From NCBI GenBank assembly GCA_045601285.1, contig JAZRZJ010000038.1, forward strand, positions 3,165 to 67,164: 64,000 nt of DNA, in the 5' to 3' direction. The notes below the pieces were generated by a model. That model was given only the letters and a program-made list of their open reading frames with translations, did no database searches and was not told the origin of the DNA. A program made the translations under genes and the position numbers. The stretch comes from Oscillospiraceae bacterium (GTDB taxonomy: Bacteria; Bacillota; Clostridia; Oscillospirales; Oscillospiraceae). Below are positions 1 through 64,000 of the stretch, one piece after another (position 1 is the stretch's first letter; every line of letters begins with the position of its first letter).

Positions 1-155
1 TAAGAAGCTGTAACCGCTGGCCTCCAGATATCATGTTTTGCGGTTGCCGCGACAGCGGCGAGCAAAACGATTTGAAATTTAAATCAAAAACGCCGAAGGC
101 GTCTGTGCGGCGAAGCAAGCACAGGCCAGGGGTTCGACCCCCCTATGCTCCACCA
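1..155 (+). ncRNA. ssrA: 3' portion of tmRNA (ssrA), truncated by the window edge
   Basis: Ends in a tRNA-like T-arm (AGGGG-TTCGACC-CCCCT), then acceptor strand ATGCTCC, discriminator A and an encoded CCA (153-155). The ...GCTCCACCA end implies the G3:U70 alanine identity pair typical of tmRNA. Positions 40-125 form a chain of short GC hairpins that look pseudoknot-like. An intrinsic terminator follows. Confidence 0.55.
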
Positions 156-161
156 AAACGG

Positions 162-193
162 AAACACCTACTACGGCAGGTGTTTTTCGTTTT
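162..193 (+). terminator. Intrinsic terminator after ssrA
   Basis: Stem AAACACCT / AGGTGTTT followed by a T-rich run. Confidence 0.7.
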
Positions 194-202
194 GGTGGAA
201 AA

Positions 203-241
203 TAAGAAGCTGTAACCCCTGGCCTCCGGATATCATGTTTT
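203..241 (+). repeat. 39-nt direct repeat of positions 1-39 (internal ssrA segment)
   Basis: TAAGAAGCTGTAACC(G/C)CTGGCCTCC(A/G)GATATCATGTTTT occurs at 1-39 and 203-241 with two mismatches. Confidence 0.9.
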
Positions 242-380
242 ACAACGGAAGCAGCGTAATTATAAATGCAGATTAACATTTGAAACGAAAATAAATATAG
301 TGTACAATAACATGAAATTTTCCTGAACAAACTATGCACCGCCTTCGTCTATATATACAGTAAGCTCCGGGGAGTGCTCT

Positions 381-926
381 ATGGAAGATACAAAGATAAT
401 CGACTTGTTCTGGCGCAGGGACGAGTCAGCCATAAGCGAAACAAAAAATAAATACGGTCTGTTCTGCCTGTCGATATGCAGCAGAATACTCAACGATGCG
501 AGAGATGAGGAGGAGTGCCTTTCTGACGTGCTGCTGCGGCTGTGGAATGTCATTCCTCCCGAAAAACCCTTGAATTTCAAGGCGTTTATCGCAAAAATCA
601 CCCGCAACCTGTCCATTGACCGATTCAGAAAGCTGAAACGCGACAGCGAATACTGCCGCGCCCTTGAAGAGCTTAACGAGGAATTTCCTTCGTGCTTTGA
701 TATGGACGAAAAATTGGCGGAAAGGGAGCTTTCAAGGGCCATAGGGGAGTATCTCAAAGGCTGCGACGGAGTAAAGCGCAGGGTTTTTCTGAAGCGCTAT
801 TTTGAGTTCAAGGCAACAAAAACCATCGCGGAGGAAGAAAAAATAAATGACCAGCGTGTTCGTCATATTCTCTGCGATATGCGTAAAGAACTGAGAGATT
901 ATCTGCGGAAGGAGGGCTTGGTATGA
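381..926 (+). CDS. ECF-type sigma-70 family RNA polymerase sigma factor
   Basis: 181 aa with sigma region-2-like and region-4 HTH-like segments (…KTIAEEEKINDQRVRHILCDMRKELRDYL). GGGGAG RBS 7 nt upstream. The stop overlaps the next start (ATGA). Confidence 0.8.
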   Translation: MEDTKIIDLFWRRDESAISETKNKYGLFCLSICSRILNDARDEEECLSDVLLRLWNVIPPEKPLNFKAFIAKITRNLSIDRFRKLKRDSEYCRALEELNEEFPSCFDMDEKLAERELSRAIGEYLKGCDGVKRRVFLKRYFEFKATKTIAEEEKINDQRVRHILCDMRKELRDYLRKEGLV

Positions 927-1759
927 ATATTTCCGATGCAATAATCGACGCCGTGGGCGGGCTTGAGGATGAAATCATAGCCGAGGTATATGAGCCGAAA
1001 AACAAAAAACGCGGCGCGATTATCGGCGCTCTTGCCCTTGCCGCCTGCACCGCAATAATAATCATCGGCAGCGGGCTTCTCAAAGACCCGCAGCTCATTC
1101 CAGATATTGTCGAGCCGCCCGTGATTACGCAACGTATCGAGGAAACGCAGAGCCCCGAAATCACGCAAACACCCACACCGCAGCAAACACCTGCGCCGAA
1201 GCCGACGCAGACACCCGCATCGCAGCCCGAGGGGATAAGGCTTGTAATAAATCAATGCGAGCCCGTAAAATACTACACCGCAAGTGCGATTTACTATGTT
1301 GACCCTGAAAGGTGGGAAGGTGATGCGGATGCAGATGCCGACGACGATGCGGATGCCGACGCTGATGCTGATTCCGATTCCGATTCTGACACCCCTGAAG
1401 ATACGAAGCGCTATATGAGATATGATGAGATAATGGAACTCTACGGCATAAGCCTTGACATGCCGGGTTACAGAATGTATAACAATTTCTATTATTATCC
1501 CGAGGATGCCCACAACAACGTTTTTGAGTATTACAACGGCCGCGGCAACCTTATCATATCTATATGCCATGACGGAAGTATAAGCTATATTAACTCCGAG
1601 GGCATGATACCTACAGATATACACGGAACAAGGGTCATTGCGGCAGAAAACGGCGGAGTATACGTTGCAAGCTTTTCAAAGGACGGACTTGATTACTTCG
1701 TGCGGGCAGACAGACTCACGGAAGATGAATTTACAAAGCTATTGGAGGTGCTGATATGA
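923..1759 (+). CDS. Single-pass membrane protein, putative anti-sigma factor
   Basis: 278 aa. About 27-aa cytoplasmic N-terminus, TM helix AIIGALALAACTAIIIIGSG, a P/T/Q-rich linker, and a (DA)n(DS)n acidic run. Translationally coupled to the sigma gene. No zinc anti-sigma motif seen. Confidence 0.6.
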   Translation: MNISDAIIDAVGGLEDEIIAEVYEPKNKKRGAIIGALALAACTAIIIIGSGLLKDPQLIPDIVEPPVITQRIEETQSPEITQTPTPQQTPAPKPTQTPASQPEGIRLVINQCEPVKYYTASAIYYVDPERWEGDADADADDDADADADADSDSDSDTPEDTKRYMRYDEIMELYGISLDMPGYRMYNNFYYYPEDAHNNVFEYYNGRGNLIISICHDGSISYINSEGMIPTDIHGTRVIAAENGGVYVASFSKDGLDYFVRADRLTEDEFTKLLEVLI

Positions 1760-2712
1760 AAAGAATAATATCACTCATATTGACGGTCGTGCTGATGCTG
1801 GCGCTTATGCCTGCGGCACTGGCGTATTCCGATGTACCGAAGGGAGCGTGGTACGAATACAGCGCGAACTACTGTGAGACTTGCGGCATAATGAAGGGAA
1901 CATCGGAGGATACATTTTCCCCCGATACATACATGACCCGCGGAATGTTCGTAACCGCTCTGTGCAGAATGAGCCGCGGTATTTGCGGGTACATGGACAA
2001 GAACGCGGAAGCCGTGAATTTCAAGGACGTACCCGATACTATGTGGTGCGCCGAGGGAGTTAAATGGGCATATAGCCGCGGAATTACCCTCGGCGTGACG
2101 GAGGAGCTGTTTAAGCCCGATGATTTCATCACCCGGGAGCAGATCGCCTGCATGGTCGCAAGATACGCGGAGTATATAAAGGCAACGTTCTGGGAGGATC
2201 CCCAGCTTCTGAACGCACATAAGGACGTAAGCTTCCTTGATGAGAATACGGTTTCCGATTTTGCCAAGGACGGAGTGAAGCTTGTGCGGGAAACGGGCAT
2301 CATGCGTGGAGATAAAAACGGCAATTTCCGACCTCACGACTATGTGACAAGGGCGGAGGCGGCGGTGGTGTTCTACCGTTTTGATGAAACCCTTTTTTCC
2401 TTTGACGTGATAAGCTCGGGCAATTATCTTATTGCAAGTGACGAGCAAAGAGCGCAGCTTGTGTCCCTTATGAGCGGTATGAACAGAGGCGAGTATGCAG
2501 AATATCTCTGCGAATACTTGCTTTGGGTTGAAGGTGAAAACTTTATAAACTATAGCTTCAAGATAAACGACCCGACTCATGTGAATGTGATTGAAACCAC
2601 GAGAACAGGAGAAGATATTTACTACGGGCTTGATGACCCCACGGGAGAGATCGCCGTGCAGATATGGGAGATCCTGAATACTCTTGAAACTGAAGATACT
2701 GACCATTGGTAA
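1756..2712 (+). CDS. Secreted SLH-domain protein (three N-terminal SLH repeats)
   Basis: 318 aa with a signal peptide (…MPAALA) and three SLH-like repeats (YSDVPKGAWY…, FKDVPDTMWC…, FLDENTVSDF…). ATGA overlap with the upstream gene. Confidence 0.8.
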   Translation: MKRIISLILTVVLMLALMPAALAYSDVPKGAWYEYSANYCETCGIMKGTSEDTFSPDTYMTRGMFVTALCRMSRGICGYMDKNAEAVNFKDVPDTMWCAEGVKWAYSRGITLGVTEELFKPDDFITREQIACMVARYAEYIKATFWEDPQLLNAHKDVSFLDENTVSDFAKDGVKLVRETGIMRGDKNGNFRPHDYVTRAEAAVVFYRFDETLFSFDVISSGNYLIASDEQRAQLVSLMSGMNRGEYAEYLCEYLLWVEGENFINYSFKINDPTHVNVIETTRTGEDIYYGLDDPTGEIAVQIWEILNTLETEDTDHW

Positions 2713-2717
2713 ACAAC

Positions 2718-2745
2718 AATCCCCGTACCTCACGGTACGGGGATT
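2718..2745. terminator. Bidirectional hairpin between convergent genes
   Basis: AATCCCCGTACC tcac GGTACGGGGATT, a perfect 12-bp stem. Confidence 0.7.
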
Positions 2746-2750
2746 TAGTA

Positions 2751-3092
2751 TTAGTATGCTTCTATTTCCTTAATGGTCAAATCGCGGCCCGAAAGGGGAG
2801 TGATCATATCGCTGCTGCATTCGGGACATCTGAGACAGTTGAGGTCAGCATCAAATTCCTCACCGCATTCAAGGCATTTTGCCCTGCCGATTAGCTCCTC
2901 CGCCACAAGCACGGTGCCTTCAAGCTCCGTGCCGTCAACAACGGCAACCCAGCATTCCTCCATGAAGCGCGGCACAACTCCGCTGAGGTTTCCAACCTCC
3001 ACGGTGATTTTGTTTATTCCCTCAAGCCCCTCGTCCTTCATGACGCCCCGGACCATTTTCAGCATTGCGTCACAAATACCTAACTCGTGCAT
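2751..3092 (-). CDS. hypA: HypA-like nickel metallochaperone (copy 1)
   Basis: 113 aa. Starts MHE (the HypA N-terminal Ni-binding motif) and carries a zinc site CLEC…(x12)…CPEC. Length and layout are typical of HypA/HybF. Confidence 0.8.
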   Translation of the reverse strand: MHELGICDAMLKMVRGVMKDEGLEGINKITVEVGNLSGVVPRFMEECWVAVVDGTELEGTVLVAEELIGRAKCLECGEEFDADLNCLRCPECSSDMITPLSGRDLTIKEIEAY

Positions 3093-3217
3093 GACGTCCT
3101 CGCAAATTCCATATCATTCGCTTCCATGTGAACATGAAAGCTCACTCATTCCATTGCTCGTCCTCTTCGGAGCAAACCCGCTGTGCCGGGTTTTGCTCCG
3201 AGAATTCAGAAGACGGA

Positions 3218-5848
3218 TTACTTGGTAATCTTTTCGACAGCCTTGTTTACGGCAATCTTTGCGGTACGCTTCACCATGCCCTCAACCATCTTGATGGGCA
3301 GAGTTTCAAAGGTGCCTGCGTGCCAGTTGCGAACCTTCTTCAGCTTGATTGCGTCAAACTTGCACTTTGTGGTACAGAGACCGCAGCCGATGCAGAGATA
3401 TTCGTCAACCTTGGTGGCACCGCAGCCCAGGCAGCGTGCGGTTTCCTTGCGAACCTGCTCCTCGGTGAAGGTGACACGGGAATCGGCAAAGCTCTTTGCC
3501 TTTTCTGCGTTGTAGCCGCGTACCTGACGGTGCTCGTGGTCGAAGCCGCCGACACCTACAAGTGCTGCGTCCTTGTCGAGAGCACGGTAGATCCTGCGGT
3601 CACGGCCCATGGTGAGAGTCTGACCGGGATGTACATAGCGGTGCAGGGAAATTGCTGCTTCCTTGCCTGCCGCGATTGCGTCAATTGCAAACTTGGGACC
3701 GGTGTAGCAGTCGCCGCCAACAAAGATGTCGGGCTGTGCGGTCTGATAGGTGAGGGCGTCTGCAATGGCTGCGCCCTTTTCAGTGGTCTTGAGCTCGCCC
3801 ACGTCCAGATTGCCCCAGTCGATGCGCTGACCGATGGCGGCAATGACGGTATCACACTCAACCTCGCCCTTGTCGCACTTGAGAGCGCAGACCTTGCCGC
3901 TCTTGCCTACGATTTCAACGGGCTTGTACTCGAATACGAACTTTACGCCCTCTTCCTTTGCCTCTGCAACTTCCTCGGGATCGGCGGGCATATCGGATTC
4001 CTTGCGGCGATAAACAACGGTTACATCGTCGCACAGGCGTACTGCGGTGCGGGCAACGTCCATGGCAACATTGCCGCCGCCGACGACGACAACCTTCTTG
4101 CCGACCTTTACCTTATTGCCGAGGTTGACTTCGCGCAGGAAGTCGATGCCGCCGAACACACCCTTGAGCTCCTCACCGGGAACACCGAGAGGCGCGGCCT
4201 TCTGTGCGCCGATTGCAAGGTAGAAGCCCTTGTAGCCTTCTTCACGGAGCTGCTGAATGGTGATGTCCTTGCCCACTTCAACGCCGCACTTGAACTCAAC
4301 GCCCATTTCTCTGAGAACGTCGATTTCCGCATTCAGAGCGTCCTTCTCAAGACGGAAGGCAGGAATGCCGAGAGTCAGCATGCCGCCGGGAACGGGGTTG
4401 CGGTCAAATACGGTTACGGGGTAACCCTTGTTTGCAAGGTAGTAGGCACAGCTCATGCCCGCAGGACCTGCACCGATGATTGCGATTTTTTCGGTGTAGG
4501 GACGTCCGATCTGGTTCACCATCTTGGGAACGAAGCGGGTTTCGGCGCTCATGTCATGGTCAGCGATGAAGCGCTTTACCTCGTCGATTGCAACTGCCTC
4601 GTCAACTTTGCCGCGGGTGCATTCAGCCTCACAGCGCTTGTTGCAGATTCTGCCGCAGACTGCGGGGAAGGGGTTCTCCTTCTTGATAAGCTCGAGAGCC
4701 TCGGTGTATCTGCCCTGGGCCGCCAGCTTCAGATAACCCTGAACGGGAACGTGAGCGGGGCAGGCCACCTTACAGGGAGCGGTGCCGCTGGGGAGGGTAT
4801 CCTCGCGGTTCTCGCGGTAGTCGGGATTAAATGCCTTCTTGACGAAGACGGTGTCGGTGATTTTTACATAGTCGGGTGCGGAGGTGTCTGCCGTGGAGCA
4901 GAGCTTCTGACCGAGCTTCAGCGCGTTGCCGGGGCAGACCTCAACACACTGTGCGCAGGCAACACACTTTGCCTCGTCAACCACCGCAACATAGTTGGAG
5001 CGGATCGCATCGCGGGCGCCGAACATCATGCCGGCACGCAGACCGAAGCAGGCGCAGGAGCAGCAGTTGCAGATTGCAGCGCTGTCGCCGGCTTCCTCGA
5101 TGTTGGGGATATCGTGCATGAGGCCGTTTTCCTCGGCGCGCTTGATAACCTCGAGTGCCTCCTCCTTGGTGATCTGCTTTGCACGTCCGGAACGGATGTA
5201 ATGCTCGGCACCCTTGCCCATCTGGATGCACATATCCTCGTCCAGATGTCCGCAGCCGTCACCGATGCTGGTGCGGGAGGCACGGCAGGAGCAGGGGGAC
5301 AGAGAGAAGGTGTCGTACTTGTTCAGGTAATAGCTGAGCTTTTCAAACTCGTCCGCATCGGGATTGTCCTTGATGGCGCTCTCAACGGGAATAACACGCA
5401 TGAGTCCGTAGCCGTCGGGGAGCATGGGTCCGAGGGACTGCATACGCAGACGGGTGTATTCCTCAAATGCGCGGCCGACTTCGGGGTGAGTCTTCAGCAG
5501 CTCCTGATTGTTTACCATCATTTCCAGAATGCCGGGAGCGAAGATCTGCAGGAAGTAAACGTCCTGACCTGCTTCAGCACTGTAGGTGCGGCGGAAAACG
5601 CCGTAGTAAACAAGGTTGTCCAATGCGGGCATGATCTCCTCAACGGTCTTGCCCACTTTCTTTGCCAGCCAGGGTGCCGTGCGCTCCTTACGCAGACCTG
5701 CGGCAATGGCGATGTCAGCTTCAAAATCGCTGACGATATCGGCCATGCAGTAGTACTCGGGAGTATTCTCGTCAATCTTCACCAGAAGACCGGAGGGTCC
5801 GCCGATGACCTTGGCGAGCTTGACTATCTTGGGTCTTAACTGTGCCAT
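3218..5848 (-). CDS. Multi-domain Fe-S flavoprotein: N-terminal Cys-cluster domain, ferredoxin motif, GltD/NfnB-like NAD(P)H:FAD module, C-terminal ferredoxin (paralog A)
   Basis: 876 aa with an AAGGAGA RBS. Motifs: SPCSCR…ICNCCSCAC, KCVACAQCVEVCP, GTAPCKVACPAH…AVCGRICNKRCEAECTRG (GltD-type Fe-S), IIGAGPAG (FAD), VVGGGNVAMDVARTA (NAD(P)H), CLGCGAT…CIGCGLCTTKC. Confidence 0.8.
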   Translation of the reverse strand: MAQLRPKIVKLAKVIGGPSGLLVKIDENTPEYYCMADIVSDFEADIAIAAGLRKERTAPWLAKKVGKTVEEIMPALDNLVYYGVFRRTYSAEAGQDVYFLQIFAPGILEMMVNNQELLKTHPEVGRAFEEYTRLRMQSLGPMLPDGYGLMRVIPVESAIKDNPDADEFEKLSYYLNKYDTFSLSPCSCRASRTSIGDGCGHLDEDMCIQMGKGAEHYIRSGRAKQITKEEALEVIKRAEENGLMHDIPNIEEAGDSAAICNCCSCACFGLRAGMMFGARDAIRSNYVAVVDEAKCVACAQCVEVCPGNALKLGQKLCSTADTSAPDYVKITDTVFVKKAFNPDYRENREDTLPSGTAPCKVACPAHVPVQGYLKLAAQGRYTEALELIKKENPFPAVCGRICNKRCEAECTRGKVDEAVAIDEVKRFIADHDMSAETRFVPKMVNQIGRPYTEKIAIIGAGPAGMSCAYYLANKGYPVTVFDRNPVPGGMLTLGIPAFRLEKDALNAEIDVLREMGVEFKCGVEVGKDITIQQLREEGYKGFYLAIGAQKAAPLGVPGEELKGVFGGIDFLREVNLGNKVKVGKKVVVVGGGNVAMDVARTAVRLCDDVTVVYRRKESDMPADPEEVAEAKEEGVKFVFEYKPVEIVGKSGKVCALKCDKGEVECDTVIAAIGQRIDWGNLDVGELKTTEKGAAIADALTYQTAQPDIFVGGDCYTGPKFAIDAIAAGKEAAISLHRYVHPGQTLTMGRDRRIYRALDKDAALVGVGGFDHEHRQVRGYNAEKAKSFADSRVTFTEEQVRKETARCLGCGATKVDEYLCIGCGLCTTKCKFDAIKLKKVRNWHAGTFETLPIKMVEGMVKRTAKIAVNKAVEKITK

Positions 5849-6070
5849 ATGTAATTCTCCTTTTTGGGTTATTTTTTTGACTTACTATTATAATTATATC
5901 ATCGCTCATCATAAAATCAATCGGAAGATATGATAAAAAAACCGTTTTGTCATTTATGGCAAAAGCTTATACATGATAATAGACATATTGCACAGTATGT
6001 TATGACAACCTGAGCGGCAAATAATTGTCGAAATCAAGTTAAAAACCTCACAATGTGTATTTTTTGTATA

Positions 6071-6098
6071 TTGAAATTTTATTTAAATGTGTTATACT
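6071..6098 (+). promoter_or_regulatory. Sigma-A-type promoter for paralog B
   Basis: TTGAAA, 16 nt, then TGtTATACT (extended -10), about 55 nt upstream of the start codon. Confidence 0.5.
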
Positions 6099-6154
6099 TA
6101 TCGTTGGTGTAAAATAAAAAATGTAATTTTATATACATTTGAAAGGAGTACATA

Positions 6155-8827
6155 ATGGTAACCAACAAAGAGAAACTATTTAAACTCGGCAAAAAGATGA
6201 CTGACCGTGCCATGCAGATGCTTGGCATCGAGAAGATCACCGAAGCAGATCCCGAATACTGGGGTCTGTGCAACATCCTTGATGACGACATGGTCGACAT
6301 CGCACTCAAGATGCCCAAGAACCGCGTTCCCGTGACCCTCGATGAGATGGTCAAGAAGACCGGTTGGGAAAAGAGCAAGCTCGATGCAAAGATGCAGGAA
6401 ATGAGCGAGATCGGCATCATCGAGTACAACTGGGAGAATGATACTCACACCAAGCAGTACATTCTGCCCCGTTTCGTTCCCGGTGCAGCAGAGTTCCTGA
6501 ACATGAAGCAGAAACAGATCGAGAAGTACCCCGAAGTTACCGAATTCTTCAACAATATGGCTCGTCTTCCCCTGGAAGGCATCACCCAGCTCGTTCCTCC
6601 CGGCGGCTCCGGCGTAGGTATGCACGTTATCCCCGTGGAGAAGGCAATTGCCCACGAAAGCAAGTCTGTTTCCGTTGAGCATCTGTCCCACTGGCTGAAG
6701 AAGTATGACTACTACGCAATCGGCCGCTGCTCCTGCCGTACTGTTGAATCCTTCAACGGCCGCGGCTCCGGCGATATGCCCGAGTACTGGTGCATCGCTG
6801 TGGGCGACTGCGCACGATACTGCGACGAAACCGGCAAGGACGGCATCTCCAACGCCTCCTACGAGCAGGTTATGGAAGTTCTGCAGCGCGCAGAGGAAGA
6901 GGGCTACGTACATCAGATCACCAACATCGACGGCGAGGAAAAGATTTTCGCAATCTGCAACTGCGCTCTCGGTGTCTGCTACGCTCTCCGTACCAGCCAG
7001 CTCTTCAATACCCCCAACCTTTCCGCTTCCGCTTACCGCGCACACGTCGAAACCGAGAAGTGCGTAGCCTGCGGCAAGTGCGTCGAGGTCTGCCCCGCAG
7101 GTGCTGCAAAGCTCGGTCAGAAGCTCTGCACCAAGTCCGGCCCCATCGAATATCCCAAGTTCCCCAACCCCGCAGACACCAAGTGGGGCAAGCACATGTG
7201 GGAAGAGGATTACAAGAACAAGAATCAGATCAACTGCTACGATACCGGTACAGCTCCCTGTAAGACCGCATGTCCCGCACATATCGCAGTTCAGGGCTAC
7301 ATCAAGATGGCAGCAGAAGGCCGCTACCGCGACGCTCTTGCTCTCATCAAGCAGGATAACCCCTTCCCCGCAATCTGCGGCAGCATCTGCAACCGCCGCT
7401 GCGAAGACGCCTGCACCCGCGGCACCGTTGACCAGCCCGTTGCTATCGACGAAATCAAGAAGTTCATTGCTGCTCAGGAACTGAACGAAAAGGATCGCTA
7501 CATTCCCGACCGCCGCACCAGAAGACTCTCCAAGGAAGACTACGAGGAGAAGATCGCAGTTATCGGTGCAGGTCCCTCCGGTCTGAGCTGTGCATTCTAT
7601 CTGGCAAAGATGGGCTACCCCGTGGTAGTTTATGATAAGAACAAGGTTCCCGGCGGCATGATGACTCTGGGTATCCCCAGCTTCCGTCTGGAGAAGAACG
7701 TTGTCAAGGCTGAAATCGACGTGCTCAAGAAGATGGGCGTAAAGTTCAAGATGGGCGTTGAGGTCGGCAAGGACATCACCATTCAGCAGCTGCGTGAGCA
7801 GGGCTACAAGGGCTTCTACGTTGCAATCGGCGCACAGAAGAGCGCAAAGCTCGGCGTTGAGGGCGAAGACCTTGCAGGCGTTCTCGGCGGTATCGACTTC
7901 CTGAAGGAAGTCAACCTCGGCAACGAAGTCAAGCTCGGCAAGAAGGTCGCAGTTATCGGCGGCGGCAATGTTGCAATGGACGTTGCACGTACCGCAATCC
8001 GCCTCGGCGCAGACGTAACCGTCGTTTACCGCCGCAAGGAATCCGATATGCCCGCTGACCCCGCTGAAGTTGCAGAAGCCAAGGAAGAGGGCGTCAAGTT
8101 CGTATTCGAGAACAAGCCCGTTGAAATTCTCGGCAAGGACGGCAAGGTTGTCGGCCTGAAGACCGACAAGGGCGAATACAAGTTCAACAATGTTATCGCT
8201 GCAATCGGCCAGAAGATCGAATGGGGCGAGCTGGATACCGGCGCTATGGAAAAGGGCGAAAAGGGCAATGCTGTTGCAGACGGCTTCACCCTCCAGACCG
8301 CACAGCCCGACATCTTCGTCGGCGGTGACTGCCTCACCGGTCCCAAGTTCGCAATTGATGCTATCGCAGCAGGTAAGGAAGCAGCTGAGTCCCTGCACCG
8401 CTACGTACATCCCGGCCAGAGCCTCACTCTTGCACGTAACCGCCGCGACTTCATCGAGCTCAACAAGCAGGACATCGTTCTGGGCGTTGAGAGCTTCGAC
8501 AAGCCCGGCCGTCAGGTTCCCGGCAAGGATCTCAAGAAGGCAAAGACCATGAAGGACGACCGTCTGACCTTCACCGAAGATCAGGTCAAGAAGGAAGCTT
8601 CCCGCTGCCTCGGCTGCGGTGCCACCATCGTTGACACCAACCGCTGCATCGGCTGCGGCCTCTGCACCACCCGCTGCGAATTTGACGCGGTCCACCTGTC
8701 CCGCGATGTTAAGGACGGTGCCGTCATGCGCACCTCCGAAGGCAAGTTCGGCGGCATCGTACCTTACATGGTAAAGCGTGCCGGCAAGATCGCCATCAAG
8801 GACATCAAGGCAAAGCTCGGTAAGTAA
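6155..8827 (+). CDS. Multi-domain Fe-S flavoprotein, paralog B of 3218-5848
   Basis: 890 aa with a GAAAGGAG RBS and the same domain order as paralog A. Long identical peptide runs include GVEVGKDITIQQLRE, DVTVVYRRKESDMPADP, EVAEAKEEGVKFVFE, QTAQPDIFVGGDC and TGPKFAIDAIAAGKEAA. Confidence 0.85.
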   Translation: MVTNKEKLFKLGKKMTDRAMQMLGIEKITEADPEYWGLCNILDDDMVDIALKMPKNRVPVTLDEMVKKTGWEKSKLDAKMQEMSEIGIIEYNWENDTHTKQYILPRFVPGAAEFLNMKQKQIEKYPEVTEFFNNMARLPLEGITQLVPPGGSGVGMHVIPVEKAIAHESKSVSVEHLSHWLKKYDYYAIGRCSCRTVESFNGRGSGDMPEYWCIAVGDCARYCDETGKDGISNASYEQVMEVLQRAEEEGYVHQITNIDGEEKIFAICNCALGVCYALRTSQLFNTPNLSASAYRAHVETEKCVACGKCVEVCPAGAAKLGQKLCTKSGPIEYPKFPNPADTKWGKHMWEEDYKNKNQINCYDTGTAPCKTACPAHIAVQGYIKMAAEGRYRDALALIKQDNPFPAICGSICNRRCEDACTRGTVDQPVAIDEIKKFIAAQELNEKDRYIPDRRTRRLSKEDYEEKIAVIGAGPSGLSCAFYLAKMGYPVVVYDKNKVPGGMMTLGIPSFRLEKNVVKAEIDVLKKMGVKFKMGVEVGKDITIQQLREQGYKGFYVAIGAQKSAKLGVEGEDLAGVLGGIDFLKEVNLGNEVKLGKKVAVIGGGNVAMDVARTAIRLGADVTVVYRRKESDMPADPAEVAEAKEEGVKFVFENKPVEILGKDGKVVGLKTDKGEYKFNNVIAAIGQKIEWGELDTGAMEKGEKGNAVADGFTLQTAQPDIFVGGDCLTGPKFAIDAIAAGKEAAESLHRYVHPGQSLTLARNRRDFIELNKQDIVLGVESFDKPGRQVPGKDLKKAKTMKDDRLTFTEDQVKKEASRCLGCGATIVDTNRCIGCGLCTTRCEFDAVHLSRDVKDGAVMRTSEGKFGGIVPYMVKRAGKIAIKDIKAKLGK

Positions 8828-8890
8828 TTTCAATTAAATAAGCGCTGACTGATTTTTCAGTCAGCGCTTATATCCCCGGAGGAAAAATCC

Positions 8891-9235
8891 ATGCATGAGC
8901 TTGGAACAGTTAATTACGTAATTGAAGAAGTGGAAAAGCTGGTTGAGGAGAACAATCTCAGTGTTGTTGCTGCCGTCACCCTGCAGATAGGCGAGGTTTC
9001 CGGCATAGTTCCCGAGTACATTGTTGACTTCTGGAACTGGGCAAGAAAAAAGACCAGATATCTTCAGGATACTGAGATGAAGGTCGAGAAGATCGACGCC
9101 GTTACCTACTGCGAAAATTGCGGAAAAACTTACGAAACCCTGAAATACGCAAAGATTTGCCCCTACTGCAAGAGTGAGGATACCTATCTCATTCAGGGCA
9201 ATGAATACGTAATAAAGGAAATAGAGGCCATGTAA
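8891..9235 (+). CDS. hypA: HypA-like nickel metallochaperone (copy 2)
   Basis: 114 aa. Starts MHE, with CENC…(x12)…CPYC. GGAGGAAAAA RBS. Confidence 0.8.
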   Translation: MHELGTVNYVIEEVEKLVEENNLSVVAAVTLQIGEVSGIVPEYIVDFWNWARKKTRYLQDTEMKVEKIDAVTYCENCGKTYETLKYAKICPYCKSEDTYLIQGNEYVIKEIEAM

Positions 9236-9253
9236 AGCCTTTTAAAACAGGAC

Positions 9254-9480
9254 AAGCCCCGACGAAAGTCGGGGCTTCAGCCTGTAGACAAAGTATAGAT
9301 TTGTCATTGCGAACCAGTGACCGATGTCACTGGTGTGGCAATCCGTTTCCCCTGAAAGCTCTGATATATCAATGTTTTTCAAAGAGAACGGATTCCCACG
9401 ACCAGTCTGCGGACTGGTCTCGGAATGACAGGATCGGGGGTTTGTCTACACCTTGAAGCCCCGACGAAAGTCGGGGCTTG
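9254..9480. repeat. ~227-bp long imperfect palindrome (MITE-like element)
   Basis: Outer arms 9254-9292 and 9442-9480 (AAGCCCCGAC-GAAA-GTCGGGGCTTCA..TGTAGACAAA) and inner arms 9302-9346 and 9388-9431 (TGTCATTGCGA…GGCAATCCGTT) are reverse complements. The centre is near 9367. Confidence 0.85.
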
Positions 9481-9510
9481 TTTTTATGTGTAGTTACTAC
9501 GCAGCAAAAA

Positions 9511-9596
9511 CTGTCATTCTGAGGAGCACAGCGACGAAGAATCTCCTGCGGCGACAAATATAATTGGGGATTCTTCGCTTCGCTCAGAATGACACG
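9511..9596. repeat. Family-A hairpin repeat (GTCATTCTGAGGAGC…GACGAAGAATC / GATTCTTCGC…CTCAGAATGAC)
   Basis: Internally self-complementary arms. The left arm (41 nt) is identical to 46561-46601, and the same unit occurs at 18645-18919. Confidence 0.9.
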
Positions 9597-9809
9597 GTGA
9601 TGGTTTATTAGATTCAGTTATTCTTTCACTGTTCACTATTAAATCAAATGATCCGCCAGTCATCTTTGACAAGGGGACCATGAGGGGAAGCGGATTGCTC
9701 TGAATCCTGATCCTATAATAAAACTTTCCGAACATACTTGCACTTTTTGAGCCAATTTGATAAAATACTATATCAGCAAAATTGATAATCAGAAAAGGAA
9801 GTTTGTCAT

Positions 9810-10553
9810 ATGAAAAAGTATGTATTCTACTTCAGTCCCACCGGCGGCACCAGATTTGCGGCAGTTGAGCTTGCAAAGGCTCTTGAAGCTGACGAAATTG
9901 ATATCACCGTCCGCTGCCTTGAGATGAACATGTCCAAGGACGATCTGGCAATTTTCTTTGTCCCCGTTTACGCAGGCCGCATTCCCATTCCCGTGCATGA
10001 GCGCCTGAGTCACATCAAGTGCGACAATACTCCCGCAATCCTCGTTGCCTGCTACGGCAACCGCGCAGTTGACGACGCTCTGCTTGAGATGAGCGATCTT
10101 GTAAAGAGAAAGGGCTTCCGCGTGGTCGGCGGCGCAGAGATGATTACTCCCCATGCCTTCAATCCCGAGGTCGGCAAGTTCCGTCCCGATGAGGACGAGC
10201 GCAAGCAGCTGCTTGACTTCGTGGGTAAGGTCATTGCCCAGCCCGAGATGAAGGACGTCCAGATGCCCGGCGATCCCGCGTATAAGGACAAGAAGCCCGC
10301 GAAGCTGCCTCTGTACCCCAAGCCCGCTAAGGAATGTATCGGCTGCGGTATCTGCTTCAACAACTGCCCCATGCACGCCATCAGCGACGTTAAGATGAAG
10401 GTCAAGAAGCAGTCCTGCATCAGCTGCATGCGCTGTATTGACATGTGCTCCACCTCCTCCCGCCATCTGCCCAAGTACCAGGAAATCATGGCAAAGGGTG
10501 CTGCATTTGCAATGGGCGGACTTAAGAAGAAAAAGCCCAAATTCTATATGTGA
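9810..10553 (+). CDS. Flavodoxin-like domain fused to a 2x[4Fe-4S] ferredoxin domain
   Basis: 247 aa. N-terminal flavodoxin-like fold signature (FYFSPTGGT), then CIGCGICFNNCP and CISCMRCIDMC. Confidence 0.75.
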   Translation: MKKYVFYFSPTGGTRFAAVELAKALEADEIDITVRCLEMNMSKDDLAIFFVPVYAGRIPIPVHERLSHIKCDNTPAILVACYGNRAVDDALLEMSDLVKRKGFRVVGGAEMITPHAFNPEVGKFRPDEDERKQLLDFVGKVIAQPEMKDVQMPGDPAYKDKKPAKLPLYPKPAKECIGCGICFNNCPMHAISDVKMKVKKQSCISCMRCIDMCSTSSRHLPKYQEIMAKGAAFAMGGLKKKKPKFYM

Positions 10554-10560
10554 TTACATA

Positions 10561-10592
10561 AAAATCCACCGTTCACTGACGGTGGATTTTTT
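10561..10592. terminator. Bidirectional intrinsic terminator
   Basis: AAAATCCACCG…CGGTGGATTTTTT between convergent genes. Confidence 0.8.
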
Positions 10593-10594
10593 AT

Positions 10595-10861
10595 TCATAT
10601 TTCTATTATATAGAGATTGTCATTTTCAAGTGCGGTGTCATTCAGCACCCGCATAAGCTTTTCAAAGCTTATGCCCAGTCGGTCATATAGAATATCGCTT
10701 TCCGCTATGGTTATGCTTGTTTCCTCGGAAATATCCCCCAGACAGTCATGGAGTGCGTCAAGATTCATACCGTAGTAGTCGGGAAAACCCAGCGTGTCGG
10801 CAAGCTTTTCGTGAATGTCGGCAATGCAGCAGATTTCGGAGCCTTTAATTGTTATATTCAT
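10595..10861 (-). CDS. Barstar-family ribonuclease inhibitor
   Basis: 88 aa with the barstar signature …FPDYYGMNLDALHDCL…. The start overlaps the barnase stop (ATGA). Confidence 0.85.
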   Translation of the reverse strand: MNITIKGSEICCIADIHEKLADTLGFPDYYGMNLDALHDCLGDISEETSITIAESDILYDRLGISFEKLMRVLNDTALENDNLYIIEI

Positions 10862-11352
10862 GGTGTTTCCTCCCCGTAGAGAAGCTCAAAGGTTTTGTAA
10901 TGGTCCCCGGTGTAGTAGATGAGTCCGTCGTTTGAGAATACAATGCGCTTTGCGCCGCGGCTGTCCGCGCCGAGCGTATCAATATCGCATTCGGTGTAGC
11001 TCCTGCCGGGTGCTTCGGGAAGAATACCCTCGTAATTACCGAAGTAGCTTCCACCGATGCACTTGCCGGGAGCGTAGGGCTCAAGGCTGCCGCCGGGCCA
11101 GCCAAGCGACTGCGCCTGCTTCTTGGTGATGAAGTTGTCAGGCAGATGACCGTAGGTGTGGATAAATAATGCAACGTCTTCCTTGGTTGTATAGACGCCG
11201 TGCTCATCAAGCTTTGCGGGTTCGGTTTCCACAGGCTCGGTTACAACAGGAAGAGTCTGAACGGGATCATCTTCGTTGCCGATATTAGCGGCGCAGGCCG
11301 CAAGGGAAAACAGCGCCAGCAGGACAAGAATAAGAGATAGCAGTTTTTTCAT
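10858..11352 (-). CDS. Barnase-family secreted ribonuclease with lipoprotein-type signal
   Basis: 164 aa with a lipobox LAAC. Aligns by eye to barnase (…YGHLPDNFITKKQAQSLGW…, GKCIGGSYF, …YTECDI…, RGAKRIVF, GDHYKTF), with the catalytic Glu, Arg and His positions retained. Confidence 0.85.
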   Translation of the reverse strand: MKKLLSLILVLLALFSLAACAANIGNEDDPVQTLPVVTEPVETEPAKLDEHGVYTTKEDVALFIHTYGHLPDNFITKKQAQSLGWPGGSLEPYAPGKCIGGSYFGNYEGILPEAPGRSYTECDIDTLGADSRGAKRIVFSNDGLIYYTGDHYKTFELLYGEETP

Positions 11353-11369
11353 TGTTTTTCCTCGAAAAA

Positions 11370-12134
11370 TCAGTATTCGCGCTTTGCAATTGCAAGCCAG
11401 CCCAACGCGGTTGTGGCGACAATGTAGAGCGGTGACACCGCAAGCGCAATTCTGAAGCTTTCGGCAGTGGGCTTTACGGAGCTTACGTTGGAGAGCATTC
11501 TGTCAAGCCAGTATTTAGTCAGCTCAATTCTGCCTGAAGCATCAGCTCCGCCGGAAACCGAGCTTTCAAAAGAGGTTAGCAGAATAGTTACGGCAAGGGG
11601 AAGCACAATGCAAAGTGCAATTGCGGCGCCGTTTTTCTGAATTGCGGAGCAGACCGCATTGAACAGACAGGCATAGGCAAGTGTAATAAGAAGCTGGGAC
11701 AGAAGCGATTCAAGAAAGCTCAGATTCAGCGCGTCGCTGCTGCCACCTGATACAACTCTTGCGGCGATGGCTGCGGAAAGCCAGCAGAGAAGCAGCATGC
11801 CTGCAAAGGCAATGCACAGCACAATGAGCTTGGCAAGGTAAATCTGGGTGCGGGTATAGCCTCGCGTCACAATGACACGTATTGTACCGCAGTTATAATC
11901 CTCGCAGATGAAAATTGCGGCAAAAACAGCAATAATGATTGTGAAAAGGAAACTGCTGCCTGCGTTGACCATGCTTTCCATTGAAAAGCCCGCGCTGTCC
12001 GTGCCGCTAATACCTCTGGCTGCCCAGGATATGCGTGTCTGAAAAATGTTAATCAGAAATGTGAACAATATGCAAATGTAAAAGGTTTTCTGAAGCAGGA
12101 GCTTTCGGAGCTCAAATTTAATAAGCCTTCCCAT
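11370..12134 (-). CDS. ABC-2 type transporter permease
   Basis: About 254 aa from MGRLIKFELRKLL… with six predicted TM segments. I chose the internal ATG at 12134, just after the ATPase stop, rather than the ORF-track start at 12197. Confidence 0.7.
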   Translation of the reverse strand: MGRLIKFELRKLLLQKTFYICILFTFLINIFQTRISWAARGISGTDSAGFSMESMVNAGSSFLFTIIIAVFAAIFICEDYNCGTIRVIVTRGYTRTQIYLAKLIVLCIAFAGMLLLCWLSAAIAARVVSGGSSDALNLSFLESLLSQLLITLAYACLFNAVCSAIQKNGAAIALCIVLPLAVTILLTSFESSVSGGADASGRIELTKYWLDRMLSNVSSVKPTAESFRIALAVSPLYIVATTALGWLAIAKREY

Positions 12135-12135
12135 A

Positions 12136-13029
12136 TCAGCCACCGACCCTTTCCATGAAGTAGCTTTCAAGGGTTGCGGTCTGCCGCTGAAGCTCAATAA
12201 CGCTTATTCCGTTTTCAACAAGTGCGGTGTTGATGGCTGCGCTGTCCTCAAGGTGAGAGTCAATGACGATGGTGTTCTCCTCAAGCCTCGGCTTAATGTC
12301 ACCAAGCTGACCGCGTATAACTTCAAGGGCTTTTTCAGTATCGTCTACCGTGATAAGAAGTCTGCGGCGGCACTTCTGTTGAAGCTCCTTTGCGGAAATC
12401 TGCTCCACAAGCACACCGTTATTGATAATTCCGTAGACGGTAACAACCTTTGCAAGCTCGTCCAGAAGATGACTTGACACAAGAATCGTAACGCCAAGCT
12501 CCTTGTTCAAGCGGAGAATGAGATCGCGTATGTCCTTGATGCCCTCGGGGTCAAGACCGTTGACAGGCTCGTCAAGAATGAGAAATTCGGGGTGACCGAG
12601 CATGGCAATCGCAATGCCGAGGCGCTGCTTCATGCCGAGTGAAAACTGACCGACCTTCTTTTTGCCTGTATCCCCAAGCTCAACAAAGCGCAAAATTGCC
12701 CGTATATCCTTGTCGCTGTTGCCTGTAAGCAGAGAAAAGCGCTTTAGATTTTCATAGGCAGAGCAGTTTTTGTACAGACTCGGCGATTCAAGCAAAGAGC
12801 CTATGCGGTGCCGTGCAGCGTCGGGGTTTTGACCGCCAAAAAGCTCGAGGGTGCCGCTGCTTGGAACTGCTGCGCCGAGTACCAAGCGCATAAGCGTTGT
12901 TTTTCCTGCACCGTTCTTTCCTATGAAACCGTAGATGTCACCCTTCTTAATGCTGATACTGACGCCGTTCACGGCTTTTTTCATTCCGTAATTCTTTGTA
13001 AGCTCATGGGTCTTAAGAACATATTCCAA
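12136..13029 (-). CDS. ABC transporter ATP-binding protein
   Basis: Walker A GKNGAGKTT, signature FSLGMKQRL, Walker B FLILDEP. The likely start is the TTG at 13029, 7 nt after AAGGAGG. The ORF-track ATG at 13050 lies upstream of that RBS. Confidence 0.8.
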   Translation of the reverse strand: MEYVLKTHELTKNYGMKKAVNGVSISIKKGDIYGFIGKNGAGKTTLMRLVLGAAVPSSGTLELFGGQNPDAARHRIGSLLESPSLYKNCSAYENLKRFSLLTGNSDKDIRAILRFVELGDTGKKKVGQFSLGMKQRLGIAIAMLGHPEFLILDEPVNGLDPEGIKDIRDLILRLNKELGVTILVSSHLLDELAKVVTVYGIINNGVLVEQISAKELQQKCRRRLLITVDDTEKALEVIRGQLGDIKPRLEENTIVIDSHLEDSAAINTALVENGISVIELQRQTATLESYFMERVGG

Positions 13030-13115
13030 GTATAAGGCCTCCTTGCACAATTGACTTATTATTGACTTTAGGGTAACATATTAATGCAATAAAATCAATA
13101 AGCGGTGAAAAAGCT

Positions 13116-13787
13116 ATGGCAGAAATGAAAATCATTGCAAGGGTGAGTTCACCATTCAAATCAAAATTCGGAATACCCCGTCAGAGCGGGATTGCGGAGG
13201 AAATTGAATCTGAAATCGTTTTCGAACCCGAATTCAGAAATCCCGATGCCCTGCGCGGTCTTGAGGAATGGTCGCATATCTGGCTGATATGGCAGTTTTC
13301 CGAAAACCTTCGGGATACCTGGTCACCAACAGTGCGCCCGCCGCGTCTGGGCGGGAACACACATGTGGGAGTTTTTGCAACGCGCTCGCCCTTCAGACCG
13401 AATGCCATCGGACTGTCCTGCGTGAAGCTCAAATCAGTTGACATAACAAATGAGGGCCCTGTACTGAAGATAATGGGCGCCGACCTTATGGACGGCACCC
13501 CCATATTCGACATAAAGCCTTATGTTCCTTATGCCGACGCCCATCCGGAAGCCACAGGAGGTTTTACGGACAAGACGGAATTTCACAGGCTTAAAGTTGA
13601 CATAACAAATGAACTTGAGGAGAAAATTCCAGAAAAGGAAAGGGCAGCGCTGATAGCTGTGCTGTCAAATGACCCGAGACCGCAGTATCACAAGGACCCG
13701 GACAGAGTGTACGGATTTCCCTTCGGTGAGCATGAGATTAAGTTCAAAGTCAAGGACGATACCCTTACCGTAATCGCGATAGAATAA
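13116..13787 (+). CDS. trmO: tRNA (m6t6A37) methyltransferase TrmO (YaeB family)
   Basis: 223 aa with …FGIPRQSG…, GVFATRSPFRPNAIGLS and GTPIFDIKPY. Confidence 0.75.
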   Translation: MAEMKIIARVSSPFKSKFGIPRQSGIAEEIESEIVFEPEFRNPDALRGLEEWSHIWLIWQFSENLRDTWSPTVRPPRLGGNTHVGVFATRSPFRPNAIGLSCVKLKSVDITNEGPVLKIMGADLMDGTPIFDIKPYVPYADAHPEATGGFTDKTEFHRLKVDITNELEEKIPEKERAALIAVLSNDPRPQYHKDPDRVYGFPFGEHEIKFKVKDDTLTVIAIE

Positions 13788-13815
13788 AAGACACCGCCAC
13801 AGGCGGTGTCTTTTA
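13787..13815. terminator. Bidirectional intrinsic terminator
   Basis: AAAGACACCGCC acag GCGGTGTCTTTT. Confidence 0.8.
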
Positions 13816-15483
13816 TTATCCTATATCAAGCTTTTCCGAAATTACATCGGCGATGCTTCTGACTGTATCTGCGCTTATGGGGGAGGACACGCCTGCTCTG
13901 CTCAGCAGTCTGATAAAATCGAAATTTTCCGCGTTCCTGAGAACCTTGAGATAGGCCTTAAGACCGCTGCCTGCGCTGTTCTGCTCCATGCAGTACATAC
14001 TGAAGGCCGCAGAATCGGACACACAATAGCTGACAACATAGAAGGGGTAGTCGAAGAAATGGCTGACGTCGATCCATGAAAGCGGCGCAACATCGCCGAA
14101 GTCCTCACCGAAGCCGTATTCGTTTGCGCACTCAGCGTATATGCTGTTTACCTTGTCAACAGTGAGCTGATTTTCGGGCAGAGAGAATACACGCTGCTCA
14201 AATTCGTTAAAGCAGGCCTGATTGACATAGAGATACAGAATGTCGGTCATTTTGTATTCCGTAAGTGCCTCGGCAAGCTTAGTGTCGGAAAGATAGCTGA
14301 GAAGCATATATTCCATTCCCTGAGAGAGCGTTTCGGAGGTGTCGAGATTATAGTCGAGGTCATCGTTCTCGTAGGAATCGGCAAAGTGTCCGAATTCGTG
14401 AGCAATGGTAATGATATCCTCCTGATAGCCGCCGGGCTTTACAAAAAGGAAGGGAGAGCTGTAGTCATCAATATAAATAACGTATGATGTATCAAGCTTT
14501 TTGCTCGATGCACTCACATCGTAAAGCTCACGGCTGAGCATGAAGTCCATGGCTTCCTTCAGCAGCTTATCCATGCCCGAAACGGTTGTTTCAACGGTGC
14601 TCAGCGCATCTTCGGCGCTGATTTCATCGAGCCCGTAGTAAGCATAGTCAAGTATGCCCGAATCCCGAGCCTCCTTGTACAGCGGCACGATGTATTCCTT
14701 GATTGCGGCAAGATAATCCTTTAAATCATCGGGGGTATATTCACGTCCGAACTGAAGATAAGCGAGGTCCTCGTAGGAATCGAAGCCGTATTCCTTCGCA
14801 ATCTGATGGCGAAGCTTTACAAGCTCAATGTAGATCCGGCACATATCCTCGTTATAGGTCTTGTATCCCTGAGTTTCGCTTTTGCAGCTATAGAATTTGA
14901 CAAGCAGATTGCGGTATTCATTCAGCAGAACGCTTTCCTGAGCATAAAGACTGTTGAGCTTTTCAAAGCCGTCTTCATAGCTTCCGCTGTATTGCTCCGC
15001 AAGCATACCGCCGAAATAATCATCGTCAAGCTCATCTGCGATGTCGGAACTGGCGCAGGCAACCATAAGCTCGGTGAACATGGTGGAAACGTCAGCCTCG
15101 GCAGCAGAGCAGTATTCGTATTCCGCGCTGTAGTATTTGTCGGAGGTGTCAAGGTCGCTGTGGATTTCAGCCAGTGTTGCCATGGTGTAGAAGTTCCAGT
15201 AAAGCTCATAGAAGCCGTCAAGTGCTTCAACAACCGTGTCATAGTCCTCTCCGTCATCAAGCATATCGCATATTTCATCAACGCTGCTGCGGATAGCGTC
15301 CGTTTCGGGACGCTCATAGACCATGTCGCTGAATCTGACACCGTCGCCTATATCGGCTTTCTCGGCCTGTTCGCTTTCTTTACCGTCCTTCTTGCTGCCG
15401 TCTGAATTATTATTGCAGGCGCAAAGTGAAAACAGCATGACAAAAGCGAGAATAAAAGCGGATATTCGTTTTCTCAGGCGCAT
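13816..15483 (-). CDS. M3-family oligoendopeptidase-like lipoprotein
   Basis: 555 aa with a lipobox (LFSLCAC) and the zinc motif HEFGHF. Confidence 0.7.
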   Translation of the reverse strand: MRLRKRISAFILAFVMLFSLCACNNNSDGSKKDGKESEQAEKADIGDGVRFSDMVYERPETDAIRSSVDEICDMLDDGEDYDTVVEALDGFYELYWNFYTMATLAEIHSDLDTSDKYYSAEYEYCSAAEADVSTMFTELMVACASSDIADELDDDYFGGMLAEQYSGSYEDGFEKLNSLYAQESVLLNEYRNLLVKFYSCKSETQGYKTYNEDMCRIYIELVKLRHQIAKEYGFDSYEDLAYLQFGREYTPDDLKDYLAAIKEYIVPLYKEARDSGILDYAYYGLDEISAEDALSTVETTVSGMDKLLKEAMDFMLSRELYDVSASSKKLDTSYVIYIDDYSSPFLFVKPGGYQEDIITIAHEFGHFADSYENDDLDYNLDTSETLSQGMEYMLLSYLSDTKLAEALTEYKMTDILYLYVNQACFNEFEQRVFSLPENQLTVDKVNSIYAECANEYGFGEDFGDVAPLSWIDVSHFFDYPFYVVSYCVSDSAAFSMYCMEQNSAGSGLKAYLKVLRNAENFDFIRLLSRAGVSSPISADTVRSIADVISEKLDIG

Positions 15484-15639
15484 ATTTTCCCTCCGTGATT
15501 AATCTTCATATATTTACTTAATAATAACAGCGGAAGCTTCAAAATGCAACAATGAGCAGATTTAACGAAAATGTGCATTGAAAAAACTTCAAAAAATTGA
15601 TATAATTAGTTTGAAAATTTTAAGTAAAAGAGGAGCGGA

Positions 15640-16230
15640 ATGAGGTATATTATTATTGCGGCAGCTGCATATCTGTTGGGCTCCTTCTGTGCGTCAATTC
15701 CCATAACAAAGCGTCTGTACGGAGAAGATGTAAGAAACCGCGGCAGCGGAAATGCTGGCGCAACCAATGCCGCAAGGGTTTACGGACTCAAGGCGGGTCT
15801 GCTTACGCTTACCTGCGATATGGCGAAGACCGTTGCGGCGATGCTCTTCGGAAAACTGCTGTGCGGTGAGGCAGGGGAGGCTTTGGCAGGCGCGGTGTGT
15901 ATTACGGCGCATTGCTTTCCTCTGTATTTCGGCTTCAGAGGGGGCAAAGGCGTGTCGGTAGGTGCGGCATTGAGCCTTATGTGCGGCTGGAAGGTTTTTG
16001 CCTCCGTAATGTTTGTTTTCCTTGTGACTGCTGTTTTGAGCAAAAAGGTCTCCCTCGGCTCAATATTCGCATCGGCAGCACTACCTATAAGTGCAGTGCT
16101 GTTTTCACGGGGGAAATACCTCGTTGCCATGAGTGTATTTTCAGCCCTGCTTGTAATTATTATGCACCGGGACAACATCAGAAGACTTCTTGCGGGAGAA
16201 GAGCGCGACTTCAGACCGAAATCGGAATGA
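15640..16230 (+). CDS. plsY: Glycerol-3-phosphate acyltransferase PlsY
   Basis: 196 aa multi-pass membrane protein with GSGNAGATNAARV and FRGGKGV. Confidence 0.85.
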   Translation: MRYIIIAAAAYLLGSFCASIPITKRLYGEDVRNRGSGNAGATNAARVYGLKAGLLTLTCDMAKTVAAMLFGKLLCGEAGEALAGAVCITAHCFPLYFGFRGGKGVSVGAALSLMCGWKVFASVMFVFLVTAVLSKKVSLGSIFASAALPISAVLFSRGKYLVAMSVFSALLVIIMHRDNIRRLLAGEERDFRPKSE

Positions 16231-16439
16231 AACAGCACGTTTCTTACAGCGTTAAAAAAGCGCCGCTGTTGAAGATATAGAAATTTTTATATAAAAATTG
16301 TACAATATACCGAAAATGTATAACACTTTAGCCTGCTATCTTGACAAATTAATGACGCACGAGTATCATATAATCATAATAACAGTGGGCGTAAAGAGCG
16401 CACACATTATTAAAATCGATACATAAAGGAGATTATATC

Positions 16440-16673
16440 ATGCCTCTGTTTAAAGACATCGTTGGCAAGCAGTTCCTCGAGGACTATGACGGCGTAGAGC
16501 TCTTCAAGATCTACACCCCCAAAATCGCAAAGCTTCCTAAGCTGGCTTACAAGCCCTTCTACAACACTCCTACTCCCCAGGTAGTTGAGAGATGCATCCG
16601 CCTCGGCCGCTGCACCGCTGATGAAGCAGCAGCTCTCGAGAAGGCATTCAACGAGAAGTACGGCGCACTCTGA
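16440..16673 (+). CDS. Small hypothetical protein (77 aa)
   Basis: AAGGAG RBS, codon usage matching the highly expressed genes of the window, its own promoter-like TTGACA-17-TATCAT (16341-16369), and a strong terminator. No family recognised. Confidence 0.6.
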   Translation: MPLFKDIVGKQFLEDYDGVELFKIYTPKIAKLPKLAYKPFYNTPTPQVVERCIRLGRCTADEAAALEKAFNEKYGAL

Positions 16674-16710
16674 TCGTTCAGATCAGGAGACAGTCCAAAG
16701 GAAAATTAAT

Positions 16711-16740
16711 GCGGAGGCACATTCGTGCCTCCGCTTTTTT
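16711..16740 (+). terminator. Intrinsic terminator
   Basis: GCGGAGGCAC attc GTGCCTCCGC followed by TTTTTT. Confidence 0.85.
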
Positions 16741-16972
16741 ATGCCCTTTTAGTTTAGCACGGTAAATTATTTGCAACATTATGATGCGAAAATTGCAATC
16801 TCTGCTGTAGAAACGCAGGGAAACCGTCATAATCTGCATTTTTCCATAAAAAACTTGTCATGTTGTTGTGGAAAATGCTTGAATTTTTGCAGATGAGATT
16901 GTATAATTATTAACGTTAATGTGTTTTTTAACACAATCTTTATAAGAAAAAGTTTAAGTTAGGAGAATTGTC

Positions 16973-18418
16973 ATGCTTGAAGCAATTCACAACGGCATTA
17001 ATGCTGTAAGCGGTGTGCTGTATCAGCCCTACATCGTTCCTCTGATTCTTGTAGTTGCAGGCATTTACTTCACCATTCGCCTCGGCCTGCCTCAGTTCCG
17101 TCTCTTCGGCGAATCCATCAGAGTTGTTTCCGAAAAGCCCAAAGATAAGAACGGTATTTCTTCCTTCGGCGCACTGATGGTTTCCACCGCATCCCGTGTC
17201 GGCACCGGCAACATCATCGGTGTTTGCGCCGCAATCATCATGGGCGGCTTCGGCGCTATCTTCTGGATGTGGATTACCGCAATCCTGGGCGGCGCTTCCG
17301 CTTTTGTTGAATCCACTCTGGCACAGATTTATAAGAAAAAGGATAAAGACGGCACCTACTACGGCGGTCCTTCCTACTATATGCAGGACGCTCTGAAGCA
17401 GCGCTGGCTGGGCATCATCTTTGCAATTATCCTTATCCTGACCTACGCTGTGGGCTACAATATGCTGGCCTCCTACAATACCCAGTCCACCTTTGAAGCC
17501 TTCGGCTTCTATGATGCAAAGGTCACACCTATCATCATCGGTGCTATCCTTGCCATTCTCTTCGGCGCAGTTGTTCTGGGTGGTGCAAAGCGTCTTACCA
17601 AGGTTACCGGTGTTCTTGTTCCCGTTATGGGCATTCTCTACGTTGTTGTTTCTCTTATTATCCTTGTTATCAACGCAAAGTACATTCCCGCCATGTTCGG
17701 TGCGATCTTCCAGAGCGCATTCGACTTCAAGGCAATTTTCGGCGGCTTCACCGGCTCCTGCATCATGTGGGGCATCAAGCGCGGCCTCTACTCCAACGAA
17801 GCAGGTATGGGTTCCGCTCCCAACGCAGCAGCTACCGCAGACGTATCCCACCCCGCAAAGCAGGGTCTGGTTCAGATGCTTTCCGTATTTATCGACACTC
17901 TGCTCATCTGCTCCGCCACCGCATTCATGTGCATGTCCGGTCAGCTGAAGGTTGGCAGCACCGACCTGAGCGCCTATGTTGACAAAGCAGGCGACCCCAT
18001 CTCCGGTATGTTTGTTCAGGACTCCATCTTCGCATCTCTGGGCAACGTCGGCCCCATCTTCATTGCCGTGGCTCTCTGCCTCTTCGCATTCACCACTCTC
18101 ATCGGCAACTACTACTACTGCGAAGGCTGCCTGAAGTTCATCATGAAGAAGACTCCCAGCAAGGCATTTGTAACCGTGTTCCGCCTCTGCGCAACCGTGC
18201 TGGTATTCCTGGGCGCCATTCTTTCCGCAGGCTTTGTATGGGATACCGCTGATATGCTCCAGGGTCTCATGGTTGTCATCAACGTTCCCGTAATTCTTAT
18301 CCTCGCCAAGCCCGCCATTGCAGCTCTCAAGGACTACATGAAGCAGCGCAAGGAAGGCAAGAACCCCGAATTCAAGGCTGCTGACATCGGCATCGCCAAC
18401 ACTGAGTGCTGGAAGTAA
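16973..18418 (+). CDS. Sodium:alanine (AGCS family) amino-acid symporter
   Basis: 481 aa polytopic protein with typical AGCS segments (…VSTASRVGTGNI…, GIKRGLYSNEAGMGSAP). Confidence 0.8.
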   Translation: MLEAIHNGINAVSGVLYQPYIVPLILVVAGIYFTIRLGLPQFRLFGESIRVVSEKPKDKNGISSFGALMVSTASRVGTGNIIGVCAAIIMGGFGAIFWMWITAILGGASAFVESTLAQIYKKKDKDGTYYGGPSYYMQDALKQRWLGIIFAIILILTYAVGYNMLASYNTQSTFEAFGFYDAKVTPIIIGAILAILFGAVVLGGAKRLTKVTGVLVPVMGILYVVVSLIILVINAKYIPAMFGAIFQSAFDFKAIFGGFTGSCIMWGIKRGLYSNEAGMGSAPNAAATADVSHPAKQGLVQMLSVFIDTLLICSATAFMCMSGQLKVGSTDLSAYVDKAGDPISGMFVQDSIFASLGNVGPIFIAVALCLFAFTTLIGNYYYCEGCLKFIMKKTPSKAFVTVFRLCATVLVFLGAILSAGFVWDTADMLQGLMVVINVPVILILAKPAIAALKDYMKQRKEGKNPEFKAADIGIANTECWK

Positions 18419-18446
18419 TCCATAATTAAGTTAAATCTACCGTCCA

Positions 18447-18548
18447 GGGGCGGAGCGCCATAGGGATTAATAGGCTTTGAACGGACCTTTTCCGCCCATA
18501 CTTTATCAAAAATCCGGCAATGCGTCAGCATTGTCGGATTTTTGTTAT
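18447..18548 (+). repeat. Family-D dispersed repeat carrying a terminator hairpin
   Basis: GGGCG…ATAGGGA..AATAGG.TTTGAACGGA.CTTTTCCGCCCATACTT…CCGGCAATGCGTCAGCATTG.CGGATTTTTG. Related copies are at 24941-25045, 46095-46165 and 46290-46403 (inverted). Confidence 0.8.
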
Positions 18549-18573
18549 ATTTTCCGGACGAAAAATTTTTCAC

Positions 18574-18620
18574 CCAAAACTGCCAGTTGCACCACTGTAG
18601 GGAACAGGCTTGCCTGTTCC
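18574..18620. repeat. Family-C repeat (left flank of the tandem array)
   Basis: CCAAAACTGCCA..TGCACCACTGTAGGGAACAGG…CCTGTTCC. A 47-nt near-identical copy is at 18965-19011. Confidence 0.85.
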
Positions 18621-18644
18621 ACCCCATGAAAGCTAAGCCCCGCC

Positions 18645-18919
18645 TGTCATTCTGAGGAGCCTGTGACGAAGAATCCCCAACGAACAGGGGGATTCTTCGC
18701 TTCGCTCAGAATGACAGGATTGGATGTACTCCGCAGCAAAAGAACTGTCATTCTGAGGAGCCTGCGACGAAGAATCCCCAACGAACAGGGGGATTCTTTG
18801 CTTTGCTCAGAATGACAGGATTGGATGAACTCCGCAGCAAAAGAACTGTCGTTCTGAGGAGCCTGCGACGAAGAAACCCCAACGAGCAGGGAGATTCTTC
18901 GCTTTGCTCAGAATGACAG
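18645..18919. repeat. Tandem array of three 101-bp family-A hairpin units
   Basis: Units start at 18645, 18746 and 18847. Each contains self-complementary arms TGTCATTCTGAGGAGC…GACGAAGAATCCCC / GGGGATTCTTCGC…CTCAGAATGACA. There are a few substitutions between units. Confidence 0.9.
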
Positions 18920-18964
18920 TTATAGGGATGCTGTGCGTTCGGACGGTCAAGACCGTTCCCTACG

Positions 18965-19011
18965 CCAAAACTGCCATCTGCACCACTGTAGGGAACAGGT
19001 TCGCCTGTTCC
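18965..19011. repeat. Family-C repeat (right flank of the tandem array)
   Basis: Direct repeat of 18574-18620 with about 4 mismatches. Confidence 0.85.
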
Positions 19012-19060
19012 GCCAGCGCATGCCTGCCGTATGATGCACCGCCCAAGCCGGTGGATTTTT

Positions 19061-20257
19061 TCATTCTTTAAGCTCTGTTTTTTCAACACTTGGGAGTATT
19101 AGCAGAAAACCGACACTTGCAACGACCGTGCCGACCATCAGCGTGCTGCTGACGCTCAGATTATCCAGCATATAGCCTCCGAGGTAGCTTGCGAAAATAC
19201 TGCCGAGGGTTATCATGCTTGTGGTGAAGGCCTGACCTTTTACAGAGTCACGCTTTTTAATGACCTCCTCAACATAGCGCACCGATGCGGGAATGAACAC
19301 CGCAAAGGACAGCGCCTGAAGGCACATTGCAAAGTACATCATGGGCAGGGAAGAGGCAAACCATGCCGCCGCCTGCTTCACCGCAAACATTACGGCGGAA
19401 AACTTCAGCAGAGTGGAGCACCGTATCCTCCGCAGAAGCCTGTCAAACAGAAGCATGGCGGGAAGCTCGCACAGCGCCATAATGCAGAAAATATTTCCCA
19501 TGTCGCCGCTGTTGCCGCCAATGGGACGGAGAAACTCAATCATAAAGTTGCCCAGAAGCGAGTGGGAGAAAAACAGCATTGCCACGCCCAGAAGATAAAC
19601 GCAGAAGCGCTTGTTCTGCCGTATGAATACACCGATGGAACTTGCGGCTTTTTCGGGATTGTCAAACACTTTCGCGGGAACAAGACGCATTGTCTTTTCC
19701 TGATGAACCATAATTCCGATAGCGGCAATGAGCAGCACCAGAAGAATTATGTAAACTACCGGCACTACTTCCGGACTGAGCTTTTGGGTGAGAACGCCGA
19801 GAAGCGCCATGCACAGCGCAAAGCAAAGCGAGCCCACACCTCTTGAACGCGCGAATTTAATGCTGTAGCCCCAGGTGTTGAGATAGGTGCTCATGGCGTT
19901 GGTCAGCGGCTGCAGGAGAATGCTTGTGGCAAGCATCAGAATGTACACGGCAGACAGCAGAGCGCAGGCACTCGGAATAAACACCGCGGCAAAGGAAAGG
20001 AGCATTGATATTGCCGCGATTGCCGCGGAGCTGATAAGCAGCGGCTTTTTGTTGCGCCTGTCAATGTAGCCCGCCGCCACCGGCTGCAGGAGGAAGGCTG
20101 CAACATTGCCTAAGGCGAGGATAATTCCCAGCTCATAGTTTGAGTAGCCCCTATATTGCAGAAAAACGGCGGCAAAATTAAAGACAAGACCGTTTGACGC
20201 CCAAAAGACACCCAGCGTCCATGAAAATTCTAAATTTAGTTTGGTATTAGCTTTCAT
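19061..20257 (-). CDS. MFS transporter
   Basis: 398 aa with about 12 TM segments in an MFS-like 6+6 layout and a central loop. Confidence 0.7.
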   Translation of the reverse strand: MKANTKLNLEFSWTLGVFWASNGLVFNFAAVFLQYRGYSNYELGIILALGNVAAFLLQPVAAGYIDRRNKKPLLISSAAIAAISMLLSFAAVFIPSACALLSAVYILMLATSILLQPLTNAMSTYLNTWGYSIKFARSRGVGSLCFALCMALLGVLTQKLSPEVVPVVYIILLVLLIAAIGIMVHQEKTMRLVPAKVFDNPEKAASSIGVFIRQNKRFCVYLLGVAMLFFSHSLLGNFMIEFLRPIGGNSGDMGNIFCIMALCELPAMLLFDRLLRRIRCSTLLKFSAVMFAVKQAAAWFASSLPMMYFAMCLQALSFAVFIPASVRYVEEVIKKRDSVKGQAFTTSMITLGSIFASYLGGYMLDNLSVSSTLMVGTVVASVGFLLILPSVEKTELKE

Positions 20258-20346
20258 AATTCATCTCTTTTACTATGTAGAATTTTATTATAGCATAATA
20301 CACTATATGATACAAGAAAAAGGCGGCTCAAATGAGCCGCCTGAAC

Positions 20347-21093
20347 TTATTTCTTGCCTTTCGGATTTCTGACATTTGCAAAGGGATCGTTTCCACCGCC
20401 GCAGAACATTGTGTAGTTCAGGCTTGAGGAAATGTGGTTTTCCATTGCCTGCCGCGCAAGCTCGGGAATACGCATCTTGATTGCCTCAACAACTGCGTTG
20501 TGGTTATAGGTTATGCTTGAGGACCAGGGGTTGTCGACGTTTGCGCTGACGAACTTCAGCATGGAGGACTGGTACATGGTGAGGTTTGGCAGAAGCATTT
20601 CATAGCACTTCTGAATGTACTTGTTTCCGCAGGATTTGACAATAAGCGCATGGAAGGGCATATCGCTTCCCAGCATACCGTCATAGTCCTTGGCAATAAG
20701 ACAGTCGCGGTAATCATTGGCAAGACGCTCAAGCTCCTTAACCGTTGACTCGTCAGCGTGCTCCGTGCAGAGCACGGCAGCCTCGCATTCAATGGCGGTG
20801 CGGACATCGTAAAGATTTATCATATCCGTCATACTCAGGTCAATGACAAAGTAACCGCTTGTTTCGGGGCGGGAAACTACAAAGCCGAGGTCGCACAGAT
20901 TGATGATTGCTTCGGCAACGGGAGTGCGGGAAATGCCCAGCGCGGAAGCAATGCTGTTTACATTCAGCTTAGTACCCGGTGCGATTCTGAGCGAAACGAT
21001 TTCATCGTAAAGCATTTGCGTTACGAGATCTCTCAGCTTTGCCGAAGGGTCTCTGTCGAGATATGTCTGAAACTCCGAGCGATTCATTTCCAT
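20347..21093 (-). CDS. GntR-family transcriptional regulator (FadR/FCD-type C-terminal domain)
   Basis: 248 aa. N-terminal winged HTH (…PGTKLNVNSIASALGISRTPVAEAI…). A terminator hairpin follows (20318-20343). Confidence 0.75.
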   Translation of the reverse strand: MEMNRSEFQTYLDRDPSAKLRDLVTQMLYDEIVSLRIAPGTKLNVNSIASALGISRTPVAEAIINLCDLGFVVSRPETSGYFVIDLSMTDMINLYDVRTAIECEAAVLCTEHADESTVKELERLANDYRDCLIAKDYDGMLGSDMPFHALIVKSCGNKYIQKCYEMLLPNLTMYQSSMLKFVSANVDNPWSSSITYNHNAVVEAIKMRIPELARQAMENHISSSLNYTMFCGGGNDPFANVRNPKGKK

Positions 21094-21242
21094 ATCCTCC
21101 CATGAGCTTGATTTAGTACGAAATGAGGAAAAAGTTAATGATATTGAACCTTAGCTATGTTAATTTTACTACAAAATGCCAGTGAGCGCAATAATTAAAT
21201 GCAGGTTTTGATAAAAAATTACCTATAAGGAAACGTCTTTTT

Positions 21243-21340
21243 CACCTCATCAGGCTCGCAAGCTCGCCAGCTTCCCCTCAAGGGGAAGCCTTCTCCTTGA
21301 GGAGAAGGTGGATGCGACGAAGAAGCAGACGGATGAGGTG
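21243..21340. repeat. Family-E hairpin repeat
   Basis: CACCTCATC…CTTCCCCTCAAGGGGAAG CCTTCTCCTTGAGGAGAAGG…GATGAGGTG. A related copy is at 51358-51479. Confidence 0.8.
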
Positions 21341-21456
21341 TCGATTCTGAAATTTTGTCATCGCTTAAGCTCTTTTGAACCACCCGCTAACGCGTGGTTT
21401 TTGATATACAAAAAACAGCGGCATTCTTTTGAATGCCGCTGCTAAGCTGCTGTAAA

Positions 21457-22854
21457 TTACTTGTTTTTGGACTTTATGTACTCGTCGATGCTCTTTGCAC
21501 CGGTCTTGCCTGCGCCCATTGCCAGAATAACGGTTGCGGAACCGGTAACTGCGTCGCCGCCGGCGAATACACCCTCGCGTGCGGTCTGACCGTTCTCGTC
21601 AGCCTCGATGCCGCCCTTCTTGGTGACGGTGAGACCCTTGGTGGTGGAACGGATCAGGGGGTTGGGGCTGGTGCCGATTGCAATGATAACTGCGTCGCAG
21701 GGAAGAATCCAGTTGGAGCCTTCAACAGCAACGGGCTTTCTGCGTCCCTTTTCGTCGGGCTCGCCGAGCTCCATCTTCTGCAGCTCGATGCCGGTTACGC
21801 GGCCTTCCTCGTCGCCGTGAATGGCGATGGGGTTGTTCAGCAGCTGGAACTCAATGCCCTCAGCCTCTGCATGCTCAACCTCTTCCTTACGGGCGGGCAG
21901 CTCATCGCGGCCACGACGGTAGGTGATGTAAACGTGCTCGCCGCCAAGACGCTTTGCAACACGGGATGCGTCCATAGCAACGTTGCCGCCGCCGACAACA
22001 GCGACTACCTTGGGGTGCTTGATGGGCGTATCGTAATCATCGCGGTATGCCTTCATGAGATTGGTACGGGTGAGGATCTCGTTTGCGGAGTAAACACCCA
22101 GAAGATTTTCGCCGGGGATACGCAGGAACTGGGGAAGACCTGCGCCGGAGCCGATGAAGACAGCTTCGTACTTTTCGTCGTCAAACAGCTCGTCAATGGT
22201 CATGGCCTTGCCGATAACTGCGTCGGTGACGATCTTGACACCCATCTTTTCAAGGTTTGCAACCTCGGCTGCAACGATTTCCTTGGGGAGACGGAACTGG
22301 GGAATGCCGTAAACCAGAACGCCGCCGGGCTTATGGAATGCTTCGTAAATGGTTACGTCGTAGCCCATCTTGCGCAGGTCGCCTGCACAGGTCAGGGAGG
22401 CAGGGCCGGAGCCTACGATTGCGATGCGGTGGCCGTTGGATTCGGGAACCTTAACTTCGTCCTTGACTTCCTTGTTCATGTGGTAGTCTGCAACAAAGCG
22501 CTCCAGACGGCCAATGCCGACTGCTTCGCCCTTGATGCCGCGGACGCACTTGCTCTCGCACTGCTTTTCCTGGGGGCATACACGGCCGCAGACAGCAGGC
22601 AGGGAGTTGGTGGAAGTGATGATTTCGTATGCTGCGTCAAAGTCGCCTGCGGCAACCTTGGCAATAAATTCGGGAATACGTACGGAAACGGGGCAGCCGC
22701 TGCGGCAGGGCATATTGTGGCAGCTCAGGCAACGCTTTGCCTCGTCCATTGCCATTTCGGGAGTGTAGCCGAGAGCGACCTCGTCAAAGTTGCCGGCGCG
22801 GACGATAGGATCCTGCTCGGGCATGGGGTTCTTTTCCATCTTCATATTAGCCAT
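21457..22854 (-). CDS. nfnB: NfnB/GltD-type NADPH-dependent Fe-S flavoprotein (large subunit of an NfnAB/SudAB-type enzyme)
   Basis: 465 aa with PCRSGCP…AVCGRVCPQEKQCESKC, IVGSGPAS and VVGGGNVAMD. Overlaps the upstream nfnA-like gene by 8 nt. Confidence 0.7.
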   Translation of the reverse strand: MANMKMEKNPMPEQDPIVRAGNFDEVALGYTPEMAMDEAKRCLSCHNMPCRSGCPVSVRIPEFIAKVAAGDFDAAYEIITSTNSLPAVCGRVCPQEKQCESKCVRGIKGEAVGIGRLERFVADYHMNKEVKDEVKVPESNGHRIAIVGSGPASLTCAGDLRKMGYDVTIYEAFHKPGGVLVYGIPQFRLPKEIVAAEVANLEKMGVKIVTDAVIGKAMTIDELFDDEKYEAVFIGSGAGLPQFLRIPGENLLGVYSANEILTRTNLMKAYRDDYDTPIKHPKVVAVVGGGNVAMDASRVAKRLGGEHVYITYRRGRDELPARKEEVEHAEAEGIEFQLLNNPIAIHGDEEGRVTGIELQKMELGEPDEKGRRKPVAVEGSNWILPCDAVIIAIGTSPNPLIRSTTKGLTVTKKGGIEADENGQTAREGVFAGGDAVTGSATVILAMGAGKTGAKSIDEYIKSKNK

Positions 22855-23713
22855 TGCGCTTACCTCCGGTCATATTGCAGATATGCTTTGCAGCTTCTGC
22901 CTGCTCGTCTTTGTAGAATGCTGCGCGCTTGATGAGGGAATCAAAGTCAACCTCGTGTGCGTCAAAGTCGGGGCCGTCAACGCAGGCGAACTTGGTCTCG
23001 CCGCCAACGATAACACGGCAGCCGCCGCACATACCGGTACCGTCGACCATTATGGGGTCGAGGGAGATGATGGTCTTGATGCCGTAGGGGCGGGTAACGT
23101 CGGCCAGGAACTTCATCATGATGTCGGGACCGATTGCGATAACGCGGTCAAACTGAGGCTTGCCCTCTGCGATGTTTGCATCGATTTCCTGCTTGAGATA
23201 CTGGGTGGTGAAGCCCTTTTCACCGTAGGTGCCGTCGTCGGTGCACATGATGAGCTTGTCAGATGCTGCCTTGAGCTCGTCCTTAAGGATAACGATATCA
23301 GCACTTCTGAAGCCGCCGATGAAGGTTACTTCGATGCCCTTTTCGTGCATTTCCTTAGCAATAGGATATGCGATCGCACAGCCGACGCCGCCGCCGACAA
23401 CACAGACCTTCTTCAGACCTTCCATCTCGGTAGCCTTGCCGAGAGGACCGACGAAGTCGGTGATGTAGTCGCCCTGCTCAACGGTGTGGAGCATTCTGGT
23501 GGTACGGCCTGCGGCCTGAACCATAACGGTTACGGTACCCTTTTCGCGATCATAGCCCGCAACGGAAACGGGAGTACGCTCGCCCTGCTCGTCAAGACGG
23601 AAGATGACGAACTGACCTGCCTGTGCGTGCTTTGCAACCAGGGGTGCCTCGATTTCAAACAGGCAGATGGTCTTTGCCTCGTTCAGAAATCTTTTAGTTA
23701 CTACTTTGAACAT
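22847..23713 (-). CDS. nfnA: NfnA-type FAD/NAD-binding subunit with C-terminal 2Fe-2S motif
   Basis: 288 aa with a ferredoxin-NADP reductase-like fold and C-terminal GTGMCGGCRV…FACVDGP. Confidence 0.7.
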   Translation of the reverse strand: MFKVVTKRFLNEAKTICLFEIEAPLVAKHAQAGQFVIFRLDEQGERTPVSVAGYDREKGTVTVMVQAAGRTTRMLHTVEQGDYITDFVGPLGKATEMEGLKKVCVVGGGVGCAIAYPIAKEMHEKGIEVTFIGGFRSADIVILKDELKAASDKLIMCTDDGTYGEKGFTTQYLKQEIDANIAEGKPQFDRVIAIGPDIMMKFLADVTRPYGIKTIISLDPIMVDGTGMCGGCRVIVGGETKFACVDGPDFDAHEVDFDSLIKRAAFYKDEQAEAAKHICNMTGGKRNG

Positions 23714-23953
23714 GTCATTACCTCTTGTCTTTTATAAAATTTGTATTAAAAAACATACTTAGACAACATTAGATATTTTACTTTAATTGACTCATAATGT
23801 CAACAACCGAAATTTAGTCAATACTGTAAAAATGTCAGTATTTTCAATGCTTTGCGGGTTTTTGCTGTTTATATTTTAACAGTCTTTCTGCAAAAGTTTG
23901 CCCTTGCCCATATGCTCTGCAGGGTATATATTATACACGGTGGTGATAATACC

Positions 23954-24925
23954 GTGATTTTTGAAAAAAGCTTCGGCGATAATTATTCGCTTTTTACCAT
24001 TGAAAACAAAAACGGACTGAAAGTTTCCGTCACAGAGCTGGGCGCAACGGTGCAGAGTATTCTTACACCCGACAGAAACGGCGCCTTTGCGGACATAGTT
24101 CTCGGCTATGATACGCCGGAGGAATACCTCATGCACGGGGACTATCTCGGAGCAACCGTAGGCCGCTATGCAAACAGAATTGCGGGAGCGGGGTTCCGTC
24201 TTGACGGCAGGGAATATAAGCTTACCGCAAACGAAGGGGAGAATACCCTTCACGGCGGAGAGGGCTTCAGTAAAAAACGCTTTTCCCTTGAGTACAGGGA
24301 CGAGGATACAATCATCTTTGAGCTTGTTTCGCCCGACAGAGAGGACGGCTTCCCGGGTGAGCTTACCGCAGACGTGCTTTACAGACTGAGTGACAATGAC
24401 GAGCTTCAGATAATTTATTCCGCGTCCTCCACAAAGGACACGTTTGTCAATATGTGCAGCCACAGCTACTTCAATCTGCGGGGGAAGGGAACAGTGCTTG
24501 ACCACTTCCTCATGATAAACGCGGACAGCTATACTCCCGTTGATGAAAAGCTTATTCCCACGGGGGAGATAAAAGACCTTGCGGGAACGGATTTTGATTT
24601 CCGCAGTATGCGTAAGATCGAAAAGGGCTTTTATGACCATAACTTTGTGCTGAATGAGGGAGCTCTGTGCGCCGAGGTCTATGAGGAAACAAGCGGCAGA
24701 ACGATGCGCATTACAACGGATATGCCAGGCGTGCAGTTCTATGCCGCGGGCATGCTTTCGGAGAGAAGGGGCAAGGGCGGCGCGCTCTACGGAAAAAATT
24801 CCGGTCTGTGTCTTGAAACCCAGTTTTTCCCCGACAGTCCCAACCGTCCCGAATTTCCCTCCTGCCTGCTGAAAAAGGACGGAATATTCATAAAGAAAAC
24901 CGTGTACAAATTCGGAGTAAAGTGA
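23954..24925 (+). CDS. galM: Aldose 1-epimerase (galactose mutarotase)
   Basis: Mutarotase motifs present (…GATVGRYANRI…, TLHGG, …NMCSHSYFNL…, CLETQ.FPDSPN). The GTG start at 23954 is preferred because GGTGGTGA lies 7 nt upstream. The ORF-track start at 23852 has no RBS. Confidence 0.8.
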   Translation: MIFEKSFGDNYSLFTIENKNGLKVSVTELGATVQSILTPDRNGAFADIVLGYDTPEEYLMHGDYLGATVGRYANRIAGAGFRLDGREYKLTANEGENTLHGGEGFSKKRFSLEYRDEDTIIFELVSPDREDGFPGELTADVLYRLSDNDELQIIYSASSTKDTFVNMCSHSYFNLRGKGTVLDHFLMINADSYTPVDEKLIPTGEIKDLAGTDFDFRSMRKIEKGFYDHNFVLNEGALCAEVYEETSGRTMRITTDMPGVQFYAAGMLSERRGKGGALYGKNSGLCLETQFFPDSPNRPEFPSCLLKKDGIFIKKTVYKFGVK

Positions 24926-24940
24926 GAATGCCGCAGCAAC

Positions 24941-25045
24941 GGGCGCTCCACAAAGGGAAGAACAGGTTTTAAACATGTCTTTTCCGTACATACTTCATAA
25001 AAAACTCGGCATTGCTGCACATGCGTCAGCATTGCCGGGTTTTAA
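24941..25045 (+). repeat. Family-D dispersed repeat with terminator hairpin
   Basis: GGGCGCTCCACAAAGGGAAGAACAGGTTTTAAAC…CTTTTCCGTACATACTTCATAAAAAACTCGGCATTGC…GCATTGCCGGGTTTT aligns to 18447-18548. Confidence 0.75.
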
Positions 25046-25140
25046 TTATTTCATGCCCGAATTGCACCCTGCATACATTATAAAGGATACTGACGTGACT
25101 GTATGCTGAAATCCGGGCAGCGCCTGACTGATATTTCCGG

Positions 25141-25193
25141 TTGACATTATCTCGGAGTTAGCATATACTAACCACAGTTAGCCGACGCTAACT
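25141..25193 (+). promoter_or_regulatory. feo promoter with two TTAGC/GCTAA palindromes
   Basis: TTGACA (25141), 17 nt, TATACT (25164). Palindrome GTTAGcatataCTAAC (25157-25172) overlaps the -10. The perfect palindrome AGTTAGC-cgac-GCTAACT (25176-25193) lies before the RBS. Confidence 0.55.
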
Positions 25194-25206
25194 TGGAGGT
25201 GACATT

Positions 25207-25440
25207 ATGACACTTGATAATCTTCAGACAGGAAAAAGAGCCATAATTCTCACAGTCGGCGGTGAGGAAAAGCTGCGCTGTCATCTGCTGGACATGGGGC
25301 TTATACCGCATACCGAGGTGACCGTTCGCAAAACCGCGCCGCTTGGTGATCCTATTGAAATCAGTTTGCGGGGCTACACCATGACGCTCCGTAAGAGCGA
25401 TGCGGCTGAAATTGAAATTCAGCCCTACCCGGAGGTGTGA
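25207..25440 (+). CDS. feoA: Ferrous iron transport protein FeoA
   Basis: 77 aa, SH3-like FeoA pattern (…LLDMGLIPHTEVTV…PIEISLRGY). Overlaps the feoB start. Confidence 0.85.
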   Translation: MTLDNLQTGKRAIILTVGGEEKLRCHLLDMGLIPHTEVTVRKTAPLGDPIEISLRGYTMTLRKSDAAEIEIQPYPEV

Positions 25441-27452
25441 GCATGGTTATAGCTCTTGTGGGAAATCAGAATTGCGGCAAAACAACGCTTTTTAATCAGC
25501 TCACGGGCTCAAATCAGCATGTGGGCAACTTCCCGGGCGTGACGGTTGAGCATAAATTCGGCGATATAACAGGCTATAAAAACTGGCAGCTTGTTGATTT
25601 GCCGGGCATTTACTCAATCCGTTCATACTCTGGCGAGGAGCTTGTGGCGAGAAGCTTCATTCTTGACAACGATCCCGATGCCATATTAAACATTGCCGAT
25701 GCAACGAACATTGAGCGAAATCTTTATCTCACGCTCCAGCTCATTGAAATGGGGAAGCCCATGGTGCTTGCGCTCAATATGATGGACGAACTGCTTGGAA
25801 ATCACGGCTCCGTTGATGTGGATAAGCTTTCAAAGCGCCTCGGAATACCCGTTGTGCCGATTTCGGCGGCGAAAAATGACGGCGTTGAGGAGCTTATGGA
25901 AATTGTGGCGGAAACCGCAATGAACAAGCAGAAGCCGAAAAAAATCGACTTCTGCAAGGCGGGACCCGTTCACCGCTGCATACATACGGTGAGCCATGCG
26001 GTTGAGGATAACGCGGAAAGAATAGGAATACCGCCGCGCTTTGCTGCAACAAGGATAATCGAGCAGGACAGCGAGATTATCGGGCGCCTTGCGCTTGGTG
26101 AAAACAAGCTTGAGCTTATTGAGTACGCCGTGCATGAAATGGAAACGGAAAGCGGTCTTGACCGCAACGCAGCCCTTGCGGATATGCGCTACCGTTTTAT
26201 TGAGGCAGCCTGCGGCGAAGCTGTCGTCAAGGCAGAGGAGAGCAGGGAACAGCTCAGAAGCATTAAAATAGATAAGGTGCTCACCAATAAATTCCTTGCA
26301 ATTCCCGCCTTTATCTGCATAATGGCTTTCATCTTTCTGATGACCTTTGACCTGCTCGGACAGCGCCTTTCGGATTTGCTTTCCGGGGCAATTGACGCGC
26401 TGACTGCTGCGGCAGATGGGGCGCTGACGGCCTACGGGCTCAATCCCACGGTGCATAGCCTGGTGATAGACGGCGTTTTTGCGGGAGTGGGAAGCGTGCT
26501 GAGCTTTCTGCCGATAATCATTGTGCTGTTTTTCTTCCTTGCAATTCTTGAGGATACGGGTTATATGGCCCGCGTTGCCTTTGTAATGGACAGGCTGCTG
26601 AGAAAAATCGGACTTTCGGGACGCAGCTTTGTGCCGATGCTCATAGGCTTCGGCTGCAGCGTGCCTGCAATCATGGCAACGCGTACACTCTCCTCGGAGC
26701 GTGACCGGAAGATGACGATGATTATCGTGCCGTTTATGAGCTGCAGCGCGAAGATTCCCATTTATGCCATTTTCACGGCGGCATTTTTCCCGGGAAAGAG
26801 TGCGCTTGTCATGACAGCCCTTTACCTCGGCGGAATACTTGTGGGAATAATCGCCGCAAAGCTCCTGAGCGTGACGGCGTTTACGGGAAATCCCGTGCCC
26901 TTTGTCATGGAGCTTCCGAATTACCGTATGCCCTCGCTGAAAAGCGTCCTGCTGCTCATGTGGGAAAAGGCGTGGGATTTTATTCGCAGAGCATTTACCG
27001 TAATATTTGTTGCAACCGTCGTGATATGGTTTTTGCAGCATTTTGATGCCCGGCTCAATGTTGTTGGCTCCGACAGCACCACAAGCCTGCTGGCAGCCAT
27101 CGGCGAATTTATGGCTCCGTTTTTTGCGCCCCTGGGCTTCGGCGATTGGCGTGTTGTCACTTCGCTTGTAACGGGACTTATGGCGAAGGAAGCGGTAATC
27201 AGCACCATGGGCGTGCTGCTTAACGTGGGAAGCGATGGGCTTGCCGCGGCAATTTCGGGGCTGTTCACCGTGCCGGCTGCGCTCAGCTTCCTCAGCTTCT
27301 GCCTGCTTTACACACCCTGCGTTGCGGCTATCTCCGCAATTAAGCGGGAGCTGAACAGCGGAGCAAAAACGCTGCTCATCGTCATAAGTCAGTGCTGTGT
27401 GGCATGGCTTGTGTCGTACATTGTATATCTGCTTGCGGGGGTGCTGATATGA
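25437..27452 (+). CDS. feoB: Ferrous iron transporter FeoB
   Basis: 671 aa. N-terminal GTPase (GNQNCGKTTLFN, DLPG) followed by a polytopic membrane domain. Confidence 0.9.
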   Translation: MSMVIALVGNQNCGKTTLFNQLTGSNQHVGNFPGVTVEHKFGDITGYKNWQLVDLPGIYSIRSYSGEELVARSFILDNDPDAILNIADATNIERNLYLTLQLIEMGKPMVLALNMMDELLGNHGSVDVDKLSKRLGIPVVPISAAKNDGVEELMEIVAETAMNKQKPKKIDFCKAGPVHRCIHTVSHAVEDNAERIGIPPRFAATRIIEQDSEIIGRLALGENKLELIEYAVHEMETESGLDRNAALADMRYRFIEAACGEAVVKAEESREQLRSIKIDKVLTNKFLAIPAFICIMAFIFLMTFDLLGQRLSDLLSGAIDALTAAADGALTAYGLNPTVHSLVIDGVFAGVGSVLSFLPIIIVLFFFLAILEDTGYMARVAFVMDRLLRKIGLSGRSFVPMLIGFGCSVPAIMATRTLSSERDRKMTMIIVPFMSCSAKIPIYAIFTAAFFPGKSALVMTALYLGGILVGIIAAKLLSVTAFTGNPVPFVMELPNYRMPSLKSVLLLMWEKAWDFIRRAFTVIFVATVVIWFLQHFDARLNVVGSDSTTSLLAAIGEFMAPFFAPLGFGDWRVVTSLVTGLMAKEAVISTMGVLLNVGSDGLAAAISGLFTVPAALSFLSFCLLYTPCVAAISAIKRELNSGAKTLLIVISQCCVAWLVSYIVYLLAGVLI

Positions 27453-27577
27453 TGGAGATTATAATAGTAGCTCTTGTTGTGCTGTGGAGTATTTTTGCAA
27501 TAAAAAACAGCCGCAGACACAGCTGCTGCGGCCATTGCGCACAGTGCGCTGTAAAATGCAGGGACAAAGAGAAATAG
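27449..27577 (+). CDS. FeoB-associated Cys-rich small membrane protein
   Basis: 42 aa from MMEIIIVALVVLWSIF… with a C-terminal CCGHCAQCAVKC. The ATG overlaps the feoB stop (ATATGATG). Confidence 0.65.
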   Translation: MMEIIIVALVVLWSIFAIKNSRRHSCCGHCAQCAVKCRDKEK

Positions 27578-27582
27578 AATTA

Positions 27583-27745
27583 ATACTAAGCTCTAATAGA
27601 GATAAGACAATCTTTGCGGTTAAAATTGTGCCGTACAGCGTTGGCTTCCTTGACCATATATCTCCATTATGCTCTGCGGAAGCCGCCTCCTCCGGCGCAA
27701 ATTTTCCTCGCAAAGCTTTGTCTTCTTCTTATTAGAGTTTAGTAT
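27583..27745. repeat. ~37-nt inverted repeats flanking ~90 bp
   Basis: 27583-27619 (ATACTAAGCTCTAATAGAGATAAGACAATCTTTGCG) is roughly the reverse complement of 27709-27745. Confidence 0.75.
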
Positions 27746-27752
27746 AAAAACG

Positions 27753-27785
27753 AAAAGCTGACAGGTAAGAGCCTGTCAGCTTTTT
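27753..27785 (+). terminator. Intrinsic terminator of the feo operon
   Basis: AAAAGCTGACAGG taagag CCTGTCAGCTTTTT. Confidence 0.8.
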
Positions 27786-27789
27786 GCTG

Positions 27790-27918
27790 TCAGTATATTG
27801 ATGCGATGATAATGGCAAATACACTTGCGGCGATTGCCACAGCGGATTCAATAAACCATATCTTTTTTGCCGAGGCTTCATTCTCGGCGGGATTTTTAAT
27901 ATCAGTGTCAGTCTTCAT
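27790..27918 (-). CDS. Possible 42-aa small membrane protein
   Basis: MKTDTDIKNPAENEASAKKIWFIESAVAIAASVFAIIIASIY. GGAGAAG RBS 4 nt upstream and one hydrophobic helix. Too short to appear in the ORF track. Confidence 0.3.
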   Translation of the reverse strand: MKTDTDIKNPAENEASAKKIWFIESAVAIAASVFAIIIASIY

Positions 27919-27970
27919 AGCTTCTCCGAAAAACGCAGGGCAATAAAGCCCTGCGTTTTAATGCTTTTGA

Positions 27971-29977
27971 TTATTCAGCCTCAGCAAGTGCCTTTGCTTC
28001 TTCGATAACCTTCTGCTGAACGTTGCCGGGAGCTTCCTCATAGCGAACGAACTTGCAGGAGAAGGAGCCGCGGCCCTGAGTCATGGAGCGCAGGTCGATG
28101 GTGTAGGAGCCCATTTCTGCCATGGGAACTTCTGCCTCAACGATCTGCATGCCGTCTTCGGCGTTCATGCCGAGAACGGTGCCGCGACGCTTGGAGGAGA
28201 TATCGGACATAATGTCGCCGAGGTTCTCGTCGGGAATGGTGACCTTCAGGAGACCGATAGGCTCGAGAATGGTGGGCTTTGCCTTGGGGATACCGTCCTG
28301 ATATGCCAGACGTGCTGCGGTCTGGAATGCCATATCGTTGGAGTCAACGGGGTGGTAGGAGCCGTCATACAGAGTTGCCTTCAGACCAACCAGGGGATAA
28401 CCGGCGAGAACGCCCTTCTGGACTGCGTTGCGCAGACCCTTTTCAACGGAGGGGAAGAAGTTTTTGGGAACGGAGCCGCCGAATACTTCTTCGGCGAAGA
28501 TCATTTCATCGGACTCGTCCTGGGGCTCGAAGCGTACCCAGACGTCACCGAACTGACCGGAACCGCCGGACTGCTTCTTGTGACGGCCGTGAGCTTCAAC
28601 GCGACCCTTGATTTTTTCGCGGTATGCAACACGTGCGGGCTTGAGCTCGGTTTCAACGGAGAAGCGGCTCTTCAGCTTTGCACAGAGAACGTCGACCTGA
28701 ATGTCGCCTGCAGCGGAGATAACCATCTGGTGAGTTTCTGCGTTGTTGACGAGGGTGAAGGAGATGTCTTCTTCGTTAAGTCGTGCAAGACCTGCGGCAA
28801 CCTTGTCGTCCTGACCCTTGGTCTTGGGAGCGATTGCGATGTTGTAGCAGGGCTCGGGCATCTCGATTGCGGGAAGCTCGACCTCATTCTTGGGATCGCA
28901 TACGGTGTCGCCGGTTTTCCAGTCCATCTTGCCGATTGCAACGATGTCGCCGCAGCAGGCTTCTTTGACTTCGGTGCTCTTCTTGCCGCACATGGTGTAC
29001 ATTCTGCCGAGCTTGTCGGTGGAGGAAGCGCGCATATTGCGGAGTGAGAGGTCAGCGGTAACCTTGCCGGACATGACCTTGATGAAGCTGTATTTGCCGA
29101 ACTGGTCGGAAACGGTCTTGAATACGAAGCCGCAGACGGGATCGGCGGACTTGTCTTCGGGAGCGGGAGCATAGTCGCAGACTGCCTGCATGAATGCCTC
29201 GGTGCCGAGGTTGGTCATTGCGTCACCGCAGAGAACGGGAACAACGCTGCGGTCCTTCATGCCGAGCTGAATGCCCTTTACGATGTCAGCCTCGCCGAGT
29301 TCCATCTCTTCAAAGTACTTTTCCATGAGCTCTTCGTCAGCGCCTGCTGCGGTCTCCATAAGAGCCTCGCGGAGCTCTGCAGCCTTGTCAGCATCGGCTG
29401 CGGGAACAGCGATCTTTGCGGTCTTGCCGCCCTTGGTCTGATATGCGACGTTGTGAACGAGGTCGATAACGCCGGTGCCGTCGGACATGGGAGCAGCTAC
29501 GGGGCAGACGATGCTGCCGTACTTTGCCTGAAGTGCGGAAAGAACGTTGTAGAAATCGCCGTGCTCTTCGGAAATCTTGGAGATGTAGAACATTGCGGGA
29601 ACGTTTGCAGCCTTGAGGTATTTCCAGCTGCGCTCTGCACCGACGGAGATGCCGTCCTTTGCGGAGCAGAAGATAACGCCTGCATCTGCAACGCGGATTG
29701 CGGCGAGAACGTCGCCGACAAAGTCAAAGTAACCGGGGCAGTCAAGAACATTGATCTTGCAGCCGCCGAAGTTTACGGGAGCGACGGAGGTGGCGATGGT
29801 AATCTGGCGCTTGGTCTCCTCAGCGTCATAGTCGCAGACGGTGTTGCCGTCAGTAACCTTGCCCATACGGTCAACTGCACCGGTGCAGAACAGCATGCTC
29901 TCGGCAAGACTGGTCTTGCCGCTGTTGCCGTGACCCATGAAGCAAATGTTGCGGATGTTTTTGGTTTCGTAACTCAT
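27971..29977 (-). CDS. Elongation factor G paralog (EF-G2-like translational GTPase)
   Basis: 668 aa. G1 GHGNSGKT, G3 DCPG, EF-G domain II-V-like C-terminal part. Terminator at 27929-27960. Confidence 0.75.
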   Translation of the reverse strand: MSYETKNIRNICFMGHGNSGKTSLAESMLFCTGAVDRMGKVTDGNTVCDYDAEETKRQITIATSVAPVNFGGCKINVLDCPGYFDFVGDVLAAIRVADAGVIFCSAKDGISVGAERSWKYLKAANVPAMFYISKISEEHGDFYNVLSALQAKYGSIVCPVAAPMSDGTGVIDLVHNVAYQTKGGKTAKIAVPAADADKAAELREALMETAAGADEELMEKYFEEMELGEADIVKGIQLGMKDRSVVPVLCGDAMTNLGTEAFMQAVCDYAPAPEDKSADPVCGFVFKTVSDQFGKYSFIKVMSGKVTADLSLRNMRASSTDKLGRMYTMCGKKSTEVKEACCGDIVAIGKMDWKTGDTVCDPKNEVELPAIEMPEPCYNIAIAPKTKGQDDKVAAGLARLNEEDISFTLVNNAETHQMVISAAGDIQVDVLCAKLKSRFSVETELKPARVAYREKIKGRVEAHGRHKKQSGGSGQFGDVWVRFEPQDESDEMIFAEEVFGGSVPKNFFPSVEKGLRNAVQKGVLAGYPLVGLKATLYDGSYHPVDSNDMAFQTAARLAYQDGIPKAKPTILEPIGLLKVTIPDENLGDIMSDISSKRRGTVLGMNAEDGMQIVEAEVPMAEMGSYTIDLRSMTQGRGSFSCKFVRYEEAPGNVQQKVIEEAKALAEAE

Positions 29978-30072
29978 GTGTTGCTTCCTCTCTGAATATG
30001 ATAAATTAATTTAATGCAAAATTCGCAATGTTAGCATTATACACTATTTAGAATTTAATATCAACTGTTTTT

Positions 30073-32475
30073 TCACTCGGTTCTGAAGGTGAAGGACAGA
30101 ACGATTTCGGGCAGAAGCCATATCAGCATATAAATAAGAACGAAGGATACTCTTGCCATACCGTAGGCGGAGCTTGCGAAGAAAATGAACATAAGCAGCA
30201 TACCTATTACGGAAGAGAGAACGGAAAGAAGATTGCAGATGTTTACCAGAGTATAAAGCCGTCTGCCGTGGTCAGCAAGGTCAACATAGGACTCAAGACC
30301 GCCCTTTGAAAGAACTGCGGCGGGCTTGCTGTTTTCGGAGGGATTTGCCGAGGAAACGGCGTATCTCTTGGGAAAGGACGGGAAATCAAAGCCGTCGGTG
30401 GGCGTGTCAAACTTGCGGGACAGCATGGTGGGAGTGAGATTGAAGTCGCGGATCGCAAAAATGGGGTGGCGGTTGGAGGCGAGAAGCTTTTGCAGTGCAG
30501 TTTTCACGTCCTTGTCGGCATTGTAGTTCATCTCAAAAATGCCGCTGAGCACACCGTTTATTGCAAGATAAACACAGTTCTTGCTTACCACCTTGTCGAT
30601 GAGGCGGATATTCATGAGCTGCATGAAGCCCGAGGAACCGCACAGCACCTCTCTTCCGCCTATGAGAGCAACAAGACCGCCGCTTTCGTGGCATTTGAAC
30701 TCGTCAACCTCAAGCAGAGAACCGTTGCCCTTCTGCAGCAGGTCGTCAAAGGCACGGCTCATGGCACAGCCGGAGGCCGCCATGATGCTGCCTGCCATGG
30801 AAATGACGCTTGACGCATCGGAGCCGTCAAGAATGCGAAGCTCCTTGATGGAAACGTCCTCTGCGGCAAAAAGGTCGCGGTCGGTTATTACGATGTCCCT
30901 GCTCTTGCCCATGTCATAAAGACCTGACCAGCCTGCGATGCAGGCACCGTGGGGCGCAAGACTTGCGGCGGAAATGAAGAAGGGCAGAGCAAAGGAGAAG
31001 AGTATGGCGGCGGGAGCCGCAAAAACAAATATTCCGGAGAAAACATGAATGATGCTGCCCCAGCTTCCGCTGACTGCCGTTGCAATAAAGCCCAGCAGCA
31101 TGGCGGCGGGAATAAGAACGGGAGCCATTGAGGTGAAAGCGGACTCGTCGGGACCTGCCTCTTCGGTGCGGCGGACAAAGCCCTTTGTGCCGCGGTTTGA
31201 CTTGAGCAGGGTAATGCCTCCGTCATAAACATCGCTTTCTGCGGAAAGAGTATATTTGCGCTTTGATGATGCAGCAATGCGGAACACAAGGTAATTGGAG
31301 CGGCAGTTCATTGTGCTTCCAAGCATGGTAAGGCTAAGCGTCAGGGCGGAGACCGCACAGAAGGGGATACCGGGTGCGTTTGCTCCGCAGGCGATTATGA
31401 AGCCGTCAAGCATGGAAAAAACACATGACAGCGCCACGAGAGAGTTGGCGTTAAGGCGCTTTTGACCGATTGCCACAAGACCGGAGGTTATGACGTCAAG
31501 ACCGAGGATCATTACCGTAAGCAGAAGAATCAGGCATACGGCACCGGACACTGCAAGGTAATTAAGCGCACCGAAAACAGGCAGACCTAAGGATATGTAC
31601 ATAAGCACAGCGGTGAGCAGGAGAGCAAGCTTTGTGCGGCCTCGCAGACCGATGATGCGCTTTTCATAGAATTTTGCGGCTTTTGCAGGGGCAAGCTCCT
31701 CACCCAGATCTGCTTCCTCCTCGGGAGGCGCGGCGGTGAAAAAGTGGGTTGCCTGTCCGATTTTGACACCAATAAGCGCCAGCACGGAAAGCACAGTGCT
31801 GCCCACAAGCTTTCTGAAGGATTCGGGCTTCCTGCGGGTATGCTCCACAAGCTCACTGTCGGAAATGACATCTTCCGTAAGCTCGGAATAATCGGTGCCG
31901 CCCTCGGCATATTCGCCGCTGTCGGCGGTTTCTTCCTCGAACTCAATATCGGGCTGAATTACGGAATCCTCATTCCCGTCTTTGCCGTGAGAGGCGAAAA
32001 CATTGATGCGGCCGTGCTTCTTTTTTGAAGAGATATATTCAGCTTCGACAGCGTCATCTTCGGTAATCGCCGCTTCTTCCTCCTGCTTTACGGCAGGGGC
32101 TTCGGCGGGAGCAGCCTTCTCTTTGCTTTCGGAGGAAAAATGCTCACCGAGCACCTCAGCAATGATGCGGTCAAGCTCGTCCATCTCCTCAGGCTCTTCC
32201 GGGGCGGGAGCCTCGGCTTCCTGTTCAGAGGGTTCATCTTCGGGAAGCTCCTCCGCGGCTTCGGGCTCTGACGGCTCTTCAACGGAGCCGGAGTAAATGC
32301 GCACATCGTCACCGTCCCTGTCCAGCTCGATTCCGGCTGAAGCTTCACCGGGAAGCTCTTCCTCTTCGTCTGCCTTTTCCTCGGACGGCGGTGTGACGGT
32401 CTTTACGCCGAACTCCTTGAGAATGCTCTCAAGTGAGAACTCATTTTCATTCATTTCTAACTTATCAGTATCCAT
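30073..32475 (-). CDS. Polytopic membrane protein with an acidic disordered N-terminus and a degenerate P-type-ATPase-like core
   Basis: 800 aa. The first ~230 aa are E/D/P/A-rich, followed by multiple TM helices. A cytoplasmic block resembles the P1B-ATPase P/N domains (…GGREVLCGSSGFMQLMNI…, …VYLAINGVLSGIFEMNYNADKDVKTALQKLLASN…). It has ITDRDLF where DKTGT is expected, and no TGES or GDGxND. Confidence 0.55.
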   Translation of the reverse strand: MDTDKLEMNENEFSLESILKEFGVKTVTPPSEEKADEEEELPGEASAGIELDRDGDDVRIYSGSVEEPSEPEAAEELPEDEPSEQEAEAPAPEEPEEMDELDRIIAEVLGEHFSSESKEKAAPAEAPAVKQEEEAAITEDDAVEAEYISSKKKHGRINVFASHGKDGNEDSVIQPDIEFEEETADSGEYAEGGTDYSELTEDVISDSELVEHTRRKPESFRKLVGSTVLSVLALIGVKIGQATHFFTAAPPEEEADLGEELAPAKAAKFYEKRIIGLRGRTKLALLLTAVLMYISLGLPVFGALNYLAVSGAVCLILLLTVMILGLDVITSGLVAIGQKRLNANSLVALSCVFSMLDGFIIACGANAPGIPFCAVSALTLSLTMLGSTMNCRSNYLVFRIAASSKRKYTLSAESDVYDGGITLLKSNRGTKGFVRRTEEAGPDESAFTSMAPVLIPAAMLLGFIATAVSGSWGSIIHVFSGIFVFAAPAAILFSFALPFFISAASLAPHGACIAGWSGLYDMGKSRDIVITDRDLFAAEDVSIKELRILDGSDASSVISMAGSIMAASGCAMSRAFDDLLQKGNGSLLEVDEFKCHESGGLVALIGGREVLCGSSGFMQLMNIRLIDKVVSKNCVYLAINGVLSGIFEMNYNADKDVKTALQKLLASNRHPIFAIRDFNLTPTMLSRKFDTPTDGFDFPSFPKRYAVSSANPSENSKPAAVLSKGGLESYVDLADHGRRLYTLVNICNLLSVLSSVIGMLLMFIFFASSAYGMARVSFVLIYMLIWLLPEIVLSFTFRTE

Positions 32476-32486
32476 ATAAACTATCC

Positions 32487-33245
32487 TTATCTGGAATTTC
32501 CGCTGCGCTGACGCAGTACCTCGTACATAATAACGGTGCCTGCGGCGGAGGCGTTGAGGGAATTTATCCTGCCGACCATGGGGATATTTACAATGAAATC
32601 ACAGCTTTCGCGCACAAGACGGCCTATGCCGTCACCCTCGGAACCGATTACCAGGGCCATTGAGCCCGTGAAATCGGTTTTCCACAAATCAGAGGAGCCG
32701 CCTGCGGCAGCACCGTAAACCCAAAGCCCTTTTTCCTTGAGCTCCTTGAGTGCGGCGGGAAGATTTGCCACGCGGGCGATCTTCATGTGCTCTGCGGCAC
32801 CTGCGGAGGCCTTGCCTACAATTGCCGTAAGACCTGCGCTGCGGCGCTTGGGAATGATAACACCGTGTGCGCCTGAGCATTCGGCACTTCTGATGATTGC
32901 GCCGAGGTTTCTCGGGTCGCTGACCTCATCGCAGACTATGACGAAGGGAGCCTCGTTTCTTTCCTCCGCGACGGCGAGGATATCCTCAATGGAGCAGTAT
33001 TCATTGACTCCTATGAGAGCGATTACACCCTGATGCGCCTTTGTTACGCTCATGTTGTCAAGCTTGCGGCGGTCGGCATCAACAACAACAATGCCCGCCT
33101 CCCGTGCTTTTGAGGCGATGTGGCCGAGCGTCTTGTCGGTTTCACCCTTGGCGATAAAAATTTTATCTATGCTCCGGCCTACACGCAGAGCTTCAATGAC
33201 GGCATTGCGGCCTTCGATAATATCGTTTTTTATTTCATTTTCCAT
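32487..33245 (-). CDS. rlmB: 23S rRNA Gm2251 2'-O-methyltransferase RlmB (SpoU/TrmH family)
   Basis: SpoU motifs present (…GRNAVIEAL…, DPRNLGAIIRSA, LVIGSEGDGI, SLNASAA). The ATG at 33245 is preferred (GGGTG 6 nt upstream); the alternative is 33263. Confidence 0.8.
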   Translation of the reverse strand: MENEIKNDIIEGRNAVIEALRVGRSIDKIFIAKGETDKTLGHIASKAREAGIVVVDADRRKLDNMSVTKAHQGVIALIGVNEYCSIEDILAVAEERNEAPFVIVCDEVSDPRNLGAIIRSAECSGAHGVIIPKRRSAGLTAIVGKASAGAAEHMKIARVANLPAALKELKEKGLWVYGAAAGGSSDLWKTDFTGSMALVIGSEGDGIGRLVRESCDFIVNIPMVGRINSLNASAAGTVIMYEVLRQRSGNSR

Positions 33246-33404
33246 AGTTACACCCGTGTACATAATAATACAGAATACATATTATCATACATCAGTTAAA
33301 ACTTAAAGTAAAAAGTTTGCTCTTCGACAAATTTTTTGTGGACAATATATGGAATTAGTTGTACCATAAGCTAAAATGGTATAATTATCGTAAGGAGTGA
33401 CTTC

Positions 33405-34265
33405 GTGAGAAAACTAATGAAGAAGATTGACCTCTTCTGCTATAAGCATCCGAGATTCGGTATTCCGAATCTTATGAAATACATTGTCATCGGAACGGGC
33501 ATCGTCTGGCTCTTCATGCTCATGGATAAGACAAATTCGCTTCTCGGCTGGCTTGTGCTTGATCCGGGGCTTGTGCTGAGAGGTCAGATATGGCGTCTTG
33601 TGACCTTTGTGTTTGTGCCTCAGGATTTCTCGATGTGGATTCTGCTGTTTCTGTATTTTTATTACTGGATAGGCAGCATTCTCGAGCAGCAGTGGGGAAC
33701 ACCGCGATTTAATATTTTCCTGCTGTCAGGCATACTGCTGACGATAATCTTTGACTTCACCGTTTACTTTACGGCTGACGTGCTGTCAAGCCTTCACCTT
33801 ATGCTGTTCGGTCCCTATTACATTTACCTGTCCATGTTCTTCTCCTTCGCAACGCTTTTCCCGGACATGCAGGTGCTGTTCATGTTCATCATTCCGCTGA
33901 AGGTCAAATGGCTTGCGCTTCTGGACGCGGCATACTTCATTGTTGATGTTATAAGGCTTCCGTTCCCCGTAAATCTGCTGCCTGTTGTGGCAATACTCAA
34001 CTACCTTGTGTTCTTCGGCGCCGACATTGTTGATATGCTTACCGGCGGTATTCCCAAAAGAAGCAGGTCCACGGTGAATTTCAACAGAGAAAAGGCGAAA
34101 ATCAAGAACGAGGCAAGGGAAAAGAGCTATAACCACAAATGCGCTGTGTGCGGAAGAACGGATACAGAGTATCCGGGGCTTGAATTTCGCTACTGCTCGC
34201 GCTGTGCGGGTTACCACTGCTTCTGCTCCGACCATATAAACAATCACGTACATTTTACAGAATAA
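33405..34265 (+). CDS. Rhomboid-like polytopic membrane protein with a C-terminal Cys/His zinc-finger tail
   Basis: 286 aa with a GTG start and about 6 TM segments (…GQIWRLVTFVFVP…). Tail: CAVCG-x14-CSRC-x4-CFC-x2-H-x3-H. Confidence 0.6.
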   Translation: MRKLMKKIDLFCYKHPRFGIPNLMKYIVIGTGIVWLFMLMDKTNSLLGWLVLDPGLVLRGQIWRLVTFVFVPQDFSMWILLFLYFYYWIGSILEQQWGTPRFNIFLLSGILLTIIFDFTVYFTADVLSSLHLMLFGPYYIYLSMFFSFATLFPDMQVLFMFIIPLKVKWLALLDAAYFIVDVIRLPFPVNLLPVVAILNYLVFFGADIVDMLTGGIPKRSRSTVNFNREKAKIKNEAREKSYNHKCAVCGRTDTEYPGLEFRYCSRCAGYHCFCSDHINNHVHFTE

Positions 34266-34279
34266 GATAGGATAGAGAA

Positions 34280-36004
34280 ATGAATAAGAAAAAGAAAAGC
34301 CCGCTTGTTATCGCAGTTGAGATAGTAATACTTCTTCTGCTGCTTGCCGTTCTGGCTTACATCGTTTGGACGGGAATGAACGCAGACGCTGCGAAACCCG
34401 ATGCCGAGCCCACAGCGGCTCCTACCGCAGAGCCTACACCCGAGCCTACGCCGGAGCCTACACCCGAGCCCTACGGAATACCCGGCTTTGCTCCCCATTC
34501 CGTTGACGGCACGGAGCCTGAACGCTATATTTCCACTACCTCCGTTATGGTTGACGATGTAATCGTTGAAGAATACACCAGCAATTATGAAATCAACTTT
34601 GACGTGGGCGCAAAGTACACTGAGCTTGAGGGCGTAATCACCTTCCGCGGCAACAACTACCGCAACAGTCCCGCCTACGGAACGGCGGATATTCAGAACA
34701 AGCAGATCGAAACCCTGTGGACACAGAATACTGGGGGACTCAGCGATACCGACGGCAGCTACTGGAGCGGCAACGGCTGGGTAGGCCAGCCCCTCATCGT
34801 AAAGTGGCCCGACGCAACCCGCAAGAACATCGTGGCGATGTATGACTGGGCAAGGGAAAAGGACGGTCTTGTTGAAGTTATCTACGCAGGCATGGACGGC
34901 TATATCCACTTCTACGAGCTTTCCACGGGCGAAACCACCCGTGAGGCAATGTATGTGGGCTTTACCTTCAAGGGCGTCGGCGCCCTGGATCCCCGCGGCT
35001 ATCCCATACTCTACCTCGGCTCAGGCGTTCACAGCCCCAACGGACGCTCCCGCGCATTTATAATCAATCTTGTTAATGACACCGTTATGTACGAGTTCGG
35101 TCAGAACGAAAACTTTGCCTACCGCAACTGGCCCATGTTCGACGGCTCACCCCTTGTTTCTGCCGCAACAGACCAGCTCATTTATCCGGGCGAAAACGGC
35201 ATTCTCTATATAATCCACCTGAACACCAGCTACAACGAGGCAACGGGCGAGCTTTCAATCAACCCCGACAATGTTGTAAAGTGGCGTTATAACGGTGTTC
35301 GCAGCGGCGGTCAGTACTGGCTGGGCATGGAGGCAAGCCCGCTGATTATCAACAACTATATCTTCATGGCGGATAACGGCGGCAATCTTATGTGCCTTGA
35401 CCTGAACACACTTGAGCTTGTATGGGTTCAGGATACCCTTGATGACACAAACTGCACACCCGTGCTTGATATTGAGGACGGACACCCCTATATCTATATC
35501 AGCACCTCCTTCCATTACGGCTGGCGCTCCTACTCCACCGCAACGATCCCCATCTGGAAGATTGATGCGGAAACGGGCGAAATCGTATGGCAGACGGATT
35601 ACACCTGCTACACAGTTCAAGACCTTTCAGGCGGTGTTCAGGGTACAATTGCCGTGGGCAAGAATAATCTTGAGGGACTGATTTTCGTACCCATTGCGAG
35701 AACTCCCTCTGCAAGCGGCGGCATTCTTGCGGCGCTTGACAAGGAAACGGGCGATGTCGTATGGGAATATGAAACCGGCACTTACAGCTGGAGCTCTCCC
35801 GTTGATGTCTACGATGCGGAAGGCAACGGCTACATCGTTTACTGCAACAGCGGCTACAATATGTATTTCATCGACGGACTTACGGGCGAAGTGCTTGACA
35901 ACATGAGTCTCGGCGGAAATATCGAGGCATCACCCTCGGTTTATGACAATTACATTGTTGTAGGTCATCGCGGCTGCCGCACCTACTGCGTGCAGATAAG
36001 CTGA
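34280..36004 (+). CDS. Membrane-anchored PQQ-like beta-propeller repeat protein
   Basis: 574 aa. N-terminal TM helix, (PEPT)n linker, and repeated W/Y-rich beta-propeller blades (…GETVWQ…, …GDVVWEY…). Confidence 0.65.
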   Translation: MNKKKKSPLVIAVEIVILLLLLAVLAYIVWTGMNADAAKPDAEPTAAPTAEPTPEPTPEPTPEPYGIPGFAPHSVDGTEPERYISTTSVMVDDVIVEEYTSNYEINFDVGAKYTELEGVITFRGNNYRNSPAYGTADIQNKQIETLWTQNTGGLSDTDGSYWSGNGWVGQPLIVKWPDATRKNIVAMYDWAREKDGLVEVIYAGMDGYIHFYELSTGETTREAMYVGFTFKGVGALDPRGYPILYLGSGVHSPNGRSRAFIINLVNDTVMYEFGQNENFAYRNWPMFDGSPLVSAATDQLIYPGENGILYIIHLNTSYNEATGELSINPDNVVKWRYNGVRSGGQYWLGMEASPLIINNYIFMADNGGNLMCLDLNTLELVWVQDTLDDTNCTPVLDIEDGHPYIYISTSFHYGWRSYSTATIPIWKIDAETGEIVWQTDYTCYTVQDLSGGVQGTIAVGKNNLEGLIFVPIARTPSASGGILAALDKETGDVVWEYETGTYSWSSPVDVYDAEGNGYIVYCNSGYNMYFIDGLTGEVLDNMSLGGNIEASPSVYDNYIVVGHRGCRTYCVQIS

Positions 36005-36010
36005 CAAAAT

Positions 36011-36054
36011 AGTAAAGAATCCGGCAATGCTGCTGCATTGCCGGATTCTTTACT
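36011..36054. terminator. Bidirectional terminator with a 20-bp perfect stem
   Basis: AGTAAAGAATCCGGCAATGC tgct GCATTGCCGGATTCTTTACT between convergent genes. Confidence 0.8.
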
Positions 36055-36059
36055 GTTTA

Positions 36060-36941
36060 TTACACACCCGCCAGGTCAAAATCGGGTATCATTTCCTCCG
36101 TTGCGGAGGAGGTTTCCTGATAAAAGCCCCATTCTATGCCGCGGTCTGCCATGTACTGACAAAGGCGGTCGTTCAGCTCCGCAGAAACGGTTTTCTGCAG
36201 CTCGGGAAATCGCTCCGTGTGCGGCATGGGCGTGAACTGGCACATGAGGGAGAACAGCACCTTGTCCCCCGGGAAATTATCTGCCACAAAATCGATGACC
36301 CTGCGGCTGTTTTCCTCTGCACCGGGGAGAATGAGGTGGCGTATGAGAACTCCGCGGCGGAGCATATCCTCCTCATCAAGAACAAAGTTGCCTGTCTGAC
36401 GGTACATTTCACCGATTGCCGTCTGAGCGACCTCGGGATAATCGGGGGCGGCGGAATATCGGCGGGCGAGGGAGGAGTCCATGTACTTCATGTCGGGCAT
36501 GTAGATTTGCACAAGTCCCTCAAGACGCCGGAGGCTTTCAATGCTGTCGTAGCCGGAGCTGTTCCATACAACAGGAATGGAGAGCTTTGCCTTTTCAAGT
36601 GCCTTAACAATTGGTGTCACAAAATGGGAGCCGGTTACAAGGTTTATGTTGTGAACGCCCTTGTCCTGAAGCTCAAGGAAAATATGGCTCAGGCGTTCAA
36701 CGGAAACCGTTTCACCGGTTTTTCCGCGGCTTATTTCGTGGTTCTGACAGAACACGCACCTCAGGTTACAGCCCGTGAAAAAAACAGTCCCCGAGCCACG
36801 CTCACCGCTGATGCAGGGCTCCTCGCCGAAGTGCGGAGCAGCCCTTGCGATCCTTGGCAGAGCAGGGGAGGAGCATACTCCGCCCATAGTATTTTCTTCT
36901 CTTTTTGCCCCGCAGTGACGGGGACATTCGTTACACAGCAT
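36060..36941 (-). CDS. Radical SAM protein, PflX-like (homolog of pyruvate formate-lyase activating enzymes)
   Basis: 293 aa. N-terminal CNECPRHC, radical-SAM CNLRCVFCQN. Confidence 0.75.
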   Translation of the reverse strand: MLCNECPRHCGAKREENTMGGVCSSPALPRIARAAPHFGEEPCISGERGSGTVFFTGCNLRCVFCQNHEISRGKTGETVSVERLSHIFLELQDKGVHNINLVTGSHFVTPIVKALEKAKLSIPVVWNSSGYDSIESLRRLEGLVQIYMPDMKYMDSSLARRYSAAPDYPEVAQTAIGEMYRQTGNFVLDEEDMLRRGVLIRHLILPGAEENSRRVIDFVADNFPGDKVLFSLMCQFTPMPHTERFPELQKTVSAELNDRLCQYMADRGIEWGFYQETSSATEEMIPDFDLAGV

Positions 36942-37122
36942 ATCAGGACTTCCTTAAATGTGCAAATTGATTAAAAAAAAGCTTTTGCGGCATTGATTAT
37001 AAGCCTAAATTGTTAATATTGCAACAAATATAAAAACTTACTGAAAAAGTGCATCTTTTTTGCCGATTTTATGCTAAAATATGTGTTGCAAGGATAAATA
37101 GTAATGAAATGGGAAATGCTTG

Positions 37123-37608
37123 ATGCTGAACATCATACTGCTTGAGCCTGAAATTCCACACAATACGGGCGCAATTGCCCGAACCTGCGCCGCGACGGGC
37201 GCACGCCTGCATCTGATTAAGCCCCTGGGCTTTGATATATCGGACAAAATGGTGAAGCGCTGCGGTCTTGACTACTGGTGGCTTGTGGATATTTCGGTCT
37301 ACGAAAATCTCGACGAATACTTTGAGAAAAACGGTGACGAAAATCTGTGGCTTGCCACAACCAAGGCACCGCAGGATTATTCCGAGGCGGATTTCACAAC
37401 GGAAAATGTGAGCATAATGTTCGGTAAGGAAACCGCGGGACTTCCCGAATGGCTTAGGGAAAAGTACCGCGAAAGCTGTATCCGCATTCCCATGGTCAGC
37501 GATGCCCGAAGCCTCAATCTTTCAAACTCCGCTGCCGTCCTCGTTTATGAGGCGCTGCGTCAGCAGGGCTTTCCGGGCATGAAGAATACGGGCGAAATGA
37601 GTGAATAA
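37123..37608 (+). CDS. trmL: tRNA (cytidine/uridine34-2'-O)-methyltransferase TrmL
   Basis: 161 aa, SpoU-type. Motifs: [36 protein letters not shown]. Confidence 0.8.
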
Positions 37609-37640
37609 AATACAATTGGCTTATAGAAGGGAGAACATTT

Positions 37641-38834
37641 ATGAATTACAACAAAATGAGCGTGCTTGATGCAGACGTAAAGGGCAAAAAGGTCCTTCTC
37701 CGCTGTGACTTCAACGTCCCCCAGAACAAAGAAACGGGTGAGATAACAAGCGACAAGCGAATTGCTGCCGCAGTTCCCACCATAAAGTATCTTCTCGAAA
37801 ACGGGGCGGCGGTCATAGCCTGCTCACATCTCGGCAAGCCCAAGGGCGAGTGGAAGGAAAAGCTGACGCTTGCTCCCGTTGCAAAGCGCCTTTCCGAGCT
37901 TCTCGGTCAGGAGGTCATCTTCGCAAAGGACATCATCGGTGAGGACGCGCAGGCAAAGGCAGCAGAGCTGAAAAGCGGCGAGATAATGCTTCTTGAAAAT
38001 CTCCGCTTTGATATCCGTGAGGAGAAAAACGGCGCCGACTTCGCAAAGGCACTTGCAGATATGGCAGAGCTTTACGTGTCCGATGCCTTCGGCACAGTTC
38101 ACCGCGCCCATGCCTCCACCGCAGGCGTTGCGGCATATCTTCCCGCATACGCAGGCATGCTTGTGGAAAAGGAGCTTTCCGTCATGGGCAAGGCTCTTGA
38201 AAACCCCGTGCGTCCCTTCGTTGCAGTTCTCGGCGGCGCAAAGGTTTCCGACAAAATCGGCGTTATCAACAACCTGCTTGACAAGGCAGACACCGTCATC
38301 ATCGGCGGCGGCATGGCATACACCTTCATTAAGGCCATGGGCTTTGAAATCGGCAAATCTCTGCTTGAGGAGGATAAGCTGGACTATGCCCGTGATATGC
38401 TGAAAAAGGCAGAGGAAAAGGGCGTTAAGCTGCTTCTTCCCGTGGATACCGCCGTGGGCAGCGAATTCAGCGCCGACTGCGAATACAAGATGGTGGACAT
38501 CAAGGAAATGCCTGCCGACTGGATGGGACTTGACATCGGCCCCAGAACAGTTGAGCTTTTCGCAGATGCGATCAGAAGCGCGGGTACGGTTGTCTGGAAC
38601 GGACCCATGGGCGTTTTCGAGTTTGAAAACTTTGCCGTCGGAACCAAGGCAATGGCAAAGGCGCTTGCAGAGTCCGGCGCAATCAGCATCGTAGGCGGCG
38701 GCGACTCGGCGGCGGCTGTTGAAAAGCTGGGCTTTGCGGATAAGATGACTCACATTTCAACCGGCGGCGGCGCATCTCTTGAATTCCTCGAGGGACTGGA
38801 GCTGCCCGGTGTCGCATGCCTGATAAATAAGTAA
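37641..38834 (+). CDS. pgk: Phosphoglycerate kinase
   Basis: 397 aa. Motifs: [20 protein letters not shown]. Confidence 0.95.
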
Positions 38835-38855
38835 GCTGTTAAAGGAGATATAAAC

Positions 38856-39627
38856 ATGAACACCAAATACAGAAAGACAATTATTGCGGGCAACTGGAAG
38901 ATGAATATGCTTGCAAGTGAGATTAAGCCGTTTGTTGAGCAGCTTAAGACCGAAATGCCCAAAAGCAAGAGCTGCGAAACCGTCATCTGCGTTCCCGCAG
39001 TTAATATCCCCACCATGCTCAAGTGCGGAAGAGAAGCAAAGGTCATCTGCGGTGCAGAGGACGTTTCCTGCTATGCAAAGGGTGCATATACGGGTGAAAT
39101 TTCCGCGGCAATGCTTGCCGACATCGGCGTAAAATACTGCATAGTCGGTCACTCCGAGCGCAGACAGTATCACAAGGAAACCGACCTTGATGTAAACACC
39201 AAGGCAAAGGCTCTGCTTGAAAAGGGCATAAACCCCATCATCTGCGTTGGAGAAAGCCTTGAGCAGCGTGAGATGGAGCTCACCATGTCCCATATTAACT
39301 ATCAGATTCGCGCGGCGTTCAACGGTGTTGATGCGTCCCAGCTCCGCAAGTGCGTAATCGCCTACGAGCCCATTTGGGCAATCGGCACGGGCAAGACCGC
39401 AAGTGCAGAGCAGGCACAGGAGGTCTGCCGCGAGATACGCGCAATTATCCGCGAAATGTACGGAGCACGTCCCGCCCGCGCCATCAGCATTCTTTACGGC
39501 GGCAGCATGAATGCAAAGAACGCGGCAGAGCTTCTTGCTCAGCCCGATATCGACGGCGGTCTCATAGGCGGCGCATCTCTCAAGCCTGTTGATTTTGCAG
39601 CCATAATTGCCGCAACAGGTGCGGAAA

Positions 39628-39635
<8 letters not shown>
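38856..39635 (+). CDS. tpiA: Triosephosphate isomerase
   Basis: 259 aa. Motifs: AGNWKMN, VGHSERR, AYEPIWAIGTG. Confidence 0.95.
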
Positions 39636-42434
<2,799 letters not shown>

Positions 42435-42456
42435 GATTGAGATTGAGATAATGATT

Positions 42457-42486
42457 AAAAAGGCACCCTGTCGGGTGCCTTTTTTG
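42457..42486 (+). terminator. Intrinsic terminator after eno
   Basis: AAAAAGGCACCC tgtc GGGTGCCTTTTTT. Confidence 0.85.
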
Positions 42487-42548
42487 CGTATAAAAGCGCA
42501 AAATTGCGGCAACAATAGAAATAACCAAAATAACAGGAGGTTATTTCT

Positions 42549-43262
42549 ATGGAAGAAAATAAACAGAGCAAATTCGATAAATTCTTCTCCGGCAAGGGCT
42601 TCTACATAGTCCTTGTGCTATGTGTGGCAGTAATCGGCATATCCGCCTGGAGCATTCTCAGCGGAAGCCCCGTGAAAAATGCTGTAAAGGAACCCGGCAT
42701 AACCGTGCAGGAAAAGCCCACGACGGAAAACCGCAGGGACGATGACGCAAAAGCACCCGAGGTTGACGATGCGGGCCTCAAGGATATTCCCGAGGATACC
42801 GGTAAAGAAATCGAAAATGTTGTCGTGATGGAATCAGGCAACACCTGGTCCGAGCCTGCCGTGTGGGTATGGCCGGTTCAGGGGGAGCTTGAGCGGGAGT
42901 ATTCGATGGAAGCACTTGCCTATGACGTGACTATGGCGGACTGGCGCACCCATGACGGAATTGACATTGCCGCAAAAGCGGGCGAAACTGTAAGAGCTGC
43001 CGCCGACGGCACAGTTGAAAGTGTTGAGAAGGACGACCTTTACGGCACCACGGTGGTTATCAGTCACGGCAGCGGAATTAAAACCGTCTACTCAAATCTT
43101 GCCGAAACACCCACCGTCAGCGTCGGCGATACTGTGAAGGCAGGGGACGTGATCGGTTCTGTAGGCGAAACCGCAATATGCGAAATAGGCGAGCCCTCAC
43201 ATATTCATTTTTCCATGAGTAAGGACGGCAGAAGTATTAATCCCATGGAGTATATGCCTTAA
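42549..43262 (+). CDS. Membrane-anchored M23 (LytM) family metallopeptidase
   Basis: 237 aa with an N-terminal TM helix. The catalytic HxxxD (THDGID) and HxH (HIHF) motifs are intact. Confidence 0.75.
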   Translation: MEENKQSKFDKFFSGKGFYIVLVLCVAVIGISAWSILSGSPVKNAVKEPGITVQEKPTTENRRDDDAKAPEVDDAGLKDIPEDTGKEIENVVVMESGNTWSEPAVWVWPVQGELEREYSMEALAYDVTMADWRTHDGIDIAAKAGETVRAAADGTVESVEKDDLYGTTVVISHGSGIKTVYSNLAETPTVSVGDTVKAGDVIGSVGETAICEIGEPSHIHFSMSKDGRSINPMEYMP

Positions 43263-43291
43263 AATAATTTGAAGAAAATCTGAAAAAGCTG

Positions 43292-43320
43292 TTGACAAGA
43301 TGAGTTTCTTCCGCTATAAT
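43292..43320 (+). promoter_or_regulatory. Consensus sigma-A promoter for the tRNA pair
   Basis: TTGACA, 17 nt, TATAAT, about 22 nt before the tRNA. Confidence 0.7.
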
Positions 43321-43342
43321 TCTCATTGCTCATTTGAGAAAT

Positions 43343-43419
43343 GGCGGCATAGCTCAGTTGGCTAGAGCATGCGGTTCATACCCGCAGTGTCCCCGGTTCG
43401 AATCCAGGTGCCGCTACCA
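43343..43419 (+). tRNA. tRNA-Met (anticodon CAT; could alternatively be lysidine-modified tRNA-Ile2)
   Basis: A cloverleaf can be drawn: acceptor GGCGGCA/TGCCGCT (G1:T72 wobble), D stem GCTC/GAGC, anticodon stem TGCGG/CCGCA with loop TTCATAC, T-arm CCCGG-TTCGAAT-CCAGG (one mismatch), encoded CCA. Confidence 0.75.
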
Positions 43420-43451
43420 GAAATAAGGGCGCATATATGTGCCCTTTATTT

Positions 43452-43526
43452 GGCCCGTTGGTCAAGCGGTTAAGACACCGCCCTTTCACGGCGGTAACAT
43501 GGGTTCGATTCCCGTACGGGTCACCA
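43452..43526 (+). tRNA. tRNA-Glu (anticodon TTC)
   Basis: GGCCCGTTGGTCAAGCGGTTAAGACACCGCCCTTTCACGGCGGTAACATGGGTTCGATTCCCGTACGGGTCACCA. Anticodon loop CTTTCAC, encoded CCA, terminator hairpin at 43531-43560. Confidence 0.9.
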
Positions 43527-43587
43527 AAAAGATGAGAGATGCGAAAGCATCTCTCTTCTTTTTGGTTCCGCATCGCTTTGCGATGCT

Positions 43588-43832
43588 GATTTATCCGCTG
43601 CGCTCAAATTAAGCGAGAGGGGACTCCCGTCCACCTCTCGCGCTCACCCCATGCAACAGTTTACATAATGCGTTAATTTGGGAATCGAACAGGCGGATAA
43701 GAAAACGTGCCGGTGGCACGTTTTCCCGCCGTGGGTAGATTCCCGTACGATTTATCCGCTTCGCTCAATTATTATGAGAGGGGAATACCATTCCCTCTCA
43801 AACTCACCCCATGCTGAAGTTTACATAATACT
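43588..43832 (+). repeat. Two ~82-nt direct repeat units (43588-43669 and 43749-43832), plus partial third copies at 43882-43895 and 43929-43940
   Basis: GATTTATCCGCT.CGCTCAA…GAGAGGGGA…CCCTCTC…CTCACCCCATGC…AGTTTACATAAT. The central hairpin is preserved with different sequence in the two units. Confidence 0.8.
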
Positions 43833-44093
43833 ATATAGCTGCGAAAGCCTGTTTAATTCGCTTCGCTAATATCAAATAAGAGTTTACATAATACTGGTTT
43901 ATAAATCTAAAAGGCGGATTTTTGCACGATTTATCCGCTGTGCCGTCTGCCCTTGCTGCGTCTGTACAGTTCCGAGTGGTGCGGCACGCTGCTGCTGAGA
44001 ATATCTGTTTATAAAGACATTGTGTTTATTTTCCTTGTTATTTTCGCCGGTTTCTGTTAAAATATTATTTACTCTGATTTTGGGGGAAAAATA

Positions 44094-44744
44094 ATGTCCT
44101 CACGAAGTATAAAGATACAATCAAAGCGATTTTATATAATCTGCATAGCCGTAACTCTGGCGCTTATTCTTGCACTTCTGCTTGTCTACCTGCATCAGCG
44201 AGCAGAGGTGGCACCGGTTTATGTCCTGACGGTTGAGGGTCTCGAAGCCGATACTCCCGCCGATGCGCAGGCTGCCTGCCGTGCTGAGAATAAGCACTAT
44301 ATTGAGTGTATGAAGGACAGTAAAGACTGTCTGTGGGTATGGTGCGGCGATGACAGACTGTTCCTTGTCAATCCCGATGCTCTGCACGTTGACGGCGATG
44401 CGGAGAATTGCGGCTTTGCGGCCGTAACCTTTACAGATGAAAAGGGAAATGAACACAGCGGCTTCATAATCGACCCGACAGCCGAGCCCCGCGAGCTTGG
44501 GCGCATTCAGCTTGAAGAGGCTGAGGAATACAGCTTCGACAGCGTAAGCATGAGTATCCGTGTTGCCCTTCGCAACGGCAAAATTGCTTACGAAAACGCC
44601 GCATATCTGTGGGAAAAGGGCAGCAATGTTGTTTTTGCCGTATATGCTGACAGCTACACCGTTGTTGAGAACAATCTTGTTTCCTTTGTTGATGACGGGG
44701 GAGCTTCCCGCGTTTGCTATATTCTCGATACTATACTTGACTGA
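44094..44744 (+). CDS. Hypothetical membrane-anchored protein
   Basis: 216 aa with an N-terminal TM helix (FYIICIAVTLALILALLLVYL). No family recognised. Confidence 0.55.
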   Translation: MSSRSIKIQSKRFYIICIAVTLALILALLLVYLHQRAEVAPVYVLTVEGLEADTPADAQAACRAENKHYIECMKDSKDCLWVWCGDDRLFLVNPDALHVDGDAENCGFAAVTFTDEKGNEHSGFIIDPTAEPRELGRIQLEEAEEYSFDSVSMSIRVALRNGKIAYENAAYLWEKGSNVVFAVYADSYTVVENNLVSFVDDGGASRVCYILDTILD

Positions 44745-44755
44745 GAGGAAAAATA

Positions 44756-46093
44756 ATGTCTGAATTAGGAAATGATACCAGACGCCTGATCGAAATGGTG
44801 AAGGTAATAAGCAAATATAAGGTCGCGCAGGGCATAACACCGGATAAATTCTGCGAAATGATGAAGGAACTGGGCCCCACCTACGTGAAGCTCGGTCAGC
44901 TTCTTTCCATGCACCCCGAGGTGCTCCCCATGGAGTACTGCAAAAAGCTTGAGAATCTGCGCACTGATGCGTCACACCTTGTAACATCTCAGATTCGCGA
45001 CATTATTTCCGATGAGTACGGAAAGCCATGGTCAAGCGTATTCCGGCGCATAATGCCTTTCCCGCTTGGTGCCGCATCTATCGCCCAGGTGCATGAGGCA
45101 ATTCTGCTTGACGGCACTCGTGTTGCGGTAAAAATTCAGCGCCCCGATATATATAAAACCATGGAGCGCGATGTGCGCCTTCTGAAAAAGGCCTTCAGCA
45201 TTGTAAAGATTAAAGACATTAATGACGTTGTAGACCTTTCCGATACCATTGAGCAGATGTGGATCGTTGCCAAGCAGGAGATGGACTTCATTCAGGAGGC
45301 GGAGAATATCCGCACCCTGCGCAAGAACTGCGAGGGCATTGAATATATCTACTGCCCGAAGGTGTACGATGAGTTCAGCACAAAGAATGTGCTGGTAATG
45401 GAATACATCGGAGGCTGTGAGCTTTGCGACAAGGAGGCTCTCCTTGCCGACGGCTACGACCTTGACGAAGTATGCACCAAGTTTGTAAACAACTTCATCA
45501 AGCAGTTTGCCGAGGATTTGTTCTTCCATGCCGATCCTCACCCGGGAAATGTCCGCGTCTGGAACGGACGTGTGGTGTGGCTTGACCTGGGTATGATGGG
45601 GCGGCTCAGCCGAGAGGACGCGGAGCTAGTCAAGGAGTGCATGAAGGCAATCGTCACCAATGACTACAAGAGCTTTGCCGACGCCGTGCTGAATATATGC
45701 GCGCATGACCCCAATATCAACATGGACGCATTTTATGAGCGTATGCGGCTTTATCTTGACAAGTACCGCGTAATTTCCATGGAGGAAATGAGCAGTACCG
45801 TGGATATTTTCGCCGACCTCTACAAAATATCAAGGGACTTTAAGATTCAGGTTCCCACAACCTACACTATGTTCTGGCGCAGTATGTCCGTAATGGAGGG
45901 AACAGTATCCGACCTTTCGCCCAAGACCGACCTTGCGGCAATCATAGGCAAGCATCTTGCGGCACAGAACATGATAGGCGGCATTGCCGGAGCAATTACC
46001 AAGAGCGTTTCCCACCGCAAGCTCATATCGGGCAAGCCCCTCTCCTATAACGGTCATGTGCAGGACGAGGAAGAGGAAACAGAAGATGAATAA
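44756..46093 (+). CDS. ABC1/UbiB (AarF) family atypical protein kinase
   Basis: 445 aa with …LGAASIAQVHEA…VAVKIQRP… and FHADPHPGN. Confidence 0.8.
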   Translation: MSELGNDTRRLIEMVKVISKYKVAQGITPDKFCEMMKELGPTYVKLGQLLSMHPEVLPMEYCKKLENLRTDASHLVTSQIRDIISDEYGKPWSSVFRRIMPFPLGAASIAQVHEAILLDGTRVAVKIQRPDIYKTMERDVRLLKKAFSIVKIKDINDVVDLSDTIEQMWIVAKQEMDFIQEAENIRTLRKNCEGIEYIYCPKVYDEFSTKNVLVMEYIGGCELCDKEALLADGYDLDEVCTKFVNNFIKQFAEDLFFHADPHPGNVRVWNGRVVWLDLGMMGRLSREDAELVKECMKAIVTNDYKSFADAVLNICAHDPNINMDAFYERMRLYLDKYRVISMEEMSSTVDIFADLYKISRDFKIQVPTTYTMFWRSMSVMEGTVSDLSPKTDLAAIIGKHLAAQNMIGGIAGAITKSVSHRKLISGKPLSYNGHVQDEEEETEDE

Positions 46094-46094
46094 G

Positions 46095-46403
46095 AAAAAA
46101 GCACCGCCCAAGGGCGCTCTCACTTAGGGATTAATAGCCCTGAAAGGAGCTGTTTTTCCGTAATACATCGTTAAAAATGCTCGGAATACATAACCAGTAT
46201 TCCTGCGCTTTTCGCCTTGTCTTACGAAAAAACATCAATCTCTCAGGGTGCGAAGCAGTTTTGAGCGAGAGATTTTTCGTTCAGACAAAATAACAAAAAC
46301 TCGGCAATGCTGACGCATGCCGAGTTTTGTTATGAAGTATGGGCGGAAAAGATCCGTTCAAAACCTATTCCTCCCTATGTGAGAGCGCCCAAGGTGCTTT
46401 TTT
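46095..46403. repeat. ~300-bp composite palindromic (MITE-like) element with family-D arms
   Basis: 46095-46165 is roughly the reverse complement of 46335-46403 (AAAAAAGCACC…GGGCGCTCTCAC.TAGGGA..AATAG…TTTTCCG). Nested inverted repeats lie inside (GGAATAC/GTATTCC, CGAAAAA…TCTCTC/GAGAGA…TTTTTCG, terminator hairpin CTCGGCAATGC…GCATGCCGAG). Confidence 0.8.
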
Positions 46404-46560
46404 GCGTGTTCGGCGGGAGCAAGCCCCCGCCCTACGCGGAGAATCGGAACTTATTTACTTGAAAAAGAAGGCGGATTGCCACGGCGCAAGCGCCTCGCAA
46501 TGACTGTTGAAAAAAGCGGAGCGATGTGGGCATCGCTCCCTACGGGAAACGTCAAAAAAA

Positions 46561-46691
46561 CTGTCATTCTGAGGAGCACAGCGACGAAGAATCTCCTGCG
46601 GAGATGTGGTTTGAGGGGATTCTTCGCTGGCGCTCAGAATGACAGGGTGGCTTGAGGGGATTCTTCGCTGGCGCTCAGAATGACAGGGTGG
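46561..46691. repeat. Family-A hairpin repeat with its right arm duplicated in tandem
   Basis: The left arm 46561-46601 is identical to 9511-9551. The right arm TTGAGGGGATTCTTCGCTGGCGCTCAGAATGACAGGGTGG occurs twice (46611-46650 and 46652-46691). Family-B and family-C hairpins lie at 46418-46550. Confidence 0.85.
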
Positions 46692-46708
46692 TTTTAGGCA
46701 AATAATCA

Positions 46709-47227
46709 CTATATATTCAATCCGTCGAATTTATTCCTTGCTGCGAACATATGAGAAATAAGCGTCTTGAAGAAGGGTATAAACCTGCCCTCGTCAATCA
46801 TGGAGAGAATTTCCTCCTCGCTTGCCCAGCGGGCGTCCATGACCTCCTCGGGCTGAAGCTGCAGGTTTTCTATATCTATATCCATGTTCATGAGATATAT
46901 GTCGTCAAAGCCGTTCTCAAAATTGATTGTGAAGTGGGGGCGAACACCCGTGAAATCCACATCAATGCCGATTTCCTCAAGCAGCTCACGGTGAGCAGCG
47001 TCACGGCTGGTTTCCCCTGCGATTACGCTGCCGCCCACGGAAATATCCCAGTATTTGCCCCAGCTTTTCCAGGGCTGGCGCTGCTGAATGAGCATTTCGC
47101 CTTTTGAGTTGAAAATACATACGTGTATGACAAGGTGCATATCGTCCTTGCCGCCTTTTTCGCCGCGCTGAACGGTTTTGCCCGTGAGGTGACGATCAAT
47201 ATCGTATGCGTCCCAGCGTTCTTTCAT
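46709..47227 (-). CDS. NUDIX hydrolase
   Basis: Nudix box GGSVIAGETSRDAAHRELLEEIGI. The ATG at 47227 (MKERWDAY…) is preferred over the ORF-track start at 47299. Confidence 0.8.
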   Translation of the reverse strand: MKERWDAYDIDRHLTGKTVQRGEKGGKDDMHLVIHVCIFNSKGEMLIQQRQPWKSWGKYWDISVGGSVIAGETSRDAAHRELLEEIGIDVDFTGVRPHFTINFENGFDDIYLMNMDIDIENLQLQPEEVMDARWASEEEILSMIDEGRFIPFFKTLISHMFAARNKFDGLNI

Positions 47228-47329
47228 TGAGCCACTTTCTTTCTTAAACAGTGCAAAAGGACGATACCATAAAACAGCATATAAATCAAGTGATAACAAG
47301 AATAAACCGGACGATTCATGCTGTGATTG

Positions 47330-48427
47330 TTATATAAGTGATGTAAATATCAGCAGAATGCCGAGAAATGCAAAGTTATATATGCTGAACTTCACAATAA
47401 AGCCCCTTGCTCCGTCGGGCTTGTGCTGAAGATATTCGCGGAAGGTGATGAGGCTTGCAAGGGAGGCAATGAGCGTGCCGGCGCCGCCTATATTTACGCC
47501 GACGAGAAGCTCGGCATAGTTCGCTGTGAACTGGGACAGCAGAATTGCGGAGGGTACGTTGCTTATGACCTGACTGCACAGCGCGGAGCAGAGAAGCGCG
47601 TTTTTGTCCATAAGCATGGAGAAAAAGTCCTGCACCGCGTCAATTCGCGCCATGTTTCCCGCAAAGACGAAAAAGAAAACGAAGGTGAGAAGCAGTGACC
47701 AGTCAACCTCCTTAAGCGCATGGCGGTCTGTAAGGAGAAGCGCAAGGGGAATTAAGATAAGCCCGGTCCAGAAGGGGATAAGCCGCACAACAATTCCCAC
47801 GGAGTAGAGAAACAGCACAAGATAAAATACCGCCGCCTTCGGCTTGTATTCAAGCTTCTCCTCGCAGAAAAACATGGGAGCAGGCTTAACAAACAGACAG
47901 CAGACCGTTATAAGAACAATGGAAACGATAAATGATGGCAGAAGAATGCCCACAAACTCCGCCGTGGGAATGTTGAACTTTGTGTAGAGATACAGATTCT
48001 GCGGGTTGCCGAAGGGCGTAAGCATGCCGCCGAGATTTGCCGCCATGTTCTGCATGATGAAGGTGAAGGCGAGATGCTCCTCCTTGCCTGCGGCTCTCAG
48101 GACGAAATAGCCCAGCGGAAGAAAGGTCAGAAGTGCCGTGTCGTTGGTGATGAGCATGGAGCCTATAAAAGTTATGTAAACTAAAACAATGACGCAGGCG
48201 CGCTCTGTTTTAAATCGTGCAACGATGCGGTTTGCCATGACGTAGAAGAAATTGACATCACGCAGGGCGCAGATAACGGCAAGCACGCAGAAAAGGCAGG
48301 TCAGGGTTTTGAAGTCAAGATAGCCTGCGTAGGTCTTGTCCACGGGTACGAAAAGCACCGTGACTGCCGCGGCAAAAAACGCCGTGAGCATCATTATGTT
48401 GTTTTTGAAAAATGACTTTATGTGCAT
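47330..48427 (-). CDS. Anion permease of the ArsB/NhaD (citrate-transporter-like) superfamily
   Basis: 365 aa with about 10 TM helices. Typical segments: …LTFLPLG… and …GGMLTPFGNPQNL…. Confidence 0.6.
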   Translation of the reverse strand: MHIKSFFKNNIMMLTAFFAAAVTVLFVPVDKTYAGYLDFKTLTCLFCVLAVICALRDVNFFYVMANRIVARFKTERACVIVLVYITFIGSMLITNDTALLTFLPLGYFVLRAAGKEEHLAFTFIMQNMAANLGGMLTPFGNPQNLYLYTKFNIPTAEFVGILLPSFIVSIVLITVCCLFVKPAPMFFCEEKLEYKPKAAVFYLVLFLYSVGIVVRLIPFWTGLILIPLALLLTDRHALKEVDWSLLLTFVFFFVFAGNMARIDAVQDFFSMLMDKNALLCSALCSQVISNVPSAILLSQFTANYAELLVGVNIGGAGTLIASLASLITFREYLQHKPDGARGFIVKFSIYNFAFLGILLIFTSLI

Positions 48428-48519
48428 ATTCAGAACCTCACAAGTTAAAAATTATATCACTTGTGTTTTTGTTTTCAATGCGCAAGAAAAACAAAAAAGT
48501 ACTGAATTTCAGTACTTTT

Positions 48520-49410
48520 TTATGATATTTCGGTCAATGCGCGGTTAATGGCGTTTATAACATGCTTTTTGTCAGCGCTCCATTGCGGCGCAATGAGAAG
48601 TTTTTTCGGACCGTCGCCGGTAAGACGGTGTATGACCATGCTGTCGCCGATTTCCTTTACGCAGTCACATATGAGGTTTACATAATCTTCAAAGCCCATG
48701 ACCTCAAACTTACCTGCCCGGTAATCGTCGGCTAAATCCGTGCCTTCAAGGACGTGGAGAAGCTGAAGCTTTATGCCGCCGCTTTTTTTATCTCTGACAT
48801 AGCGCACCGTTGTGAGCATATCCTCACGGCTTTCATGGGGAAGTCCGAGAATAACGTGGGTTACGGTGTGAATGCCGAGGGCGTTGAGCCCCGCGACAGC
48901 GTCGTTGTAAACCTCAAGGGGATAGCCGCGGCGTATATATTCCGCAGTCTGCGGGTGAATTGTCTGCAGCCCCAGCTCCACCCATACGGGCTTAACGGCG
49001 TTTAGCTCCGCAAGCAGCTCAAGCACATCGTCCCCAAGACAGTCAGGGCGGGTGGCAATGGAAAGAACGGCAATGTCATCTCGCTCAATCACGGGCATGA
49101 AAAGGTTTCGCAAATATTCCACAGGCGCATAGGTGTTGGTGTAGGCCTGAAAGTAGGCAATGTAGCGGCTGCCTTTGAACTTGTCGGAAACACGGCGCTT
49201 TGCGTCCTTGATCTGCCTGTCCATGCTTAAGGAAGGCGAAGGGGTAAAGTCACCCGAGCCTCCCTCGGAGCAGAAGATACAGCCCCGTGTGCCGATTGTT
49301 CCGTCACGGTTGGGGCAGCTCATGCCGCCGTTCAGACTGAGCTTATACAGTTTTTCGCCGAACTGCGCCTTGCAGTAGTCATTTAGTGTAATCATAATTT
49401 TCTGTATCAA
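48520..49410 (-). CDS. TIGR01212-type radical SAM protein
   Basis: 296 aa with the family-typical …MSCPNRDGTIGTRGCIFCSEGGSGDF…. Terminator directly after the stop (48493-48520). Confidence 0.75.
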   Translation of the reverse strand: MIQKIMITLNDYCKAQFGEKLYKLSLNGGMSCPNRDGTIGTRGCIFCSEGGSGDFTPSPSLSMDRQIKDAKRRVSDKFKGSRYIAYFQAYTNTYAPVEYLRNLFMPVIERDDIAVLSIATRPDCLGDDVLELLAELNAVKPVWVELGLQTIHPQTAEYIRRGYPLEVYNDAVAGLNALGIHTVTHVILGLPHESREDMLTTVRYVRDKKSGGIKLQLLHVLEGTDLADDYRAGKFEVMGFEDYVNLICDCVKEIGDSMVIHRLTGDGPKKLLIAPQWSADKKHVINAINRALTEIS

Positions 49411-49471
49411 GCTTATATTAGCGATAATAAAATATAAAACCGCCCAATTGAGCGGTTTTATGTTGTGTATA

Positions 49472-49885
49472 TTAAATCATATACTTCCTGATTGCTTCGC
49501 CGACCTCGTCGGGGTCCATGGAAACGCTGATTACAAATTCAATATTTTCTCTGGCGGAGAAAGCGTCCAGCCAGTCGAGGAACTCACCGAAGGCAACGGG
49601 GTCCTTGTTGCTGACTATCTTATAGAAATTGTCTACATAGACATGGGCAATGTCGTAGTTGCCGGAATGCAGACCGCATATAAAGCCTTTGATAAACTCA
49701 TAGGAGCCGATGTCGTAAACGCCTGCTTCGATAAGACGTGCCTGATAAGGAATGTCATAAGTGAGCTTCTTTTCCTTTTCAATAACAACAACATCGCCGT
49801 TTTCCTTTGCGAGTGCTTCGCGAACCATGTCCACGAGGCGCTTGGTCTTTCCGGAACCCTTCAGACCCATAACTAACTTAACCAT
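49472..49885 (-). CDS. Small P-loop protein of unknown function
   Basis: 137 aa from MVKLVMGLKGSGKTKRL (Walker A). AAGGAG lies 10 nt upstream of this ATG. No family recognised. Confidence 0.55.
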   Translation of the reverse strand: MVKLVMGLKGSGKTKRLVDMVREALAKENGDVVVIEKEKKLTYDIPYQARLIEAGVYDIGSYEFIKGFICGLHSGNYDIAHVYVDNFYKIVSNKDPVAFGEFLDWLDAFSARENIEFVISVSMDPDEVGEAIRKYMI

Positions 49886-50044
49886 GTTGACCACTCTCCT
49901 TGCTTGTTATTAGTTTGTGGTTAAAATACTTCTGACTTTAGATTAGCACTTTACTTAATGTAAAGCAAGCATAAAAGCACAAATATAAATTTTTGGTACA
50001 AAACGTACAAAAAGTGCAGCAGAAAATACTGCTGCACTTTTTAA

Positions 50045-51328
50045 TCAATCACGGTATTCAAATTCAAGGTTGTATAGGCTTACGGTATCGCCGTCACGCA
50101 CGCCCATTTCCTCCATGCGCTGATATACGCCTGCATCGCGGAGAACGCGGTCAAAGTACATCATGCTTTCGCTGTCGTCGAAGTTGACGGAGCTCATAAG
50201 CTTCTGAAGCCAGGGACCCTCAACAACCCAGACATCGTCATACTGCTCAATTGTGAGCCCCTCGGAGGTGTCGATAACGGGCTCGGGAGGAACGTAATCG
50301 GCCTCAAAGCGAATGACGGGAGGAAGCTCCCGAAGGTGATTTGCGGCAACCTGAACAAGCTCGTGTGTGCCGTTGTGAGTTGCGGCGCTCATTTCAAAAA
50401 ATTCGTAGCCGAGAGCCTCAACGTGCTCACGCAGAGCGTCAATGTTTGTGCGGTCATCTCCGCAGAGATCGCACTTGTTTGCGGCAACGATCTGCATACG
50501 CTCCGCAAGCTCGGGAGAGTATTCCCTGAGCTCTGCGTTTATTGCGTCAAAGTCTTCAACGGGGTCGCGGCCTTCGCTGCCGGAAACATCAACAAGATGG
50601 ATCAGCAGACGACAGCGGTCAATGTGACGCAGGAAGTCGTGACCGAGACCCGCACCCTCCGATGCACCCTCAATAATGCCCGGAATGTCCGCCATAACAA
50701 AGCTGCGCCCCTCGTCCACAAATACCACGCCCAGATTGGGAAACAGAGTGGTGAAGTGGTAGTTTGCGATTTTCGGGTGCGCCTTGCTTACGACGGAAAG
50801 CAGGGTGCTTTTGCCCACGTTTGGAAATCCCACAAGACCTACATCGGCGAGAAGCTTCAGCTCAAGGGTAATGTCATGGCTTTCGCCGGGCAGACCGGGC
50901 TTTGCAAAGCGGGGAACCTGACGGGTGGGGGTTGCAAAATGCTTGTTGCCCCAGCCGCCCTTGCCGCCGCGGCAGACAATGTAATTCTCGCCGTCGGACA
51001 TATCGTGCATGATGCCGCCGGTTTCGGTGTCACGGATAACGGTGCCTCGGGGAACGCGGATAAACAGGCTTTCGCCGTCCTTGCCGGAGCAGCGCTTGCC
51101 CTGACCGTCCATGCCGTTGCCTGCAACGTATTTGCGTTTGTAGCGGAAGTCCATAAGAGTGGACATGTTGTCGTCAACCACGAAGACGATATCGCCGCCC
51201 TTGCCGCCGTCGCCGCCGTCGGGACCGCCCGCCGCAACATATTTTTCGCGGTGGAATGCCACAGCACCGTTGCCGCCGTTGCCGGCCTTGACGGTTATTC
51301 TTGCTTTATCTACAAAGGAAGTTGCCAT
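50045..51328 (-). CDS. obg: GTPase Obg
   Basis: 427 aa from MATSFVDKARITVKAGNGGNG… (Obg fold), G domain GFPNVGKST, C-terminal OCT-like domain. AAAGGAGGAG RBS. The ORF-track start at 51442 lies inside the family-E repeat. Confidence 0.9.
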   Translation of the reverse strand: MATSFVDKARITVKAGNGGNGAVAFHREKYVAAGGPDGGDGGKGGDIVFVVDDNMSTLMDFRYKRKYVAGNGMDGQGKRCSGKDGESLFIRVPRGTVIRDTETGGIMHDMSDGENYIVCRGGKGGWGNKHFATPTRQVPRFAKPGLPGESHDITLELKLLADVGLVGFPNVGKSTLLSVVSKAHPKIANYHFTTLFPNLGVVFVDEGRSFVMADIPGIIEGASEGAGLGHDFLRHIDRCRLLIHLVDVSGSEGRDPVEDFDAINAELREYSPELAERMQIVAANKCDLCGDDRTNIDALREHVEALGYEFFEMSAATHNGTHELVQVAANHLRELPPVIRFEADYVPPEPVIDTSEGLTIEQYDDVWVVEGPWLQKLMSSVNFDDSESMMYFDRVLRDAGVYQRMEEMGVRDGDTVSLYNLEFEYRD

Positions 51329-51357
51329 TTTTTCTCCTCCTTTAAAATTCAGGTTAT

Positions 51358-51479
51358 GGCTTCCCCTTGAGGGAAAGCTGTCAGCGCAAGCTGACTGATG
51401 AGGTGTATTTGATATTATTATGCCGAAAATGTTACACCTCATCCGCAGCTTCGCGGCAACTTCTCCTCAAGGAGAAGGC
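51358..51479. repeat. Family-E hairpin repeat in the rpmA-obg spacer
   Basis: GCTTCCCCTTGAGGGAAAGC…CTGATGAGGTG (29-nt spacer) CACCTCATC…CTTCTCCTCAAGGAGAAGGC. Related to 21243-21340. Confidence 0.8.
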
Positions 51480-51481
51480 TT

Positions 51482-51520
51482 AAAAAAGTACTGCCGAACA
51501 GAATTCTGTCCGGCAGTGCC
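51482..51520 (-). terminator. Intrinsic terminator after rpmA
   Basis: Minus strand: GGCACTGCCGGACAG aatt CTGTTCGGCAGTAC followed by TTTTTT. Confidence 0.75.
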
Positions 51521-51531
51521 AAAATCTTCAT

Positions 51532-51795
51532 TTACTGAGCGATTTCTTCGTAAACAGAGACCTTTTTGCGGTCCTTGCCCATGCGCTCGAACTTTACCTT
51601 GCCGTCAACGAGGGCGAACAGGGTATCGTCCTTACCCTTACCAACGTTGGTACCGGGGTGGATTTTAGTTCCGCGCTGTCTGACAAGGATGTTGCCGGCC
51701 AGAACGAACTGACCATCTGCTCTCTTAGGTCCAAGACGCTTAGACTCACTGTCGCGGCCGTTCTTGGTAGAACCCATACCTTTTTTATGTGCCAT
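51532..51795 (-). CDS. rpmA: 50S ribosomal protein L27
   Basis: Starts [29 protein letters not shown] lies 8 nt upstream of the ATG at 51795. The ORF-track TTG start at 51819 lies upstream of that RBS. Confidence 0.9.
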
Positions 51796-51834
51796 TAAGG
51801 TTACACCTCCATTAGTCAATATCAGTTGCGGAAA

Positions 51835-52149
51835 TTATGCGTTGATGGTTTCAATCTGAACCTTAGTGTAGGGCTGTCTGTGGCCCTGAGTTCTGCGGTA
51901 ACCCTTCTTGGGCTTCATCTTGTAAACGCGGACCTTCTTGCTCTTGCCGTTCTTTACGACATTTGCGGAGACGGTTGCGCCTTCAATAACGGGAGTGCCG
52001 AATACGGAGCTCTCCTCGTCGATGACTGCAAGAACCTGGTCGAACTTAACAGCTTCGCCAGCCTCAACATCGAGCTTCTCGATGAAGATGACATCGCCTT
52101 CTGCTACGCGATACTGCTTGCCGCCGGTTACGAAAATAGCATGCTTCAT
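51835..52149 (-). CDS. rplU: 50S ribosomal protein L21
   Basis: 104 aa: [26 protein letters not shown]…. Confidence 0.95.
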
Positions 52150-52232
52150 GAACGTTCTATCCTTTCTTCAGGTCTCGCTCTTGTAGGTGTCGGGCAGTCC
52201 CGACTTGCCAACCCACTCAATGCGGCCTTGAC

Positions 52233-52261
52233 ATCTTACCACGCGAAACACCTGATGTCAA
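52233..52261 (-). promoter_or_regulatory. Sigma-A promoter of rplU, followed by an ~80-nt structured leader (52150-52226)
   Basis: Minus strand: TTGACA (52261-52256), 17 nt, TAAGAT (52238-52233). The leader contains the hairpin GGCAAGTCGGGACTGCCCGAC. Structured L21 leaders are described in Firmicutes. Confidence 0.55.
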
Positions 52262-52650
52262 GGATTTTCCCTTGCTTTTTCAATGTTTTTTGCTACTTTT
52301 ACGAAAAAGTACGCCACGCATATTACAAGGAACTGAAGACAGCAGTGGAACAGCATGAGAAGGTACAGCTTCGTATATGATTCGTTGCCGGGTGTGCTTA
52401 TGCTGAATATGAGACCGGGAATGGAAACAAGCCCCAAAAGAAGCAGGGAATACAGAATGGGCCACAGGTCAAAGCGCTTGTAAAGCAGGGTATAGACGAA
52501 AAGCGAAACGGCACCGACGGCAACCATGCTGACAATCAGCGCTCCGGTGCTTTCGGGAATGATATACAGCATAGCGGACATTCCGAAATATATTGCGGTA
52601 AATACGATGTAAAAAATTAGGCGCTTTTTAAAGTTAAGATAATCTTTCAT
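52258..52650 (-). CDS. Small polytopic membrane protein, unknown function
   Basis: 130 aa from MKDYLNFKKRLIFYIVF… with 4 TM segments. AAGGAG lies 8 nt upstream, with promoter TTGACA-16-TATAAT at 52700-52673. The long ORF-track N-terminal extension has no support. Confidence 0.6.
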   Translation of the reverse strand: MKDYLNFKKRLIFYIVFTAIYFGMSAMLYIIPESTGALIVSMVAVGAVSLFVYTLLYKRFDLWPILYSLLLLGLVSIPGLIFSISTPGNESYTKLYLLMLFHCCLQFLVICVAYFFVKVAKNIEKARENP

Positions 52651-52944
52651 GGCGTGATCTCCTTGCGGGGCTATTATACCTTTTTTCGCCGCGCTGTCAA
52701 GCAAACAGCCTAATAACCTGCGCAGAAGTAGCTGTAAACATGTGCGTGCGTATGCAGTATAGATAACATTAAGTGTCTGCATCGGGGGCGTTTGCAGTAA
52801 AGACCGTGGGCGGATATGGTTCCTGTGCGGTAAAACCCCGCTGACCGAGGTTTCCAAAGGGCATAAGCCCTTGGTCGCGTTTCTTTTTGCAAGCGTTTTT
52901 CTTTGGCGAAACAAAGAAAAATGCTGAAAAACATGGACACAAAC

Positions 52945-52977
52945 ATAAAAAACACGCCCCGATAATTCGGAGCGTGT
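52945..52977 (-). terminator. Intrinsic terminator downstream of ackA
   Basis: Minus strand: ACACGCTCCG aattat CGGGGCGTGT followed by TTTTTT. Confidence 0.7.
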
Positions 52978-53080
52978 AATTTGTTTTATTAGTACGCGAG
53001 TGCACCGACGAAATTGGGCTTTAACCGGTTGGGCTGACGCAAAAGCGATAACCTGAAGCGGTGCAGCGTATCTGAAAAAA

Positions 53081-54277
53081 TCAGCCGCAGATTTCCTTGG
53101 TGTCGCGGGCGATAACTAGCTCCTCGTTGGTGGGGATAACGAATACCTTGACCTTGGAGTCGGGGGTGGAGATCATGATGTCCTCGCCGCGCTTGGAGTT
53201 TGCTTCATCGTCGATCTCAACGCCCAGGTAGCCGAAGTACTCGGCAATTGCCTTGCGGGAAGACTTGGAGTTTTCGCCGACGCCTGCGGTGAAGATGATT
53301 GCGTCAACGCCGTTCATGGCTGCAACATAGGAGCCTGCAACCTTTGCGACCCAGTAATGGAACATGTCCAGAGCAAGCTGTGCGCGCTCGTTGCCCTCGG
53401 CGGCAGCGTTATCGAGATCGCGGAAGTCGGAGGAAACGCCGGAAACGCCCAGAACGCCGGACTTCTTGTTGAGAACAGCCAGCATCTCGTCAATGTTCAT
53501 GCCGTACTTGTTCATGATGAACTGGATAACGCCTGCGTCCAGATCACCGCAGCGGGTGCCCATGGGAAGACCTACCAGAGGAGTGAAGCCCATGGAGGTG
53601 TCAACGCACTTGCCGCCGTTGATTGCTGCCAGAGAGGAGCCGTTGCCCATGTGACAGGAGACGATCTTCAGCTCTTCAACGGGCTTGCCCATGAGCTCTG
53701 CGCAGCGTGCGGGAACGTAGCGGTGGGAGGTGCCGTGGAAGCCGTAGCGACGGATACCGTCATTCTTGTAGTAGTCATAGGGAACAGCGTACATGAATGC
53801 CTTGCCGGGCATGGTCTGATGGAAGGCGGTATCAAAAACTGCAACCATGGGAACGTCGCCCATAACCTCGCGGCAGGCGTTGATGCCGGTGATGTTTGCG
53901 GGGTTGTGCAGAGGAGCAAAGGGAGTGCATTCCTCAAGAGCTGCCATAACTGCATCGTCAATCTTAACAGAGGAGGCGAACTTCTCGCCGCCGTGAACAA
54001 CGCGGTGACCGACAGCGTCGATTTCCTTCATGGAGGAAACAACACCGTACTCAGCGGAAGTGAGCTTGTCGATAACTGCGGCGATTGCTTCTGCATGGGT
54101 GGGGAGAGCGATATCCTCGTTGTAAACGGGCTTGCCGTCTACCAGAGGAGTGTGCTTCAGATGACCGTCAATTCCGATACGCTCGCAGAGACCTTTTGCC
54201 ATAACGTTTTCGGTCTCCATGTCGATGAGCTGATACTTCAGGGAAGAGCTGCCTGCGTTGATAACAAGAATCTTCAT
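53081..54277 (-). CDS. ackA: Acetate kinase
   Basis: 398 aa: MKILVINAGSSSLKYQL…, HRVVHGG, GFHGTSH. Confidence 0.95.
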   Translation of the reverse strand: MKILVINAGSSSLKYQLIDMETENVMAKGLCERIGIDGHLKHTPLVDGKPVYNEDIALPTHAEAIAAVIDKLTSAEYGVVSSMKEIDAVGHRVVHGGEKFASSVKIDDAVMAALEECTPFAPLHNPANITGINACREVMGDVPMVAVFDTAFHQTMPGKAFMYAVPYDYYKNDGIRRYGFHGTSHRYVPARCAELMGKPVEELKIVSCHMGNGSSLAAINGGKCVDTSMGFTPLVGLPMGTRCGDLDAGVIQFIMNKYGMNIDEMLAVLNKKSGVLGVSGVSSDFRDLDNAAAEGNERAQLALDMFHYWVAKVAGSYVAAMNGVDAIIFTAGVGENSKSSRKAIAEYFGYLGVEIDDEANSKRGEDIMISTPDSKVKVFVIPTNEELVIARDTKEICG

Positions 54278-54396
54278 TATTGTGTTCCTTTCGTATTGTA
54301 AAAATAATTAATTCCATGTATTATATCGGTAAACAACCTTATTAATTTTACTACATTCTGCATAAAAAGCAAGAAATTTTTGAGGAGGCGGACATT

Positions 54397-55599
54397 TTGA
54401 GCGTTATAGGCATAGTCGGGGAATATAATCCATTCCATTATGGTCATAAATACCATATCGACGAAACAAAAAAGCTCCTGGGCGAAGGCGCACCCGTTGT
54501 ATGCGTTATGTCGGGAGATTTTATTCAGCGCGGTGAAGCCGCGGTCTACTCAAAATTTGCACGGGCCGAGGCCGCTGTAAAGAGCGGTGTTGACCTTGTG
54601 CTTGAGCTGCCTGTACCCTGGGCGCTGTCCTCTGCGGAGGGCTTTGCAAGAGGCGCTGTGGGAATACTCGGCAATCTCGGTGTCGTGACTCATCTGTCCT
54701 TCGGCTCCGAGTGCGGCGATTTGAAAGCACTCGAAAGGCTTGCGGAAACCCTTGTTGACCCGCTTATTGTGGGCGAAATCAAGGCTGAGCTTGAAAAGGA
54801 CGATACCCTGTCCTTTGCCGCGGCACGTCAGAGGGCTGTTTTCAATCGAATCGGCGAAGACGCAAAGCTTCTTGAAATGCCGAACAACATTCTGGCGGTG
54901 GAATATATTAAAGCTATCTATAACCAGAGCCTGAGGGTAAAGCCCGTGACCGTGGGCCGCATAGGCTCGGGACACGATAAGTCAGGGGAAAGCGGTCCCC
55001 GTTCCGCCTCCGAGCTCCGCACCAGACTTTCACACGGCATGGATATTTCCGACAGCGTTCCCGAAGCGGCGGCGAAGATTTACGCCCGGGAGGATTCCCT
55101 GGGACGCGGCCCCGTCATGATGGAGCATCTTGAAATGCCGATAATTTCACGCCTGCGAATGCTCGGCACCTCCGATTTTGCGGCTCTGCCCGACGGCGCC
55201 GCAGGACTTTCAAACCGCCTTGCAGCATCCTGCCGCGAGGAAACGGGACTTGACGCCATTGCAGCCGCGGCAAAATCAAAGCGCTATGCACTCAGCCGCA
55301 TAAGAAGAATGCTCATGTGCGCAGCTCTCGGCATTACCTCGGAAATGGCAGACGGCATACCGCCCTACGCAAGAGTTCTTGCGGCAAATGAGCGCGGCTG
55401 TGCGCTGCTTAAGGAAATCGGCATTAACACAAGAATACCCGTTCTTGTAAAGCCCGCCTCCGTAAAGGATATGGGCAGAGAAGCCCAGAAGCTCTTTGAG
55501 CTCGGCGCAAAGGCACACGATTTGTATGTGCTGGGCTATAACGCAAAGGAAGAGCGCAAGGGAGGACTTGATTACCGCACAAGCCCCAAAATCGTTTGA
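54397..55599 (+). CDS. tmcAL: tRNA(Met) cytidine acetate ligase TmcAL (YlbM/UPF0348 family)
   Basis: 400 aa with a TTG start. Motifs: GIVGEYNPFHYGHKYHI, VMSGDFIQRGEAA. Confidence 0.75.
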   Translation: MSVIGIVGEYNPFHYGHKYHIDETKKLLGEGAPVVCVMSGDFIQRGEAAVYSKFARAEAAVKSGVDLVLELPVPWALSSAEGFARGAVGILGNLGVVTHLSFGSECGDLKALERLAETLVDPLIVGEIKAELEKDDTLSFAAARQRAVFNRIGEDAKLLEMPNNILAVEYIKAIYNQSLRVKPVTVGRIGSGHDKSGESGPRSASELRTRLSHGMDISDSVPEAAAKIYAREDSLGRGPVMMEHLEMPIISRLRMLGTSDFAALPDGAAGLSNRLAASCREETGLDAIAAAAKSKRYALSRIRRMLMCAALGITSEMADGIPPYARVLAANERGCALLKEIGINTRIPVLVKPASVKDMGREAQKLFELGAKAHDLYVLGYNAKEERKGGLDYRTSPKIV

Positions 55600-55769
55600 T
55601 TCTGCGAGACTGTCAGAAAACTCTATCATCGGCATAAAAGACGATAGAGTAGCGGGGGAGCTCGAGGGGGCAAGGCCCGCCTCTATTGGATCGCCGCCAC
55701 AAAAATCCTTGATTTTCAAGGCTTTTTCTATAAACTGCTGAGCTTTGCTCATGAAGTTTTGACACGCTG

Positions 55770-55802
55770 AATGACGTACGGCAGTTTTTGCCGTACGTCA
55801 TT
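55770..55802. terminator. Bidirectional terminator with a 14-bp perfect stem
   Basis: AATGACGTACGGCA gtttt TGCCGTACGTCATT between convergent tmcAL and spoVAEb. Confidence 0.8.
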
Positions 55803-55830
55803 TACCATTATACTATTATATATATCGGTG

Positions 55831-56196
55831 TTACTTTTTCTCTTTCGGTTTACATAATAATGCAACAATGATGCCGAAGAATACGGCGGCACAGATACCT
55901 GCGGCGGAGGCGGTGAAGCCGCCGGTGAATGCGCCGAGAACGCCCGATTCTGCCACGGCTTTTTTTACACCCTTTACGAGTGTGTTGCCGAAGCCCGTCA
56001 GAGGAACGGCTGCGCCTGCTCCTGCCCAGTCCGCAAGGGGCTGATACAGTCCGACGGCACCGAAAATTACACCTGAAACCACGTAGATAGTGAGTATTCT
56101 TGCAGGAGTCAGCTTTGTTTTGTCAATAAGAAGCTGACCGATGGCGCAGAGAATACCGCCGATGAGAAATGCTTTCAGATACATCATATAATCCAT
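55831..56196 (-). CDS. spoVAE: Stage V sporulation protein AEb (SpoVAEb)
   Basis: 121 aa: …AFLIGGILCAIGQLLID.TKLTPA…AGAGAAVPLTGFGN…KPK. Close by eye to B. subtilis SpoVAEb. GAGGTG RBS inside the end of spoVAD. Confidence 0.8.
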   Translation of the reverse strand: MDYMMYLKAFLIGGILCAIGQLLIDKTKLTPARILTIYVVSGVIFGAVGLYQPLADWAGAGAAVPLTGFGNTLVKGVKKAVAESGVLGAFTGGFTASAAGICAAVFFGIIVALLCKPKEKK

Positions 56197-56198
56197 AT

Positions 56199-57206
56199 TT
56201 ACACCTCGATTGCAAGTGCGTGGCAGATTCCCGGAATGCTGTCGCCCTGCTGTGAGGAGGTAGGGGAAAGCAGAGCACCGGTGGGGGCAAAAAGCACCTT
56301 TTTCCAGTTGTTATCCTCAAAGCCGCGCATAATATAGGACGCGAAAACCGATGCCGAGCAGCCGCAGCCCGAACCGCCTGCGTGAACGTCCTGCTTTTTC
56401 CTGTCAAAAATCAGAACTCCGCAGTCGGTGTAGAAGGTGTTGAGGGGCGTTCCGTTTTTGCGGAACAGGTCCTCAAGAATGTCGTGACCGACAGCGCCGA
56501 GGTCACCCGTGACTATCATGTCGTAGTAGTCGGGAGTCCTGCCCGTATCCTCAAAATGAGCTTTCAGCGTTTTATATGCCGCGGGTGCCATTGCGGCGCC
56601 CATGTTGTTTGCGTCAAGAATGCCTGCGTCGACGATCGTGCCTGTTGTAACGTGGGTGATTCGGGGACCGACACCGCCGGACTGAAGAATGACTGCGCCT
56701 GCCCCGGTTACCGTCCATTGTGATGTGGGTGTGCGCTGACCGCCGTATTCAAGAGGGAAGCGGTACTGACGCTCCGAGGAACAGAAGTGGGAGCTTGTGA
56801 GGGCGCACACCTTGTCTGCGAAGCCTCCGTCAATGGCCATTGCTCCCAGCGACATACTCTCGCCCATGGTGGAGCAGGCACCGTAAAGTCCGAAGTAGGA
56901 GACACCGCAGTCCTTCAGCGCATAGCTGGAGCCCATACACTGATTAAGAAGGTCGCCCGAAAAAATGTAGTTAATGTCGCTGACGGCAAGGGAAGCCTTG
57001 TCGCAGGCGGTGTAGAAGCACTGCTTAAGCATGGTGCTTTCGGCCTTTTCCCATGTTTTTTCACCGAAATAGGAGTCATGGGAGATGCAGTCAAAAAAAT
57101 CTTTGAGCGGGCCTTCGCCCTCCTTGTCGCCCACAACCGCTGCGGAAGCGGTGATAACGGGCGGAGCATCGAATTTGACTGTTTGCTTGCCAAGTCTTTT
57201 TGTCAT
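56199..57206 (-). CDS. spoVAD: Stage V sporulation protein AD (SpoVAD)
   Basis: 335 aa, thiolase-like. N-terminus MTKRLGKQTVKFDAPPVITASAAVVGDKEGEGPL is typical of SpoVAD. Confidence 0.85.
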   Translation of the reverse strand: MTKRLGKQTVKFDAPPVITASAAVVGDKEGEGPLKDFFDCISHDSYFGEKTWEKAESTMLKQCFYTACDKASLAVSDINYIFSGDLLNQCMGSSYALKDCGVSYFGLYGACSTMGESMSLGAMAIDGGFADKVCALTSSHFCSSERQYRFPLEYGGQRTPTSQWTVTGAGAVILQSGGVGPRITHVTTGTIVDAGILDANNMGAAMAPAAYKTLKAHFEDTGRTPDYYDMIVTGDLGAVGHDILEDLFRKNGTPLNTFYTDCGVLIFDRKKQDVHAGGSGCGCSASVFASYIMRGFEDNNWKKVLFAPTGALLSPTSSQQGDSIPGICHALAIEV

Positions 57207-57241
57207 AAAAAATCACCGCAGTTAGTATCTGCGGTGATTTT
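57207..57241 (-). terminator. Terminator-like hairpin + U-run abutting the spoVAD start codon
   Basis: Minus strand: AAAATCACCGCAG atactaa CTGCGGTGATTTTTT, then immediately ATG. The only SD-like sequence (GGTGA) is in the 3' arm. Confidence 0.6.
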
Positions 57242-57272
57242 AGTTTTATTACAAAAAGCATTTTTTAAAAAT

Positions 57273-57299
57273 GAAAAGTCCGTCTGAGACGGACTTTTC
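57273..57299 (-). terminator. Intrinsic terminator of spoIIID
   Basis: Minus strand: GAAAAGTCCGTC tcag ACGGACTTTTC followed by ATTTTT. Confidence 0.75.
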
Positions 57300-57546
57300 A
57301 TTCACCCTTATATTTTCTCCTTGTTGCCATGCCGCCGCGTATGTGGCGCTCGGCCTTGTTGATATCAAGCAGCTCACGCACCTGAGCGTACAGCGCGGGA
57401 TTAACGGTGCGGAGTCTTTCCGTAAGGTCCTTGTGTACTGTGCTTTTGGAAACGCCGAACTGCTTTGCCGCGGCACGAACTGTGCTGCGGTGTTCAATGA
57501 TATACACAGCAATGTCGCAGGCGCGTTCTTCGATATTTGTATGCAC
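57298..57546 (-). CDS. spoIIID: Sporulation transcriptional regulator SpoIIID
   Basis: …AAKQFGVSKSTVHKDLTERL…NPALYAQVRELLD.NKAERHIRGG.AT. A GTG start at 57546 after GGGGAG gives about 82 aa, as in known SpoIIID. The ORF-track start at 57639 is unsupported. Confidence 0.85.
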   Translation of the reverse strand: MHTNIEERACDIAVYIIEHRSTVRAAAKQFGVSKSTVHKDLTERLRTVNPALYAQVRELLDINKAERHIRGGMATRRKYKGE

Positions 57547-57710
57547 ATTCACCACTCCCCATATCACGTACTCAATGTATATGAGGACATGGGCGGGTAT
57601 ATGCCCTGTAATGCTGCGTAAGAAAATGTGATTTTTCATAAACAGTTGTTGATTTTACATCTTGTTGTGCTATAATTTTTTCCGTAATTTTTTTATAGGG
57701 GGAAGCCCGT

Positions 57711-59138
57711 ATGTTTAAAACCGCAAAAGAAGTTCAGAGCTTCATTAAAGAAAACGGCATCAGGTTCGTTGATTTCAAGATGACCGACCTTCACGGTCGC
57801 TGGCGTCATCTCACTATCCCCGCTGAAAGATTTGACGAGGATACTCTCGTTTCCGGTATAGGCTTCGATGGCTCCAACTACGGCTATGCCATGGTAGAAA
57901 AGAGCGATATGGTATTCATTCCCGATATCGCCACCGCAATTGTCGACCCCTTTGTCGCGGCTCCCACGCTCACCATGATAGGTGACGTAATGGTTATCGA
58001 AAACCCCGAAAACCGTCCCTTTGACCAGTATCCCCGCAATGTTGCAAAGCGCTCAATTGCCTATATGCAGGAGCTCGGCATTGCAGATGAAATGATTATC
58101 GGACCCGAGTACGAGTTCCACGTGTTCGACGGCATGGAGTATTCCATGAAGCCCAACTCTCTCGGCTATCATCTGGAGTGCGAGGAATCCGTTTGGGCGG
58201 CAAACGAGCCCGGCAGCAACGGCTTCCACACCCAGCCTCACGGCGGCTATCACGCAGATAAGCCCTCCGACCTCACCTTCGACCTGCGCAATCAGATGTG
58301 TGAGGAGCTGAAGCGCTGGGGCGTTGAGGTCAAGTATCATCACCACGAGGTAGGCGGCTCCGGTCAGCTTGAAATCGAGGTCGAGCTGGGCGAAATGACC
58401 AAGCTTGCAGACGGTACGATGGCGGCAAAGTATGTTATCCGCAACACCGCAGCCCAGAACGGCATGACCGCAACCCTCATGCCCAAGCCCGTTTACGGCG
58501 AGGCAGGCAACGGTATGCACGTACATATGCTTCTCAAGAAGGACGGCAAGCCCGTATTCTACGATGAAAACAACTATGCACAGCTTTCCGATACCGCCCT
58601 TTACTTTATCGGCGGTCTCCTGACCCATGTGCGCTCTCTCTGCGCTATCACCAATCCCTCCACCAACTCCTATAAGCGCCTTATCCCCGGCTTCGAGGCA
58701 CCCGTAACCATCGGCTTTGCCACCGCAAACCGCAGCGCCGTTGTGCGTATTCCCGCCTATGTAAAGAGCCCCGACAAAAAGCGCTTTGAGCTTCGCAACC
58801 CCGATGCAATGTGCAATCCCTACTATGCCTATGCCGCTATCCTCATGGCAGGTCTTGACGGCGTGAAGAACAGGATTGACCCCATGGATAAGAATTGGGG
58901 TCCCTTCGACTTCAACCTCTTTAACCTCTCCGATGAGGAGAAGGCAAAGCTGGGCCATCTTCCCGCAAGCCTTGATGAAGCTCTTGACGCACTGGAGGAG
59001 GATTACGAATACCTCACTGCAGGCGGCGTATTCCCCGAGACTCTCATCAAAACATGGATCAAGACCATTCGTGCCGAGGCACGCAGGATAAACAGCATTC
59101 CTCACCCCGCAGAGTTCGAGATGTACTATGACCTGTAA
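57711..59138 (+). CDS. glnA: Glutamine synthetase, type I
   Basis: 475 aa. GS beta-grasp plus catalytic domain (…HHHEVGGSGQLEI…, NGMHVHM). Promoter TTGATT-16-TGcTATAAT upstream. Confidence 0.9.
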   Translation: MFKTAKEVQSFIKENGIRFVDFKMTDLHGRWRHLTIPAERFDEDTLVSGIGFDGSNYGYAMVEKSDMVFIPDIATAIVDPFVAAPTLTMIGDVMVIENPENRPFDQYPRNVAKRSIAYMQELGIADEMIIGPEYEFHVFDGMEYSMKPNSLGYHLECEESVWAANEPGSNGFHTQPHGGYHADKPSDLTFDLRNQMCEELKRWGVEVKYHHHEVGGSGQLEIEVELGEMTKLADGTMAAKYVIRNTAAQNGMTATLMPKPVYGEAGNGMHVHMLLKKDGKPVFYDENNYAQLSDTALYFIGGLLTHVRSLCAITNPSTNSYKRLIPGFEAPVTIGFATANRSAVVRIPAYVKSPDKKRFELRNPDAMCNPYYAYAAILMAGLDGVKNRIDPMDKNWGPFDFNLFNLSDEEKAKLGHLPASLDEALDALEEDYEYLTAGGVFPETLIKTWIKTIRAEARRINSIPHPAEFEMYYDL

Positions 59139-59332
59139 TTTCAGCCTTAAAAGCCCGCTTCGGCGGGCTTTTGATTTTTACTACAAAAATTAAAACAAAT
59201 AACGGTAATATATCTAAATAATATCGAAGAAAATTTACAATTTGGCATATTGCAGGTTTACGTAATGTGTGATAATATATAAAGAGCTTATTTAAATTGT
59301 ATAATTTTAAAACAATACAAGGGGGAAACACT

Positions 59333-62300
59333 ATGAAAAAACGTGTTATCAGCTTTGTGTTGGTTGTTCTGATGCTTGCAACTTTGATGCCCTTCGGAGC
59401 TTTTGCTCTGGGCGATATTGCAGTCACAAAACAGCCCACATCCCAAACGGTATATGCGGGTGAAACCGCAGTATTTCAGTTTGAGGCAAAAAGAACCGGC
59501 ACACTCACCGGAGGAGATGTCAATTACCTTTGGTTTGATGCCGACGAAATTGATTTGAGCGGACTGGACTTCTTGCTTAAGATTTCCGCTGTTCTGAACA
59601 AGGCGCTGGACACAGACGAGACACTTGTGCTTAATAATGTAACGTCCGATATGGACGGAATGAATATCCGCTGTGCCGCGTGGTATGTGGACGGCCTGAA
59701 CAAGAGAGGCATTGTTCTCAGCGATACCGTTACCCTTCATGTAAAGATTCACGAGGCATGCGCTGTGCATTCCCTTGTTTATCATGCGGCGAAGGCTCCC
59801 ACCTGTATCGGTGATGGCAGCATTGAATACTGGCAGTGCGATGTATGCCACAGAATCTACATGGACAGCGCGGCAAAACTTGAAATCACCCTCAAGGACA
59901 CTGTTGTGCCTAAAGATCCTTCCGCACACGATATGGAACACCATGACCGGGTTGAGCCCACCTGCAGGAAGGACGGCAACATCGAGTACTGGCAGTGCGA
60001 GCTCTGCGGCAACAGATACGATAATCCCGAAGGAACGGGCAATACCCTGAAGCTCAGCGATATTGAAATTGATAACAGCAAAGCAAAGCATCAGCTTACC
60101 GTTGTTCCCTATAAGGCGGCAACCTGCTGCGAAGAGGGCAACAAGGAATATTACGTCTGTGATGTCTGCGGGGATTACTTCAATGCTGCAGGTACTGTTG
60201 AGTACAGCAAGAGCGATGTTAAGCTTCCCGTAGTTCCTCACACCACGGCTTTCGATTATGATGAGACTTACCACTGGCAGTACTGCATCGTGTGCGGCAC
60301 CATCATTGAAAATACCACCGAAGCACACAATGATGCACAGCACAAGGCAACCTGCTGCTCCAAGGCAATCTGCGAGTGCGGCTATAAGCACGGCGATTTT
60401 GACATTGACAATCACGTAAACACAGAGATCCGCGAATTCAAGGAAGCTACCACAGAAGCACCCGGCTACACCGGTGATGTATGGTGCCTTGACTGTGGCA
60501 GAATGCTTGAAAAGGGACATGAGAGCGACCAGCTCTGCGCACATAATCTTCAGCATTTTGACGCAAAGGAAGAAGGCTGCGAACACTGCGAAGACGGCGG
60601 CATCGGCAATATTGAATACTGGTACTGCGACAAGTGCGGCTGCTACTTCACTGATGAAAACGCAAAAAATGAAGTAAGCGCAGATGATGTTTTCATCGAG
60701 GCTCACCCCCATTACATATCATTTTTCGGTGAGACTACCGCAAATATTTCAATCCAGCAATATGCATACAATTCAGTAGGACACTGGAAAGAATGCAAAT
60801 ACTGCCATTATCAGTATAACGTACCTTCCTCTCATACATTCATTTCTCTGAATATATACACCTGCTGCAGCGGTAACACCTGCCTTGCCTGCGGCTATGA
60901 CGACGGTCAGCGCAACCCCGGCAATCACGTGGGCGGAACTGAAATCGTGGGTGTCTGTGAGCCCGAAGACACGAATCCCGGCTACACCGGTGATACAGTA
61001 TGCCTTGGCTGCGGAGAGATTCTGCAGAAGGGTTGGGAATACTATCCCGTATGCGAGGACGGCAAATGCGCCGACCACCTGAAGCATATTGCAGCAGTTC
61101 CCGGCACCTGCACCGCAGACGGCACTCTGGAGCACTGGCAGTGCGTGAAGTGCGGCAATATCTACATGGACGCAAAAGCAACCATTCCCGGCGATAAGGA
61201 CACCATTGTTGATGAATGCACCGGACATGAGCTCCACCCCGGTTCCGATGCCCTCAGTTCCGTTGACATTATTTCCCTTGCAAGCAGAATGGGCTGGGAA
61301 GTAAACGATATACTTGCAATTATTGGAAGCGGCAACTTCTCTGAGCTTTCTTTAATCAACGTCGATGATTTTCTTGACAAAATAACAGTTGCGGACATCG
61401 ACCATTGCCACGATGACACATATCATTGGCTCGGCTGTCAGAAGTGCGGCAAGAGCTTTGCGGATATCCGCGATGAACTTGAGAAGCAGGGACTCTACAT
61501 TAACGAAAAGTGGTATCAGCTCAGCGAAAAGCAGGAGCACAGCGGCGGCCATGCAACCTGCTGCACCAAAGCGGTTTGCGATGTATGCGGTGAAGAATAC
61601 GGCGAAATCGGCGATCACGAGTATGAAAAGGTTGTGATTCCCGCAACCTGCACCGAGCCCGGCTGCATTAAATATGTCTGCACCGGCTGCGGACTTGTTG
61701 ACGAAAGCCGCACAGAAAGCTTCCCCGCACTTGGCCACCAGTACGAGAAGGGCGTCTGCACCCGCGTTGACTCTGACGGACATCAGTGCGGTGCAAGAGT
61801 CACCAATCCGTTCTGGGACGTAAGCAATAAGGATCAGTATTACACCGCAATCATGTGGGCATATACCTATGACCCGCAGATTACCTCGGGTACTGATGAA
61901 ACACACTTCAGCCCCAGCTCCCCCTGCACTCGCGGTCAGGTTGTAACGTTCCTCTGGCGTGCCGCAGGCCGTCCGGAACCCGCAAGCCTTAATAATCCCT
62001 TCAGCGATGTGTTCAGCACCGGCGCCTGCGCACCCTTCTACAAGGCAATTCTGTGGGCAGCAGAGCAGGGAATAACCACCGGCTACAATGACGGAACCTT
62101 CAAGCCCAGCAAGACCGTTTCCCGTGCAGAGTTCGTAACATTCCTCTGGCGTTACTTTGGTGAGCCCGCCTCAAGAGGAAGCGTTGCAGGCTTTGCCGAT
62201 GCAGCCTCAATAGCAACACCCTTCCGCGCGGCAGTTGCATGGGCTGTTGAAAACGGCATCACCACCGGCTATCAGGACAATACCTTCCGTCCCAATGTAA

Positions 62301-62365
62301 CCTGCAATCGCTGGCAGGTAGTTATGTTCATGTACCGCGCCATCGGCGAAGGCAAGGCATACTGA
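59333..62365 (+). CDS. Large secreted SLH-anchored protein built from repeated Cys-rich (CxxC) modules
   Basis: About 1010 aa from MKKRVISFVLVVLMLATLMPFGAFA (signal peptide). N-terminal Ig-like segment, at least 10 Cys-rich repeats (e.g. TC..DG.IEYWQC..C...Y), then three C-terminal SLH repeats (FWDVSNKDQYY…, FSDVFSTGAC…, FADAASIATPF…). Confidence 0.8.
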   Translation: MKKRVISFVLVVLMLATLMPFGAFALGDIAVTKQPTSQTVYAGETAVFQFEAKRTGTLTGGDVNYLWFDADEIDLSGLDFLLKISAVLNKALDTDETLVLNNVTSDMDGMNIRCAAWYVDGLNKRGIVLSDTVTLHVKIHEACAVHSLVYHAAKAPTCIGDGSIEYWQCDVCHRIYMDSAAKLEITLKDTVVPKDPSAHDMEHHDRVEPTCRKDGNIEYWQCELCGNRYDNPEGTGNTLKLSDIEIDNSKAKHQLTVVPYKAATCCEEGNKEYYVCDVCGDYFNAAGTVEYSKSDVKLPVVPHTTAFDYDETYHWQYCIVCGTIIENTTEAHNDAQHKATCCSKAICECGYKHGDFDIDNHVNTEIREFKEATTEAPGYTGDVWCLDCGRMLEKGHESDQLCAHNLQHFDAKEEGCEHCEDGGIGNIEYWYCDKCGCYFTDENAKNEVSADDVFIEAHPHYISFFGETTANISIQQYAYNSVGHWKECKYCHYQYNVPSSHTFISLNIYTCCSGNTCLACGYDDGQRNPGNHVGGTEIVGVCEPEDTNPGYTGDTVCLGCGEILQKGWEYYPVCEDGKCADHLKHIAAVPGTCTADGTLEHWQCVKCGNIYMDAKATIPGDKDTIVDECTGHELHPGSDALSSVDIISLASRMGWEVNDILAIIGSGNFSELSLINVDDFLDKITVADIDHCHDDTYHWLGCQKCGKSFADIRDELEKQGLYINEKWYQLSEKQEHSGGHATCCTKAVCDVCGEEYGEIGDHEYEKVVIPATCTEPGCIKYVCTGCGLVDESRTESFPALGHQYEKGVCTRVDSDGHQCGARVTNPFWDVSNKDQYYTAIMWAYTYDPQITSGTDETHFSPSSPCTRGQVVTFLWRAAGRPEPASLNNPFSDVFSTGACAPFYKAILWAAEQGITTGYNDGTFKPSKTVSRAEFVTFLWRYFGEPASRGSVAGFADAASIATPFRAAVAWAVENGITTGYQDNTFRPNVTCNRWQVVMFMYRAIGEGKAY

Positions 62366-62384
62366 TTAATACCAAAATAAGTCT

Positions 62385-62444
62385 ACAATATGTATAATAA
62401 AATCCGACGGCAGACTTGCCGTCGGATTTTATTATACATATTGT
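62385..62444. terminator. 28-bp perfect-stem hairpin after the SLH gene
   Basis: ACAATATGTATAATAAAATCCGACGGCA gact TGCCGTCGGATTTTATTATACATATTGT. Confidence 0.8.
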
Positions 62445-62604
62445 GTGGTATATATGGCAATTTTGCACAAAAAGCATCATTGTAAATGGACAAATTAATG
62501 AAATAGTATAAATAAATTGACTTTGAAAGACTAAAGAGCTAAAATATTAACAAGCTAATAAAATCGGCATTATAATTAGCAAAAATTGATTGGGGGAATA
62601 AACA

Positions 62605-63801
62605 ATGAGAGATCTAAAGCATCTGCAATACTTTGAAGACCTCCTTCAGGAGGCCAACAATGAGCTCATTGTCAAGGCTAAGAGCGAGGGTAAAGTCTGC
62701 GCTGCATTCCTGTGCGAGAATACACCCGAGCCTCTTATGAACCTTGGCGGTACCTTCGGTGTGCGTCTGTTTGCACCGAATACGGGCTCTATGGATATTG
62801 CAACCTACTACATGACCAGCCTGCTGTGCGAAAACAGCCGCGCTCTGCTTGAAAGAGCAATTGAAGGCGGCTTCAACTTCGCCGACTGTCTGGTTGCACC
62901 CGACGGCTGTACCATGATAAACCGTGCCGCAGAGAATATGGAGCTGCTGCACACCATGGACGGCGGCGATCCCAGATTCTTCTATGAGAACATGGAAATC
63001 GCACTTAAGGCTGACGAAAACGGCGTTAACCTTATGAAGCTGCAGTGCCAGAACCACATCCTGACTCCTCTGGCAGAAAACTACGGCATCGACACCTCCG
63101 ACAAGGCTATCCGCGAGGCTGTCAAGGAGCATAATGAAATCTGCGAGCTCATCATGGCGCTGAGCCAGTTCCGCAAGGAAGAGAAGCCCAGGATCACCGG
63201 CTATGAATTTGCGGTATTCACTCTTGCTACATACGTCTGCCCCAAGTATCTCATCAAGGAAAAGCTGCAGGAAACCCTGAAGGAAGTTGCCAAGAGAGAA
63301 CCCGACGACAAGCCCTACCGCGCACGCGTTGCCGTTGTCGGCTCCGAGATCGACGACCTCAGCCTCATCAAGCTCATTGAGGACTGCGGTGCTTATGTTG
63401 CAGCCGACCGCTACTGCTTCGGCGCATTCCCCGGCAGACTTCCCATCAAGATGACCGACGATGAGGATGCTTTCACCCAGGTTTGCCGTCACTACGTAAT
63501 GATGAGCCAGTGTCCTCGCTACATGGATATGCCCAAGGTATACGGACGCAAGCAGTATGTTGCTGACCTTGCCAAGGAATACGGAGTTGACGGCATTATC
63601 TATGAGCAGGTCAACTTCTGTGACCCCTGGGCATACGAGAAGCTTCTCGGCTCCACCATGCTTCAGGATGACTACGGCTACCCCGTTCTCGCAGTCAACA
63701 GACCCTACAACATTGCATCCTCTATCGGACAGATGCGCACTCGCGTACAGGCATTCGTAGAAAGCATTGAGATCAAGAAGATTCAGGGAGGTGCCAAGTA
63801 A
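62605..63801 (+). CDS. 2-hydroxyacyl-CoA dehydratase family subunit (BcrC/BadD/HgdB-like)
   Basis: 398 aa with family-typical conserved Cys positions (…VCAAFLCENTP…, …ADRYCFG…, …QVNFCDPW…). Highly biased codon usage. Promoter TTGACT-17-TAAAAT upstream. Confidence 0.7.
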   Translation: MRDLKHLQYFEDLLQEANNELIVKAKSEGKVCAAFLCENTPEPLMNLGGTFGVRLFAPNTGSMDIATYYMTSLLCENSRALLERAIEGGFNFADCLVAPDGCTMINRAAENMELLHTMDGGDPRFFYENMEIALKADENGVNLMKLQCQNHILTPLAENYGIDTSDKAIREAVKEHNEICELIMALSQFRKEEKPRITGYEFAVFTLATYVCPKYLIKEKLQETLKEVAKREPDDKPYRARVAVVGSEIDDLSLIKLIEDCGAYVAADRYCFGAFPGRLPIKMTDDEDAFTQVCRHYVMMSQCPRYMDMPKVYGRKQYVADLAKEYGVDGIIYEQVNFCDPWAYEKLLGSTMLQDDYGYPVLAVNRPYNIASSIGQMRTRVQAFVESIEIKKIQGGAK

Positions 63802-64000
63802 TGAAGACTGTTGTTGTTGTATACAATACCAAGAAGAAAAAGGGCGAAACTCAATACGGTAAGCTCTTTAATGAAGGCAAGGTAAGAAAACGCCGTGAGT
63901 GGCGCGGACTCAAGGACACCCTCTATGATTTCAGCAGATGGCTGTATCTGTGGGGCATCGTTATCGATGTTACCATGTCCAAGGGCGCGATCAAGGGCCT
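63801..64000 (+). CDS. Start of the next gene in the dehydratase operon (partial; probably the partner subunit)
   Basis: The ATG overlaps the upstream stop (TAATG). The open frame MKTVVVVYNTKKKKGETQYGKLFNEGK… runs to the window end. Not in the ORF track because no stop is reached. Confidence 0.5.
   Translation, partial: MKTVVVVYNTKKKKGETQYGKLFNEGKVRKRREWRGLKDTLYDFSRWLYLWGIVIDVTMSKGAIKG

Follow-up and report, generated by a model that had tools for sequence, protein, structure and literature searches.

What do two genes for HypA-like proteins do when each stands beside a large iron-sulfur flavoprotein gene and no classical nickel enzyme is found nearby? To our knowledge, the role of HypA has been established experimentally only for hydrogenase and for the urease of Helicobacter, and HypB normally passes nickel to HypA. 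In the analyzed window (the whole 64-kb stretch of DNA), a HypB HMM, motif scans, and Pfam searches of 30 further ORFs found no hydrogenase, urease, CODH, HypB, or nickel transporter, which bears out the first-pass annotation, where the lack of nickel-enzyme genes in this region had been pointed out. Many of the other ORFs of the window look, by eye, like housekeeping genes (PGK, TPI, AckA, Obg, and L21/L27).

Organization of the locus

The four ORFs, their mirror order, and the 306-bp AT-rich spacer described previously were all found, and the locus comprises the following features (strand in brackets):

2718–2745 (-): terminator-like hairpin with a 12-bp stem, closing the A module
2751–3092 (-): hypA-like gene A (113 aa)
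3218–5848 (-): gene of the IsrA-like Fe-S flavoprotein A (876 aa; for the assignment, see below)
5849–6154 (no strand): AT-rich divergent control region, 306 bp
5920–5893 (-): promoter-like site for A, TTGATT/TATAAT with TG extension
6071–6098 (+): promoter-like site for B, TTGAAA/TATACT with TG extension
6155–8827 (+): gene of the IsrA-like Fe-S flavoprotein B (890 aa)
8891–9235 (+): hypA-like gene B (114 aa)
9254–9277 (+): GC-rich hairpin right after hypA-B, a probable terminator for the B module
9810–10553 (+): EFR1-family flavodoxin-like/2x[4Fe-4S] ferredoxin (NCBIfam NF038196, 94.7 bits, cut-off 75)
10560–10591: terminator of the EFR1-family gene

The mirror layout is visible in the DNA as inverted repeats of 696 nt (78%), 441 nt (73%), and 262 nt (73%). 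The spacer has a GC content of 25.8% (50.9% for the window), carries AGGAG-type ribosome-binding sites at its two ends, and shows 86% identity to the spacer of a syntenic relative (L001), the ends being conserved and the middle variable; an Rfam search of this region yielded no element. Each two-gene unit is bracketed by a divergent promoter-like site and a terminator, and the hairpin following hypA-B has a second, identical copy at 9456–9479. Purifying selection acts on all four genes, as dN/dS versus L001 is 0.055–0.10 (0.10 for hypA-A and 0.055 for hypA-B).

The HypA-like proteins and the large flavoproteins

The small proteins had been recognized as HypA-like from their sequence hallmarks, and the Pfam search places them in the HypA family (PF01155; 98.3 bits for hypA-A and 101.2 bits for hypA-B, cut-off 28.9). 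Both keep the MHE start and two CxxC pairs with the zinc-site cysteines, and all 71 family members compared share the MHE terminus and C73/C76/C89/C92 (hypA-A numbering). The predicted model of hypA-A (pLDDT 94) matched T. kodakarensis HypA (3a43_B) in Foldseek with a TM of 0.84, and the HypA structures matched by this fold come from complexes with HypB and with a hydrogenase large subunit. Unlike typical HypA/HybF nickel metallochaperones, however, these proteins are only 22–26% identical to solved HypAs, reach only 69 and 64 bits against the NCBIfam HypA equivalog model (cut-off 88), have no hypB-F nearby, would serve a client other than hydrogenase, and fall into subtype-specific lineages tracking the IsrA-like partner.

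The large proteins A and B (52% identity overall) have the same Pfam content, i.e., Fer4, Fer4_20, Pyr_redox_2, and a C-terminal Fer4. The GltD/NfnB-type module, ferredoxin motifs, and Cys-rich N-terminal domain (N-domain, without annotation) noted at first pass were recovered, as were the identical A/B runs and the difference between CNCCSCAC (A) and CNCALGVC (B). Protein A is built as follows:

aa 1–288 (window 4985–5848): Cys-rich N-domain, no annotated domain
aa 295–305: CxxCxxCxxxCP ferredoxin motif
aa 356–435: Fer4_20
aa 454–728: FAD/NAD(P)H module
aa 819–829: C-terminal CxxCxxCxxxC

Residues ~350–740, comprising Fer4_20 and the FAD/NAD(P)H module, align with solved NfnB, GltD, and DPD chains at E = 1e-42 to 1e-106, and also with the GltD-like part of 9bov_A / 8oh5_C. 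In contrast to GltD, NfnB, and DPD, the window proteins possess an extra 290-aa Cys-rich N-domain and an extra C-terminal ferredoxin and stay under every curated equivalog cut-off, and no GltB or NfnA partner gene was found in the neighbourhood.

The ligand positions within the N-domain of protein A are C186, C188, C199, H201, C207, H245, C260, C262, C263, C265, and C267. The majority, A-type set consists of nine Cys and two His, whereas the B-type set consists of six Cys and one His: protein B retains the invariant C192/C194 and C268/C270 (both CxC), two more Cys, and one His, but has S, D, A, and G at the positions of C199, H201, C263, and C265 of A, and so differs from A-type IsrA-like proteins in four of the eleven conserved ligand positions. 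The two CxC motifs are spaced 74–76 residues apart (186/188 and 260/262 in A, i.e., 74), and none of the 75 full-length genome sequences, nor any subtype, deviates at the six Cys or at H245. For the Cys-rich half of the domain, neither Foldseek (0 matches at E <= 1e-3) nor a profile search found a solved structural relative; the only part of the N-domain with a structural resemblance is a winged-helix sub-domain, similar to those of MarR/TFE regulators.

Linkage with HypA and placement among IsrA-like proteins

Of 68 evaluable reference-genome loci, 63 have a HypA gene immediately downstream of the large gene and in the same orientation; these loci span Bacillota, Spirochaetota, Bacteroidota, and Chloroflexota, and the other five have downstream DNA without HypA. 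The median stop-to-stop distance between the two genes is 357 nt, approximately the length of hypA itself, and the stop of the large gene is overlapped or directly followed by the hypA start at many loci. Reciprocally, the HypA-like proteins P0484 and P0543 directly follow IsrA-like genes of 893–897 aa. B-type loci likewise carry HypA, often together with HypB and DUF5692. The nickel GTPase HypB (PF02492) is encoded in a flanking position at 31 of 68 loci, and also in B-type operons; among the 30 closest loci it is present in only three. Moreover, HypA identity tracks the identity of the partner N-domain (r = 0.82; Mantel test, 0 of 2000 permutations). The one-to-one pairing that had been suggested from this locus is conserved far beyond chance, and a chaperone-client relation, one of the two options proposed there, is the best reading.

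The first-pass annotation could not place this pairing in any described system. The family, its HypA linkage, and the nickel proposal were, however, already presented by Kronen et al. (2023, mSystems, PMC10134865), so the pairing is real and conserved, yet not new. We assign A and B, from shared features and the neighbourhood signature and not from a tree, to the IsrA-like ("clade 9") putative nickel-dependent alkene reductases. IsrA is the putative isoprene reductase of Acetobacterium wieringae ISORED-2; HypA adjoins 73% and HypB 56% of 988 IsrA homologs, and both were proposed to insert nickel into its Cys6 site (PMC10134865). In this strain, isoprene strongly induces IsrA, HypA2, and HypB, IsrA being the only plausible redox enzyme induced, and the genome is without [NiFe]-hydrogenase and hypCDEF (PMC10134865). 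In Pelotomaculum with isoprene, hypA and hypB are up ~373-fold and ~585-fold, respectively. The isoprene link is restricted to the Pelotomaculum and A. wieringae proteins, and other Acetobacterium homologs (47–49% identity) showed no isoprene reduction.

By its published description, IsrA shares with the window proteins the length of ~900 aa, an unannotated N-domain of ~270–290 aa with a Cys6 site, and two CxC motifs 74 residues apart (180/182 and 254/256 in IsrA), as well as the ferredoxin motif, Fer4_20, FAD/NAD(P)H module, and C-terminal ferredoxin. Common to both are also a directly adjacent hypA, strictly anaerobic hosts, and, among relatives, the recurrent neighbours HypB, DUF5692, and TetR, to which the present analysis adds GntR/FCD regulators. 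The isr operon itself is different, as its five genes include two hypA, hypB, and a 350-aa N-domain ferredoxin, whereas the window carries two enzymes, each paired separately with a hypA, and has neither hypB nor such a ferredoxin. As analogies for the Cys6 site, Kronen et al. proposed the acetyl-CoA synthase A-cluster and double-cubane/P-type clusters (PMC10134865). The resemblance drawn there lies in Cys-X-Cys motifs and a Cys-rich pocket ending an Fe-S chain, but no sequence or fold similarity of the window proteins to these nickel-iron-sulfur and other clusters was found (Foldseek E <= 1e-3, profile search), so this is analogy and not membership. What is new here is the count of downstream HypA genes, the old A and B subtypes with matching HypAs, the gene conversion described below, and the mostly HypB-less close relatives.

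We consider it probable that the locus consists of two divergent operons, each with the order promoter, large enzyme, hypA, and terminator, encoding IsrA-like reductases whose dedicated HypA delivers nickel to the metal site of the N-domain. By comparison with the IsrA model published earlier and with solved relatives (GltD, NfnB, and DPD), NAD(P)H would bind the GltD/NfnB-type module and reduce FAD, from which electrons would enter the Fer4_20 domain with its two [4Fe-4S] clusters, continue to the ferredoxin-type [4Fe-4S] clusters, and finally arrive at the N-domain site (six invariant Cys, with the two CxC motifs among them, and one invariant His), where the substrate would be reduced. If isoprene reduction is taken as a guide, an unactivated C=C bond may be what the enzymes reduce. 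The downstream-encoded HypA would transfer nickel from its MHE terminus to the N-domain site during maturation.

It is less likely, although not implausible, that the enzyme is nickel-free and that the HypA-like protein is a stoichiometric small subunit, a zinc-ribbon assembly factor, or a protein that inserts another metal or assists in building an unusual Fe-S cluster. The overlapping or abutting genes would suit co-translation of a subunit, HypB is missing in the window and in most close relatives, the small proteins do not reach the curated HypA equivalog cut-offs, and the co-divergence of HypA with the N-domain would equally fit a stable protein-protein interface. Against this stand the full conservation of the nickel-binding MHE terminus, the HypB genes flanking other loci, B-type operons included, and a fold matching HypAs solved with HypB and with the hydrogenase large subunit. 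In addition, proteomics of A. wieringae showed no significant rise with isoprene in the HypA encoded beside IsrA, whereas IsrA itself rose strongly (PMC10134865), which speaks against a stoichiometric subunit.

A role of A and B as ordinary electron-transfer enzymes of the NAD(P)H:ferredoxin or Nfn/GltD type, with a redox-sensing or regulatory, non-catalytic N-domain, seems improbable to us. The MarR/TFE-like winged helix, the strong matches of the C-terminal two thirds to GltD, NfnB, and DPD modules, and the nearby EFR1 ferredoxin gene agree with it, but the missing GltB/NfnA gene and the GltD/Nfn equivalog scores under the cut-offs do not. The invariant six Cys and His with the conserved HypA/HypB linkage point instead to a metal cofactor site, and IsrA's standing as the only plausible isoprene-induced redox enzyme also speaks against such a role. 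The EFR1-family gene, previously suggested to encode an electron partner, is separated from the B module by 575 bp with terminator-like hairpins and is probably a separate transcription unit; with the EFR1 family near IsrA-like genes in 13 of 81 loci, its product is a possible, weakly indicated redox partner of the reductases.

Two subtypes and segmental gene conversion

Judging from the sequences, A and B are ancient paralogous subtypes and not products of a recent duplication, and the similarity of their FAD/NAD modules is due to segmental gene conversion. At least 1000 database proteins make up a separate large clade of B-type relatives, and the N-domain, Fer4_20 region, C-terminus, and HypA of B each come closer to the B-type genes found in other genomes than they do to A. 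HypA-B is 49–70% identical to HypAs beside B-type enzymes elsewhere and only 28% identical to hypA-A; in the paralog test, each HypA grouped with those that accompany its own enzyme subtype. The exception is the following segment:

7730–8374 (+): segment of gene B homogenised with gene A (aa ~526–740, FAD/NAD module)

There, A/B amino acid identity reaches 79%, versus 31–55% elsewhere, whereas other B-types are only 28–66% identical to B over aa 526–675, and A/B dS falls from ~1.0–1.2 to 0.62 in the core (aa 526–650). Such locally high identity with a drop in dS is a gene-conversion signature, and the inverted adjacency of the modules would have made conversion of this segment possible.

A recent in-situ mirror duplication of the enzyme-hypA module, followed by fast divergence of the N-domains and hypA copies, is thus very improbable, even though the modules are adjacent and inverted and their C-terminal two thirds, at 73–78% DNA identity, contain long identical runs. 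These runs, noted at first pass, lie in the converted segment, and a pairing "kept through a duplication" is not supported, as A and B are old subtypes with differing ligand sets, each with a HypA of its own subtype. More remote still is an incidental placement of the hypA genes, with their true client being a [NiFe]-hydrogenase, urease, or another nickel enzyme encoded at some other site of the genome: this would fit the experimentally established HypA roles, but not the adjacency recurring across the phyla listed above, the grouping of each HypA by subtype with its neighbouring enzyme, or ISORED-2, which has the linkage yet neither [NiFe]-hydrogenase nor hypCDEF. The differing ligand sets, together with the co-diverged HypAs, suggest that A and B probably act on different substrates.

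Organization of the A and B modules

The four open reading frames (ORFs) of the two divergent modules lie exactly where the first-pass annotation had placed them, and each module consists of a gene encoding a large protein (A or B; residues are numbered on A unless B is named) followed by a hypA-like gene.

Features of the A/B locus (window coordinates)
2751-3092, minus strand: hypA-A, 113 aa
3218-5848, minus strand: large gene A, 876 aa
5920-5893, minus strand: promoter-like site, 10/12 matches, TG extension
6071-6098, plus strand: promoter-like site, 10/12 matches, TG extension
6155-8827, plus strand: large gene B, 890 aa
8891-9235, plus strand: hypA-B, 114 aa
9810-10553: EFR1-family ferredoxin gene, 575 bp downstream of the B module, past two hairpins

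Proteins A and B share 52% identity and the two HypAs 28%, and in the DNA the mirror image takes the form of three inverted repeats (696, 441, and 262 nt; 73-78%). The 306-bp spacer (25.8% GC vs. 50.9% for the window) carries two strong divergent promoter-like sites, and terminator-like hairpins were found 3' of each hypA. Comparison with the syntenic relative L001 (metagenome-assembled genome JAUMWD010000007.1) revealed that both ends of the spacer are conserved and its middle is not, and gave dN/dS values of 0.055-0.10 for all four genes, which are therefore functional and under purifying selection.

The earlier assignment of both small proteins to the HypA family was upheld. With the Pfam HypA profile (PF01155, gathering cut-off of 28.9 bits) they scored 98.3 and 101.2 bits over profile positions 1-111 of 112. 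Both carry the N-terminal nickel-binding MHE motif, whose H2 and E3 are 100% conserved among 71 IsrA-linked HypA-like proteins, as are C73, C76, C89, and C92 of the two CxxC pairs of the zinc site. All 14 PDB matches obtained with Foldseek (E ≤ 1e-3) for the HypA-A model (the one of the two that was modelled; pLDDT 94.1) were structures of HypA, some of them in complex with HypB or a hydrogenase large subunit, and the best was 3a43_B (TM 0.84, rmsd 2.4 Å). The hydrogenase HypA equivalog TIGR00100 was not reached (69.1 and 64.3 bits vs. a cut-off of 88.1), both proteins also remained below the cut-off of every other NCBIfam HypA model, and HypA of T. kodakarensis matched them in sequence no better than E = 2.5e-3. 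They have the HypA fold, yet are divergent in sequence. Neither [NiFe]-hydrogenase or urease structural genes nor hypB-F were found beside these hypAs within the 64-kb window.

HMMER/Pfam searches likewise recovered the oxidoreductase and ferredoxin parts proposed earlier for the large proteins. The C-terminal order is the same in A and B, i.e., a CxxCxxCxxxCP ferredoxin motif, Fer4_20 (78.4 bits in A, 77.1 in B), a Pyr_redox_2 FAD/NAD(P)H module (134.8 and 119 bits), and a CxxCxxCxxxC motif. Residues ~297-812 align with solved GltD, NfnB, and DPD chains, and PDB relatives of this GltD/NfnB-type module were found at E 1e-56 to 1e-106. The best NCBIfam model was PRK12771 (428.8 bits vs. a cut-off of 516), all others likewise scored below their cut-offs, and no GltB or NfnA partner gene was found in the neighbourhood. 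The N-domain (residues 1-288) matched no Pfam family. Its model (residues 1-335, pLDDT 80; residues 1-270 confident) holds a winged-helix sub-domain weakly resembling MarR/TFE folds, and the sole match of the N-domain profile among PDB sequences was a TFE-like winged helix (E = 1.1e-3). For the Cys-rich half, no solved relative was found either by the profile or by Foldseek with this pLDDT-80 model (0 matches at E ≤ 1e-3). CxC motifs are located at C186/C188 and C260/C262 in A, 74 residues apart, and at C192/C194 and C268/C270 in B.

Relationship to IsrA and linkage with hypA and hypB

The first-pass annotation could not place the pairing of hypA with the large gene in any described system; such a placement does exist. 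Kronen et al. (2023, PMC10134865) described IsrA (VUZ27132.1), a 901-aa protein that is the putative isoprene reductase of Acetobacterium wieringae ISORED-2. No domain is predicted in its first ~270 aa; it has an FAD/NAD(P) module, four canonical [4Fe-4S] sites, and a "Cys6" site whose two CxC motifs lie at 180/182 and 254/256 (PMC10134865). Among 988 IsrA homologs, hypA was found within five genes in 73% and hypB in 56%, with TetR and DUF5692 as further recurrent neighbours (PMC10134865). Strain ISORED-2 has neither a [NiFe]-hydrogenase nor hypCDEF, and those authors proposed that the Cys6 site, "cluster V" and the terminus of the Fe-S chain, receives its nickel from HypA/HypB (PMC10134865). 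The isr operon has five genes (isrA, hypA, hypB, an N-domain ferredoxin, and hypA), an arrangement confined to A. wieringae strains ISORED-2 and Y (PMC10134865). A 2026 preprint reports that isoprene induces hypA ~373-fold and hypB ~585-fold in Pelotomaculum. No biochemistry of any IsrA-family member was found in the literature searched. The kind of system has already been published, as a hypothesis only.

Judged by this description of IsrA, A and B very probably belong to the IsrA-like family. Their size and domain order fit it, both have the Cys6 site, the CxC spacing of A is the same as in IsrA, and hypA adjoins both large genes, as in most of the published "clade 9" set. The window differs from clade 9 in the absence of hypB, which is not obligatory in the published set, and from the isr operon in containing two enzyme-hypA pairs only.

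An alignment confined to the N-domain was used as a query against one genome per species, which gave at least 401 relatives, of which 80 loci were kept; their neighbours were scored with our own ORF calls and HMMs. The neighbourhood conservation raised in the first-pass annotation was confirmed: a HypA-like ORF lies directly downstream, on the same strand, of 63 of the 68 evaluable genes (median stop-to-stop distance of 357 nt), in a set whose members include Oscillospiraceae, Lachnospiraceae, Clostridium, Sporomusa, Treponema, Bacteroidota, and Chloroflexota. The converse also held for two HypA-like proteins retrieved by a HypA search: the gene of each immediately follows an IsrA-like gene (893-897 aa), and one of their contigs is that of loci L092 and L093 (see below). 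HypB-like genes (PF02492, verified) flank 31/68 loci and are split by clade, being present at 3 of the 30 loci closest to A vs. 29 of 42 more distant ones; an HMM search of the window (E < 1e-5) detected no HypB-like ORF. Other recurrent neighbours encode GntR/FCD regulators, DUF5692 membrane proteins, and EFR1-type ferredoxins.

The N-domain family comprises 1,678 cluster representatives (E ≤ 1e-3), with a single 90%-identity cluster of 1,353 members, and is common among gut, rumen, and sediment anaerobes. In the source annotations, the large proteins are only "FAD-dependent oxidoreductase" or "glutamate synthase-like" and their partners "hydrogenase maturation HypA".

Several modules in one genome, each with its own hypA, were found repeatedly: head-to-head in the window, in tandem at locus L023, and convergently on the contig of loci L092 and L093, where two full modules (L092:3314-11468) have acyl-ACP thioesterase and polysaccharide deacetylase genes between them. 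The multi-pass membrane protein DUF5692 (PF18948), absent from the window, is tightly linked to IsrA-like operons (L085:11134-12180, L086:3331-4380, L062:8297-9277, and 18 other loci); in B-type operons (see below) its gene is placed between hypA and hypB, and the protein may transport a metal or a substrate. We also observed stand-alone N-domain proteins of ~355-362 aa (P0342, P0344, P0351, P0353, P0360, P0364, P0368, and P0377), which, judged by length, resemble the 350-aa "4Fe-4S ferredoxin" of the isr operon, in which the N-domain is joined to a single ferredoxin motif. Should they prove to be of this form, the Cys-rich N-domain would be a separable module.

Enzyme subtypes, their co-diverged HypAs, and the mosaic structure of protein B

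Nine conserved Cys residues together with H201 and H245 were found in 73 of 75 full-length genome sequences, and only in B and its L001 ortholog are C199, H201, C263, and C265 replaced by S, D, A, and G (n = 75). A search with the N-domain of B matched at least 1000 proteins, and among the matches listed these four positions vary (e.g., CDNN and [C/S/T][D/E]AG) and six Cys residues and H245 are invariant in all patterns. Two subtypes, A-type and B-type, can be distinguished by this ligand set. At B-type loci hypA is present too, mostly accompanied by hypB and DUF5692, and TetR or GntR regulators are encoded nearby.

The HypAs have diverged along with the enzymes, each subtype having its own. 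In 71 enzyme/HypA pairs, the identities of the HypAs correlate with those of the N-domains (r = 0.82; Mantel test, 0 of 2000), and the comparison of paralogs is the more decisive test of this co-divergence. HypA-B is 93, 70, 54, 52, and 49% identical to HypAs beside B-type enzymes of other genomes vs. 28% to HypA-A, and HypA-A groups with the HypAs of A-type partners. A recent in situ duplication of the modules is effectively excluded, since HypA-B and most regions of B are nearer to B-types elsewhere than to A.

The N-domain of B has an identity of 0.59-0.60 to the B-type loci L085 and L086 vs. 0.31 to A, its Fer4_20 region 0.68-0.70 to B-types vs. 0.51 to A, and its C-terminus 0.57-0.60 to L085 and the database protein P0294, 0.49 to L086, and 0.48 to A. 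In contrast, its FAD/NAD module is 0.78 identical to A and 0.76 to the relative L002, and only 0.49-0.57 to other B-types. A sliding window delimited the A-like segment to B residues ~525-725, inside which the A/B dS falls from ~1.0-1.2 to 0.62, and which coincides with the 78% DNA inverted repeat 7540-8235/3804-4499. This segment arose by gene conversion between the adjacent inverted paralogs, with A as the donor, and the event is older than the split of the window and L001. The long identical runs quoted in the first-pass annotation are present, but they lie in or next to the converted segment and are not a remnant of recent duplication.

Three B-type genes on metagenome contigs of two diverged lineages (L085:8001-10700, L086:157-2925, and L087:108-2876) carry one in-frame TGA at the same codon (GGA TGA ATG), and no such TGA occurs in the window. 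In the alignment it takes the place of the second Gly in PGGML.LGIP, a conserved motif of the FAD domain where the close relative P0195 reads GG, and gene callers cut these genes into pieces of ~500 and ~408 aa. Selenocysteine was rejected, as a SECIS-like hairpin is not conserved there and Gly, not Cys, stands at the aligned position; possible explanations are read-through, recoding, or a gene split in two with coupling at UGA-AUG. A family-wide split gene, considered because of ~500-aa database matches, was also rejected, as the tails of these matches are contig ends, frameshifts, and adapter chimeras. In P0018, P0122, P0046, and P0121 the tails are sequencing-adapter-derived peptides (e.g., ...CLLYTSDAADE and ...SYTHLTLPT), and it is because of such chimeric or truncated metagenome assemblies that database matches to the ~880-aa proteins are nearly all 300-550 aa long.

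Predicted function and remaining features of the window

The overall explanation that we consider somewhat favoured is that each module encodes an IsrA-family reductase together with a dedicated nickel-loading HypA. Electrons of NAD(P)H would travel via FAD and the [4Fe-4S] chain to the Cys6/His metal site of the N-domain, at which the co-diverged HypA would load nickel. Nickel insertion by HypA, taken alone, is put forward more tentatively and at slightly less than even chances. No nickel enzyme or nickel transporter was found among the profiled window ORFs, nor any Rfam element or riboswitch in the spacer and its flanks, where a NiCo riboswitch would have been supportive. The main rival, in which the HypA-like protein would act as a subunit or would be a chaperone, but not for nickel, has to be weighed with the sub-cut-off equivalog scores on one side and the invariant MHE motif and HypA fold on the other, and we regard it as unlikely. 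That hypA stands beside these oxidoreductase genes by incidental adjacency is effectively excluded by the recurrent linkage.

A bolder proposal, which we hold to be doubtful, is that IsrA-like proteins, abundant in gut and rumen Clostridia, are a new nickel-iron-sulfur class hydrogenating unactivated C=C bonds of hydrocarbons, terpenes, or lipids. Were it true, the invariant six-Cys/one-His pocket would be the nickel-containing active site, C199/H201/C263/C265 of A-types would be an accessory metal site that B-types do without, the subtype-specific HypAs would load nickel without a dedicated HypB, and the window would be a natural A/B pair in which to dissect the nickel-binding ligands. To our knowledge, nickel enzymes fall into only about nine classes; a reductase that is matured by HypA and is neither a hydrogenase nor a urease would add one and widen the known role of HypA.

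New here are the A/B pair in one genome, the HypB-less modules, the subtype-specific HypAs, and the gene-conversion tract. To the published hypothesis the locus adds two ligand-set variants comparable within one genome, evidence that subtypes have their own co-diverged HypAs, and evidence that an entire clade manages with no HypB next to the module. It should be stressed that hypA in hydrogenase-free Clostridia should not serve as a hydrogenase marker.

The remaining genes of the window encode a sigma factor, SLH proteins, barnase/barstar, ABC-2 and other transporters, TrmO, FeoB, an EF-G-like protein, GlnA, and sporulation and housekeeping proteins. The start of the barnase-type ribonuclease is signal-peptide-like, and the barnase/barstar pair is also present in L001. 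REP/MITE-like dispersed elements occupy 9236-9809 and 46556-46687, and the ORFs called on these repeats (9369-9557, 9514-9735, and 46455-46709) are spurious.

Other features of the window
1756-2712: second SLH protein, adjoining an ECF-type sigma factor gene (381-926)
9254-9277 and 9456-9479: identical copies of a 24-nt GC hairpin, AAGCCCCGACGAAAGTCGGGGCTT
9506-9554: 49-nt repeat, recurring at 46556-46604 (98%), where it adjoins a 41-nt tandem (46606-46687)
10595-11352, minus strand: barnase-type secreted ribonuclease (PF00545, 164 aa), then barstar (PF01337, 88 aa)
18459-18583: 125-nt inverted repeat, paired with 46255-46379 (82%)
18644-18946: 101-nt tandem repeat, 3 copies, with a 50-nt direct repeat on both flanks (18574/18965)
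59297-62365, plus strand: SLH-anchored surface protein, 1022 aa, with internal Cys-containing repeats ~160 nt apart (families D2, D4)
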